Of a DNA stretch of 64,000 nt, positions 1 through 64,000 are shown piece by piece (position 1 is the stretch's first letter; the number at the start of each line of letters is the position of its first letter). A program made the translations under genes and the position numbers. The notes under the pieces are model-generated. The model made no database searches and had not been told where the DNA came from. It worked only from the letters and a program-made list of their open reading frames with translations. This DNA comes from Mytilus trossulus (lineage: Eukaryota). The DNA lies in assembly GCF_036588685.1 (NCBI RefSeq), contig NC_086383.1, positions 38,068,001-38,132,000 on the forward strand. The letters run 5' to 3'.

Positions 1-1309
1 ATATTCTATCTTTTTTCTAATAAGATTGAGAATGAAAATGGGGAATATGTCAAAGCCGGGGACAAGAACTTGACAAAAAACAAAAAAGCATATATTTTTA
101 AAGCATGTGTCTGAAATTTCTAACAAGAAGTCTTATTATAGGCATATCACGATTTTCTAGCATAGAAATTTACGAATAAACCGATGAAATCATACTAATA
201 ATAGTGGTTTATAAAACAAAAATGAAAACCAAGAATGTAAACATTTGCATTTCAAACATGTGGAATAGCTAACAATGATCCGATTATAAACGAAGAAACT
301 CGCTTTTATTAAACAAAATATCCACACTACCTTAAAAAACAAGAAACAAAACAGGCAAACTAGAGAATAGAGGCAACAACAAAAAATATACCAGGACTCG
401 AACATAAACCGCCAAGTTCTAACTCATTAAGTATAACCATGAAACCTCGCGGCTACCAACTCATATACTACGAGTGCCTATTATTGTATATATAAAGGTA
501 CAATCCATTTGTGTCCGTTGTACCGATGTATATCAAATATTAATTTATATATATAAGTTAGACAAATAAATCGTAACCAATTGGTAGCCGAGATGTTTCG
601 TCGATATGTTGATGTTAATGACACTTAAGCAAATTCATGTATGGGTTTGATTCCCAGTGCAGGCATATAGAAATTACAAAAATTAAGGTAAGTTTTTAAA
701 ATAATTCCATTAGTGAACATAAATCAGTAAATTGGCCAATTCAAACTTAATGAAATTAGACACACAAAGAACACAATTGAATATAATTTGGTGAGTCCAT
801 TTCAGCGACAGATTTAGGAAGCGTTGATTCTAGAAAAAGAATCCACGGTAAATGAATAGGTTGACGTCACCACAATGGTTTAAATCAAAATGAGTTGATA
901 TGTATTTGAAATGTCAATTAGAATACATTATATAATGTTCTTACTTTTTGAACGCATTCAAATATACATGTATCCTGTATATGTAAAACAATGGATTATT
1001 TAAATATGCAACGACCCCAACATCACAGCAATTACGTTTTGTATTAGAAATTCATCGGCAAATGACCAGCTTCAAATATTTATCCCAATTTTGTTAAATC
1101 CATGTTATTCTCTTTATTCTATTGAAACATAAGCAAAAAAACAAAGGTAAAATTAAACTTATAAGTCGAAAACAGACTGACAGTTTAAAGTAGGCACACT
1201 TTTGTTGATCCTAATTATACAAAACTACCAATCCATCCTATTGTGTTGGTATGTAAGTCACTTAATAGATAATGGGTAAAGTTTGTCAACTGATTTTTAT
1301 AGTTCGTTC

Positions 1310-1684
1310 TTATCTTGGACTGTTATACCACTGTCCAAGGTTAGGGTGATGTTTTAGATCCTACTATCATGTTTAATCCAGCCACATTATTCATGTATAT
1401 GCCTGTCCCATGTGAGGAGCCTGTAATTCAGTGGTTGTCGTTTGTTTTTGTGTTACATATTTGTTTTTCATTATTTTTTTTATATATATAAGGCCGTTAG
1501 TTTTCTTGTTTGAAATGTTTTGCATTTTTATATCGGGGCCTTTAATAGTTGACTGTGTGGTATGGGCTTTGTTCATTGATAAATGCTGTTCAGTGACCTA
1601 TATTTGTTAATGTCTGTGTTTTTTTTTATATCCTGTGGACAGTTGTGTCATTTGGTAATCATACCACACCATCATATCTCTTTT
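1310..1684 (+). repeat. abundant dispersed repeat family (ends ...CATTGGCAATCATACCACATCTTC)
   Basis: Colinear with 43793-44146 and inverse to 45567-45903. Confidence 0.8.
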
Positions 1685-2527
1685 CCAAATCCGTAATTGA
1701 TTCAGGGAATGCTCAATAAAGGACATTCATCGGAAGGTAATACAGTCTTAGAAATTTCTACCACCAGCATGCCTGATCCAAACCATGAATATGAGTTTCT
1801 TTTAGTTACCGCGTTATTTTAGTATCTCTGTAATTTCATTAAATTGTAGTTATTTCGAGTGTTGATGATGAATATCATTCTACCAATATAGTTGATATGG
1901 TATGTTTGGTCTATTGAAATTCTTTTACTGTGGATTTCTATATATTCGTGGGCACCAATTCTATTTCATGAATAAAAAAATGTATTGTCGGAGATATTTG
2001 ATTAGATTTTTTTCTGACGTTTGGATACTAGCCGAACAGAGAATATATTTTTGTTTTCATTTATGATTAATCAAGACGCAAGTTACAAAAAACACACGTA
2101 TATTGATGAGTCAATAGTGCCCTATAAATTTTCCAGAGTCATTTGCATACAATCGTTATAGATTATATCTAAAGACATTTAAAAATACTGTCTGTAAATA
2201 AAAAGGGCACAGATTAACAACAATCAAATATAATTTCAGTAGGTTTTGCAGACAACAATCGATTTTAACATTATCTTAATGTCCAATGTTAGAACATTCT
2301 AAACTTTGAATATTGACAAAAAATAACAACCGTGTATTTTTGTTTTTGACACTAAAATAAAATAATGATTATTCAAATCAGAAACTTAAAGGATGGAAAT
2401 TCAAGCTAGTATGTATCAAAACGATATAAAATAATATACCGATGTACATGATGTAGTCTTTGAAAAAGGGTTATACTAAATGGTAATAGTTGTACATACA
2501 TTCCAATCTGCTGGTCTCCCGCTGAAA

Positions 2528-2579
2528 TTATATGCCTTCTTGATTGCCACCTGGGCCCCGGCTTTTGAAGCAGATTCTG
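2528..2579 (-). CDS. possible exon F of the NHR gene (ends in TAA that may be premature)
   Basis: GC-richer island with TTTTATCAG(CAG) acceptor. The phase-2 join gives (S)RICFKSRGPGGNQEGI*. A GTATGT donor lies 28 nt past the stop (2499). Confidence 0.45.
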
Positions 2580-2651
2580 CTGATAAAAGTATTTATAATT
2601 ATGTTATAGTGGCAAATAATGGATAATAACTCATATTATATATACGATATA

Positions 2652-2830
2652 TATAAAAAGAAGATGTGGTATGATTGCCAATGAGACAACTATCCACAAA
2701 ATACCAAAATGATACAAACATTAACAACTATAGGTCACCGTACGGCCTTCAACAATGAGCAAAGCCCATACCCCATAGTCGGCTATAAAAGGCCCTTGTA
2801 AGACAATGTAAATCAATTCAAACGAAAAAA
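2652..2830 (-). repeat. truncated copy of the same dispersed family
   Basis: Near-identical to 45567-45745. Confidence 0.8.
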
Positions 2831-3144
2831 TGATATATAGACTGCTTGTTTAAAAAAAATATGTATATACAAAAATATTTGTATATGTATCAGATATCTT
2901 AGAACTCTCCCTTTGGTATCTTTCGTGCGTCTTTTTGGAGAAATAACATTAAACAACAATGTGTTTAAATTATGAATTCTAAAGCATGCAAGTTAACTTT
3001 GTTAGCAATGTCTTTTTAAAAACCATTACTTTTCTTTACAATTTGTTCAATCACCATATACAGACCAAAAACACAACGACGAAGATAACTAAAACTCAAA
3101 TAATAAATGATATATGTTCACCAGTTTGAGTTATAAGAAAATAA

Positions 3145-3496
3145 ACCGTGGTGTAGTGGTAAGGGCATCGAACATCTAACACAAAGGTTCCTGGTTCGAT
3201 TCCCGTTCGGGATAAAAATATCAGGAACTCAATTTTCGACCCTTCCTTGACACCATTTGTGAGTATGGTCTTGAGGAAACGATCATAGTCCGTCGGAAGA
3301 GGACGATACATGGCTGATCCGTGTTAAGAGAGAGCCATATCTCTTGCAAGTTAAAGACACCCTTGTAGATTTCAAACAGGAGTAGGCTAATGCCGCTACA
3401 AGGCAGCACTCGCACCCACAAAGTGGAAAGGGATTGATTTAAGTTGCAAAAATTGTTTCCCAATCAACTATAAATAAATATGTTTAAAATAAAATT
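3145..3496 (+). mobile_element. tRNA-derived SINE with Deu/Nin-type conserved central domain, full length
   Basis: Box A TGGTGTAGTGG, box B GGTTCGATTCC; central GTCCGTCGGAAGAGGACGATA...GTTAAAGACACC...GAGTAGG; AT-rich tail; AGAAAATAA repeated at 3136-44 and 3497-3505; second copy at 16399. Confidence 0.85.
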
Positions 3497-3655
3497 AGAA
3501 AATAAGTCCATCCATGCTAATTCTGAAAGACAGGGATGAATGGTAAGACTAACTTTTGTTTCTTAAAATACAAATCTGAAACAAAAAATTCTGAAGAAGT
3601 AACTTGACAGTGTTTTTTTTTTCGTCAACACGTGTTTTCAGTGAAAGATAATTAC

Positions 3656-3704
3656 CTGCTAGACCACCTTGCGAAATCTTTTGACTGGTTTATGCAATTG
3701 ATGT
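3656..3704 (-). CDS. probable exon E of the NHR gene
   Basis: TTTACAG acceptor and GTAATT donor; 49 nt; only the phase-1 frame needed to join exon D is open: (D)INCINQSKDFARWSS. Confidence 0.6.
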
Positions 3705-3934
3705 CTGTAAATCTATTACACACGAATTTCTAAAGTTGAATGAAGTGTGATGCAATGGTTTGTTAGAAACATTACCAGCAATGTCAAAGAGAACAGTGTG
3801 GATGATAGTATTGTCATCGGAATAATTATTGTTAAACAATCGTTTTTTGTTTATGTCAGTCAATAAGTTTTCGACAGACATATCTTTCGATTAAATTTAG
3901 TTAAAAATATGTAAGGAACGTGTACATAGCTTAC

Positions 3935-3994
3935 CTTGGTTAACTACAGAAACTTGACAACAATTTCCTTCAAGGTCAACAACACCATACACAA
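3935..3994 (-). CDS. NHR protein coding exon D (end of NHR domain)
   Basis: TTTTTAG acceptor; 60 nt; phase 1 to 1; (V)VYGVVDLEGNCCQVSVVNQ, matching the NHR C-terminal motif VYGVVDLYGxCxQVSI; GTAAGC donor. Confidence 0.88.
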
Positions 3995-4115
3995 CTAAAA
4001 AGTAAGGTAATGAAACGCTTCAGCATTTAATAAAATATAAACATATTAGTGCTACAATATTATTCCTGACTTTAATGATAGAAAACGACAAAGATACAAT
4101 TATAACAAATATCAG

Positions 4116-4144
4116 TATTGTGGATTCATTTATTTTCGTGGATA
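4116..4144. mobile_element. left part of an interrupted MITE (TACTGTGGATTCA-type TIR)
   Basis: TATTGTGGATTCATTTATTTTCGTGGATA is the inverted counterpart of 12940-12986; a related degenerate copy starts at ~1926. Confidence 0.7.
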
Positions 4145-6139
4145 CGCGGGTATGTTAAGGCATTTTTTTCAGGGGCAAATAACTCTTGTGATACTCATGA
4201 ATATTAATGAGTAACGTTGCGTCTCCATAGTGACGACGCTGTCCGCTTCATTTTTCTGGTCGTCAATCGCTCTTGTATTTTGATCTTTTTATTGATAAAC
4301 TATGTAGAATTAGATAGATAATGATAATTTGTTGAAAATAAAAATTATATGTCACATTATTTTACAAGCCATAACTTGTATTGTATGAAAATCCTACTTG
4401 TCGATCTCGCAACGGAGGCGTGGCTTGTTTTCCTTATTTGGAAAACCGATTCAACAGGAAGCTTGAAATCCACATGTTTTGAACGGACGGAAATTTTTGT
4501 GTTGCAAGAGGCGAAAAATGGCCCATGTACCCAAGGATTTCAGCTTACAAGCCGAATTGTACGCCACAACTTGACTATGAGTAAGTATTCTCTCGTCTTT
4601 TTGCTTTTTCTGTGGCCGACTATCTTTATTTTGACAAAAATCTACCGTTGAAGTTGAAATTCTCCCCCTTTTTTCCATCTGTATTAGAAATTTTCCCTGA
4701 ACCAAGGAATTGCATAGTAAACTATGCATTTACTGTCTTAATTGCAAGTCATTTTATGGTCCACAGTGTTTTTGTGCAATTTAGGTGAAGTTTTAGAATA
4801 CCCATGAGCTGTCCAGGAAATTTGTTATGCTATAGTTTCACTCGTTGGTGTAAAAGAAACTAAGCCCCCCCTCCCCCCCTAAATCCGCCTCTGTTTGTCC
4901 TGTACCCAAGTGTAAATTTTATATATACAATACATACCCTTATTTCATTCTGTATGCTTCTTTGTACATATATACATGTTTTATGTATATGAATAAAAAG
5001 GAGATGTAGGGCATGTAGGGTGTACATTCATTAATTTTGACATTGTACATTTTGTGTGTACATAATCATATATCAAGAGACAGCTACAGAAGTTCTTTAT
5101 GTTCAACATTTTGTACTACCAGAATAAGGTTCATTCTGTTGCTATACCATGTATACTAGTCAGTCTTTATAAAATAAGTAATATGTATAAAGGCCACACC
5201 AATTTTATTCCTTGTTTTACCAACCAACCTGCCCGCAAATATTTGTTTCAAAACAGGAAATCTTTTATATATTTCTTTATCACCCTTACTGCATTTGGAA
5301 ATGCAATCATGTCCATTTCCCGCATCATTTTTTGTAAATATTATAAATAGATATTAACACTTGTTTTCAAATCACTGTCTTAACTGTACTGTATTTATTG
5401 TTTAAAACCTATAAGCACCCGACCACACTGTGCAATTTTTTTGTATTAATAATTAAACCTACATGTATATATCCAAAGTGAGAGTACTCCGATATAAATA
5501 TATAACAGAAAAAAATGCCTGAACATTTTTTTCCTTCCCCTTACTTACAAAATATGTTAGTTGTCAGAATTGCTAATATATTGTATGCCGGCAGAACAAA
5601 ACAACCCATACTCACTGCATGTGTATGTACCTGTCAGCATTGATTTTGGGGCTTGTCGTTCAGTAGTTTGTTGATGTGGTTCATAGCCTGTTATTTCTCA
5701 GTTTGTATATATATAATATATATATTAGATTGTTTGTTTTCCTGTGTGAATTGTGTACACTAGTAATGTTTGGGTCCCAATATGCCCTTATAGCTTGCTT
5801 TTAAGTCTGGGTCATAGCCCTAGCCTGTGTAAAAGGCAGATAAATGAATTTGTTATAATCAGGTTGGGAAGAATCCTTACTCAAGTAAGGGGTTATTTTA
5901 CTGTTATAGAAAAGAAAAATAAAATAAAGCAGGGATTTGTATAGTGCTACTATAAAAATCCTTGGAAAAGCTTAGAATTTTTTACTTAAAATGAGGAAAA
6001 CTACATCATATTTGAAACAACTTTTCTAAAAGAGGGGTCCACACTTTCTGAATAATATAAAAGTAAATGATATGCTTGGTTAATTAAAGTCGAGAAGTAT
6101 AACAAAACTTATGGACATGTTTTGAACATGTAATACCAG

Positions 6140-6425
6140 ATATTATCGCTATTTTGTGCATTTTTCCTTTGATCTTTTTTTGTGATAATTTTCATATCAT
6201 GCTACTCGCTTGAGATGAAAAATTATCACTAGAAACTAAGCATGCACGTGGCGTTGCTAACGAAATTGACATGTAAGTGACATGAAATTAACAACGTGGT
6301 CATAGGTAAAATAGCGATAAAAAGATTATCATTGTTCATCTCAACTCGATTGCCTTTCTCGCTTTCGCCGTCCCGGCTCAAGCGAGAAAATCAATCTCGT
6401 TGAGATGATCATCGATAATCTATAA
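6140..6425. mobile_element. element end with a ~100-nt terminal hairpin (Crypton-like non-autonomous element, tentative)
   Basis: Imperfect palindrome 6323-6421, plus inverted pair TTATCGCTATTTT (6143) / AAAATAGCGATAA (6308). Confidence 0.5.
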
Positions 6426-6432
6426 TTATATA

Positions 6433-6631
6433 GAGGGAGGGTAGGAAGGGTCCTCATTCCCAAATCCCGGGCTTAAAAAACCCAAATCCCAAGGTCCGGA
6501 ATTTAAAAAAAATAAACCCTTACATCCCGAAATTTAAAAAAATAGAATTCCCGGATCCTCAAAGTGCCAATCCCGAAATCCCCAGCTTATAAAAACTGAT
6601 CCCGGAGTCCTGATTAAGGACCTATCCCCTC
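6433..6631. mobile_element. MITE with internal ATCCCG repeats in a TA tract
   Basis: GAGGG..TAGG..GGTCCT and AGGACCTATCCCCTC ends, TATA flanks, repeated (AA)ATCCC(G) motifs. Confidence 0.55.
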
Positions 6632-7009
6632 TATATATCTTTATCTTTTCAGAAAATATAAGGCGTTTTGTACTAAAAAGTGTTTTTTTTTACAAAAAAT
6701 GTATAATAACTTATACATTGATATATGACCCCTCAAAAAAGGGATATTCTATAACATTGTGGGGTGGTTCCTAACCTGATTATGACTTTGATGGAGATTT
6801 GTCTCTTTGGCGCACATATACCACATCTATTATTCAATTAATTCTTGGTGTACAGGGAATAACACATCATAAGTGAAAAAAATGTCAGGGTACAAACTTG
6901 TGATAAATCAACCTTTAATATCATGAATATAGTCAAAATCTAATATTTTATGCTTCACCTAAAACAATTGCAACACTGGGTTGCTACATGTGTATATATG
7001 GTGTTTAAT

Positions 7010-7290
7010 AGATATAGGAAGATGTGGTGTGAGTGCCAATGAGACAACTCTCAATTCAAATAACAATTTAAAAAGTAAACCATTATAGGTTAAAGTACGG
7101 CCTCCAACACGGAGCCCTGGCTCACACCGAACAACAAGCTAAAAAGGGCCCCAAAATTACTAGTGTAAAACCATTAAACGGGAAAACCAACGGTCTAATC
7201 TATATAAACAAAACGAGAAACACGTATATAATACACATACAAACGACAACTACTGTACATCAGATTCCTGATTTAGGACAGGTGCAAATG
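7010..7290 (-). repeat. related subfamily (GATATAGGAAGATGTGGTGTGAGTGCCAATGAGAC)
   Basis: Shares the terminus with fragments at ~15776, ~16090-16300 (inverse), ~28507 and ~39510 (inverse). Confidence 0.7.
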
Positions 7291-7592
7291 CTTATTTGGT
7301 ATAGGCTTGGAAGTTAAAACATTCACTGTTCTGAAATGTACCTGTATAATAATTTTAAAAAATAAGACATAAAATAGATTTGTCGTTTCAGACTCTTAAA
7401 TGCATTCTGGCTTATATTTTCAAATGCGTTCACCAAAAAGTCATGAAAGTTGTGACTGGCTTCACACGTACTAAATATTTGAATTCCACCCAATGATGTG
7501 GCGTTATTCTCATTTTGGTGTACAAACAATGAGATTACCATTTACCCATATAGTCCTCTATATAGATTCGGGAAAAGGCGAATTACATACCT

Positions 7593-7994
7593 CAGTGATA
7601 TTGTTGGCTTTTTTCAAAACTACCTCTACCCTTTTTTATTGAGAAAATATGCGTCATTTTCATCAAATTGGGAAATTTAAAATAAACCATGAATTTGACT
7701 GAAACTTCAATTTACAGACCCATTTTCAAGAGTTAAACCCTGCTTTAAAATAAGACCCTATTTTGTCAGTGATGATACAAGAATAGACCCTCAAATGTGC
7801 ACATATAGTCATTTTAGGCATGACAAATGTTAAAATGAGTGTTTTTCAGTTTGTTTACTGAGACTGCACTGTTCGGGAAAAAAAAGGTGTCTTTTTGGGA
7901 ATAATTTTAAGCCATTTTTTTTTCTCAAATTGGGATTCTTGTCCAGGGGAAAAAGCCTTTATTCTCCACTAATTTTAGGCAAACAATATCACTG
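7593..7994. mobile_element. MITE with 16-bp TIR and 5-bp TSD (hAT5-like)
   Basis: CAGTGATATTGTTGGC / GCAAACAATATCACTG (15/16); TACCT duplicated at 7588-92 and 7995-99. Confidence 0.8.
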
Positions 7995-8089
7995 TACCTG
8001 AACCTTTTTGTTTCAAATTAGAGGGTGGAAACACGCATATATAAATTTAAATTCTTTTTGGTTTGACTTTAACTAAATTATCTAATATG

Positions 8090-8255
8090 AAGAAGAAGAT
8101 GTGGTATGAATGCAAAAATGAAAACTCTCCAGAAGAGAACAAATTGACACACAAATTAAGAACTATAAGTCACGGTAGGGGCCTTCAACAATGAGCAAAG
8201 ACCATACCGCATAGTCAGCTATAAAAGACACTGAAATTACAATGTAAAACAATTC
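8090..8255 (-). repeat. degenerate copy of the dispersed family
   Basis: AAGAAGATGTGGTATGA...GCCTTCAACAATGAGCAAAG..CATACCGCATAGTCAGCTATAAAAG. Confidence 0.7.
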
Positions 8256-11178
8256 AACATGTTCAAACAAGACAGGCACATATATTCACATACACACATA
8301 ATGTAGCGGAATTATTTTTATTTTGCAAAAAATTGTTATTTTGATAGTTGGTGAGTATTTTACAAAATGTTAGGTGGATATTGTTAAGTTTTTAACACAT
8401 CTCTTTTCACAGAAGTTTTGCATGTAAGTTTGGATTACAATATAATCATTGATAATTAGTCCTTCATGTTTATATATGAAAAATATGTTTATCAGTAATT
8501 CTGTTATACTACTAACTGGATGTTTTTTTGTGTGTACACAATTATGTTATTGTTACTTTTTGTATTACAGGTTCAAGATGACAATGATGAGAACAAAAGT
8601 GCAAAAGATACTTGCCTTACATGTACATTGCAATACGTGACTGCAGGATGTATGAACAGAAAACATGGACAACAATGTGTTCACGGCAACATAACTTTTT
8701 GAAATTGAATAAGGATAACTTTCCAACCAGAAGTTCCACAGTGTGATCATGGTGATGTCAAATAGCATGTTAAAAATGATTAAAAACAATATAGTGAGAC
8801 TCAGCTTAAAGTTGAAAGGAGGACCCAGTTTTTGACACCCACTTTTTCTTGCCTGTTTTTTCTGGACAGAAAGAAAACCCTCCATTTAAATAGAATGCAG
8901 AAAGTGACTGTTAAATTGTAAAATTAACGAAACCTACAGAATGACAGATGGAAACACGAGTAGAGAAAAAAACCTCATGTAATCTATAAAGTAATTCAAC
9001 ATCTTGTAGCAGCCTCGTAGAGATCGTTCCACAGCAGTAAAGGATGGTCAGAGGTGACCAGTTCTAATTTCAACATGAACACAGACATGTCAGACAGAGA
9101 TTCATCTAAACAATTAAAATTTGATTAAAAATAATGTGTGCACATATACATGTACGTTGTACAATGTTGTACCTGCATAGTGGACAAATTACATGTGCAA
9201 TTTATTACGGACAGAAGACCAACAAAACAGGGCTAAATGTTATAGATAACTGTAAATTTACATTATGTTCATAAGAACAGTAGTATCAACATTTGAACAG
9301 TAACATCATCCATTAATTGTTTGTCAAGCATGTGTATCAAAACATTAAATTGATTAAATATTTCTATTTATGCACTGTTCTCACATGACAACTTTATGAG
9401 CAATTAGGCCAGTTTGATTTCAGATTTTTATGAAAGTTCTTGGATGTTTCATCATGTTCATCACAACTATTTATAGGTTACTGTACAGCTTTCAACAATG
9501 AGTAAAACCCTTCATAATTTGCATTTATACATACAATTACATTTGTACATGAGTTACAGTACTGTATGCTACCTTCAATACTCAATTTAACAATAAATGA
9601 CAGACAGCAACTAAAAAAGGACAACATAAGCTTTAGCTTAAGCATGTTGAGAGACTGGCACATAAAATGTGACATAGTAAATATAAAAAGAAGATGTGGT
9701 ATGATTGCCAATGAGACAATAGTCATGTGATAGTAAACATGTTTTTGAGACTTTTTCTGTGAAATTAACATATCATGTATATCAGATTAAGAAAGGGCAT
9801 ATCATCTACATGTATGGGTACATACCAAATTAAGAAAAACTCTCCCTTACACGGGCAAGCAACTAAATGATGTTAAAATAAAAAAATAAAGGTCAGTGTT
9901 AGGCCTACAACTACGAGCAAATTTTATACAACATAGTCATTTAGCTGAAATGCTCTGCGTCAAAATTGTACTGCCTTTAACAATTGAGGGTGTTGCAGTA
10001 CAAAATTCAATAAAAAGAAACCAGAAAAAAATTCAACCTTGAGAAATCCTAAGAAATTGAAAATTATGTAAATAAAGACAAATGAAACATGTAGTGGTGA
10101 ATACAGGTTCAAAGTTTGAGATGCAGGTTGTTCAACAGAAGGTGGTACCATGTACTTTTAATTCTAGTGTTACGGAAAGTGTCATGTACATTCACCAGCT
10201 AAATTACAGATTTTTATATTCTTGGAATGTACATTTTGTACATTGTATTTAAAAGAATCTACTTTAAGGTAAAGAGTGTCGGTCAACATGAATGACATGT
10301 AGATATCAATGAATATAAGCAATTGACGAAGTTAAAACTCAGTCATGTCTGTAGACAATGCAGAAAAAGAAAAAAAAAATGTATATTAATAGCTCAATCA
10401 AACTTGATTGGTGTAAAACACACAAAACATGCACAAGGACTCATAAAGAAATATTTAAAGAAGTTACACATATATAAAAGCAACAATCTGGTTCATGTAC
10501 TAAACATAAATCCCAGTAAAAGTTGAACTTGAAGTAATATTGTTCCATTAGACTGTATTTGGACAGAAAACATCCTTTCAGTCGTGGTAAATATACAGAT
10601 ACATTGTACATATAATCATAAAATATTGCCATTTCCATTATCAAAATAAGACACAGATGAGACTTCTAGCATTGTCTTTGCTTATTTATTTTTCTTCCGT
10701 AAAGTTCCATACCACATATTGCCTATTGTAAACCACTAACACTACATGTACAGTACTGATAATTCAGAAATAATTGATTGCGAATAATGTGACTAGGTAA
10801 ATATCGCAATAATAAGAACTTGCATTCGTAAACATTTGTAACTGAAACATGCACATTTATGAGGAATTATTAGAAATCTCAATTAATAAATATTTTTTAG
10901 TGAAATTGAGAATGGAATTGGGGGAATATGCATGTCAATGAGACAACTCAACCAAAGAGCAGATAACAGCTAAGACATCCATTCTTGAATAATTGCAATA
11001 ATAAATGATCATATACTGGAAATAGTGTATTAGATACATGCAAAACTTTTAGTACTTGTATTTACAGTTTAAAAAAAAATTGCTGGGTATCCTGATTTTA
11101 CATGTTTTATAAACTGATTTTATTTTAAGTTTATCCAGATTTTTTAAAGAGGGGCGCAGGTCAACAAGAAACATGTAA

Positions 11179-11332
11179 CAGTGGCGGATCCAAAAAAAAT
11201 CATAAGTGGGGGCCCACTGACTGACCTAAGAGGGGGCCAGCACAAGTCACGCTTCAGTGATTCCATATATAAGCAACTATTTGTTTTTCCAAAAAGGGGG
11301 GGGGGGGCAGGTCCCCCCTTAATCCGCCTATG
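11179..11332. mobile_element. small MITE with CAGTGGCGGAT-type TIR and 5-bp TSD
   Basis: CAGTGGCGGAT...ATCCGCCTATG; TGTAA duplicated at 11174-78 and 11333-37. Confidence 0.75.
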
Positions 11333-12802
11333 TGTAAGCAATACATGGTAACAGAAAGACTTTAATGCAATTTGTCTTGTATATCAAATAAGGAGATGTC
11401 GTATAATTGCCATTGATACAACTATCCACCAATCGCAAGTTCTAATGAAATAGCTATATAATTAAGTAAATACACTATAAGCAAATACCTCCTTTGACAA
11501 TGAGAAAACTCATACTGAATAGTGTCAAGAGTGGGCTAAATATGGCTTGGACAACAACAAAAAATCAATTGAGAAACTTAACAGCCTAATGTATAAAAAA
11601 AACAGATATGTCGACAGACATGAACCAAATTAAAGCATGCCACTGTCCCTTTAGTTTAAAACTGTAAAACACCAACACAAAATATTTGTTTTGGTCACAA
11701 AATGAAATGCGATGTTTGATATATGTTCACAAAATACATGATGGATGAAATGTAATTGCATGTCAGTACTGACTGGGACATCAATTTCGGAAATGAATAT
11801 CCTTGCCTAGTAAGTTGGAACCCTGCCCCCCCCTTTTACTCTGGGTTGGGACCCCCTTTTTTAAATGGCTGGATCCGCCCCTGACATTAATATATAGAAC
11901 TCAGACAACCAACATATACACCATAAGACTACTTTTTAAAGTTTAAGCGACCAAATTTGCATAGAGATTGGTATTACAAATTATTTATGAAGGTGGAACT
12001 GCACATATTTTGTCATTCTCTTTTTCCGGGAAAATTCGACATTCTACATACAGTTGAAACCTGAGGAAGTGTGTAAAACACGCACAGCTTGTTTTACTAT
12101 CGTCGGTTACTACAAAGGTCAAATGATATCAACGGATATTGTCAATAAGATCAATTTATGTTGAGGTTTAATAATGTAAATACTCCAGCATCGTCGACTG
12201 TAACACCAGAGTTGCGGTTCTTTGATGATTGTTCGGGTCGTCAGTGCGCTTAAATGACATAGACAATTTATCGAAACCATAGAAACGAAATCTAAATTCA
12301 CAAAAAGCGGGTTACCAGAGACGACATTTCTCAAAAAAGTAAACTGAAATAGAAAGCTATAGTTATAACCTAATAGAAAAATGCTGCGCGCTTAATGAAT
12401 ATGAAACTGTAATCAAATGAAGAACGAAACTGTGTACAAATTTAACGTTATATGCTGCCGGGTAAACTAAAAATATTATTTTAATTTAATATGTTCACTT
12501 CTGGAAAATCGCGCAGCACTTTTAAGCAACAGGAAAGCACAGGGATTCGTTTAAAAAAAAGTTTGTTGATTTTTATTCAGTGTAGTAACCCGCTTTTTGC
12601 CAATTTGATTTAGGCATTTTACCCCTGTGGAAGTCACGTGACCTAGGCGATCATGACCAAAATTTCGGTTTACTGAATCCTTACAACATCAATATATAAA
12701 TTCAACAATTAAGATTTATGAATTGTTGTAAAAACAATTTTTTTTCTTGTAATATCATATTTTGCCCCTATTTACGTTTAAAAGTGCCTTAACCTACCTG
12801 CG

Positions 12803-12986
12803 TACCGATTTTCGTGGATTTAAGGTACATTGTGTTTTTTGTGATACTTAATTCCGTGGTTTACAAATATTTTGTTATAAGGCTATCGGAAATTCAATTT
12901 TCGTTAAAAATTTGAATTTTGATTTTGTATTTATCCACGAAATCCACGAAAATTTGTTTCCAACAAATAATAGTGAATCCACAGTA
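12803..12986. mobile_element. right part of the interrupted MITE
   Basis: Continues TACCGATTTTCGTGGATT... and ends ATCCACGAAAATT...TGAATCCACAGTA. Confidence 0.7.
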
Positions 12987-15107
12987 TAACGGATCAGCGT
13001 CAGCTGACATTTTTACCATCTAAAATAAAGACATAAAGGAACACATATTTTTTTAAATGAAATATCTGTTAGACTCGAGGATAACTGTCGAGATTGAACC
13101 GAATAGATCCACAACACCAGTTTTTTTTAGGTTAAAGAGTACTTTAATACTAGCAAGAATGCATGTATTCTGCTGATGTTACGTGGTAAATGTATCGTAT
13201 GAAGAACACGTGTTCGTTTGAAAACAGTGAAGCAATCTTCAATCTCCAGAACGAATATATATATATATATATACAAAAATGTGTTAGAATTGCCAATAAT
13301 TGTCAATGGAACAACTCTTCACAACATATGCCACTGAAATTGACAACTATAGGTCACAGTACTGTCTTCAACAATGAACATAGACCATACAGCATAGTTA
13401 GCTATAAAAGAGGGGGCAAGGGGGGTTCCAATAACAACAAAACAGCAATTTGATTTGGCTTAAAACAGATAACAAGGAATTGAAATGGACAAAAACAGAT
13501 AACAGGAAATGAAATATCAAAATAAGTCGGGTCCTTGACAAATCCAGTATTTCTTACGGGTATAATCCTTTGTAATGAATTCAATCATTCTATGAACATG
13601 GTTCTTAGAAATATGTAGATCTAGATATGTATATTTGGTATGTTCTTGTCCGTCCGTCGTCAACATGTTGGACATTACCATAAACACTCTTTCACACATT
13701 CACATAAAAAATTGGGAAATTGTTTATATCAATTGACATGAGCTCCCTTTCGTTTTTTATAAATTTTAGATTTTAAGTTTATGAGGAATGGGGTTTTATT
13801 CAATAAAAATGGTGTTTTTTTTTTCTTTCTAATAATATCTTAAAAATCCTTTCACAAAAACTTGGTGACAGACCCACATGTTATGATGAATACACAGTAT
13901 ACTTTTATCTTAATTGGTCATGGTTTAAGTACATAACCATATCTATCAAACTTCTGTACATATATCATTTAATTCAAACAACGTCGGCTTATAAAAAAAA
14001 CAATTTTCGATTTTATGCTATTCAGTCAAAGGGTTAATTTATTTAAAATTATTTTCCAGTTTTCGGACATTAACTCAAAATTGTTTTCAGCAGTTCTCAA
14101 GACACTTTGATGTATTGTTTATATACATTATATATATTGACTGATTTATAAAAATATCTGATATGACATTGAGAAGTTATCGAATATTTCAAAAAGGTGA
14201 CGGGCATATCATTCGCTCATTGCATAGCTGTTACGTTTTTAAAGAACACTTGTTTTCAGCACTTATTTTTGTACAGTTATAGAAATAGTATTTAAATAGT
14301 GTGTTATAAAATTGAGAATGCAAATGAGGAATATGTCAAAGAGACAAAAATGATATCTAGCAAAAATTCAAGAGCAGTTATGGTATCAAAGTATAGGTCC
14401 AAATGACATAGTTCTTGTGTTTGTTTCTACTAAAAATGACCTAAAAGAGTTTGTATTCGTATTCTGACTTTTTTTAATGTACATTTAATCAGGTGTGTAA
14501 ATTTTTTTGAATAAGACTACGAGGCAAAGTTGTAAATAAGGTAGAAAAATCAAAAGTACCAATTGGAAGCATACAATTAACCAAGTACTTTAATCAGGTT
14601 TTTGATTGTACCAAGTCTACTAGTAGGTAGAATACATAGTTTAGTAGGGGATCAATGGCTTGAAGACGAAATAAATTTTTGTTTGTAATGAGTTAATTAC
14701 AGCTTCTGAACCCAGTACATGGTGGGAACTTTCATTGTACAATGTATTTGGTTCTGCTTTGAAAAGAGCTGAGATATGTACTATATAATATAAAAGGTTG
14801 ACTGGTTGTAAGGACCTAGATATTCCTGGCCATATGTTTTTCTTTTTGTCATATTAAGATTTGTTTTAATTTAATATGGTCGTACGGGAAACAAGGAACA
14901 TTATCCTCATACAAAAAAATAAGATAATTTTAAATAAATGTTCCCAAAAAATGGAATGTATTACAAAGGACAATCATAAAATATACTGGAATTGTCCTGG
15001 AACTCACTTCTGTAATATGTATATGTTAATGGAATCCTTCTCCGAATACGGGACCAACATATCAGTAGTGGTAGACTTGGCGGACAAAAACATGCTAACA
15101 TTCCAAT

Positions 15108-15302
15108 TTTCAATAATAGTTAACAGCTAATACATTATCACAATAACAGATAACAAAAAAACTAAAAGCCCAATAACAGCTAACAAAGAATAAGACAATA
15201 ACACCTAACAGCAAATATATTTTTAGAATAACAGATAACAAATAATTAAAATGCCCCATAACAGCATAACAACTAAACCCCTCCCCCCCCCCCCCCCCCA
15301 TA
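15108..15302. repeat. short element with internal AATAACAG(A/C)TAAC repeats and poly-C end
   Basis: About 6 copies of the motif; a similar structure occurs at 13410-13535. Confidence 0.55.
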
Positions 15303-16398
15303 AAAGAAACCCAATGACAAATGTAAAACAATTCAAACGAGAATACAAACTAAGATTTTTAAATTGTTTTACAGTATATTCTTCATTTACACAAATACAC
15401 TAGTCTCTTAGAGAGGGCTACGCGGTAAAACAAATGCTTAACTCTGTCACATTGTGTATGTACATGTATGTAGTCTATTTTATTCTACTTTATTGTTTAT
15501 TCATGTTATATTTTTCTTATTTTTTTAAGATTGTAAATTGCAAATAATTACTAACACCCAGTTTATTTGAAGTTTGGTGGACATTTGCGATCATATCACA
15601 TCTTTTCATTTGTAAAAATAATGTCGATAACACCACCGAAATGTCGACAAATCGGTATAAGTTCAAACGTTCGATCGTTTTTTTTAGCATATTTAAAAAA
15701 TGTATACAGCATCAATAGACGAGAACACAATTTGGAATATAACAGAGTAAGGGATCTGCCAAATATGTATAACGTAGATATAGGAAGATGTGGTGTGAGT
15801 GCCATAACGTGTCTGAGTTGAATACGAATATCACAAAAGCCACCAACAATAACAAACTAAAATGAAGGTTGCTGAATTTGAAATTACACATTAAGATTGT
15901 CGAGTCGTTAACGATGATGTTTGTCAATGTTAAAATTTAGCGTTTGCTGACAAAATAATGGCAAATTGCAAGAAAGGACACTATAAGCTACTCGGTGTTG
16001 GTCGAAACTATCAAAAACATAATTAATGACAATTACTTTCTAGTACGTAGATTGACAACTTGTGTTACGTGACTTATTTTCTCTTATACTTGCTCATGTG
16101 TCCATTTCTAATATAAATTCGACCGTTGGTTTGTCGTTTAAATGATTTTAAACTAGTAATGTGTGGGGTCCTTTGTAACTTGCTGTTTGGTGTTAGCAAA
16201 AACTGAATGAAGAAGTCCTATAATGGTTTACTTTAATAAATTGTTATTTGGATGGAGAGTTGTCTCATTGGCACTCTCATCATATCTTCCTATATCTATA
16301 CAATGATTTGTAATGCTAATGATTTTCACCCTTGCACGTTTGACCTTATCTTCATCGTGCTTATAATAGACGAAACAAACAATGACAAACAATTGCCA

Positions 16399-16680
16399 GA
16401 AAATTTCAGGAACTCAATTTTCGGCTCTCTCTTGACACCATTTGCGAGTATGGTCTTAAGGAAACGATGATAGTCCGTCGGAAGGGGAAGATAAATGGCT
16501 GACCCGTGTTAAGAGAGAGCCATATCTCTTGCACGTTAAATACACCCTTGTAGATTTCGAAAAAGAGTAGGCTAATGCCGCTACAAGGCATAACTCGCAC
16601 CCGCAAAGTGGAAAGGGATTAATATAAGTTGCAAAACTTGTTACCCAATCCACTCTAAATAAATATGTTTAAACTAAACT
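16399..16680 (+). mobile_element. 5'-truncated copy of the same SINE
   Basis: Colinear with ~3215-3495; AAACT-type tail; perfect 11-bp TSD AACAATTGCCA (16388-98 and 16681-91). Confidence 0.88.
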
Positions 16681-16919
16681 AACAATTGCCACTTGATACG
16701 CTTAAGGATAATTTTTGAGAGATAATTCAGCCATGATAACTTTTATGAAGGTTCTGGATTTTTTTTAAACTTAGCTTTTTGTTGCAAAGAAAATCAGAAA
16801 AAAGATCATAATGAAGTCGAACTAAAGCCTCGTTCACTATTATGTATTTTAAATTTCCGTATGGTTTGATATTAAAGTGTATCTTAACAAATGTATGTTA
16901 ACGAATCTCATACAGTTAT

Positions 16920-17130
16920 TTAAATGAGACCATCCCTGAGTGTTATCAGTTATTGTTTTGTGTAGCTAGCTAAATTACTAACTGGACGGTGGATGAGAGG
17001 ACACATTTATAAAACAATATAGCCCTGATACGATAGTTGCAAATTATACTGTCAATGGACAAACGACAGACGATGTAATACGAACTGAGGAGAACATGTT
17101 ACTTGTTTCTTGGGCAAGATGAGCTAAAAC
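16920..17130 (-). mobile_element. degenerate HINE terminus
   Basis: GGACAAACGACAGACG microsatellite remnant and ...CTTGGGCAAGATGAGCTAAAA end, like 41225-41260. Confidence 0.45.
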
Positions 17131-17240
17131 AAACATTTGTAATTCGCTTTAAAGCAAAATGATAAACAGTGGTTTATATACTAGTACACATACGTATATG
17201 TATAACCATACATATATATGTAGGACTTTGTAGTGTGATA

Positions 17241-18222
17241 GGGACGCTTAAGTACGATTATCACGCTTAAGTGCGATTCTTCCCTACGCTTAAATCCGAT
17301 GGTCCACTAACGTATAAACGTTATAAACGTAGTTTGATTATGACGTTAACAGTCGTTTATAATACAAACCACAAATGAACACGCCGGTAGACAAATTACA
17401 AATATTTCATTAACAACTTTTGATCCAAATGTGAATTACTTAGCTAATTTAAATCTAATCATGCTTTGCCGGCTAGAGAAAATGTGTTTTATTTCGGTAG
17501 CTGGAGGAAGAATTTGTAACCTGCTGCAGTCGATCGTTATTTATAGGCATAATAGATACAAGTAGTATTCGCATAGATATCCTGTATCCTGCTTTTATTG
17601 AAAGCGAACGGATACATTTGAATCATTGTTTATGTTGCAGTTTATTTTACGGTTTCCTTTGAAATGTCGCTTTTTTTGTAAAGCAACGTGTTCAATATTA
17701 AGGTACATATTTTCATGCGTAAGTTATAACTAATCGATGATAATCGAATTTTATATCTTTTAACTTAAAAAGGACGATTACTAGGGGAGATGTTCCCATA
17801 AGCGATAGACTGTGTACAGCAAGCTACCACAATTATAACAATATTTAATACGCACGATTTTTCAAAAATGCATTTACAAGAAATATATCGTATTCTGCGA
17901 TTACCTTTTTAAGCAATTATTACATGGTCGATCTTTGAGAATTAGTCACTTTTAAAAGGCTACTGTTAAATTATACTGCCTTTCACATCTGTGGTATACA
18001 CCTTATAATACTAGATTATACAATAGGGTTATTGTTGCATTGAAAGTCCTCTAACTCTTTTTTTATAAAGCCCTCGAACATTACCCTTTGGTACATCGCA
18101 CTTCAGCGTGATATACCGTCGAACTTTAGCGAACGAACAACCATCGCACTTTAACGCGCGACACCATCGTACTTTAGTTTAGATCATCGCACATTAGCGT
18201 GGCCATCGCACTTAAGAGTCTC
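17241..18222. mobile_element. ~980-bp non-autonomous DNA transposon with subterminal repeats
   Basis: GGGACGCTTAAGTACGAT left and ATCGCACTTAAGAGTCTC right; CGCTWAAGTGCGAT-like motif repeated 3x left and ~6x inverted right; no clean TSD. Confidence 0.7.
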
Positions 18223-18819
18223 ACATATGTATGATCATTTGTATTACATCTTGTAACTCATATAATCATTCTAATCTGATACACTATTTTGTTAAAAACA
18301 ACGTCCATCATATGGTCGAAAATAATGCTTGTGTTGTCTTTATCCTGTGCTCTGCTATTTTGAAAAGGAATCAGAAGACAACTCGCTTCATTATGAGTAG
18401 TTTCGTGCAATGAATAGCCTAAACCATTTATCGGCTTTATATCACCAAAACTTTTTCGAGGTTTTGCCCTTATACTTGACTTTTATATTATCTTGACTAG
18501 CTTTTCGCCTCTTCTACTCCATAAAACGATGACATGTGCACGAAGGGTACAATATGAAAAGTACTTTGTCTACTATGACAACTCATTTCACGGTATTTGC
18601 GTCATGACTGTTAAAACCTTGAGGAAATGATTCAGTTGTAGGACTTTTTCAAAAAGTATGTGTATAACAAAAAATAATGACTAGTAAACGTCTTCAAATA
18701 AAATAGATATATATAGATACTACATTATCAATTTTACAACAAAAATAATCACATTTGGATTCGTCAAATAACAATCACTTACTGTTACTGTATTATACCC
18801 ATGCATACAGTGGTCTTAC

Positions 18820-18986
18820 CTTCAGGTAAATTAGAAAAAGCTATGCCTTGGTCGATTCCATTTAGGTAATAGTGTAGGGTATTGTCTGACGCTTTCACCA
18901 TACCGAGTTTATCACCGACTTGTAATGTAGTTGTACTTAAGGAATATGATCCAATCCCCTCTCCATTTTTGTATAAATAATTATCA
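18820..18986 (-). CDS. NHR protein coding exon C
   Basis: CTTTCAG acceptor; 167 nt; phase 2 to 1; DNYLYKNGEGIGSYSLSTTTLQVGDKLGMVKASDNTLHYYLNGIDQGIAFSNLPE, with the typical NHR L.VGD++G+.....LH+++NG.DQG.A...+P motif; GTAAGA donor. Confidence 0.9.
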
Positions 18987-21900
18987 CTGAAAGATAAAGT
19001 GTTAACAATGAAGGTATCTGTTTTATTTATATTATCTTACCCGGTAACTTCTGTATGGTTATCCTGACTTAAAGTAATTTTAAGACATGTAATCTTTGGA
19101 TTATCAATTATTAATGTAGCTTAGAGTGGGTGACATCACATAATTTCTATCACCATAAATAGCTTTCTTGGGCGTTTTCCAAACAAAGTTTTCATTATTT
19201 TATTTCATCTCAGTTATATGTATTTGTGATTATTGAATTAATGTGCTACTTCATATGAAAAGCAATGTCCTTTCGTATTATTTCGCGTTAAAAGGAAACA
19301 TTGTTAAATTAAGAAACTTTGCTAACTTGTAAGTTCTTGTTTTATTGCTTCATTGTTTATTTCTTAATTCAAAGCTGCAAGCATGTCACATATAGTCAGA
19401 ATGGTGTTGTGTATTACTCAATTACTGCAATAATCAATAACACTAGCTTGCAATTTTACGACATTCTCATTTTTTTCAATGCTATAAATATGCTACTGAA
19501 GCTAAGAAACACAATACTTTCAACGTATAAAAGCACACCAAGGCAACCTATAAACACGTATATTGCTTCGAATAGTACAAGAGATATTGTTATCTATAAG
19601 TTGGTCGGGGTTGTTTGAAAAGTTTTAATTTTGTGTACATGTTTTTGGTCGTTAGAGAAATCGAACACCAAAATATAACAACAAAATGTAGTCAAATAAC
19701 CAAATTATAGTATTGGGTGTCATGCATGGATACATTGTTAGTATATACGCTCTATAGTAAGAAAAATAAGGAACATTAATGCGTGTTTTGAGGTTTGACA
19801 ATATCGTGATATTACAAACTAGGGTCTTAATATCAAAATCATTGATGGTATATACGGTAAGAATTGGAATGCAATGAATGACTGAAAAAAGAAATAAACA
19901 ATATCATGTAAACATGTTTAGGGAGAGCAAAACTAGTTTTATTAAAAGGGTCAACTAATGCGTGTCAGTATAGGAAGGGTCGGGTCTGATTAACATAAAC
20001 TATCAATCTAAACAAATTAAAAGAAAGACAACGTTTTAGGATCATAAACGGATATCTGCAACACAATAGCCGAATGGTAGTTACACAGACTTGATATCAA
20101 ATATTATGTGATTTTGTTTTAGCAAAATGTATTGGATTCCGATGATGGCAAAAACAAAATGTGCCGAAACTGTAGCTTGATTCAATTAAAACGTGCAATA
20201 GGGTTACAAAATGTACCAGACTTATCACTAATAACACCAGACGCGCGTTTTGTCTTTTTACTTAAGTTCAATAAATAGAAACGATATCCTTAACCAACAA
20301 TAATTCGAAAATATAAAATTTAATACAACATAATTCTTATTTTCTTCACTATCTTCGGAGATGTTAATTGCATGTAATCAAATTCATAGGGATGTAAAAC
20401 AAACACATACAAAAACACTTTATAAACAATATCATTGAAGATAAAACAAACTGGATTTCAGAATTGACATGATTGAAATGAGTTATTCTATAATCGTTCA
20501 AAGTTGAAATAAAAAACGTCAACCTGTATCCAGAACGACAAAAAATGGTTATTACAATGTTAAATTAAAAGTACTTTAGAAATGTATGGCACAAATTAAA
20601 TAAGTAGATCCTACATTACATATCTTTAAAAAATATCCAATATTCGTAACAACAAGATATACATGAGATAGGTCCAATAAAATAGAATATTCAGTATAAT
20701 TCTGAACTACCTCGAGAAAAAAAATATGGAGAAATTTAGATAAATATCCTCTAAGAATGCAAATCAAATTAGCTGGAAACTTATAAGATTATCTTCTCGG
20801 TGTAATCACTGTTGAGAATAGTCAAATCCAATGATGGTAAATGCCATTTTTGTAAAACAGAAAACAAAACCCTCACAGAGCATCTAATAACTGTGACAGT
20901 ATAAAGGTTTTTTGTTGTTATATGCTAGGCATGGTTTATGCTTTTAAAAAACATAATGTGCTGAATAATACACAGCAGATATTCTAATAAGGCAAAAAAT
21001 ATAATACTAGAAATATACGGTTTCAATAAAAAGAACGATATGATGTAATACCCAACACGGTTAAATAAATATTATTAATTATCAAAGAGGGACGAAAGAT
21101 AAGAGAGGGACAGTCAAACTCATCAATCAAGAATAAACTGACAACGCCTGGCTAAAAATAAAAGAAGACAAATAGACAAACAATAGAACACATTACATAA
21201 GATAGAAAACTAGAGAATAAGCAACGTGATTCCCACCAAAAACTTGGAATATAATCAAATATTGCTTTCTTTCAATCTTGCAACCGTATACATGTTATAC
21301 ATTCAACATCATATATGAAGTATAGATCAATGACAATCGTCGATCATTTGGCCTATCACAATTACTCGCCGACACACTACAGAGTTATACATGTTATCCA
21401 AGTGTTTAAAGTACATATTTTGTAGTGTGATTCATGAAGTAGTTCCTCTTACGTACAATGCTATATTGTTTTGTATGCTGGTTTTCCCTAATTATCGTTT
21501 ACCACAGTTATAACTGGTATCGGGTTAGTAGGAGTTTCCTACATGTACTTTCTTTACTTGACCATTTTCAGTTATATTATTAATGAAGCAACTATTCATC
21601 AGAGTTTAATTGTCACACGATTAGAGAAAAAAAATCCAGTGCTAAGGGTTTTACAAAAAAAAAAAACACACGAGGAAAACATATTTCTTATCCTGAGACC
21701 CCAATTTAAACACCACTTGACAAAATACACAGTGGCATGTATGATATGAATGGTTCTTCATCAACGCGAAAGGGACGGTATTTGGTTTTGAAATAAATTA
21801 AAGTTTTTAAATGTTTTCTTAAACACAAAAAGAAAAGGATTATCCACCGGTTATATAGAATTATTTTAGTCTTATGAAAATGAAAAAGCTTGTAATTAAA

Positions 21901-23127
21901 TACCTAACAACTCTATCAATGACATATAAAGCAATCTTCTATTAATATAACTACACATTATGTGATTTGTATATAGAGTGAAATTGAGAAAGGAAATGGG
22001 AAATATTTCAAAACGACAACAACCCGACAATAGAGCAGACAACAGCCGAGATTCATTTTTGTTGTTGACATAGCGGATTTTTTTAAATTTCTGTAGTGAC
22101 TAAGATTTTAACACAGTGTTGACTCCAGTCCCAATAGTTTGACATTTTTACCCATTATTTCTGTTTGTTTTGATTTTATATTGATGTCAATACAATGGAA
22201 TGTTATGCGGCTGTTATACAAGTGAGAAAAAAGCAAGCTGTACGTCTAAATTTTGCCACACTGACACATGACACAGACAAAGAAACGACAGTGCCAAGTA
22301 GGGCTTATAACAAGTGTATTTGATATTTGAAATTTTATTTTGCTTTTTGTTCAAGAACTTTCAGTTTTAAATTATCGTTTAAGCTTTGCATGTTAGTTTA
22401 TGTACTTTGTACATTGAAGCTATGCCGAGACAAGTTGTTATCTAATTTTTTATCAAAGAAAACACCACTTTATATACGATATAAACAACTGGTTAAACAC
22501 CTGATTTGTTTCAACTTTGTTAAATACAAACAAAAGGCTGACAAACAGTTGCTTTAAATTTCAAAATCATCAACTATTTCTTTTATATTCAAATGTCTAC
22601 ATTCGATGTTACTATAATATTACAACGCTAGCGATCGCGAACGTTTGAAATTGTTTCAAAACCCAAATTATGAAAATTTAAAAGCAACTTAAACATTACC
22701 TTCATCAACAACGTTTTGCACTGGCGATAACCAATATTTGTATAAAAAGTGTTTCATATTTAGTTTGACTTCACAGATTTAGATAACGGTAATTTGATAA
22801 CTTGATTGTCATTTTCCTCGCTGCACTTAATATTACCGTGTACTGATGCAGCCCATGCAAATTTGAAAACTGTTTTCGGATCGAGTTTTATTTCATGAAG
22901 TCTATGAAAACTGATGAATATGTACTTCAAAGTAAACTTTTATTTGGCCTTGACTTTTATATGTTTCAGGTTTTGTTCCAAGTGGTAGGTTTTTGAGAAA
23001 AAGTTAATTGAAACATATCTGCATGTGTTGTATCAATAGACCTGTCAAATGCAAGAGTGGTAACAGTAATTTGAAAGCAGAGAAATGTGTACAAAAGTCT
23101 CATTCCTTCTTTAAAACATGAACCTAC

Positions 23128-23203
23128 AATAATATCCAGCTTTCTTTCAACTCCAATCCCCAGGATATTTCCGTCAGATCAGATGGTATATTTGTCGTCA
23201 CAC
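23128..23203 (-). CDS. NHR protein coding exon B
   Basis: TTGACAG acceptor; 76 nt; phase 1 to 2; (G)VTTNIPSDLTEISWGLELKESWIL(F), matching NHR GVT...P.......L...SW; GTAGGT donor. Confidence 0.85.
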
Positions 23204-23805
23204 CTGTCAATAGATCATAAAACTGATCTGAAATTTGTAATTTTCAATACGGTTTGCATTTATTGATTACTTTAAGATTGACAGATTTCTAAGGTATGAG
23301 ACTGATATGTTTTGAATCAATAATACCCAGGAAAATTCACTAGAAACTTATTGTAATCAACTTGTTTTAAATTTGCGTACGTGTTGGTGTTAAATGTGTT
23401 TTATTGAATTATTTTTAAAAACGTTTCAAAATCAGAAATTTACATGGCTAGTTGCAGCAATTGATACGAATCTGTGACGTTTTATTGCACACACTTTTTT
23501 GAGTTTACATGGTAGAGGTTCTTGACATCACTTGATGTCAGTTGTTTGTTATATCGTTTATTCAATTCACTTCTTATTTAAACTAAAACTGTTAGTAAAA
23601 AAAATATGAACTCATCATAAATGTATTTGCTGGTACTGTTAAACGAACTGTAATGTGATTAAGAAAGTAAAAGGAGACCATTAAAACGAAAACCAACAGA
23701 ATATTAAAGCTTATAAGTCTACAACTGACTTTGTCATGGCAAAATCAAGACATACAACTAAAAAAAACCAGCAGTACATTGCAGTACATTGTATTTACAA
23801 TATTC

Positions 23806-24432
23806 ACCTTGTTAGTCGAAATATTTTGTCTGTTCGGAGTAATCCCTCCGAAACCCAAAAACCTTGTGATCGTTCCAACACCGTAACCGTAATAGGTAGA
23901 AAAAAAACGAAGGTTGAAATTTGTTCAGGACTAGACCCCGGTTCTTCGTTACATTTGGATCGAAAAGATTCAACGACTCATTGGTAGGGTTATGCCCCTA
24001 TTAAAATTAACCGGTGTCGGTTGGCCACCAAAACCGTAAGTCGTAGACACCTAGGATCTTTACCATTCATCATCAATTCATGTGACTTTGAAAAACATCT
24101 CAAGGTCAAATGTGTATGTTGACCTTGACCTTTGACCTAACACCTTGTTATCAGAACAACTCAGAAACCATTATACTTACAGAAGTTTTAAATAGTGCAA
24201 AATGTTTGGGTCATTACGGCGCAACTTTGTTACATATTGACCGAAGAGATTTGACCTTTTTCTAAGGGGCATAAAGCCAATTTTATGTTTGTGTAAAGAC
24301 AAAATCAGCTTTTAATATAACCAAAGTTCCTAGACCCATGGGGTCTTCAGTAATGACATTGGGGATTAATGACCTTGTCAAAAGGTCAAAGGTCAAGGTC
24401 ATGTCCCAAATCACGAATTATGTGTTTTTGAC
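23806..24432. mobile_element. HINE-like element with GACCTTGACCTTTGACC / AAGGTCAAAGGTCAAGGTCA motifs
   Basis: Repeated inverted TGACCT/AGGTCA blocks at 24100-24140 and 24370-24400, typical of molluscan Helentron-associated repeats. Confidence 0.55.
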
Positions 24433-25750
24433 CTTATTTAAAATATTTTCATTGTGTTTTAAAGCTTTTCAATGCAGTCTACGTCTATTAGAACATGTAT
24501 GTCACGTTACAAAAGGAAAGACCTCTCAATTTGTTCAAGAACAATTGACATTTTAATTGTTTCTCTTTTTTTTCATTTTTTTATGGCATTTTTTGTTTAT
24601 TCTAACTCTTCTTTACAACTATGTAAAATAACAACATATCGACTGTATGACATTCTAAATTTTATAAAGCGTTTTGTCATTATGTGAGCAAATGTTAATG
24701 TGTCTAATCGGTCTTTTTGATTTAGTAAAAAAAGCTCGAATTTTAGTCAAATCTACATAATTGATCCATTTTAGCACACGATTTTAAAGACAAATGTATA
24801 GAAATAACAGAAATGCTACCATATATGGGTTTTTAAACCATGTTTTTCAACTTTCTACTCTGAGTTAACAATCGGATGATATTCATCGTCATGATAGGAT
24901 GGTTGCGTTTATTCAATCAGGTTATAAAAAAGTAGCCAATTTAGTACAATCTCTGTCATACAAAACACATAACGGTATTTGCGCATTTTCCGTTATCTGA
25001 AACTTCTTTCCGTGTTTTCTGTCTTAAATACAACACGTACAAACAAGCTGATGTTTCTAGAATATATCGGTATATGACAACATATTAGCTGTCAATGCAG
25101 TAAAACTTCATACACTATGTTAGAAATTATAAGTCATTTTCCGTTGTTTTGAAAATATACCTTGTTAAAGATAAGATGAACAAGAAAATTATTTATTTGA
25201 CACTGACAAATAATTATGATTTTTTGACATATTTTACAATTCACAAGTTAACAACTGATTTAGCATGTTTAGATTAAACAATCATCATTTCACATTGTTG
25301 CCTGAACAGATTACTTTATAATGCTAGTCTGATATAAACATTTCAGCAGTGTTCTTTTTTGAGTGAATACTGAAGTTGTCTCAAAGATTACAAAAATGTA
25401 GATAATAAAGAGTAATGGATGATACTAAATTTATATAAAACATTGTGAAAGGGAGAAAAAATGCAAAATTATAATAAAATTAAAAAGAGATGGGAAATGC
25501 CAGCAATTTACCACTCAACATTGTCAAAGTCTTAACTTTCAAATATTATAGGTGCCAGTTTTTGTTTTTCTTACACTAACACATACTATTTGAAACTGTA
25601 AAAGGTAAAACTTTTTTTCTATGGTTTCCTAAGACAAAAGCTATGATTTTTTTAATAGCGATTCTATCAACCTCTCACTTGATAGAAGTGTTTGGTTCAG
25701 TCATTTCAATAACATTATAAATAGTTTGTAAAGTATGATAAAAAAAGTAC

Positions 25751-25943
25751 CTAAGATAAGTGATGGACTCCATTTGATAACTTTCTCGTCTACTTGTATT
25801 TCATAAATTTTGCCATTCACTAATGGTGTGTTGGTAAAACAAATACTATCACCATATGTGTTGGTTGGATTTGATCGCTTTGCAGTGGTACAATTGTTTT
25901 CCAGTGAAATATTTTCACCACACGTTCGATGAAACTTCCACAT
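25751..25943 (-). CDS. NHR (neuralized homology repeat) domain protein, neuralized-like protein 4-like; coding exon A
   Basis: Translates MWKFHRTCGENISLENNCTTAKRSNPTNTYGDSICFTNTPLVNGKIYEIQVDEKVIKWSPSLILG, matching the NHR N-terminal pattern (FHxxCGxNIxL...A.R...F+..PL..G..FE+.+D.K...WS.S+.+G). Ends in phase 1 at GT donor 25750. A TTACAG acceptor lies at 25985. Confidence 0.88.
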
Positions 25944-27310
25944 TTTTTGTTAAGTTGTTTGTTCAATTTGCTGACTTCAACCATCTGTAATAGACAATTT
26001 GTTCCATATAAAAAATATGAAAGAAAGTAATTATACCTTTGCATTATTAAGATACAAAGATATAAAATATATAACTACTCGATATGACTACCGATCGCAA
26101 GATTCGTCATTTAGTTTCATTGCTCTCTTCATCAAAGGTCCGTATTGTCCAAATTTGATGTTGATTTGGTAGCATGTACAGTTTTTCTTGTTTTGCCTCA
26201 AATATATTTCGTGCTCATATCAGTGTTAAGCTACATTCTTCCAAAGTGTACAAGTTTCTCAAATAGTGTCTTAGTCCCTCCTAATGAAAGCTCAAATATT
26301 GGACGTATCAAAAAATCAACGTTGCAATTTGCATAAAAAGCCCTAAAAAAAGACAGAGTGAAACAGAAAATGTCTAAGTGATTTGTAATGATGTTGTAGA
26401 ATAAAGAGAACAGTCCAGCAGTTTCTTACACGTAATTATAATAAGAAAGCAACTAATACAATTTAAATAAAATACAAAAAACTTTTTTGGGGAATTCGAT
26501 TGGAGAAAACAAACATTCATTTCTATAAGTACAGATAGATACATCAAACATATCATAACTAAAATAGATTGTTATATTCGTATGAAGTTACTTAAAACAT
26601 TAGCATAACATTGAAATATTCTGATTTTCATGAGGTGTCTCGTTTTCGTGGTTGATTGCTTTGTGAAGATTTTAACTGAGCTAAACTTGATTTGACTTCT
26701 ACTTTATTATCATTAATACAATGTTATTGATAAGAACATTGATTCATTGGAGATTTAGGTATATAAAGAATATGCAAATATTTTACATTGAAGAACAATA
26801 TGTAAGTGCGACATAGCAAAACATTAAGTACTAGTTCGTTTGTCGGTTGTCGTCACGAGTTTTAACAGTAGGGCATAGGATGTTTTCCTAAAATTATCAC
26901 CCTCCGGTGTCATTTTGAGATACTAATTATCGTATATAAAACACCATTACGCTTTTATAAATGTTGAAAAACGAAACAGGAACGTGCACAGAGTGCAAAA
27001 TTTAAGGGAGTTGGCTTTACAGTTTTCAAATATAAGTTTTTCAAAGAACTAGCTTTATTGATAGGATATTAATAAAGAAATCAAAAGATACAAAAACATA
27101 TATACATTGTAGGTAACCGTGCTCGTTGACAAGTGTGAGTCCTCAAAAACTATTAAAAATAATTAAAATTTATCATTACACATGTAAAATAATTATAAAA
27201 AGAAAATTTGGGGTATCCTGGCATAATTTGTTAGGCATCAAATTGAACAAAACCAGAGGATTCTGAAAATCTGATCAAATTTCCAAAAAACCTAGACAAG
27301 CGAGCTTCCT

Positions 27311-27960
27311 TAATAGACGTTTCTAATAGTATAGAAAAACACATTAATTTTCTAATTGATTTAAAATTTGTTTCCTTTTTTGTGGAAAAAGTATGGGAAA
27401 CATTCCCCTAAATTCATTTCATACTTTTTAATCTAAAAAAAATACATTTGCTGAAATCAGAGTACAACAGTAAGATATATGTATAATTCGGCTTCTTGGT
27501 CGGTTTGTTGGTTCTTTGACACATTCCCCATTGCCATTCTTTTATTTTTGATTTAAAAAGTTAAGCTGATCTTCCTTTTTAAGACGCATGTTCTATGTTG
27601 TCCTTGTATATAAGCTATGTTTAAAGCCGTCATCAATCTCGAATATCAGAATATAAAACGAAACGGAAAAGTGCGCGGAAAGTTGAATTTAATAGACGTT
27701 TGTAATAATAAAGACAAAGCGTATCTATTATTGATTTACTTTCTTGTTTAGTGGAAATGGTACGGGATAAATTCCCTTAATTTTGTTTTGCACTTTTTTT
27801 CATTTTAAATAAAAACTCATTTACTGAAATCATAGTATCGAAGATATTTATGTATATTTCTTTGGTCTTTTGCCACATTATCCATTGTCATTCATTTTTT
27901 TTAAAGTATTATAGCTTACCTTCCTTATTCAGACGCATAACTATGGGTCAAACCGCAATT
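27311..27960. repeat. old tandem duplication, ~380-bp offset
   Basis: TAATAGACGTTT...GTGGAAA..GTA.GGGA..ATTCCC...CTGAAATCA.AGTA...ACATT..CCATTG.CATTC...CTTCCTT...AGACGCAT occurs at 27311-27590 and 27690-27940. Confidence 0.7.
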
Positions 27961-29042
27961 TGACAGACTTATAGTGAACCATGAACAATAAGTTTAAACA
28001 AATAAAGTAGAAAGAAGTTAAGCTTCATAAATCGACTTACCGAATTTACGTGTCTATTCATTGTGACTTTTTCTTTGAAATGTTCACACCTTTGATAATT
28101 CAGGTGCTGTCATTTGAAAAGGTCTGTTAATATTGTTGCTTTCAAATTGCTCTGTTATAAACTAAGTTATTTGTTTCCTGAATAAAATTATTTCATATTT
28201 TTTGTGTCGGTTTGTTATAAACCCTGTTATTTCATAATTCTTAAGATCGTCTCTTAAACATGTTAAATCACGGATATATTACCATCGCAACATGGTAAAT
28301 GCATTTTAAAATAACATGTTTACATGGCAGATTGATAAAAATAATATTTACCTAATATTTACCTGAATTGCAAGTTGTTATTATAACAAAATGGACGTTC
28401 AGACATAATAACCAGTGAGGAAAGATAACGTAACTAATAAACAAGTCACAGTTACCTGTATGAAAAATTAACGTTTTAAAAGATAATATCATAAATAGTG
28501 TACTATAGATATAGGAAGATGTGGTGTGAATGTAAACTTGTTTGTTCATTGTGACATGATGATTACTCTTACAACTGAATACGCAGATGTTTTTGTTTGT
28601 TCTTGGTGACGATATTGTGTTTCGTTTGATCGTTCAAACAAGTTATTACATTGTATAAAGGTTTGGACATATATCATTTTATCAGTCATAGTTATGATTG
28701 GTACATCTATCGTTGCAGGTAATTGACCTTTGGAGCGATACGCACTGTTACAAGTGTGTACACTATATATACAAATAAGAATAGAAATGGATAATGTGTA
28801 CAATACAACAACCCGACACAAAAGAGCGAGCAACAGCCAATGACAACCAATATAATTTGTTGTATTAGTGTGCAGTGGGACCAATATCAAACACTTTATT
28901 ATCGACTACCATTAATCACACACTAGTATCAACACATGTTAGAAAATATTAAAAGAATGTTCTAGTAAATTCATATTTTTTTTTACTCTTTGCAATTCTT
29001 TTTAAAAAGCATCCGTTTTTTTGTTTACACGTAACATTGTTC

Positions 29043-29290
29043 TTTAACTTTACCTTCCGCTATATATTAATGATGTTCTCTCAATACATTATTTCAAATT
29101 TAATGATTATGATGAACGCATCTATACCATCGAACTTAAAATAAAGGACACAACAGATACAGTTTCTTATGCCTCATATCTTGACTTACATCTAGAGCTT
29201 AACTATGAAGGTCGGTTGAAAACAACTATTTCCAACACAATAGATAATTTTAGTTTCCCGAATTCTAGTAGCGCCTACATACGATGTATG
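29043..29290 (+). pseudogene. Penelope-like element reverse-transcriptase fragment (decayed)
   Basis: With one frameshift reads FNFTFRY-INDVLSI...FNDYDERIYTIELKIKDTTDTVSYASYLDLHLEL...GRLKT...DNFSFP, the PLE RT region FRYIDD...IYP.EL.IK.T......SYLDL; YIDD is mutated to YIND. Confidence 0.85.
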
Positions 29291-29295
29291 TGTAC

Positions 29296-29612
29296 ACGAC
29301 CATATGAGTATTTGGACTATACGCGTATGACTATGACAATATTCGAATATTCAAATAGTCTGACCATATGAGTATATTATCGTTCATTTATTACTGGGTC
29401 GGACCACATGAGTATTGGACCATAATGGTTTTTTTTAAATATTAATTGGAACCATTTCAATAATACCATACAATTCAAAGTATTTTAGTGACGTGAAAAC
29501 TAGGAGGATCATACCTTATGAAGAGTTAAATATTACCTGTACACGTGTTAATTACCCTGACCACACGTGTACGGTCGGATTATATGCGAATATGTCAGAT
29601 CATATAAGTATA
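29296..29612. mobile_element. degenerate copy of the same CCATATGAGTA MITE family, inserted in a Penelope remnant
   Basis: Repeated GACCATATGAGTA / ATACGCGTATG motifs. Confidence 0.65.
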
Positions 29613-29617
29613 TACCC

Positions 29618-29805
29618 AAACCCCTTTTTATGAATGTGACCAAATGAATTAGACTTGTTACTGGGTTGATAATAACATGAGCAATACAACTGGTGCAACA
29701 CATTAGGTAGAATCTTCGCATCCTTTTATAATACCGGATATCACCTCACGTTTTGGTGTAGTTCGTCTAGGTAAGTTTTTAGTTGACCATGATGTGTTTT
29801 GTTAA
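29618..29805 (+). mobile_element. probable non-coding 3' part of the Penelope-derived element
   Basis: GAATGTGACC...GAATTAGACT...AATAACATGAGCAA..ACAACTGGTGC resembles, from memory, sequence that follows such RT fragments in mussel DNA; not checked against a library. Confidence 0.45.
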
Positions 29806-30368
29806 CTATTGAACCACAGACCAGTATCTCTATCACTTCTTTATAACGTTTCTTTACATACAAAAAACACCGCGGATTTGATTTTTTTTGGTATGGGCAG
29901 GTTATACAGTTATCCATAAAACATGCATATTGATATGTACAAGTCAAGTTAGGTTCCGATAACTATACGTTCTACCTATTTGTATCCGGCCTTATCACTC
30001 AATTCCACTTCTAAAAAAAATCATCTACAAATGTATTTAAACTCTTTTCTTTCAATTCCAACCTATCAACGCAAACAAAAGAATCAACAAGGAAAAGAAC
30101 AAAAATAAAGAACAAAGACACTTTGATAACAAGGAACTATATTCGTTATATATGTTATGGGACCATTGATTGTTTATAAGTCTTTTTCCTTTTATCAGTC
30201 ATGGCATAATCTATTGATAGTCGAATAATGATTTTGGATAGTTCTCTGCTATATGTTGCTTCTAATTTTTTAACGGATAACAAGTTATAATACGAAGTAT
30301 TTGAACCCGGCTTAAAAACGAGAGGTAAATTTGATCCAAAACATTCCCAATAAGCAGTCCTCAGAAAT

Positions 30369-30530
30369 AAGCATTACTTTTTTGTAGTTTTAACATGTGT
30401 ATGCATTATATTCGTGATGATTTAGCCAGACGGATAGTTATGGCTTAATTATCACGAATATAATGCCTATCCAGGTTAAAACTACAATAAAGTAAAGCTT
30501 GCATAAATTATTTCGATTCTGATTAGACAA
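30369..30530. mobile_element. ~130-nt terminal hairpin (Crypton-like element end, tentative)
   Basis: Arms TTGTAGTTTTAAC..GCATTATATTCGTGAT and ATCACGAATATAATGC..GTTAAAACTACAA, followed by TTATTTCGATTCTGATT. Confidence 0.5.
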
Positions 30531-31264
30531 TTAAGGTTATTTCTATGTCCATAATGTCCGATGTGCATAAGTGTAGCGCGTTTGTGTAGGGTCTTCTATG
30601 ACCCTCCTGTTTTGTTGTAAACCACAAACTACTGGCATTGCAATTGTTTTAGAAGGCAGGAGTTTTGAAAAGGTAGCATACATGGTTGTCGTATCTAGAT
30701 CAAATATGTTAATTTGAAATTGCAACACATTTCAGTCATAATAAATAAACGATCAACAACATGTTCATCATTTGAGAGTTTGGAAACGTTTCAAGATGAT
30801 GAAATATATCAAGTGCACGACTATTTGATAAAATTTATAAGAAGTCAATATCCGCATGTGCAAACACATTTTATTGGATTTAGGGCATGGGTTTATTTAC
30901 AAATCAAAACAAGCACGTCATATTACTTGATTTAAAATGCCGAAGTTATTTAAATACATCTCGATATTTATATTCAAAATCATAGTAAGTGTCTTTTACT
31001 GGTATTTCGACTTTCTCTACACTTATGGCCAATTTTCAATAAAATTGTAAATTTTTGTCCCAGTCACTTTTAAAAAAATGTGTTTCATATTTACAAGCAT
31101 ATTTTTGTGCAGTCAGTGCATTGAATAATATTACGCATTGCAGAAAAAGAGAAATAATTTCAAAAGGTGTGTCCCTGACGTTCCTGACAAAATGTACACT
31201 AGAATTAATCATTAAATTTTGCTATAAACAGTTTTATTAAATCAAGGTTTAAATGAGATGTATA

Positions 31265-32199
31265 TTTTCCGGACCATATGAGTATTTGAACCATACGCGT
31301 ATGGTCATGACCATATGCGTATACTCATATGGTCCGACCATATGAGTATAATACTCGTTTGGTTATGAACGGGCCGGACCATATGAGCATTTGGACCATT
31401 TAGGTATTTTTCATCAAATTACATTATAAACGTATCAATTCAAAAACTATCTAAAAAAGGAAGTATTGTTACTTGACAATGTATTAATTTTATAATTCAA
31501 TGACTACGTACAGATAAAATATTGATGCCCTAGTTAGATTTCATCGCTAATATATTCTTGCATGTAGGCTTGAGGTGACAGTTACTTACACACGGTATCA
31601 TAGCTTTTTTGCATTTACTATTCCTTGTTCTGCACGGTCCTTTTTATTTACATCTTTCGTTTGCGAATGCAAAGTTAGACTTTTTGCAGCTGCGGACATG
31701 TGATACCGAGGTCTTGGGCCATTCCGATCTATCGAAGATGTTTTAAGAAGCTCTAAATCTCAAATATCGTAACACGACTGCAATACACCATATTCACAAA
31801 AAAACTTAAATATAATTCGTTACTTTCAAATGACTTCTTGTGTAACAGTTCATTAGGAAATTTTGGGAAATATTTATTTAAATCGACATATTGCCATTCA
31901 CTCGTAATAACAAATCGGCAATGACCATCGGCAATAACCATTGGGTGTATAATGTGTTTATTATAGTTTTGATAAGTAAATACAATTAACTATTTGAAAC
32001 TTTTATTTTTTTTAGCTAATCTTTTTGTTATGATTACATAAATGAATATAAAATTACCTATATGATAGCGTCTTTTTAATGAACAGTCATACCATATAAA
32101 CAGTTGAGACGTATTTAAAGTAAACTGAAACAGAGTGTTAATTACTCATATGGTCATGAACATACGCGTATGGTCCAAATACTCATATGGTCCGGAACA
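31265..32199. mobile_element. MITE/foldback element with ~55-bp TIRs made of CCATATGAGTA / CCATACGCGTATGG motifs
   Basis: TTCCGGACCATATGAGTATTTGAACCATACGCGTATGG left, near-perfect inverse at 32143-32199; TATA on both flanks. Confidence 0.85.
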
Positions 32200-35100
32200 T
32201 ATACACAAGGGTCTTACAATAAAAGTTATGCTTTTATAACAGCTATTTAATTGTTAGCCCAAAAAAATATTGAGCACATTAAATATACCAGAGTGATACC
32301 GTATTTTTTCAATGGCCACTACAAAACGGGTCAAATCTTCTTCAGTATCTGGTTTTAAAATTATAATAGAAATAGTATTGTACAGCTTAGTATGTGCTAC
32401 GATGAATACAATTGTGTGTGTTACTATTGCAATATAGGTATTGTGGGGAAACATAAAACATGTAAACATGTCCACTACGTAATAGTCAACTACGAAACAG
32501 GTTTGGGAGAAAAACGCTCCGTAATGGACACTATCACTACATTGAAGTCATTGTTTCTTTCTTCTTAATCATATTCGGGCAAAAATAACATGGGTTAGTT
32601 TCAAGTAATCTTCAGTATGTTTTAATCAACACAGAATCGGGTTGATGTCAACTACAAACCTTTTATCCACTACGTAACTGGTTTGTCAATTATCAAACTC
32701 ATCAAAATGTCCACTAAGTAACATGAGTTATTCCTTTACATGTAAGGACTGTTTAATCTTAATCGATAAAAAAATGGTTCTCGAATTCAGAAAACAAAAT
32801 CTCTCCGGTACCTTTACCAAAACAAACTGGAATGTCAATGAAAATGCCTTAAGATGTGTGTTTGGAAGCAGTATCGCAGTGGACAAATGCCCCGCACGAA
32901 ACAGTACATAAGTTATGAAAAACATAATTTTGCACTTTTAGTTTACAAACAGATCTACAATAGAAGAATTCAAAATAACTCTTTGGTTTGAATTTATTGA
33001 AAAATGCCCATATATAACTAGACGAAGTAAAGGGTGTTGAATTTGGTGTAACACAAAAAAGCGATTTAAATAAAAAAATAAACGTGTATCAATAAACTGA
33101 TGTGTACTGTTTTTTCAAAATATCTAGCCATTAGCTAACTAATTGTGTACTTCAAATTTCTGCTGTTTACCCTCGGTAAATAATTCTAATTTGGCTAAGA
33201 ACGTTCAAATTTACCGTCATTTTGTAAGCAACGATAACATGGATACACAAATACGTATCCAATCATCTGTGTATGTATAAACATAATCTGACCTCTTTGT
33301 TAATACTTTACAGGTAACATTTAGCTGATTTAAAGATTTATAGTTCTTTGTATATTTCTTAAATTTGCCTTCAACATGTTCAAATGAAGCATGATTAATA
33401 AAGAATTAAATTACATACAGTGTCACGTGGGTTAGTTCATATAGGTCATTCGACATTGAACGAACTTCCAAATCAATTTCAAAATTATTGGAACTCGCAA
33501 TAAGATCTACTGACGAATGTCTTAAATGGTTGTCTATTAAATTTATAACATAGTTCATATTAAGTGTAAATCATTAAAACAATTGAAACAATCGTCAAAA
33601 TACGATCCACGTTAATCAGACTCACCAGAAGAGTTATTAATAAAAGCAGATTAAAATCGAGAACATCCATAAAGAGGCAATCAAATTTTAACAACTGAGA
33701 TCGAAACACAGAATATTCAGTTTTAAAAAAAAAAGAATAAAATGTATGTCATATACCGCAAGTAAATCAATGTTATTTCTGATAAAAGAAACCACTCAAA
33801 CTAAGAAACAGAAATACATGAAGGTTAGGCAATAACAAAAATTGCAAATGTTAACAAACGTAGTAAAAGTAGACAATTGTTTAACACTCAGGAAATATAC
33901 CTTTATATGAAAAGAAAAAAAACATTTAAAACCTTACGGTAAACTTACATTTAAAAGTTATAAAAATGCTACTTATATGGTAAAATGTTTTAGCCCAAAA
34001 ATGAATGAAAAGCCTACTAAAAAAAAATGTATAAAATGAAATATATACAAATTTATAACAACAGCTGTATATATGGAAAATATTTTAACAATGTGATGCA
34101 ACAAATGCATACTAGTGTAAAACCAACTGTTTACAAATGTGCTAAAATGTAACATGTGTAATTGCGTCTTATGTAAAATTCGACGCATTTTGAGTTGTAA
34201 TATGATATAAATAAGGCAGCAGAAAATGTAACCAGTTCAGAGCACTTCATATTAGCTTGGATTTACGGCGTTTTGATTTTTCTGTTTTGAGTTTTCATTT
34301 CTTGCAGGGTGTTTACTGTTTAATTTTTTTAATCTGTTTTTTGTTGTTTTTTTTTTAGTACGTTGCTCATTTTTATTTCTGTTTTAGTCGTTTAAATCTT
34401 AAATTTTGAATACAAAATCTTTCTTTTCAATTAGTAAACAGAATTATTGTTTAACCATGTCATCTTTCATTGATTACAGCCTTTTTCAAATTAAGGGGAA
34501 TAAATAGTGCTGCAAGAAGATGAACATTGATGACACGATCAACTATTTAGTACTCTACAGACGTTTTAACCCTTTGATATCTTATTAAGATTATTGTTCG
34601 ACTAACCTGTCAATAATAATTTATACAAGATTAGACACCCCTTTTAAATAGACTCTGTCTAGACTTCTAAATTAAAGTATGTCTTTGTTTTCAACAACTA
34701 AACGCTATATAAAGGAAAAACTAGTTTAATAAATGTAACACATCGGGCCATCGTATATAATTGTTACCCTTTCGACAGAAATTGGCAAAAGCAACATTTA
34801 AATGGCAAAATTCACTACGACCAATTACATACTAGTCAATACACGATAGTGATATAACATATTTGTTTTCACCACAACATGTTAATTAAGTCGAAAGTTT
34901 GCTCTAGGGAAAGACATGTTCTCTGTCATTTTTATAGCTTGAATTATAACACATCAGATGACAATTTTTGAATGACTTTTTTTTTACTTCCACCTTTCCA
35001 GCAAAGCTGTTCATATTGAGATCATTAGATGTCGGAAAGCTTTATCGTATATCAAATAAATACAATTTTCGCTTTGTAAGCACACATTCAATCAACTCAT

Positions 35101-37582
35101 CGAACTGTCTGACTTGTAAGATTTCAAATGTGCGGATCCCTCCTTGAAATAAGATTAAAGTAAACAAAAATAAAACTTAGATGACATTTTATAAAAAAAA
35201 GGTTTTGTCAATTCATTTAAAGTTTGTCTTTATCGAGTAAAGTTTCTGGTGTCTTCCGTCCTCCTTTTCCGAAAGGTATTTGTAAAATACGAGTTTACCT
35301 TTAAGACAGAAGCTTATTTCAATTGCATTATATATTTTCATTTATATAACATGCATTACACGTGATGTGTAGATACTCAGATTCTGAATTCTATGTTAGA
35401 TTTCTTAAAACGTAATCACTTATCATCATAATCATGATAATAGCCTAAAATTCAAACATGCTGTGTTAATACTATAGTATTTGAAGGAAATGATACGTTT
35501 CAACGTCTATCAGAAGGATTTAATAGATATGACAAATGCAATTTTTACTTGATCTCATACTTTGATATTAAGGAATCAGATTGTCTATACACATGAAACT
35601 GCATGGTTTATGTTTTTAAATTATGATGTTAATGAAGTATATGAAAGTCATAATGTCGAATTTGTTATCTTTAAAGACGTGCATCGTTTGTTAACATATT
35701 TTAAGTCCGATATTTGTTTTATACTTCCTTTAAGCTTAATCTTCCCGCGCGCTTTAAATCGTATACTGTGAACAGTTTCTATAACTTATAGGTGTTGTGT
35801 TCTGTCCTTATAAAATTATGTATGAAATGTTGTATACATCATCAAACTATCTGACAATTCACAGATGCATTATACATAAATTGGTGTAAGTAAGTTAAAT
35901 CATTATCAATTTGATGGAATTCAGAATTTGTCTTTGTCAAATGATAGAAAATACAGATTTGACAGCAAGTCTGTTAAACTCAGTCAAATGTGTTTAGTCA
36001 TGAACAGTGACTTTTTTAATAAATATGTAGAGACATTTGGCTAAAGGTTAGATTATGTTGATATTACATGTATATCTTAGTTTAATTTACGATGGTGTTC
36101 ACTTTATCTTTCTCGTAAACATTTCTATGCAGATAGTGTCGTATTGCATGTGTTAAGAATGTTTTGCTTCTGTATTATTAGATACCAGTTTATCTGATCA
36201 TTAAGTTTTATGTCGCTCACCTTCATGTCTATGTTTCAACACATTATGTTTGAATGTGCTTCATTCCATTTGTGAAAAAGTAAAATATATAAACTGTAGT
36301 TTTTTTTATCATGTGTGTGATATTAAAATAGTATCTCAAGACAAACTGTTCTTCATTAAGTGTAGTCATTTCAATTTTCTAATGGTAGATACACTAGCAA
36401 AATAAATCTGTTCAAATGCATATAAAAATTAATATAGCAAGTAAACTACGGTTACGCTTCTGATTTTCGGCCTTTTTAGTCCGAAAGTTTTAAAAGCAGA
36501 AAATGTGCATTTGTTTACGAACGAAAGCCAAAAATATTGTTCAATCCAAAATCATATGGATAAACTATTGATTCGACATAGGAAATGCATATTGGCATTT
36601 TATTTAAAGGACAAGACTTAGTATAATCTTAATGTAATGAATGATGTCATGAGAAGGCAACATGACCGCTCGTCAAATAAGCAAAGAACCCCTAATTTTT
36701 ATCATATGTTAAAACCGAAGGATTTATTATTAAGTACACACATTTAAGTTTGAATAACTGCTATTGGTATACACAATAGATTGTAATCGGCACACAAACT
36801 CGTTCGGAAGATTTCAAGTTTAAGACAGTCAAAATACTATGTTGCTTTTAATTGGGTTTTGAGGTAGGTTTCCATTGAACCTTAGTAATACATATCTAAA
36901 TCATTCACATAGTAGAAGTAATGCGTTGTTTTGTATAGATTTTATGAAGTGCAATCCATATATGTATGTTCTAATTGCTTGTCTCAAATCAAGGTTACAA
37001 TCAATGCTCGTGCATTCTGGTACTTTATCAAAAAATCGGAGACATAATTTTCAACTTCTTACACCTTTATCGTTAGTTTGTTTTACGTCTTAGTTTTTCG
37101 TATATCTTTTTTTTAATTCTTGACATTTTGAAATTGATTAGAAGCTGTTTGTCAGTAGTTTTTGAAGAATAATGATACACCATTTAATCAAATTGATGAA
37201 CACATTTGATCAATTAAAGCAAGGTTAAAGTTTTTTTTTATTTTTACCTACATCTAATTGGTGATTCAGACACAAAAACTTCATTTCATGAAATAGAACA
37301 ATTGTCGTAGGACTTTATTTTCTGATGTTTAGTGTACTTTAGATATGTTCTTCACATGATATCATATTTCATATAAAGTTCTAAGTGTATTGTATTGATA
37401 CGTGTTCAGAATTATATACACCTTTCAGCACAAACTAATTAGAGTTGAAGTTTTCTTTATAACAACCATACATACAGACAATTTATGTGCACTTTAAATG
37501 AAACATTGAAATATTAAAAATTAAATGATTTAACATATTTGATCACTATAAGATAGATTCTAAAGACAAATCACATCTTTAC

Positions 37583-37601
37583 GTGTGTGTGTGTGTGTGT
37601 G
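37583..37601. repeat. (GT)n microsatellite
   Basis: Direct reading. Confidence 0.9.
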
Positions 37602-37691
37602 CGTTTGTCAGTCGTGTCAACTGGGGACACACACGTGTAGGAAACCCTTCAATTGGGGACACATATCAAACGGGGACGTCCCCAATTGTCA

Positions 37692-39200
37692 AAGTGCTGT
37701 AAATCGATTTTTTTGGCGTCCTTTTCTATCAGAAACAAATTTTCTTTCAAAAACAATTTTAAAAACATTTGTCCTCAATTCAACTATTTCAACCGGACAT
37801 AGTTTGTGTGACGGCTTACATGTTGGTAACTTGCAAAGCGCGGACGTGATACACTCGGTCCCCGTTTGCACCATTTTATTCATATCATGTGACCAAGACC
37901 AAAATGGCGACCCATTAACTAGCAGCGAGGTAAAGTTTATTTGTGTTGCACTATTGCATGTATTATCATGGGCGGATCAATGGTTTTAGATTAGGGGACC
38001 TAACCACTTAAATTAGAATGAGATGCTTTCAAAGATATTTTTATTTTAATGGGATCCTTTGTAATATGGAATTACGGGTTGGGGCCTTTTTGACCTGTCA
38101 ACGTATATTTGTATATAATAATAATGATACAAAATAATAAACTAACCTTTTGTTTGAACCAGTATTTCTATCTTTCATTAAGGAAGCACCCATTAGATTT
38201 CCTGGGGGAGGGGGGGTATGGATTTTTTTCTTGACAAACTTTTTTTTTTGCCTTTGGCTATTTTTTGGCCACAAGTTGAACACAATTTTTTTCTTTCAAT
38301 TTTAGCATTACATATAGCATGTATAGTGGCAGCTGAGGGTGAAACAAACAATATTTTTTTTCTCCAATAACTGGAAACAAACTTTGTTAGTAATCATGTT
38401 GATTCTGTTAAACTTACTGTTTTATATAATTCTTTGAATGTTAACAGACAAATGACAGATGTAATGCGACAACATTAATTTTTCGTCGTCTGCTCAGATA
38501 CTTTATTGAGCTGACATGGCTGAAGACAACCAATGCTTTGCGAATTTTAGAGCCCTCGCCCGCCAACCCCCGCCTTAATCTACCCCTGATTATCCATCTA
38601 TGATGTCTTTTCAAAGATTTACAGGTTATGTAAAATGCCTCGTATGGAGAATGGGTCCAGGAACAGATTCATACCGTCAGTTTCCATTTAACGTAATAAT
38701 TCTAATCTTTAATATATTGTATAACATGGTAAATGTTGGCTTTGCGGAAAATATATTATGTATATATACAAGTTGCAATTGATGCCAGGGTATTAATTAG
38801 CGTACCAGCTCATTAGCCATTTGCAAATAATTTCTAAGCCGTCATGTTAAAATCATGTTTTCGGGACAAATAAGTGTCCTTGTGATATTAATCAATTTTC
38901 AAATACTCTGTGAAATTATGGTACCATTGCTTTGCTAAGTGCTGTACGGTTAATAGATTTGTTTGGGGTCCTCTTCTATCAGTGACAAATTTCTAACAAA
39001 AACAATAATTTAAATAATTGTCCTCAGTTTAACTATTTCAACCGGACATACATATAGTTTGTGTAACGGCTTCCATGTTTGAAACAAGCAAACCGTAGAC
39101 AGGCCACACTCAGTCCGCATTTGCACCATCTTATACATATCACTTGACTGAACCATACATGTAATGGCGACCTGTCTGCATGAAAATAACAGTGGTGAGG
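37692..39200 (+). repeat. diverged direct duplication (37692-37935 vs 38937-39200)
   Basis: Shared blocks AAGTGCTGTA, TTGTCCTCA.TT.AACTATTTCAACCGGACATA, AGTTTGTGT.ACGGCTT.CATGTT, TTTGCACCAT.TTAT.CATATCA and AATGGCGACC. Confidence 0.75.
37967..38588. mobile_element. MITE with CATGGGCGGAT-type TIR and 5-bp TSD, probably with a nested insertion from ~38178
   Basis: CATGGGCGGAT...ATCTACCCCTG; ATTAT duplicated at 37962-66 and 38589-93. Confidence 0.6.
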
Positions 39201-40339
39201 AAAACTTATTTTTTTCAGTAGTCCTTTTGGGTCTCATTGAGGGAACCAGTTCTAACCCTTGATCCCACTTACTGTTTTGACAGATTCCCCTTTCCTGCTT
39301 ACACCATGTACTTAAAACAATTCTCATTTTTTGTCATTTCCCCGGGTCCCGCTAGACTCCATTTCCTGTTTAAACGGCATAATAATTCGGCTTTTACGTG
39401 TCACACTTACAAAAAATCAGCAATGCTGTGTCACGCTTCGACCCCAATGAGACCCACGTTGAAGACTTTGACTAACCCTACCATGGTTTTTCTTTAACAA
39501 ATTGTGACTAAGAGAGTTGTCTCATTGGCACTCAAACCACATCTTATATCTGTATAAATATAGGGGATCTCCATGACCTGTTTTACGATGGCGCACCACC
39601 ATTGTTAAGATATCATCTACCACCGTCCAACATGTCCAATGATCACCGCCATCATTAAATTATCATCCGCCATTCTCAAACAATGTAAAAAAAACTGCTG
39701 TTGTACATTTATAAAAAAATGTTTTTGTTTCTTTAGCGACCCCCATTTTCGCGGTTAGCAACCATAATCAATTTACCCTTAAGCTTTTTGTATTACAATC
39801 CAAAGGGTCCTCCTGATTACAAATTTCATGCCCTAAGGGAAATCCGGCTAAAATTACTAATCACTTTAACACTTGATTGCATTATCATGATTATTAGGTA
39901 ACGTCTGCAAATGCTAACGAAAATTTTAAATAAATAGATAAAGGTTGGATCCAGTATTTTAACAGAGAAAAAAGTGTTACAAGTGGAACACATGATTGCT
40001 TGCACAATCAGCATCTCCCTTTTTTAAACGAGTACAAAATAAGACGTTAAACTAAAGCATATTAGTACAGCAATTATTGATGCATGTAATATTTGATCAC
40101 TCTTCAAGTTTAAAAATAAATACATCATCACTCACAAAACATGAATATTAACTGCAACTTGAAAACTAAAAAAAAATAGTATCATAAATTATACTATTCG
40201 AAGTTCATTTTGTAGTTTGCAATGCAATTGATACATCTGGCTTCAGTTTTTCATTCAAAATTGAAAGATGAATGTTGCATAGTATATTACTATGAAATTA
40301 GCTATGTAAGTCATTTAAACCATGTTCGAATGATGTTTC

Positions 40340-41260
40340 AATATAGGGGCAGTTACCTAACAACGAGTTGTCCAATTCATCTGAAAAATCATGATCAGGG
40401 CAGATAGATCGTGACCAGATAAACAATTTTACCCTTTGTCAGATTTGCTGTAAATGCTTTGGTTTTTGAGTTATACGCCAAAAACTGCATTTTTACCCCT
40501 ATGTTCGATTTTTAGCCATAGCCGACATCTTGGTTGGTTTGCCTGGTCACAAAACACAATTTTTAAACTACATGTAGATAGCCTAATAATGATTCTGGCA
40601 ATGTTTGGTAAAATTTGGCCCATTAGTTTCAGAGGAGAAGATTTTTGTAAAAGTTAACTAAGATTTATGAAAAATGGTTCAAAATTGACTATAAAGGGCA
40701 ATAACTCCTAAAGGGGTCAACTGACCATTTTGGTCCTGTTGACTTATTTGTAAATCTTACTTTGCTGAACATTTTTGCTGTTTACAGTTTATCTCTATCT
40801 ACATCATTTTGTACATGTATAATAATATTCAAGATAATAACCAAAAACAGTAAAATTTCCTTAAAATTACTAATTTAGGGGCAGCAACCAACCCAACAAT
40901 GGGTTGTCTGATTCATCTAAAAATTTCAGGGCAGATAGATCTTGACCTGATAAACAATTTTACCCCGTCTGATTTGCTCTAAATGCTTTGGTTTTTGAGT
41001 TATGAGCCAAAACTGCATTTTACCCCTATGTTCTATTTTTAGCCATGGCGGCCATCTTGGTTGGTTGGCCGGGTCAAAAAACACATTTTTGTTTAACTAG
41101 ATACTTCAATGATGATTGTGGCTAAGTTTGGTTTAATTTGGCCCAGTAGTTTCAGAGGTGAAGATTTTTGTAAAAGTTAACGCCGGACATCGGACGACAG
41201 ACGACGGACGCCAAATGATGAGAAAAGCTCCCTTGGCCTTTTAGGCCAGGTGAGCTAAAA
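40340..41260 (-). mobile_element. Helentron-associated non-autonomous element (HINE/pearl-like)
   Basis: On the minus strand: TTTTTAGCTCACCTGGCC-TAAAA-GGCCAAGGGAGCT terminal hairpin, then (CGTC)n-like microsatellite and an internal direct duplication (~40340-40657 vs ~40876-41180). Confidence 0.8.
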
Positions 41261-43597
41261 ATGACAGTTAAGGAAAATAGTAGTTATTCTATAATGAAAT
41301 ACATATATATATAACATGTATAATAAGCAATGTATATATCAGTCTGTTCAGCATTCCTTACATGGAAATGAAGGAATGAAATATTTTCGATCATGCAACA
41401 GCGTAAAAGTTTTTTCATGGTGAAAGGTGGGTGAAAGTTGCTCCAACATTAAATTTTCATCTAAAAATGTATAGGAGTCCCTGGATATAAATTAAAAAAA
41501 ATAGTCAAAAGTTCTCAGAATATTGGCTTGTTTGCCCACTAAGCACCCTGTAGTTCCGTTTATAAAATCAAAGGCAATGCACTGGGTGTGGTGGTCTATA
41601 TATGATGTAGATGATATTTACCAGTACTGACATTCTCACTTACGGAATAAAATATTACTTATAACGATGAAACTTAAATTAAATTGACCGACCCATCTGC
41701 GGAGGAACTGATAATCTGAAACGAAGCATGCTAAGAAATTTGGTTTCTGTTGACATGTTTGATAAAAATCGACAAGAAATGAAAAAAAGTTAAGTTGGTA
41801 ACTGCTTTTAAAAGGGAAATGATGTGAAACTGGCTTGACAGGTACATTGTATGTCATGTATGTAATGTAAAATTGCTTTTTATTATGGTTATCAGTTTTT
41901 CAAAAGTCAATTAAACTACATATTTACAGGAAAAAAAGACAGTAATTGTTTTATTTCATTTTCTGGGAGAAATGTATGTATTGGCAAGTATTTACCAAAA
42001 CCATTTGAAAAACCGATTGTACATAGAATTTTTTTTTTAACAAAATTATGCACATAAAAGCTCCTGACGTTTTCCAAGGTGAATGTACTTTTTCCGCAGG
42101 TGAATATATGCTTATTTATTCAAAATCCCATTCATATACATGTAGAAAAACTTACTTAAATTTTATCAATATGGAATGAGAGTTTATATTTAGGATAGTA
42201 GGTACCATTTAGCATGATTAGCATGAATAGGGATTAATGAGAATTAGTTGGTAACCATTTTGGATTAACATGATTAATGAAAACTAACTATATATAGTAC
42301 TTATCCATTTAATGATAAGGGTTTAATAGAGCTTTTTTACAAATTGACGAAAGGTACGAATGAACGTAAATAAGGAAGCATGTATTTCATTTCCACAATA
42401 ACAGTTAAAAGACTCTTTGTTTATCCAGTAAAAAATCATTCTTTTCTAAATCAAGTTTATTTTTCAATAATAATATTGTAAATAATACACGATTTTAATA
42501 TAATCAAACAGAGAAAAATAGTGTCAAATACACTTACGTCCGATACGTTAATTTATACGTAAACAACGAGTACACATTTCCCTGGGAATTTTTAAGCACG
42601 ACTTTCACGATTCACATTTCAAAGGCGACATTATTGAAGAAGTTAAAGTCTTAATTTAACGACAAGTGACGACAAGCTTCAAATTTATTTTTATTTTTTA
42701 TAGTACACTTTCAGCAAATTGTCAAAGTGGAATATCAAGATTTACTAAAAAATGATGCTACAATGTTTTTAAAAAGTAATGTTGAATAAATCTAGAAAAA
42801 ACAGATTTTATACAACAGGAAAATAAATCTAAAATTTTGCACCGTATATATTGTGGATCTTATAATGACGATTTAACAGTACACATGTTTGGAAGATAGA
42901 CGCGAAGTTGTCACTTATCGTCCAGTGGCTAATATTTCATGAATGTTCAGGACTATAGACAAAACGCAATTATACTACGCTAAAATAACCGTTCCATTGC
43001 TCTGGTGTATCATATATACACATTAAGGGGGGCAACGAATATTACCAGGGGAGAGGCGCCTATGAATTTAAAGTTATTAAACGAGCACCAGTATATGACA
43101 TAGTACAAATGTAGTATAAAGATCATCTTTTTTCCTTCATTTTCATTTTATTTTTTTGAGCGTTGCAAATTTTGAATCAAGGAAGTATCTGTGTTTTAAT
43201 TTGTCTTACTTTGCTGTAAGGGAGGAAGACAATGTATTTGCTTTGACATTTTCTTAGGTTAAATAGTGCAACATTGTAATATTGAAGAGTGGGGAGGGCC
43301 GGTTTTTGGTCTTTTAGAGGCATTTTTTTCAGTCTGACTACTCTAGAATTAGGATTATTTTTTAATTGTTTAAGCCAATGCTTGCCTAGCTTTTTAAATA
43401 ATTCAAGTTTAACAGTTGAGAGTGGAGAAATATTGTAATACACTAGCTATAGTGGTGGAATTGTTTCTCTAATGATTTTTATCCTTTCTTTTCAAAGAAT
43501 TATTTGTTATAATCCTATGCCGAAGGACTTGTGGTTAGGCATGAAGACTGGTTACTAGAACATTATAGATCCTTGACCTACATAATTCGCCTTATTT

Positions 43598-43792
43598 CAA
43601 TAAAATTGCGAATGGAAATTGGGAATAGATCAAAGAGACAACAACCCGACCAAAGAGTGCTCAGTCAACAGCAGAAGGCCACCAAAGGGTCTTTAATGCT
43701 GTGAGAAAATTTGGCGCCCAGAGGTGGTCCTCAGCTGGCCCCTAAATCATGTAAATAAAAGTGTGTACTAGTTCATTGAAAATGGACATCAT
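43598..43792. repeat. second dispersed family (AATAAAATTGAGAATGGAAATGGGGAATGTGTCAAAGAGACAACAACCCGAC)
   Basis: Same terminus at ~18, ~10900, ~14306, ~21980 and inverted at ~27515. Confidence 0.7.
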
Positions 43793-44146
43793 TAGGTTAG
43801 GACATTTTAGATGGAGGGTTGGGATCCTGCAAACATGTTTAACCCCGCCACATTATTTATGTATGTGCCTGTCCCAAGTCAGGAGCCTGTAATTCAGTGG
43901 TTGTCTTTTGTTTATGTGTTGCATATTTGTTTTTCATTCATTTTTTACATAGATAAGGCTGTTAGTTTTCTTGTTTGAATTGTTTTACATTGTCTTATCA
44001 GGGCCTTTTACAGCTGACTATGCGGTATGGGCTTTGCTCATTGTTGAAGGCTGTATGGTGACCTATAGTTGTCAATGTCTGTGTCATTTTTGTCTTTTGT
44101 GTATAGTTGTCTCATTGGCAATCATACCACATCTTCTTTTTTATAT
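43793..44146 (+). repeat. dispersed repeat family copy
   Basis: High similarity to 1310-1684 and, inverted, to 45567-45903. Confidence 0.85.
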
Positions 44147-45566
44147 ATTTTTAAACATTTGCAAAGGACAGACAATTAAAAAAGTCTGTTAAGGCACAAA
44201 GAAGTTCTAAGAGTTCAAGAAAAGATAGGATGACATTTTTACTTGTATACATTTGTAAGTAAAAAAACATTGAAAACAAAGGAACATAACTAAGCCTATT
44301 TTTGTTTACCTATACAAGTCAATAGAATACACTTGTATATACATATGTGTACCCCACAAATTTACTTATATAAGTATATAATACTTACTTCTTCAAGTAA
44401 ATAAAAAATACTTGTACAAGAAGGTACCCTGACTGATATACAAAAAATGTACATGCCGTTAACATTGGTTAAGCTCAAAACATAAATTTTATATTTTAAA
44501 CAAAATATTTGTTGGTTTATTGTTTTGCTCTTGAAGCCATTTTGTGGTCATGTAAATGTATAGGACAACAGAGTTGGTGTATGTGGGTTCGATTCCCACC
44601 CTAGGCATTAATTCATATAGGCTGGTGCAAAGTGGGCAGTTGAGCTTAGTGGCCCTGCGCTGACTCTGTTGTTCCTATATCAAAATGTCAACTTGCCATG
44701 GGTGGGCTTGATTGCTTTCTATCTCCTTTTTTTCAAAGTCTTAAACAACCAAACCCTGCAGGTACATTGTATATATATTTTGAAATTTTTTACATTGTAT
44801 ATTGTGAAATTCGTGTTTTGGTTATTTAGATTATACTCTGGTTGCATTACCATCTTGACCATAAGGGTCCATTGAACAGCAAAAGGTTAATGATTAGCAA
44901 CAGACAGATTTTACTTTTTGCTCTGCTCTGCTCTGCTCTGCTGTGCTAATTATGATAAAATTATATTGGCTTTGGAATTTGAAAATTTCCTGAAATTAAC
45001 AGTTATTGGTTATACGGACTTCTTTTCAAATGCCTTCAGATATTCAGCTGATATTTGTATATATCAGTCTACTATGAGACGTTTAACAGATCAAGTAACT
45101 ATGTTTCATTGACATTCTATTCTGCTTTTTTTGTTAAAACTATGGATTTTTTACTTAAAGTTATGAAAATAAGATATTTCCAGAATTTCTTTCTATATAT
45201 ACAGCCCGTAACAGAGAAGTGATCGAATTGATGTTTCTTTACCGTCAAAATTAGCTACGTTATCGACAAACTTAATTGAGTAGTGACGGAACTATTGGTA
45301 GATTTGTACTTTAACGTTAAAAAGATTGACAATGCTGACAAACTTTCATGTGTCGATAATCAAGTTTAATACCGATAATATTGAAAATAATTCTAATAAT
45401 ATGAAACAAAATATGTCCATGCACCATTTCGATTGGGCGAAAAGTAGTCAATTTTCTTCAAAGTCAGAACAGAAAAAAAAGATTTATGGAAGGACGTCTT
45501 GAAAGTATTATTTCCTTTACAATTTTACCCAAAACTAAAAGAAATATACTGGTAAACAATTAAAAA

Positions 45567-45903
45567 TATAAAAAAGAAGATATGGTATGATTGCCAATGT
45601 GACAACTATCTACAAAAGACCAAAATGACACAAACATTAACAACTATAGGTCACTGTACGGCCTTCAACAATGAGCAAAGCCCATACCGCATAGTCAGCT
45701 ATAAAAGGCCCCTATAAGACAATGTAAAAGAATTCAAACGAGAAAACTAATGGCTTCATTTATGTAAAAAATGAACGAAAAACAAATATGTAACACATAA
45801 ACAAACGACAACCACTGAATAACAGGCTCCTAACTGTGGACAGGCACATACATAAATAATGTGGCGGGGTTAAACATGTAAGCGGGATCCCAACCCTCCC
45901 CCT
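45567..45903 (-). repeat. dispersed repeat family copy
   Basis: Inverse of 43810-44146. Confidence 0.85.
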
Positions 45904-46244
45904 AAAAAAGGTGTTTGATAGGAATGAAGTCCTTTATTTTTTCGGACTACAATGTGTATCATATGTGTGATGGATTTGAATTCAATCTATAACTTTGAAA
46001 TGTTTTCTCATATGTATACACAAAAGGGAGGACTGGTATTTGTACTTCTGTTAGAATATAAGTCTTCGTCCTTTTCCCCATGTTCACATTCCAAACTTTT
46101 TCTAGTACAGTTTAAACAGGAAAATTTTGTTGAGAATTTTTTTTAATACGACAAAATAACGAGCAAAACTATTTCTTGCAATGGCACACACAGAGAATAT
46201 TTTTTTTAGTAAAAATCAGTAAAAAAAAATTCTCCAAAATATAC

Positions 46245-49200
46245 TATGGCCAGGACAAATATAAATGAAGAATCATGAATTCTCAAATTTTCCACTAAAC
46301 AGCCCATCTGCCATTAAATGTTATGTAAGCTTGTGACTCAACTTGGTGTCTGTGGTAATCCATTACTTCTCCGATTCAGAACTACCAAAAAACTATTATG
46401 AGAAAATAAAAATCAGGATTCAAGATTTCTCCAAATTTCCACTAAACATATGTCCTCATTTAGTAGGACTCTATCATATGTGTGTCCCCACTTGATGGTA
46501 CTTAGACAATCATATGTGTGTCCCATATTGAATTTATTAGAAAATGTTGTGTTATCACCTTTCAGCTCACATGGCATAAAGGGTCATATGAGCTTGGCTG
46601 ATGTTCAACATTTCTTTTATTTCAGGAGCTTTAAAGATAAGTTATGTCTATTCATCTGTCCGTCCAAATACATTTTTAATATATCACATTATACTGTCAA
46701 TAACTAATCTTTTTGGTAGTGATGGTCTGATGATTCACAAAAGTGTCAAATTCTCCTGTCATTAGTGGAGAAGATAGCAGCATGATACCTTAACTTTTCT
46801 TTCCTCAAATAACCAGAAAAAACATATTGGCAATAAATATAAATGAAGAATCATGATTTCTCAAAATTTCCCCTTAACAGCTTATCTGACATTATATGTC
46901 ATGTGAGCTTGTGACTCAATTTGGTGTCTGTGGTAATCCATTACCTCTCCGATTCAGAATTACCAAACAACTATTATAAGAAAATAAAAATAAAGATTCA
47001 AGATTTCTTCAAATATCCACTAAACATGTCCTCATTTAGTAGGACTCTATCATGTGTGTCCCCACTTGATGGTACTTGGACAATCATATGTGTGTCCCAT
47101 ATTGAATTTGTTAGACAATGTTGTGTTATAACCTTTCAGCTCACCTGGCATAAAAGGTCATATGAGCTTGGCTGATGTTCAACATTTCTATTATTTTAGG
47201 AGCTTCTCTGATTTAGACACACTCAAAATACTATTATCAGCAGATATAAATATAGAATCAAGATTTCTCCACATTTCCTATAAACATGTCCTCATTTAGT
47301 AGGACTCTATCATGTGTGTCCCCACTTGATGATACTTGGACAATTATCTGTGTGTCCCACATTGAAATTGTTAGAAAATGTTTTGTTATCACCTTTCAGC
47401 TCACCTGACATAAAAGGTTATATGAGCTTGGCTGATGTTCAACATTTCTATTATTTTAGGAGCTTCTCTGATTTAGACACACTCAAAATACTATTATGAG
47501 CAGATATAAATATAGAATCAAGATTTCTCCACATTTTCTATAAACTTGTCCTCATTTAGTAGGACTCTATCATGTGTGTCCCCACTTGATGATACTTGGA
47601 CAATTATCTGTGTGTCCCACATTGAAATTGATAGACAATGTTGTGTTATCACCTTTCATCTCACCTGGCATAAAAGGTCATATGAGCTCGGCTGATGTTC
47701 AACATTTCTTTTATTTCAGGAGCTTCTCTGATTAAGACACACTCAAAATACTATTATCAGCAGATATAAATATAGAATCAAGATTTCTCCACATTTCCTA
47801 TAAACATGTCCTCATTTAGTAGGACTCTATCATGTGTGTCCCCACTTGATGATACTTGGACAATTATCTGTGTGTCCCACATTGAAATTGTTAGACAATG
47901 TTGTGTTATCACCTTTCATCTCACCTGGCATAAAAGGTCATATGAGCTCGGCTGATGTTCAACATTTCTTTTATTTCAGGAGCTTCTCTGATTTAGACAC
48001 ACTCAAAATACTATTATCAGCAGATATAAATATAGAATCAAGATTTCTCCACATTTCCTATAAACATGTCCTCATTTAGTAGGACTCTATCATGTGTGTC
48101 CCCACTTGATGATACTTGGACAATTATCTGTGTGTCCCACATTGAAATTGTTAGAAAATGTTGTGTTATCACCTTTCAGCTCACCTGACATAAAATGTCA
48201 AGTGAGCTTGTGCTGATGTTCAACATTTTTTTTCGTTTAAGGGGCTTTAAAGATTTACTAATGTCTGTTTATCTGTACCCCCCAATACATTTTCAATACT
48301 AGTATATCAATTGATGTTGTCAATCACAGATCTTGTTGGTAGTGAAGGTCTGATGATTGACAAAACTTTCAAATTCTTCATTCATTTTCTGATCTCAAAT
48401 AACCAGAAAAAAACATATTGGCAACACATATAAATTTCCACTAAACAGCTCACTTGGCATTAACAGTCATGTAAGCTTGTGACACAACTTGGTGTCTGTT
48501 GTAATTCATTACTTCTCCGATTCAGAATTACCAAAAAACTATTATCAGAAAAAAAAATGAAGATTCAAGATATATCCACATTTCCACTTAACATGTCCTC
48601 ATTCAGCAGGACTCTATCATGTGTGTCCCCACTTGATGGTACTTGGACAATCATATGTGTGTCCCATATTGAATTTGTAAGACAATGCTGTGTTATCAGC
48701 TTTCAGCTCACCTGGCATAAAGGGTCATATGAGCTTGGCTGAGGTTCAACATTTCTTTTATTTCAGGAGCTTTAAAGATAAGTTATGTCTATTCATCTGT
48801 CCGTCCAAATACATTTTTAATATATCACATTATACTGTCAATCACTAATCTTTTTGGTAGTGATGGTCTGATGATTCACAAAAGGGTCAAATTCTCCTGT
48901 CATTAGTGGAAAAGATAGCAGCATGATACCTTAACTTTTCTTTCCTCAAATAACCAGAAAAAACATATTGGCAATAAATATAAATGAAGAATCATGATTT
49001 CTCAAAATTTCCCCTTAACAGCTTATCTGACATTATATGTCATGTGAGCTTGTGACTCAATTTGGTGTCTGTGGTAATCCATTACCTCTCCGATTCAGAA
49101 TTACCAAACAACTATTATAAGAAAATAAAAATAAAGATTCAAGATTTCTTCAAATTTCCACTAAACATGTCCTCATTTAGTAGGACTCTATCATGTGTGT

Positions 49201-52200
49201 CCCCACTTGATGGTACTTGGACAATCATATGTGTGTCCCATATTGAATTTGTTAGACAATGTTGTGTTATGACCTTTCAGCTCACCTGGCATAAAAGGTC
49301 ATATGAGCTTGGCTGATGTTCAACATTTCTATTATTTTAGGAGCTTCTCTGATTTAGACACACTCAAAATACTATTATCAGCAGATATAAATATAGAATC
49401 AAGATTTCTCCACATTTCCTATAAACATGTTCTCATTTAGTAGGACTCTATCATGTGTGTCCCCACTTGATGATACTTGGACAATTATCTGTGTGTCCCA
49501 TATTGAAATTGTTAGAAAATGTTTTGTTATCACCTTTCAGCTCACCTGACATAAAAGGTCATATGAGCTTGGCTGATGTTCAACATTTCTATTATTTTAG
49601 GAGCTTCTCTGATTTAGACACACTCAAAATACTATTATGAGCAGATATAAATATAGAATCAAGATTTCTCCACATTTTCTATAAACTTGTCCTCATTTAG
49701 TAGGACTCTATCATGTGTGTCCCCACTTGATGATACTTGGACAATTATCTGTGTGTCCCACATTGAAATTGTTAGACAATGTTGTGTTATCACCTTTCAT
49801 CTCACCTGGCATAAAAGGTCATATGAGCTCGGCTGATGTTCAACATTTCTTTTATTTCAGGAGCTTCTCTGATTTAGACACACTCAAAATACTATTATCA
49901 GCAGATATAAATATAGAATCAAGATTTTTCCACATTTCCTATAAACATGTCCTCATTTAGTAGGACTCTATCATGTGTGTCCCCACTTGATGATACTTGG
50001 ACAATTATCTGTGTGTCCCACATTGAAATTGTTAGAAAATTTTTTGTTATCACCTTTCAGCTCACCTGACATAAAAGGTCATATGAGCTTGGCTGATGTT
50101 CAACATTTCTATTATTTTAGGAGCTTCTCTGATTTAGACACACTCAAAATACTATTATCAGCAGATATAATATAGAATCAAGATTTCTCCACATTTTCTA
50201 TAAACTTGTCCTCATTTAGTAGGACTCTATCATGTGTGTCCCCAGTTGATGATACTTGGACAATTATCTGTGTGTCCCACATTGAAATTGTTAGACAATG
50301 TTGTGTTATCACCTTTCATCTCACCTGGCATAAAAGGTCATATGAGCTCGGCTGATGTTCAACATTTCTTTTATTTCAGGAGCTTCTCTGATTTAGACAC
50401 ACTCAAAATACTATTATCAGCAGATATAAATATAGAATCAAGATTTTTCCACATTTCCTATAAACATGTCCTCATTTAGTAGGACTCTATCATGTGTGTC
50501 CCCACTTGATGATACTTGGACAATTATCTGTGTGTCCCACATTGAAATTGTTAGAAAATGTTGTGTTATCACCTTTCAGCTCACCTGACATAACAGGTCA
50601 TATGAGCTTGGCTGATGTTCAACATTTCTATTATTTTAGGAGCTTCTCTGATTTAGACACACTCAAAATACTATTATCAGCAGATATAAATATAGAATCA
50701 AGATTTTTCCACATTTCCTATAAACATGTCCTTATTTAGTAGGACTCTATCATGTGTTTCCCCACTTGATGATACTTGGACAATTATCTGTGTGTCCCAC
50801 ATTGAAATTGTTAGAAAATGTTTTGTTATCACCTTTCAGCTCACCTGACATAAAAGGTCATATGAGCTTGGCTGATGTTCAACATTTCTATTATTTTAGG
50901 AGCTTCTCTGATTTAGACACACTCAAAATACTATTATCAGCAGATATAAATATAGAATCAAGATTTCTCCACATTTTCTATAAACTTGTCCTCATTTAGT
51001 AGGACTCTATCATGTGTGTCCCCACTTGATGATACTTGGACAATTATCTGTGTGTCCCACATTGAAATTGTTAGACAATGTTGTGTTATCACCTTTCATC
51101 TCACCTGGCATAAAAGGTCATATGAGCTCGGCTGATGTTCAACATTTCTTTTATTTCAGGAGCTTCTCTGATTTAGACACACTCAAAATACTATTATCAG
51201 CAGATATAAATATAGAATCAAGATTTTTCCACATTTCCTATAAACATGTCCTCATTTAGTAGGACTCTATCATGTGTGTCCCCACTTGATGATACTTGGA
51301 CAATCATCTGTGTGTCCCACATTGAAATTGTTAGAAAATGTTTTGTTATCACCTTTCAGCGCACCTGACATAAAAGGTCATATGAGCTTGGCTGATGTTC
51401 AACATTTCTATTATTTTAGGAGCTTCTCTGATTTAGACACACTCAAAATACTATTATCAGCAGATATAAATATAGAATCAAGATTTCTCCACATTTTCTA
51501 TAAACTTGTCCTCATTTAGTAGGACTCTATCATGTGTGTCCCCACTTGATGATACTTGGACAATTATCTGTGTGTCCCACATTGAAATTGATAGACAATG
51601 TTGTGTTATCACCTTTCATCTCACCTGGCATAAAAGGTCATATGAGCTCGGCTGATGTTCAACATTTCAATTATTTCAGGAGCTTCTCTGATTTAGACAC
51701 ACTCAAAATACTATTATCAGCAGATATAAATATAGAATCAAGATTTTTCCACATTTCCTATAAACATGTCCTCATTTAGTAGGACTCTATCATGTGTGTC
51801 CCCACTTGATGATACTTGGACAATTATCTGTGTGTCCCACATTGAAATTGTTAGAAAATAATGTGTTTTCACCTTTCAGCTCACCTGACATAACAGGTCA
51901 TTTGAGCTTGGCTGATATTCAACATTTCTATTATTTTAGGAGCTTCTCTGATTTAGACACACTCAAAATACTATTATCAGCAGATATAAATATAGAATCA
52001 AGATTTCTCCACATTTCCTATAAACATGTCCTCATTTAGCAGGACTCTATCATGTGTGTCCCCACTTGATGATACTTGGACAATTATCTGTGTGTCCCAC
52101 ATTGAAATTGTTAGAAAATGTTGTGTTATCACCTTTCAGCTCACCTGACATAAAATGTCAAGTGAGCTTGTGCTGATGTTCAACATTTTTTTCGTTTAAG

Positions 52201-55200
52201 GGGCTTTATAGATTTACTAATGTCTGTTTATATGTACCCCCCAATACATTTTCAATACTAGTATATCAATTGATGTTGTCAATCACAGATCTTGTTGGTA
52301 GTGAAGGTCTGATGATTGACAAAACTTTCAAATTCTCCATTCATTTTCTGATCTCAAATAACCAGAAAAAAACATATTGGCAACACATTTAAATTTCCAC
52401 TAAACAGCTCACTTGGCATTAACAGTCATGTAAGCTTGTGACACAACTTGGTGGCTGTGGTAATTCATTACTTCTCCGATTCAGAATGACCAAAAAACTA
52501 TTATCAAAAAAAAAAAATGAAGATTCAAGATATATCCACATTTCCACTTAACATGTCCTCATTCAGCAGGACTCTATCATGTGTGTCCCCACTTGATGGT
52601 ACTTGGACAATCATATGTGTGTCCAATATTGAATTTGTAAGACAATGCTGTGTTATCACCTTTCAGCTCACCTGGCATAAAGGGTCATATGAGCTTGGCT
52701 GAGGTTCAACATTTCTTTTATTTCAGGGGCTTTAAAGATAAGTTATGTCTATTCATCTGTCCGTCCAAATACATTTTTAATATATCACATTATACTGTCA
52801 ATCACTAATCTTTTTGGTAGTGATGGTCTGATGATTCACAAAAGTGTCAAATTCTCCTGTCATTGGTGGAGAAGATAGCAGCATGATACCTTAACTTTTC
52901 TTTCCTCAAATAACCAGAAAAAACATATTGGAAATAAATATAAATGAAGAATCATGATTTCTCAAAATTTCCCCTTAACAGCTTATCTGACATTATATGT
53001 CATGTGAGCTTGTGACTCAATTTGGTGTCTGTGGTAATCCATTACCTCTCCGATTCAGAATTACCAAACAACTATTATAAGAAAATAAAAATAAAGATTC
53101 AAGATTTCTTCAAATTTCCACTAAACATGTCCTCATTTAGTAGGACTCTATCATGTGTGTCCCCACTTGATGGTAGTTGGACAATCATATGTGTGTCCCA
53201 TATTGAATTTGTTAGACAATGTTGTGTTATAACCTTTCAGCTCACCTGGCATAAAAGGTCATATGAGCTTGGCTGATGTTCAACATTTCTATTATTTTAG
53301 GAGCTTCTCTAATTTAGACGAACTCAAAATACTATTATCAGCAGATATAAATATAGAATCAAGAGTTCTCCACATTTCCTATAAACATGTCCTCATTTCG
53401 TAGGACTCTATCCTGTGTGTCCCTACTTGATGATACTTGGACAATTATCTGTGTGTCCCACATTGAATTTGTTAGAAAATGTTGTGTTATCACCTTTCAG
53501 CTCACCTGACATAAAATGTCAAGTGAGCTTGTGCTGATGTTCAACATTTTTTTAAGGGGCTTTAAAGATTTACTAATGTTTGTTCATCTGTACCCCTAAA
53601 CATTTACAATAGATCAATTGATGTTGTCAATCACAGATCTTGTTGGAAGTGATGGTCTGATGATTGACAAAACTTTCAAATTCTCCATTCATTTTCTGTT
53701 CTCAAATAACCAGAAAAAAACATATTGGCAACAAATATAAATTTCCACTAAACAGCTCACCTGGCATTAAAAGTCAGGTAAGCTTGTGACTCAACTTGGT
53801 GTCTGTGGTAATTCATTACTTCTCCGATTCAGAATTACCAAAAAACTATTATCAGAAATCAAAAAAATGAAGATTCAAGATTACTTCACATTTCCACTTA
53901 ACATGTCCTCATTCAGCAGAACTCTATCATGTGTGTCCCCACTTGATGGTACTGGGACAATCGTAAGGGTGTCCCATATTGAATTTTTTAGACAATATTG
54001 TGTAATCACCTTTCAGCTCCCCTGCCATAAAAGGTCATATGAGCTCGGCTGATGTTCAACATTTCATTTATTTCAGGAGCTTTAAAGATTAGTTATGTCT
54101 ATTCATCTGTCCGTCCAAATACATTTTTAATATATCACATTATACTGTCAATCACTAATCTTTTTGGTAGTGATGGTCTGATGATTCACAAAAGTGTCAA
54201 ATTCTCCTGTCATTAGTGGAGAAGATAGCAGCATGATACCTTAACTTTTCTTTCCTCAAAGAACCAGAAAAAACATATTGGCAATAAATATAAATGAAGA
54301 ATCATGATTTCTCAAAATTTCCCCTTAACAGCTTATCTGACATTATATGTCATGTGAGCTTATGACTCAATTTGGTGTCTGTGGTAATCCATTACCTCTC
54401 CGATTCAGAATTACCAAACAACTATTATAAGAAAATAAAAATAAAGATTCAAGATTTCTTCAAATTTCCACTAAACATGTCCTCATTTAGTAGGACTCTA
54501 TCATGTGTGTCCCCACTTGATGTTACTTGGACAATCATATGTGTGTCCCATATTGAATTTGTTAGACAATGTTGTGTTATAACCTTTCAGCTCACCTGGC
54601 ATAAAAGGTCATATGAGCTTGTCTGATGTTCAACATTTCTATTATTTTAGGAGCTTCTCTGATTTAGACACACTCAAAATACTATTATCAGCAGATATAA
54701 ATATAGAATCAAGATTTCTCCACATTTCCTATAAACATGTCCTCATTTAGTAGGACTCTATCATGTGTGTCCCCACTTGATGATACTTGGACAATCATAT
54801 GTGTGTCCCATATTGAATTTGTTAGACAATGTTGTGTTATAACCTTTCAGATCACCTGGCATAAAAGGTCATATGAGCTCGGCTGATGTTCAACATTTCT
54901 ATTATTTTAGGAGCTTCTCTGATTTAGACACACTCAAAATACTATTATCAGCAGATATAAATATAGAATCAAGATTTCTCCACATTTCCTATAAACATGT
55001 CCTCATTTAGTAGGACTCTATCATGTGTGTCCCTACTTGATGATACTTGGACAATTATCTGTGTGTCCCACATTGAAATTGTTAGAAAATGTTGTGTTAT
55101 CACCTTTCAGCTCACCTGACATAAAATGTCAAGTGAGCTTGTGCTGATGTTCAACATTTTTTCCGTTTAAGGGGCTTTAAAGATTTACTAATGTCTGTTT

Positions 55201-58200
55201 ATCTGTACCCCCCAATACATTTTCAATACTAGTATATCAATTGATGTTGTCAATCACAGATCTTGTTGGAAGTGATGGTCTGATGATTGACAAAACTTTC
55301 AAATTCTCCATTCATTTTCTGTTCTCAAATAATCAGAAAAAAAACATATTGGCAACAAATATAAATTTCCACTAAACAGCTCACCTGGCATTAAAAGTCA
55401 GGTAAGCTTGTGACTCAACTTGGTGTCTGTGGTAATTCATTACCTCTCCGATTCAGAATTACCAAACAACTATTATAAGAAAATAAAAATAAAGATTCAA
55501 GATTTCTTCAAATTTCCACTAAACATGTCCTCATTTAGTAGGACTCTATCATGTGTGTCCCCACTTGATGGTACTTGGACAATCATATGTGTGTCCCATA
55601 TTGAATTTGTTAGACAATGTTGTGTTATAACCTTTCAGCTCACCTGGCATAAAAGGTCATATGAGCTTGGCTGATGTTCAACATTTCTATTATTTTAGGA
55701 GCTTCTCTGATTTAGACGAACTCAAAATACTATTATCAGCAGATATAAATATAGAATCAAGATTTCTTTACATTTCCTATAAACATGTCCTCATTTAGTA
55801 GGACTCTATCATGTGTGTCCCCACTTGATGATACTTGGACAATTATCTGTGTGTCCCACATTGAAATTGTTAGAAAATGTTGTGTTATCACCTTTCAGCT
55901 CACCTGACATAATATGTCAAGTGAGCTTGTGCTGATGTTCAACATTTTTTTCGTTTAAGGGGCTTTAAAGATTAACTAATGTCTGTTTATCTGTACCCCC
56001 AATACATTTTCAATACTAGTATATCAATTGATGTTGTCAATCACAGATCTTGATGGAAGTGATGGTCTGATGATTGACAAAACTTTCAAATTCTCCATTC
56101 ATTTTCTGTTCTCAAATAATCAGAAAAAAACATATTGGCAACAAATATAAATTTCCACTAAACAGCTCACCTGGCATTAAAAGTCAGGTAAGCTTGTGAC
56201 TCAACTTGGTGTCTGTGGTAATTCATTACTTCTCCGATTCAGAATTACCAAAAAACAATTATCAGAAATCAAAAAAATGAAGATTCAAGATTACTTCACA
56301 TTTCCACTTAACATGTCCTCATTCAGCAGGACTCTATCATGTGTGTCCCCACTTGATGATACTGGGACAATCGTAAGGGTGTCCCATATTGAATTTTATA
56401 GACAATATTGTGTAATCACCTTTCAGCTCCCCTGCCATAAAAGGTCATATGAGCTCGGCTGATGTTCAAATTTCATTTATTTCAGGAGCTTTAAAGATTA
56501 GTTATGTCTATTCATCTGTCCGTCCAAATACATTTTTAATATATCACATTATACTGTCAATCACTAATCTTTTTGGTAGTGATGGTCTGATGATTCACAA
56601 AAGTGTCAAATTCTCTTGTCATTAGTGGAGAAGATAGCAGCATGATACCTTAATTGTCTTTTCTCAAATAACCAGAAAAAAACATATTGGCAATAAATAT
56701 AAATGAAGAATCATGATTTCTCAAAATTTCCCCTTAACAGCTTATCTGACATTATATGTCATGTGAGCTTGTGACTCAATTTGGTGTCTGTGGTAATCCA
56801 TTACCTCTCCGATTCAGAATTACCAAACAACTATCATAAGAAAATAAAAATAAAGATTCAAGATTTCTTCAAATTTCCCCTTAACATGTCCTCATTTAGT
56901 AGGACTCTATCATGTGTGTCCCCACTTGATGGTACTTGGACATTCATATGTGTGTCCCATATTGAATTTGTTAGACAATGTTGTGTTATAACCTTTCAGC
57001 TCACCTGGCATAAAAGGTCATATGAGCTTGGCTGATGTTCAACATTTCTATTAATTTAGGAGCTTCTCTGATTTAGACACACTCAAAATACTATTATCAG
57101 CAGATATAAATATAGAATCAAGATTTCTTCACATTTCCTCATTTAGTAGGACTCTATCATGTGTGTCCCCACTTGATGATACTTGGACAATTATCTGTGT
57201 GTCCCACATTGAAATTGTTAGAAAATGTTGTGTAATAACCTTTCAGCTCACCTGACATAAAATGTCAAGTGAGCTTGTGCTGATGTTCAACATTTTTTTC
57301 GTTTAAGGGGCTTTAAAGATTTACTAATGTCTGTTTATCTGTACCCCCAATACATTTTCAATACTAGTATATCAATTGATGTTGTCAATCACAGATCTTG
57401 ATGGAAGTGATGGTCTGATGATTGACAAAACTTTCAAATTCTCCATTCATTTTCTGTTCTCAAATAATCAGAAAAAAACATATTGGCAACAAATATAAAT
57501 TTCCACTAAACAGCTCACCTGGCATTAAAAGTCAGGTAAGCTTGTGACTCAACTTGGTGTCTGTGGTAATTCATTACTTCTCCGATTCAGAATTACCAAA
57601 AAACTATTATCAGAAATCAAAAAAAATGAAGATTCAAGATTACTTCACATTTCCACTTAACATGTCCTCATTCAGCAGGACTCTATCATGTGTGTCCCCA
57701 CTTGATGGTACTGGGACAATCGTAAGGGTGTCCCATATTGATTTTTTTAGACAATATTGTGTAATCACCTTTCAGCTCCCCTGCCATAAAAGATCATATT
57801 AGCTCGGCTGATGTTCAACATTTCATTTATTTCAGGAGCTTTAAAGATTAGTTATGTCTATTCATCTGTCCGTCCAAATACATTTTTAATATATCACATT
57901 ATACTGTCAATCACTAATCTTTTTGGTAGTGATGGTCTGATGATTCACAAAAGTGTCAAATTCTCCTGTCATTAGTGGAGAAGATAGCAGCATGATACCT
58001 TAACTTTTCTTTCCTCAAATAACCAGAAAAAAACATATTGGCAATAAATATAAATGAAGAATCATGATTTCTCAAAATTTCCCCTTAACAGCTTATCTGA
58101 CATTATATGTCATGTGAGCTTGTGACTCAATTTGGTATCTGTGGTAATCCATTTCCTCTCCGATTCAGAATTACCAAACAACTATTATAAGAAAATAAAA

Positions 58201-61200
58201 ATAAAGATTCAAGATTTCTTCAAATTTCCACTAAACATGTCCTCATTTAGTAGGACTCTATCATGTGTGTCCCCACTTGATGGTACTTGGACAATCATAT
58301 GTGTGTCCCATATTGAATTTGTTAGACAATGTTGTGTTATAACCTTTCAGCTCACCTGGCATAAAAGGTCATATGAGCTTGGCTGATGTTCAACATTTCT
58401 ATTATTTTAGGAGCTTCTCTGATTTAGACACACTCAAAATACTATTATCAGCAGATATAAATATAGAATCAAGATTTCTCCACATTTCCTATAAACATGT
58501 CCTCATTTAGTAGGACTCTATCAGGTGTGTCCCCACTTGATGATATTTGGACAATTATCTGTGTGCCCCACATTGAAATTGTTAGAAAATGTTGTGTTAT
58601 CGCCTTTCAGCTCACCTGACATAAAAGGTCATATGAGCTTGGCTGATGTTCAACATTTCTATTATTTTAGGAGCTTCTCTGATTAAGACACACTCAAAAT
58701 ACTATTATCAGCAGATATAAATATAGAATCAAGATTTCTTCACATTTCCTATAAACATGTCCTCATTTAGTAGGACTCTATTATGTGTGTCCCACATTGA
58801 AATTGTTAGAAAATGTTGTGTTATCACCTTCCAGCTCCCCTGCCATAAAAGGTCATATGAGCTCGGCTGATGTTCAACATTTCTTTTATTTCAGGAGCTT
58901 TAAAGATTAGTTATGTCTGTTCCTCTGTCCGTCCAAATACATTTTCAATATTTCACATTATACTGTCAATCACTAATCTTGTTGGTAGTGACTGTCTGAT
59001 GGTTCACAAAATAAAGGCAACAGTAGTATACCGCTGTTCAAAACTCATAAATCCATGGACAAAAAACAAAATCGGGGTAACAAACCAAAACCGAGCGAAA
59101 CGCATTAAATATAAGAGGAGAACAACGACACAAGACCGCAACGCAACACACACAGAAACAGACCAATCATTAGACAAAACACCACGAGAATAACAAATGT
59201 AACATGAAAACCAAATACATGAATTTGGGATAGACAAGTACCGTGCCACGTCTCATCTCAATATCTCAAAAATAAGAGAAAACACAAACGACTCAACGTT
59301 AAAAATGTCAAATTCTCCAGTCATTTGTGGAAAAGATATCAGCATTATACCTGAACTTTTCTGATCTCAAAAAAACAGAAAAAAACATATTGGCAATAAA
59401 TATAAATGAAGAATCATGGTTTTCAAAATTTCCACTAAACAGCTTACATGGCATTAAAGGTTATGTAAGCTTGTGACTCAACTTGGTGTCTGTGTAAATT
59501 CGTTACTTTTCCGATTCAGAATTACCAAAAAAATATTATCAGAAAAGAAAATTAGATTTCTCCACATTTCCACTAAACATGTCCTCATTTTGCATGACTC
59601 TATCATGTGTTTCCCCACTTGATGGTACTGGGACAATTAAATGTGTGTCCCATATTGAATTTGTTAGAAGATATTGTGTTATCACCTTTCAGCTCACCTG
59701 GCATAAAAGGTCATATGAACTTGGGTGATGTTTAACATTTCTTTTATTTCAGGATAAGTTTTGTGTGTTCATCTGTCCGTCCAAATACATGTTCAATACA
59801 TCACATGATGCTGTCAATAACTAATCTTGTTGGTAGTGATGGTCTGATGATTCAAAAAAGAATCAAATTCTCCAGTCATTGGTGGAAAAGATATCAAAAT
59901 AATACCTTAACTTTTCTAATCTCAAATAACCAGAAAAACATATTGGCAACAAATATAAATGAAGAATCATAGTTAAGCAGAATTTTAAGTAAACTGCTCA
60001 ACTGGCATAGAAGTCATGTATTCTCTGCCTTAACTTGGTGTATGTAGTCGTTCATTACTTGTATGATTCAGAATAGCCCAGAAAACTATTATCAGCAGAT
60101 ATAAATATAGAATCAAGATTTCTCCACATTTCCTATAAACATGTCCTCATTTAGTAGGACTTTATCATATGTGTGTCCCCACTTCATTGTACTTGGACAA
60201 TCATATGTGTGTCCCATATTGAATTTGTTAGAAAATAATTTGTTATCTCCTTTCATTTCACCTGGCATAAAGGGTCATATAAGCTTGGCTGATGTTCAAC
60301 ATTTCTTTTATTTCAGGAGCTTTAAAGATTAGTAATGCCTGTTCGTCTGTCCGTTCAAATTTATTTTTAATATATCACATAATGTTGTCAATCACTAATC
60401 TTGTAGTTAGTGATGGTCTGATGATTCACAAAAGTGTCAAATTCTTCTGTCATTGGTGTAAAAGATAGAAGCATGATACCATAACTTCTCTTATCTCAAA
60501 TAACAAGACAAAACATATTGGCAACACATATTAATTAAGAATCATAATTTTGCAAAATTTTAACTAAAATGCTCACATGGCATAGAAGGTCATGTATGCT
60601 TTGCCTTAAATTAGTGTCTGTAGTCGTCCATTAATTTTAAGATTCAGAATTACCCAAAAACTATTATCAGCAGAAAAAATATAGAATCAAGATTTCTCCA
60701 AATTTCCACTAAACATGTCCTCATTTAGTAGGACTCTATCATATGTGTGTCCCCCCTTGATAGTAATTCGATATTTATATGTGTGTCCCATATTGATTTT
60801 CTTAGAACATGTTGTGCTATCACCTTTTATCTTCTCTGACATAAGAGGTTGACCGAGCTTATGCTGATGTTCAACATTTCGTTCATTTCAGGGGCTTTAA
60901 AGATTTCCTAACATCTCTTTTTCTGTATCTCCCAACAAATATAAATGAAGAAACATGATTTCTCAAAATATATTCTAAATATGTCACCTGGCATTAAATG
61001 TGGTGTAAGCTTGTGAGTCAGGTTGGTGTCCGTGGTAATCCATTACTTCTCCGATTCAGAATTACCAAAAGAGTATTATAAGAATAAAACCAAAAGATTC
61101 AAGATTTCTCAACATTTCCACCTTGGCATGTCCTCATTTAGTAGGACACTACCATATGTGTGTCCCCACTTGATGGTAATTGGACAATCATATGTGTTTC

Positions 61201-61297
61201 CCATATTGAATTTGTTAGGAAATGTTTTGTTATCACCTTTTAGCTCACCTGGCATGAAAGGTCACATGAGCTTGGCTGATATTCAACATTTCTTTTA
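46245..61297 (+). repeat. complex higher-order satellite array (260-, ~527- and ~575-bp units sharing a ~185-bp core)
   Basis: 39 cores starting CATGTCCTCATTTAGTAGGACTCTATCATGTGTGTCCCCACTTGATG counted by eye; the 260-bp period is also visible in the ORF track (49455, 49715, 49975...). Confidence 0.95.
59009..59303 (-). mobile_element. ~295-bp dispersed-repeat insertion (probable retroelement 3' fragment) inside the satellite
   Basis: Interrupts the linker sequence TTCACAAAA|GTGTCAAATTCTCC; reverse strand ends ...GAACAGCGGTATACTACTGTTGCCTTTATTT; absent from all other units. Confidence 0.75.
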
Positions 61298-63805
61298 TAG
61301 CACAGGTCTTGTGTTTTACAAAGGATGTGAACCCTAGATAACATTCCTATAACACAGGTCCTGTGTTTTACAAGCGATATCAACCCTAGATAACATTCCT
61401 ATAACACAGGTCTGGTGATTTACAAGAGATTTTAACACTAGATAACATTCCTATAACACAGGTCTGGTGTTTTACAAGTGATATGAGCACTAGATAACAT
61501 TCATACAACACAGGTCCTGTGTTTTACAAGAAATGTGAACCCTAGATAACATTCCTATAACACAGGTCCTGTGTTTTACAGGGGATATCAACCCTTGATA
61601 ACATTCTTATATAACAGGTCCTGTGTTTAACAAGAGAAATCAACTCTAGATAATATTCCTATAGGACATGTACTGTATTTTACAAGGGATATGAACCCTA
61701 GATAACATTTCATAACACCGGTCCTGTGCTTTACAAGAGATATGAACCATAGATAACATTCCTATAACACAGGTCCTGTGTTTTACAAGCGACATCAACC
61801 CTATATAACATTCCTATAACACAGGTCCTGTGTGTTACACGTGATATGAACCCTAGGAACATTCCTATAACAGGGGTCTTGTGTTTCACCAGCTATATCA
61901 ACCCTAGGAACATTCCTTTAACAAAGGTCTTGTGTTTTACAAGTGATATGAACCCTAGACAGCATTTCTATTACAAAGGTCCTGTGCTTTACAAGACATA
62001 TGAACCCTAGATAACATTCCTATAGCACAGGTCCTGTATTTTACTAATGACATGAACCCTAGATAACATTCATAAACCTTTGTTCCTGTGTTTTACAGGG
62101 AATATGAACCCTAGATAACCATCCTATAACAATGGTACAGAGTTTTATAAGGGATATGCACCCTAATAACATTCCAATAACACAGGTCCTGTGTTTTACA
62201 AGCGATATAAACACTAGATAAAATGCCAATAACACAGGTCTTATGTTTTACAAGCGATATGAACCCTAGATAACATTCCTATAACACAGGTCTTGTGTTT
62301 TACAAGGAATATGAACCCTATATAACGTTCCTAAGGCATATGTCCTGTGTTTTACAAGAGAAATGAACCCTAGAAAACATTCCTATTACACATGTTCTGT
62401 GTTTTACAGGGGATATCAACCCTAGATAACATTCGTATAACACAGGTCCTGTGTTTTACAAGTGAAAAGAACCCTAGATAACATTCCTATCACACAGGTC
62501 TTGTGTTTTACAAGGAAAATGAACCCTAAATAGCATTCCTAGAACACAGGTCTTGTGTTTTACAAGTGATATGAACCCTATATACCATTCCTATAACACA
62601 GGTCTTGTGTTTTACAAGGGATATCAACCCTAGATTACCTTCCTATAACACAGGTCTTGTGTTTTACAAGCAATATGAATCCTAGATAACGTTCATATAA
62701 CACAGGTTTTGTGTTTTACAAGGGATATCAGACCTAAATAACCTTCCTATAACACAGATCTTGTGTTTTACAAGGGATATCAACACTAGATAACATTCCT
62801 ATAACACAGGTCTTGTGTTTTACAAGTGATATGAACCCTAGATATTATTCCTATAACACAGGTCTGGTGTTTTACAAGCGATATGAACCCTAGATAACAT
62901 TCCCTTAACACAGGTCTTGTGTTTTACAAGGGATATCAACCCTAGATAACATTCCTATAACACAGGTATTGTGTTTTACAAGCGATATGAACCCTAGATA
63001 ACATTCCTATAACACAGGTTTTGTGTTTTACAAGCGATATGAACCCTAGATAACATTCCTATAATACAGGTCCTGTGTTTTACAAGAGATATGAACACTA
63101 GATAACATTCCTATAACGCAGGTCTTGTGTTTTTAAAGGGATATCAACCCTAAATAACTTGCCTATAACACAAGTCCTGTGTTTTACAAGAGATATCAAC
63201 CCTAGATAACATTCCTATAACACAGGTCTTGTGTTTTACAAGCGATATGAACCCTAGATAACATTCCTATAACACAGGTCCTTTGGTTTACAATTGATAT
63301 GAACCCTAGATAACATTTCTATAACACAGGTATTGTGTTTTACAAGGGATATCAACCCTAGATACCATTCCTATAACACAGGTCCTGTGTTTTACAAGCG
63401 ATATGAACCCTAGATAACATTTCTATAACACAGGTATTGTGTTTTACAAGGGATGTCAACCCTAGATACCATTCCTATAACACTGATCCTGTGTTTTACA
63501 AGCGATATGAACCCTAGATAACATTCCTATTACACAGGTCCCGTGTTTTACAAGCGATATGAACCCTAGATAACATTCCTATAACACTGGTCCTGTGTTT
63601 TACAAGCGATATAAACCCTAGATAACATTCCTATCACACAGGTCCTGTGTTTTACAAGAGATATGAACCCTAGATAACATTCCTATAACAGAGGTCTAGT
63701 GTTTTACAAGCGATATGAACCCTATATAAAATTCCTATATCACAGGTCTTGTGTTTCATAAGCGATATGAACCCTAGATAACGTTCATATAACATAAGTA
63801 CCGTG
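61296..63805 (+). repeat. 52-bp tandem satellite, ~48 copies
   Basis: Consensus GAACCCTAGATAACATTCCTATAACACAGGTC(C/T)TGTGTTTTACAAG(C/G)GATAT; period 52 (e.g. CCTAGATA at 62941 and 62993). Confidence 0.97.
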
Positions 63806-63844
63806 ATCGACGAAGCCCATTTGAAATGTACAAAAAAGATTGAC

Positions 63845-63950
63845 GATTTCTCAAATTTTCAAAAAAAAAGTCCTCATTTAGTAAGATTCAATCATGTGTG
63901 TCCCCAATTGATGTAACTTGGACAAGCATACGTGTACCCACTTGATTTTA
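63845..63950 (+). repeat. degenerate core of the complex satellite resuming after the 52-bp array
   Basis: GTCCTCATTTAGTAAGATTCAATCATGTGTGTCCCCAATTGATGTAACTTGGACAA. Confidence 0.75.
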
Positions 63951-64000
63951 CTTAGTCAAGTATATTTCCCAGTTTGATTTTTGTTAGAAAGAGATATGAA

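Follow-up and report, generated by a model that had tools for sequence, protein, structure and literature searches.

A hairpin satellite array of the mussel Mytilus trossulus is probably the interior of a giant, TG-targeting DNA transposon

In bivalves, the published vehicles that could bring satellite arrays to new chromosomes are short Helentron derivatives that carry a few monomers. The window analysed here, a stretch of 64,000 nucleotides of the Mytilus trossulus genome (contig NC_086383.1, positions 38,068,001 to 38,132,000), contains an array of hairpin-bearing repeats at 46245-61297, a span that we could confirm. The original prediction held that the terminus of a HINE had been amplified there ~39 times head to tail as rolling-circle concatemers, each unit possibly still being a substrate for a Rep/helicase. 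How did such an array arise, and how did it come to lie at this locus? Our analysis indicates that the array is probably the interior of a giant non-autonomous DNA transposon that targets TG tracts and carries satellites.

The hairpin array and its HINE-derived cores

The array (forward strand) consists of 39 A cores and 16 B hairpins arranged as BABAAAAABAB...BAABBA in units of 260, 527 and 575 bp. The predicted number of cores was correct, since 38 A cores match the 36-mer quoted in the original prediction at 25/36 or better and the 39th (60825) at 24/36. The spacing between cores is ~260 bp in 21 cases, ~527 bp in 6, ~575 bp in 7 and irregular in 3. The B hairpins and the surrounding element had escaped notice; the example at 53750-53815 (+) is a second HINE 5'-derived piece, which matches the HINE start at 45/58 and has no preceding T-run. 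One unit is interrupted by a common dispersed repeat (~59009-59300). Splice-like motifs occur beside some cores; contigs from mixed-community RNA runs covered the array in scraps, yielded no joint that could be used and are uninformative either way on splicing.

The likeness of the cores to a HINE end is not due to chance. The ungapped match of 30/36 with the reverse complement of 41225-41260 was reproduced, and when a 1.6-kb unit block was dinucleotide-shuffled 2,000 times, the scores averaged 18.7 and peaked at 24, none reaching 30. The sequence at 40339-41261 (- strand), in which this 5' subTIR+IR hairpin lies, had been rightly called a HINE: it belongs to a family with complete copies elsewhere, which open in a T-run with this hairpin and close in a subTIR plus palindrome, and a dispersed subfamily matches one core type at 33/36. 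The local copy lacks its 3' end. However, the HINE-like part covers only 36-60 bp of each 260-575-bp unit, and the resemblance concerns the HINE 5' end alone. A search for longer homology was abandoned, as the alignments of nine dispersed HINE copies, retrieved by two pattern searches, never exceed 65 bp and lie at the 5' end. For the HINE 3' end (subTIR then palindrome), the best array match on either strand was 19/38, equal to that of flanking DNA, using a probe that finds true 3' ends elsewhere at 29-38/38. Four dispersed pattern matches outside the element were ordinary HINEs.

The state of the hairpins differs from what had been predicted. The 36-mer, said to be present in every core, is exact in just 7/38, and the stem, said to be kept, has its outer six pairs intact in 24/38 cores and forms the full 13-pair hairpin in 6/38. 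The commonest core type, a copy of the HINE 5' end with a degraded hairpin (for example 47134-47169, +), folds no better than shuffles (z -0.5), whereas the A' core at 48174-48209 (+) has the full HINE-type hairpin (-10.8 kcal/mol, z -4.9), as do those at 52134, 53495, 55105, 55893 and 57241. In a larger set of cores, the full hairpin is found in 26/193 A cores, and a T-run or full stem in 0/109 B hairpins. When the stems were compared with the rest of the core, no excess conservation was detected (P 0.41 and 0.13), and the 12-nt subTIR gave P 0.09. The putative downstream remnant in the long units, TCTGTCCGT, occurs nine times in 575-type tails and is missing from 527-type tails; it sits ~60 bp beyond the hairpin, where the alignment with the HINE no longer extends. 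The sequence TCTGTCCGTCC (for example 46655-46665, +; nine sites in the array) is a possible HINE microsatellite remnant.

The history of the units likewise speaks against rolling-circle amplification. The oldest copies of the array are made of pure 575-bp A+B units, the 260- and 527-bp units being confined to a young subfamily, and the junction of A tail and B tail in the 260-bp unit lies ~35 bp beyond the hairpin, away from the HINE nick site. Units match the genome at least 117 times, and all the matches listed fall within copies or relics of the element (36 of 75 candidates scored); the predicted single copies dispersed at TT sites were not found among them. The presence of the 260 and 527 units in younger copies only, the lack of a 3' end and the unconserved stems thus leave rolling-circle concatemers unsupported, and 39 live rolling-circle substrates are unlikely. 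What stands of the original prediction is the amplification of a HINE 5' terminus within a satellite, by a match well above chance, although no dispersed family shares more of the unit and the stem shows no excess conservation. The rolling-circle hairpin in the repeats is real but mostly decayed, and was likely copied as a passenger.

A giant element bordered by TG tracts

The array forms part of a larger element, which runs from a TG tract and a fixed left end through an arm of 8.6 kb, the hairpin array, a 52-bp array and an arm of 2 kb to a fixed right end and a second TG tract. In the window, a (TG)9 tract at 37584-37601 (+), the target site, touches the left end (37602-37630, +), which comprises 12 bp and then a 17-bp subterminal inverted repeat (37614-37630). 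The non-coding left arm (37602-46244, +) holds common host repeats and, as a passenger, the HINE copy mentioned above, which is missing from the corresponding place of the copy on C13. The 52-bp satellite starts at 61296 and runs through 64000 (+) beyond the window, reaching 25.7 kb in this copy; its ~195-bp spacers (the first at ~63795-63990) keep the motif block described below, not the hairpin. Seven copies bear the left end, and the six measured are 41-121 kb long, with arrays of 9-15 kb plus 15-90 kb. They are spread over four chromosome-scale contigs at unrelated TG tracts, and their left arms are 97-99% identical among four young copies, a value that falls to 86-88% for a further two of greater age. 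Neither the array nor the arms showed a coding function in Pfam (83 frames scanned), and 37000-64000 gave 0 Rfam matches.

Several observations argue that this element is a transposon. The first bases of the left end are identical at all seven places, and the complete right end was found at five. Complete copies have the 17-bp repeat a second time, in inverted orientation and 12 bp in from the right end (16/17 between ends), and its exact genome matches are ends or end relics in 13/13 cases, against 0 in the control. Left ends always lie at TG: 8 of 10 distinct pattern sites were left ends or their relics (control, 0). Thirteen 300-bp flanks have no mutual resemblance. TG/CA tracts of at least 5 units number 23 in 1.464 Mb, of which 17 are at element ends, 1 is an empty site and 5 lie elsewhere. 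At C8:76.35 Mb, a duplicate of both flanks (99% identical) has (TG)11 and no element, while the filled site reads (TG)8, element, (TG)8; this suggests a target-site duplication of ~10 bp, a figure that slippage blurs. A paralogue of the window's own insertion site, 82 kb off, also has a short TG run and lacks the element. Fixed ends, unrelated flanks and an empty site, as expected of cut-and-paste movement, are therefore all present, and this element of 41-121 kb, without genes and with fixed ends, is likely a very large cut-and-paste transposon.

Other observations fit this reading less well. The outermost 12 bp of the two ends match only in part and are not mutual inverted copies, and the length of the duplication is unreadable within the TG tract. 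For the window's own copy, no right end appears in the 77 kb that follow its 52-bp array. One duplicated fragment and two further copies break off inside the arrays or the right arm, straight at a TG tract, and such internal stops are not predicted by a two-ended cut. In addition, two duplicated old right-end relics lack a TG tract, and a search for the right end plus TG gave 2 matches against 8 in the control, which is uninformative.

The array also carries a motif of the element's own ends. The best-conserved part of the core is a block (for example 47028-47103, +) of three GTCC(C/T)CA-type 10-mers, as in the terminal repeat. At one mismatch or less, the final 401 bp of the right end hold 7 copies of the motif, the first 600 bp another 7 and the array 69, all of these on one strand, against 5 for 37.6 kb of flank. 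Changes are about half as frequent in motif columns as in matched ones (1.50 versus 2.77 changes; 0/20,000 permutations; P 0.003 under a block null), in a comparison where copies are related and converting and the motifs were picked by their likeness to the terminal repeat.

Proposed origin and movement of the element

Our proposed mechanism begins with the capture of a HINE 5' fragment, which would have occurred once, beside a block of the element's own terminal motif. A duplication of the fragment would then have produced A and B and with them the 575-bp unit, whose amplification and later reshaping would be due to unequal exchange and short-homology deletion. A transposase acting in trans may bind the GTCCCCAnTT motif and pair both ends, and the whole element would insert into a TG tract with the duplication of ~8-10 bp, the HINE hairpin being a decaying passenger.

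We searched for the partner that this mechanism implies. Inside the copies examined no transposase was found, a LINE insert being the only item above Pfam cut-offs among the 83 frames, and no autonomous element sharing the 17-bp repeat at one mismatch or less appeared among 30 matches; of the 17 one-mismatch matches, 11 belong to copies of a ~610-bp repeat that is unrelated, 1 is a relic of the left end and 5 stand alone. The regions behind the relics on C2, C14 and C7 hold no transposase-like frame, as judged by eye. At two C5 loci, which represent one duplicated event and have none of the element's ends, older relatives of the unit lie directly upstream of the broken last exon of a Tnp2-type transposase. 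The introns of a near-complete Tnp2-type gene on C12 contain neither motif block nor hairpin, and the CACTA lead brought no shared ends to light. A HINE-like piece proposed in the C5 relatives scored 25 against a shuffle maximum of 32 and was dropped. A metagenome pattern scan gave a single match, on a GC-rich and otherwise dissimilar contig.

The failure of these searches would agree with a transposase-independent duplication unit, in which breaks in or near satellites are repaired by copying another locus and TG tracts serve as landing homology; the very large size of the copies and their differing internal end points directly at TG fit it too. However, this explanation is unlikely considering the left base shared by 7/7 copies, the same right end in five, the inverted repeat 12 bp inside each end, the shortness of the tracts (5-30 units) and the cleanness of the empty site. 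One-ended or strand-transfer movement, with the left end and TG target fixed, the right end variable and no two-ended excision, would account for invariant left ends at TG and for a right side that is complete at five places and truncated at TG in three events. It is quite improbable, as a motif cluster and a true inverted repeat mark the right end, junctions of the Helitron TC/CTRR or AT/TT type are absent, and the C6 copy retains its outermost right-end bases after internal loss, as a right-end cut followed by resection would leave them.

Least probable is repeated nicking of the HINE 5' end by a Helentron Rep/helicase, which, despite the true 5'-end homology and the surviving full hairpins, is contradicted by the unit structure set out above and by the borders of the whole element, which are TG tracts with neither T|T insertion nor subTIR plus 3' stem-loop, the terminal fold being no better than that of shuffles. 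Plant Helitron arrays in which a single 3' end accompanies many 5' ends (cited second-hand in an excerpt of PMC12628747) and the Helraiser left end, described in part of PMC5876387 as crucial where the right end is not strictly required, offer precedents, and a one-off Rep/helicase role in the origin of the first dimer may be considered.

Relation to known elements and significance

The mussel element has partial counterparts. Short plant elements targeting microsatellites, which are Mutator-like, have been published, and in the excerpts concerned MuTAnT, Ac-mMITEs and SaTar resemble the mussel element in being non-autonomous, in having dinucleotide tracts on both sides with the duplication hidden in the tract, and in having more repeat units at filled than at empty sites (PMC4486113, PMC8449440, PMC5907723). 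As described there, however, they measure 0.2-5 kb, with long foldback TIRs and a (TA)n target, whereas the mussel element is an animal one of 41-121 kb, lying next to (TG)n, mostly satellite, and with a 17-bp subterminal repeat only. MULE duplications are 9-10 bp, those of hAT or P elements 8 bp and those of CACTA or Ginger elements 2-4 bp; the mussel empty site on C8 is compatible with ~10 bp. Dada elements, in the portion of PMC3706591 concerned, are likewise target-specific DNA transposons with short subterminal inverted repeats and without true TIRs, but target snRNA and tRNA genes with 6-7-bp duplications, unlike the TG tracts seen here.

In bivalves, the published extracts describe Cg_HINE and CgiSat01, in which a mobile element spreads tandem arrays, as here, and HINEs whose 5' subTIR+IR corresponds to the mussel 36-mer (PMC7492417, PMC8268682, PMC4067079); an oyster excerpt describes tandemised Helitron parts within other elements (PMC12628747). 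Compared with the bivalve HINEs of these extracts, the HINE end lies inside the mussel unit and the ends of the carrier lack the TT junction and the 3' subTIR plus palindrome. Among oyster arrays associated with elements, the longest quoted there has 89 monomers, versus 9-15 kb plus 15-90 kb in the mussel element.

CACTA/EnSpm elements have repeated subterminal motifs, internal tandem arrays and CAC...GTG termini. Non-autonomous CACTA/EnSpm (CMC) elements are thus like the mussel element in both motif repeats and internal arrays. However, no mussel left end opens with CAC, although, within the tract, a GTG ending can be made out on the right side.

A tentative, rather doubtful extension of these results is that the element represents a novel group of animal DNA transposons that would rank with the largest non-autonomous elements, with a TG microsatellite target and up to ~100 kb of satellite grown from its own putative transposase-binding motif. 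The motif would be kept in the satellite because amplified sites load transposase (or a host factor), enabling a large cargo, and satellite blocks would be seeded on new chromosomes in single jumps. The seven dated copies (arms 86-99% identical), with their exact borders, place tens of kb of complex satellite at unrelated TG tracts; they form a natural time series in which to follow how arrays turn over once inserted, and they offer a direct test of whether transposons drive dispersal. If the cut-and-paste reading is true, it would widen the range of cargo known for non-autonomous DNA transposons and show that microsatellite targeting, known from small elements of plants, also occurs in a giant element of an animal.

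A recurrent element between TG tracts

The array at 46245-61297, the preceding 8.6 kb and the following 52-bp satellite are found together at other loci, as parts of a gene-less element. Seven copies, in the window and at C11:31.90, C8:43.09, C8:59.70, C8:76.28, C13:44.95 and C6:3.62 Mb, share a left start corresponding to window position 37602, immediately past a TG tract. A 2-kb right arm is also common to the copies, and at five places it has the same end point ahead of TG repeats. With their nested insertions counted, six copies measure 40.8, 65.3, 65.7, 69.8, 71.8 and 120.7 kb, and their left arms are 97-99% (four copies) or 86-88% (two copies) identical to that of the window copy. A 17-bp repeat lies in inverted orientation 12 bp inward of both ends, and each of its 13 exact matches in the genome belongs to an end or to the relic of one. 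A dispersed but unrelated family of ∼610 bp holds an internal near copy of this repeat and accounts for 11 of the 17 one-mismatch matches.

No likeness was found among 13 element flanks, and 17 of the 23 TG/CA tracts in 1.464 Mb of retrieved sequence stand at element ends. At C8:76.35 Mb, both flanks recur, joined and 99% identical, around (TG)11, which constitutes an empty site; the left flank of the window copy has an 89% paralogue, also without the element. Four public DNA runs, which carry four organism labels, have contigs that cover the right end, and the element family is therefore not peculiar to this assembly. The right end of the window copy was not found within 77 kb, and the copies at C8:59.7 and C6 and one duplicated C11 fragment stop prematurely at a TG tract. 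We consider it probable that the element is a non-autonomous cut-and-paste transposon targeting TG tracts. Spread by repair-driven duplication is unlikely, and movement by one-ended transfer is less likely still.

Other remains were observed. Of an eighth copy (C13:2.0366-2.058 Mb), the right end is present together with 20 kb of the 52-bp array, which runs up to a stretch of N; the 70 kb beyond yielded no left part. Two truncated five-unit arrays (C11:32.81 and 31.58 Mb) end at a TG tract inside duplicated blocks with B-box/TRIM-like frames. Old isolated left ends adjoin TG tracts at C2:66678124 and C14:78944545, and a duplicated old right end occurs at C14:67.713 and C7:23.348 Mb with no TG tract. 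Within the left arm, 37692-37893 and 38937-39148 form a 200-bp duplicate (77% identical), whose open frames had no Pfam match. As for nested insertions, a 1.2-kb insert with inverted ends and a TTA duplication (C8:76347776-76348985), which by its traits we take to be PIF/Harbinger-like, sits among the final 12 bp of one right end; by eye, a 15-kb insert in a 52-bp array (C8:59720297-59735541) has frames resembling a DIRS-type retroelement, and two tandem tRNA-like pieces (C6:3644700-3645150) border a 28-kb insertion of the C6 copy.

Search for a transposase and known systems

No transposase was found within the element, nor a partner element carrying the 17-bp repeat at ≤1 mismatch. Older relatives of the array unit (116/153) occur on C5, at 51.31, 69.36 and 87.52 Mb, and at two C5 loci they lie just upstream of a broken final exon from a CACTA-type transposase gene (domains PF02992 and PF13960 in P0002). 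This arrangement is a single duplicated event in which the ends of our element are absent, and a near-complete CACTA-type gene on C12 has neither motif block nor hairpin; the link to a CACTA-type transposase is a lead only. The C12 gene (9013621-9023054, minus strand) is Tnp2-like, with 11 exons, long introns and 76-100% identity to P0002 per exon; it has a partial twin at C19:2.70 Mb and many broken pieces dispersed on C5, and it could be a domesticated transposase. The relative at C5:51.31 Mb is a 671-bp unit in four repeats that includes an acidic, exon-like stretch bracketed by AG and GT; a distinct 230-bp array lies upstream.

According to the portions of the sources consulted, non-autonomous microsatellite-targeting elements of plants measure 0.2-5 kb (PMC4486113, PMC8449440, PMC5907723), the largest Helitron-like elements of Repbase are 39.9 kb long (PMC11417382), Dada elements have subterminal repeats and no TIRs (PMC3706591), and a ∼100-kb mobile block of pufferfish, flanked by CACTA and without TIRs, was attributed to recombination (PMC9191631). 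Excerpts of a survey of bivalve superfamilies (PMC10294476) do not mention the element, and no description was found in literature listings, although Repbase, Dfam, subscription papers or supplements may contain one.

HINE likeness and origin of the hairpin array

The array contains 39 cores of type A, the number originally counted, 38 of them matching the predicted 36-mer at no fewer than 25 positions and one at 24/36; the original prediction that every core carries this 36-mer holds for such a likeness, but the exact sequence is present in only seven. A second hairpin type, B, occurs in 16 copies. As predicted, the 36-mer resembles a HINE terminus: it matches the reverse complement of 41225-41260, the 5′ hairpin of the neighbouring HINE (40339-41261), at 30/36, and the best of 2,000 shuffles scored 24. 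By the anatomy given in excerpts of PMC4067079 and PMC7492417, the matched piece is the 5′ subTIR with its inverted repeat, and a complete member of the neighbouring copy's family shows the corresponding 3′ subTIR and palindrome. A′ cores, which have the full 13-pair hairpin, match four dispersed HINE copies at 33/36, and the B hairpin aligns with the HINE start at 45/58. The homology is genuine but ends after 36-60 bp. A complete HINE with both ends lies on the opposite strand in a T-run of a sister array (C8:43.096-43.098 Mb). In oyster, HINEs with satellites and tandemised Helitron parts are described (excerpts of PMC7492417, PMC8268682, PMC12628747).

The array had been attributed to rolling-circle concatemers of the HINE terminus, each unit perhaps still a Rep/helicase substrate. 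The window has six A′ cores whose folding is as good as that of the HINE end, and Helraiser, in the part of PMC5876387 consulted, requires its left end crucially and its right end not strictly. This origin is nevertheless very improbable. The HINE 3′ end is absent from the array (best 19/38, no better than flank), and the 260-bp unit fuses an A tail to a B tail ∼35 bp beyond the hairpin. Across nine arrays, 26 of the 193 A cores keep all 13 hairpin pairs and none of the 109 B cores does; no B core is preceded by a T-run. Nor did the stems show the expected excess conservation: in trees built on 155 distinct A cores (out of the 189/193 whose flanks are complete) and on 75 distinct B cores (out of 104/109), they change as often as the remainder (composition-matched P 0.41 outer, 0.13 inner). 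The neighbouring HINE was rejected as donor because it lacks its own 3′ end and because the C13, C6 and C8:59.7 copies have hairpin arrays without it, its place being taken by other sequence in C13 and missing from the other two.

Persistence of the terminal motif

The core of the 17-bp repeat, GTCCCCAnTT, is clustered at the two ends of the element; the array contains it 69 times, always on the same strand. The right end matches the motif block of the array core at 62/90, modestly over shuffles (52 versus a maximum of 48), and the spacers of the 52-bp array retain the motif without the hairpin. The best-conserved core columns are three motif 10-mers, with the caveat that the copies compared share descent and undergo conversion among themselves, and that the motifs were picked for their resemblance to the end. 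Only 575-bp units are present in the more diverged copies, namely C13, C6 and two fragments; the 260- and 527-bp units are confined to the five young copies. For the preferred cut-and-paste transposon, we propose, beyond the observed anatomy, copies, empty site and order of unit types, that its interior would have captured a HINE 5′ fragment next to a block of terminal motifs, that both would have been amplified by recombination as the 575-bp unit, and that exchange and deletion may then have remodelled this unit; transposase binding and excision would move the element. Since the motif is found in both ends, the array and the spacers and makes up the best-conserved columns, what persists throughout the element appears, from these comparisons, to be its own terminal motif rather than the HINE stem.
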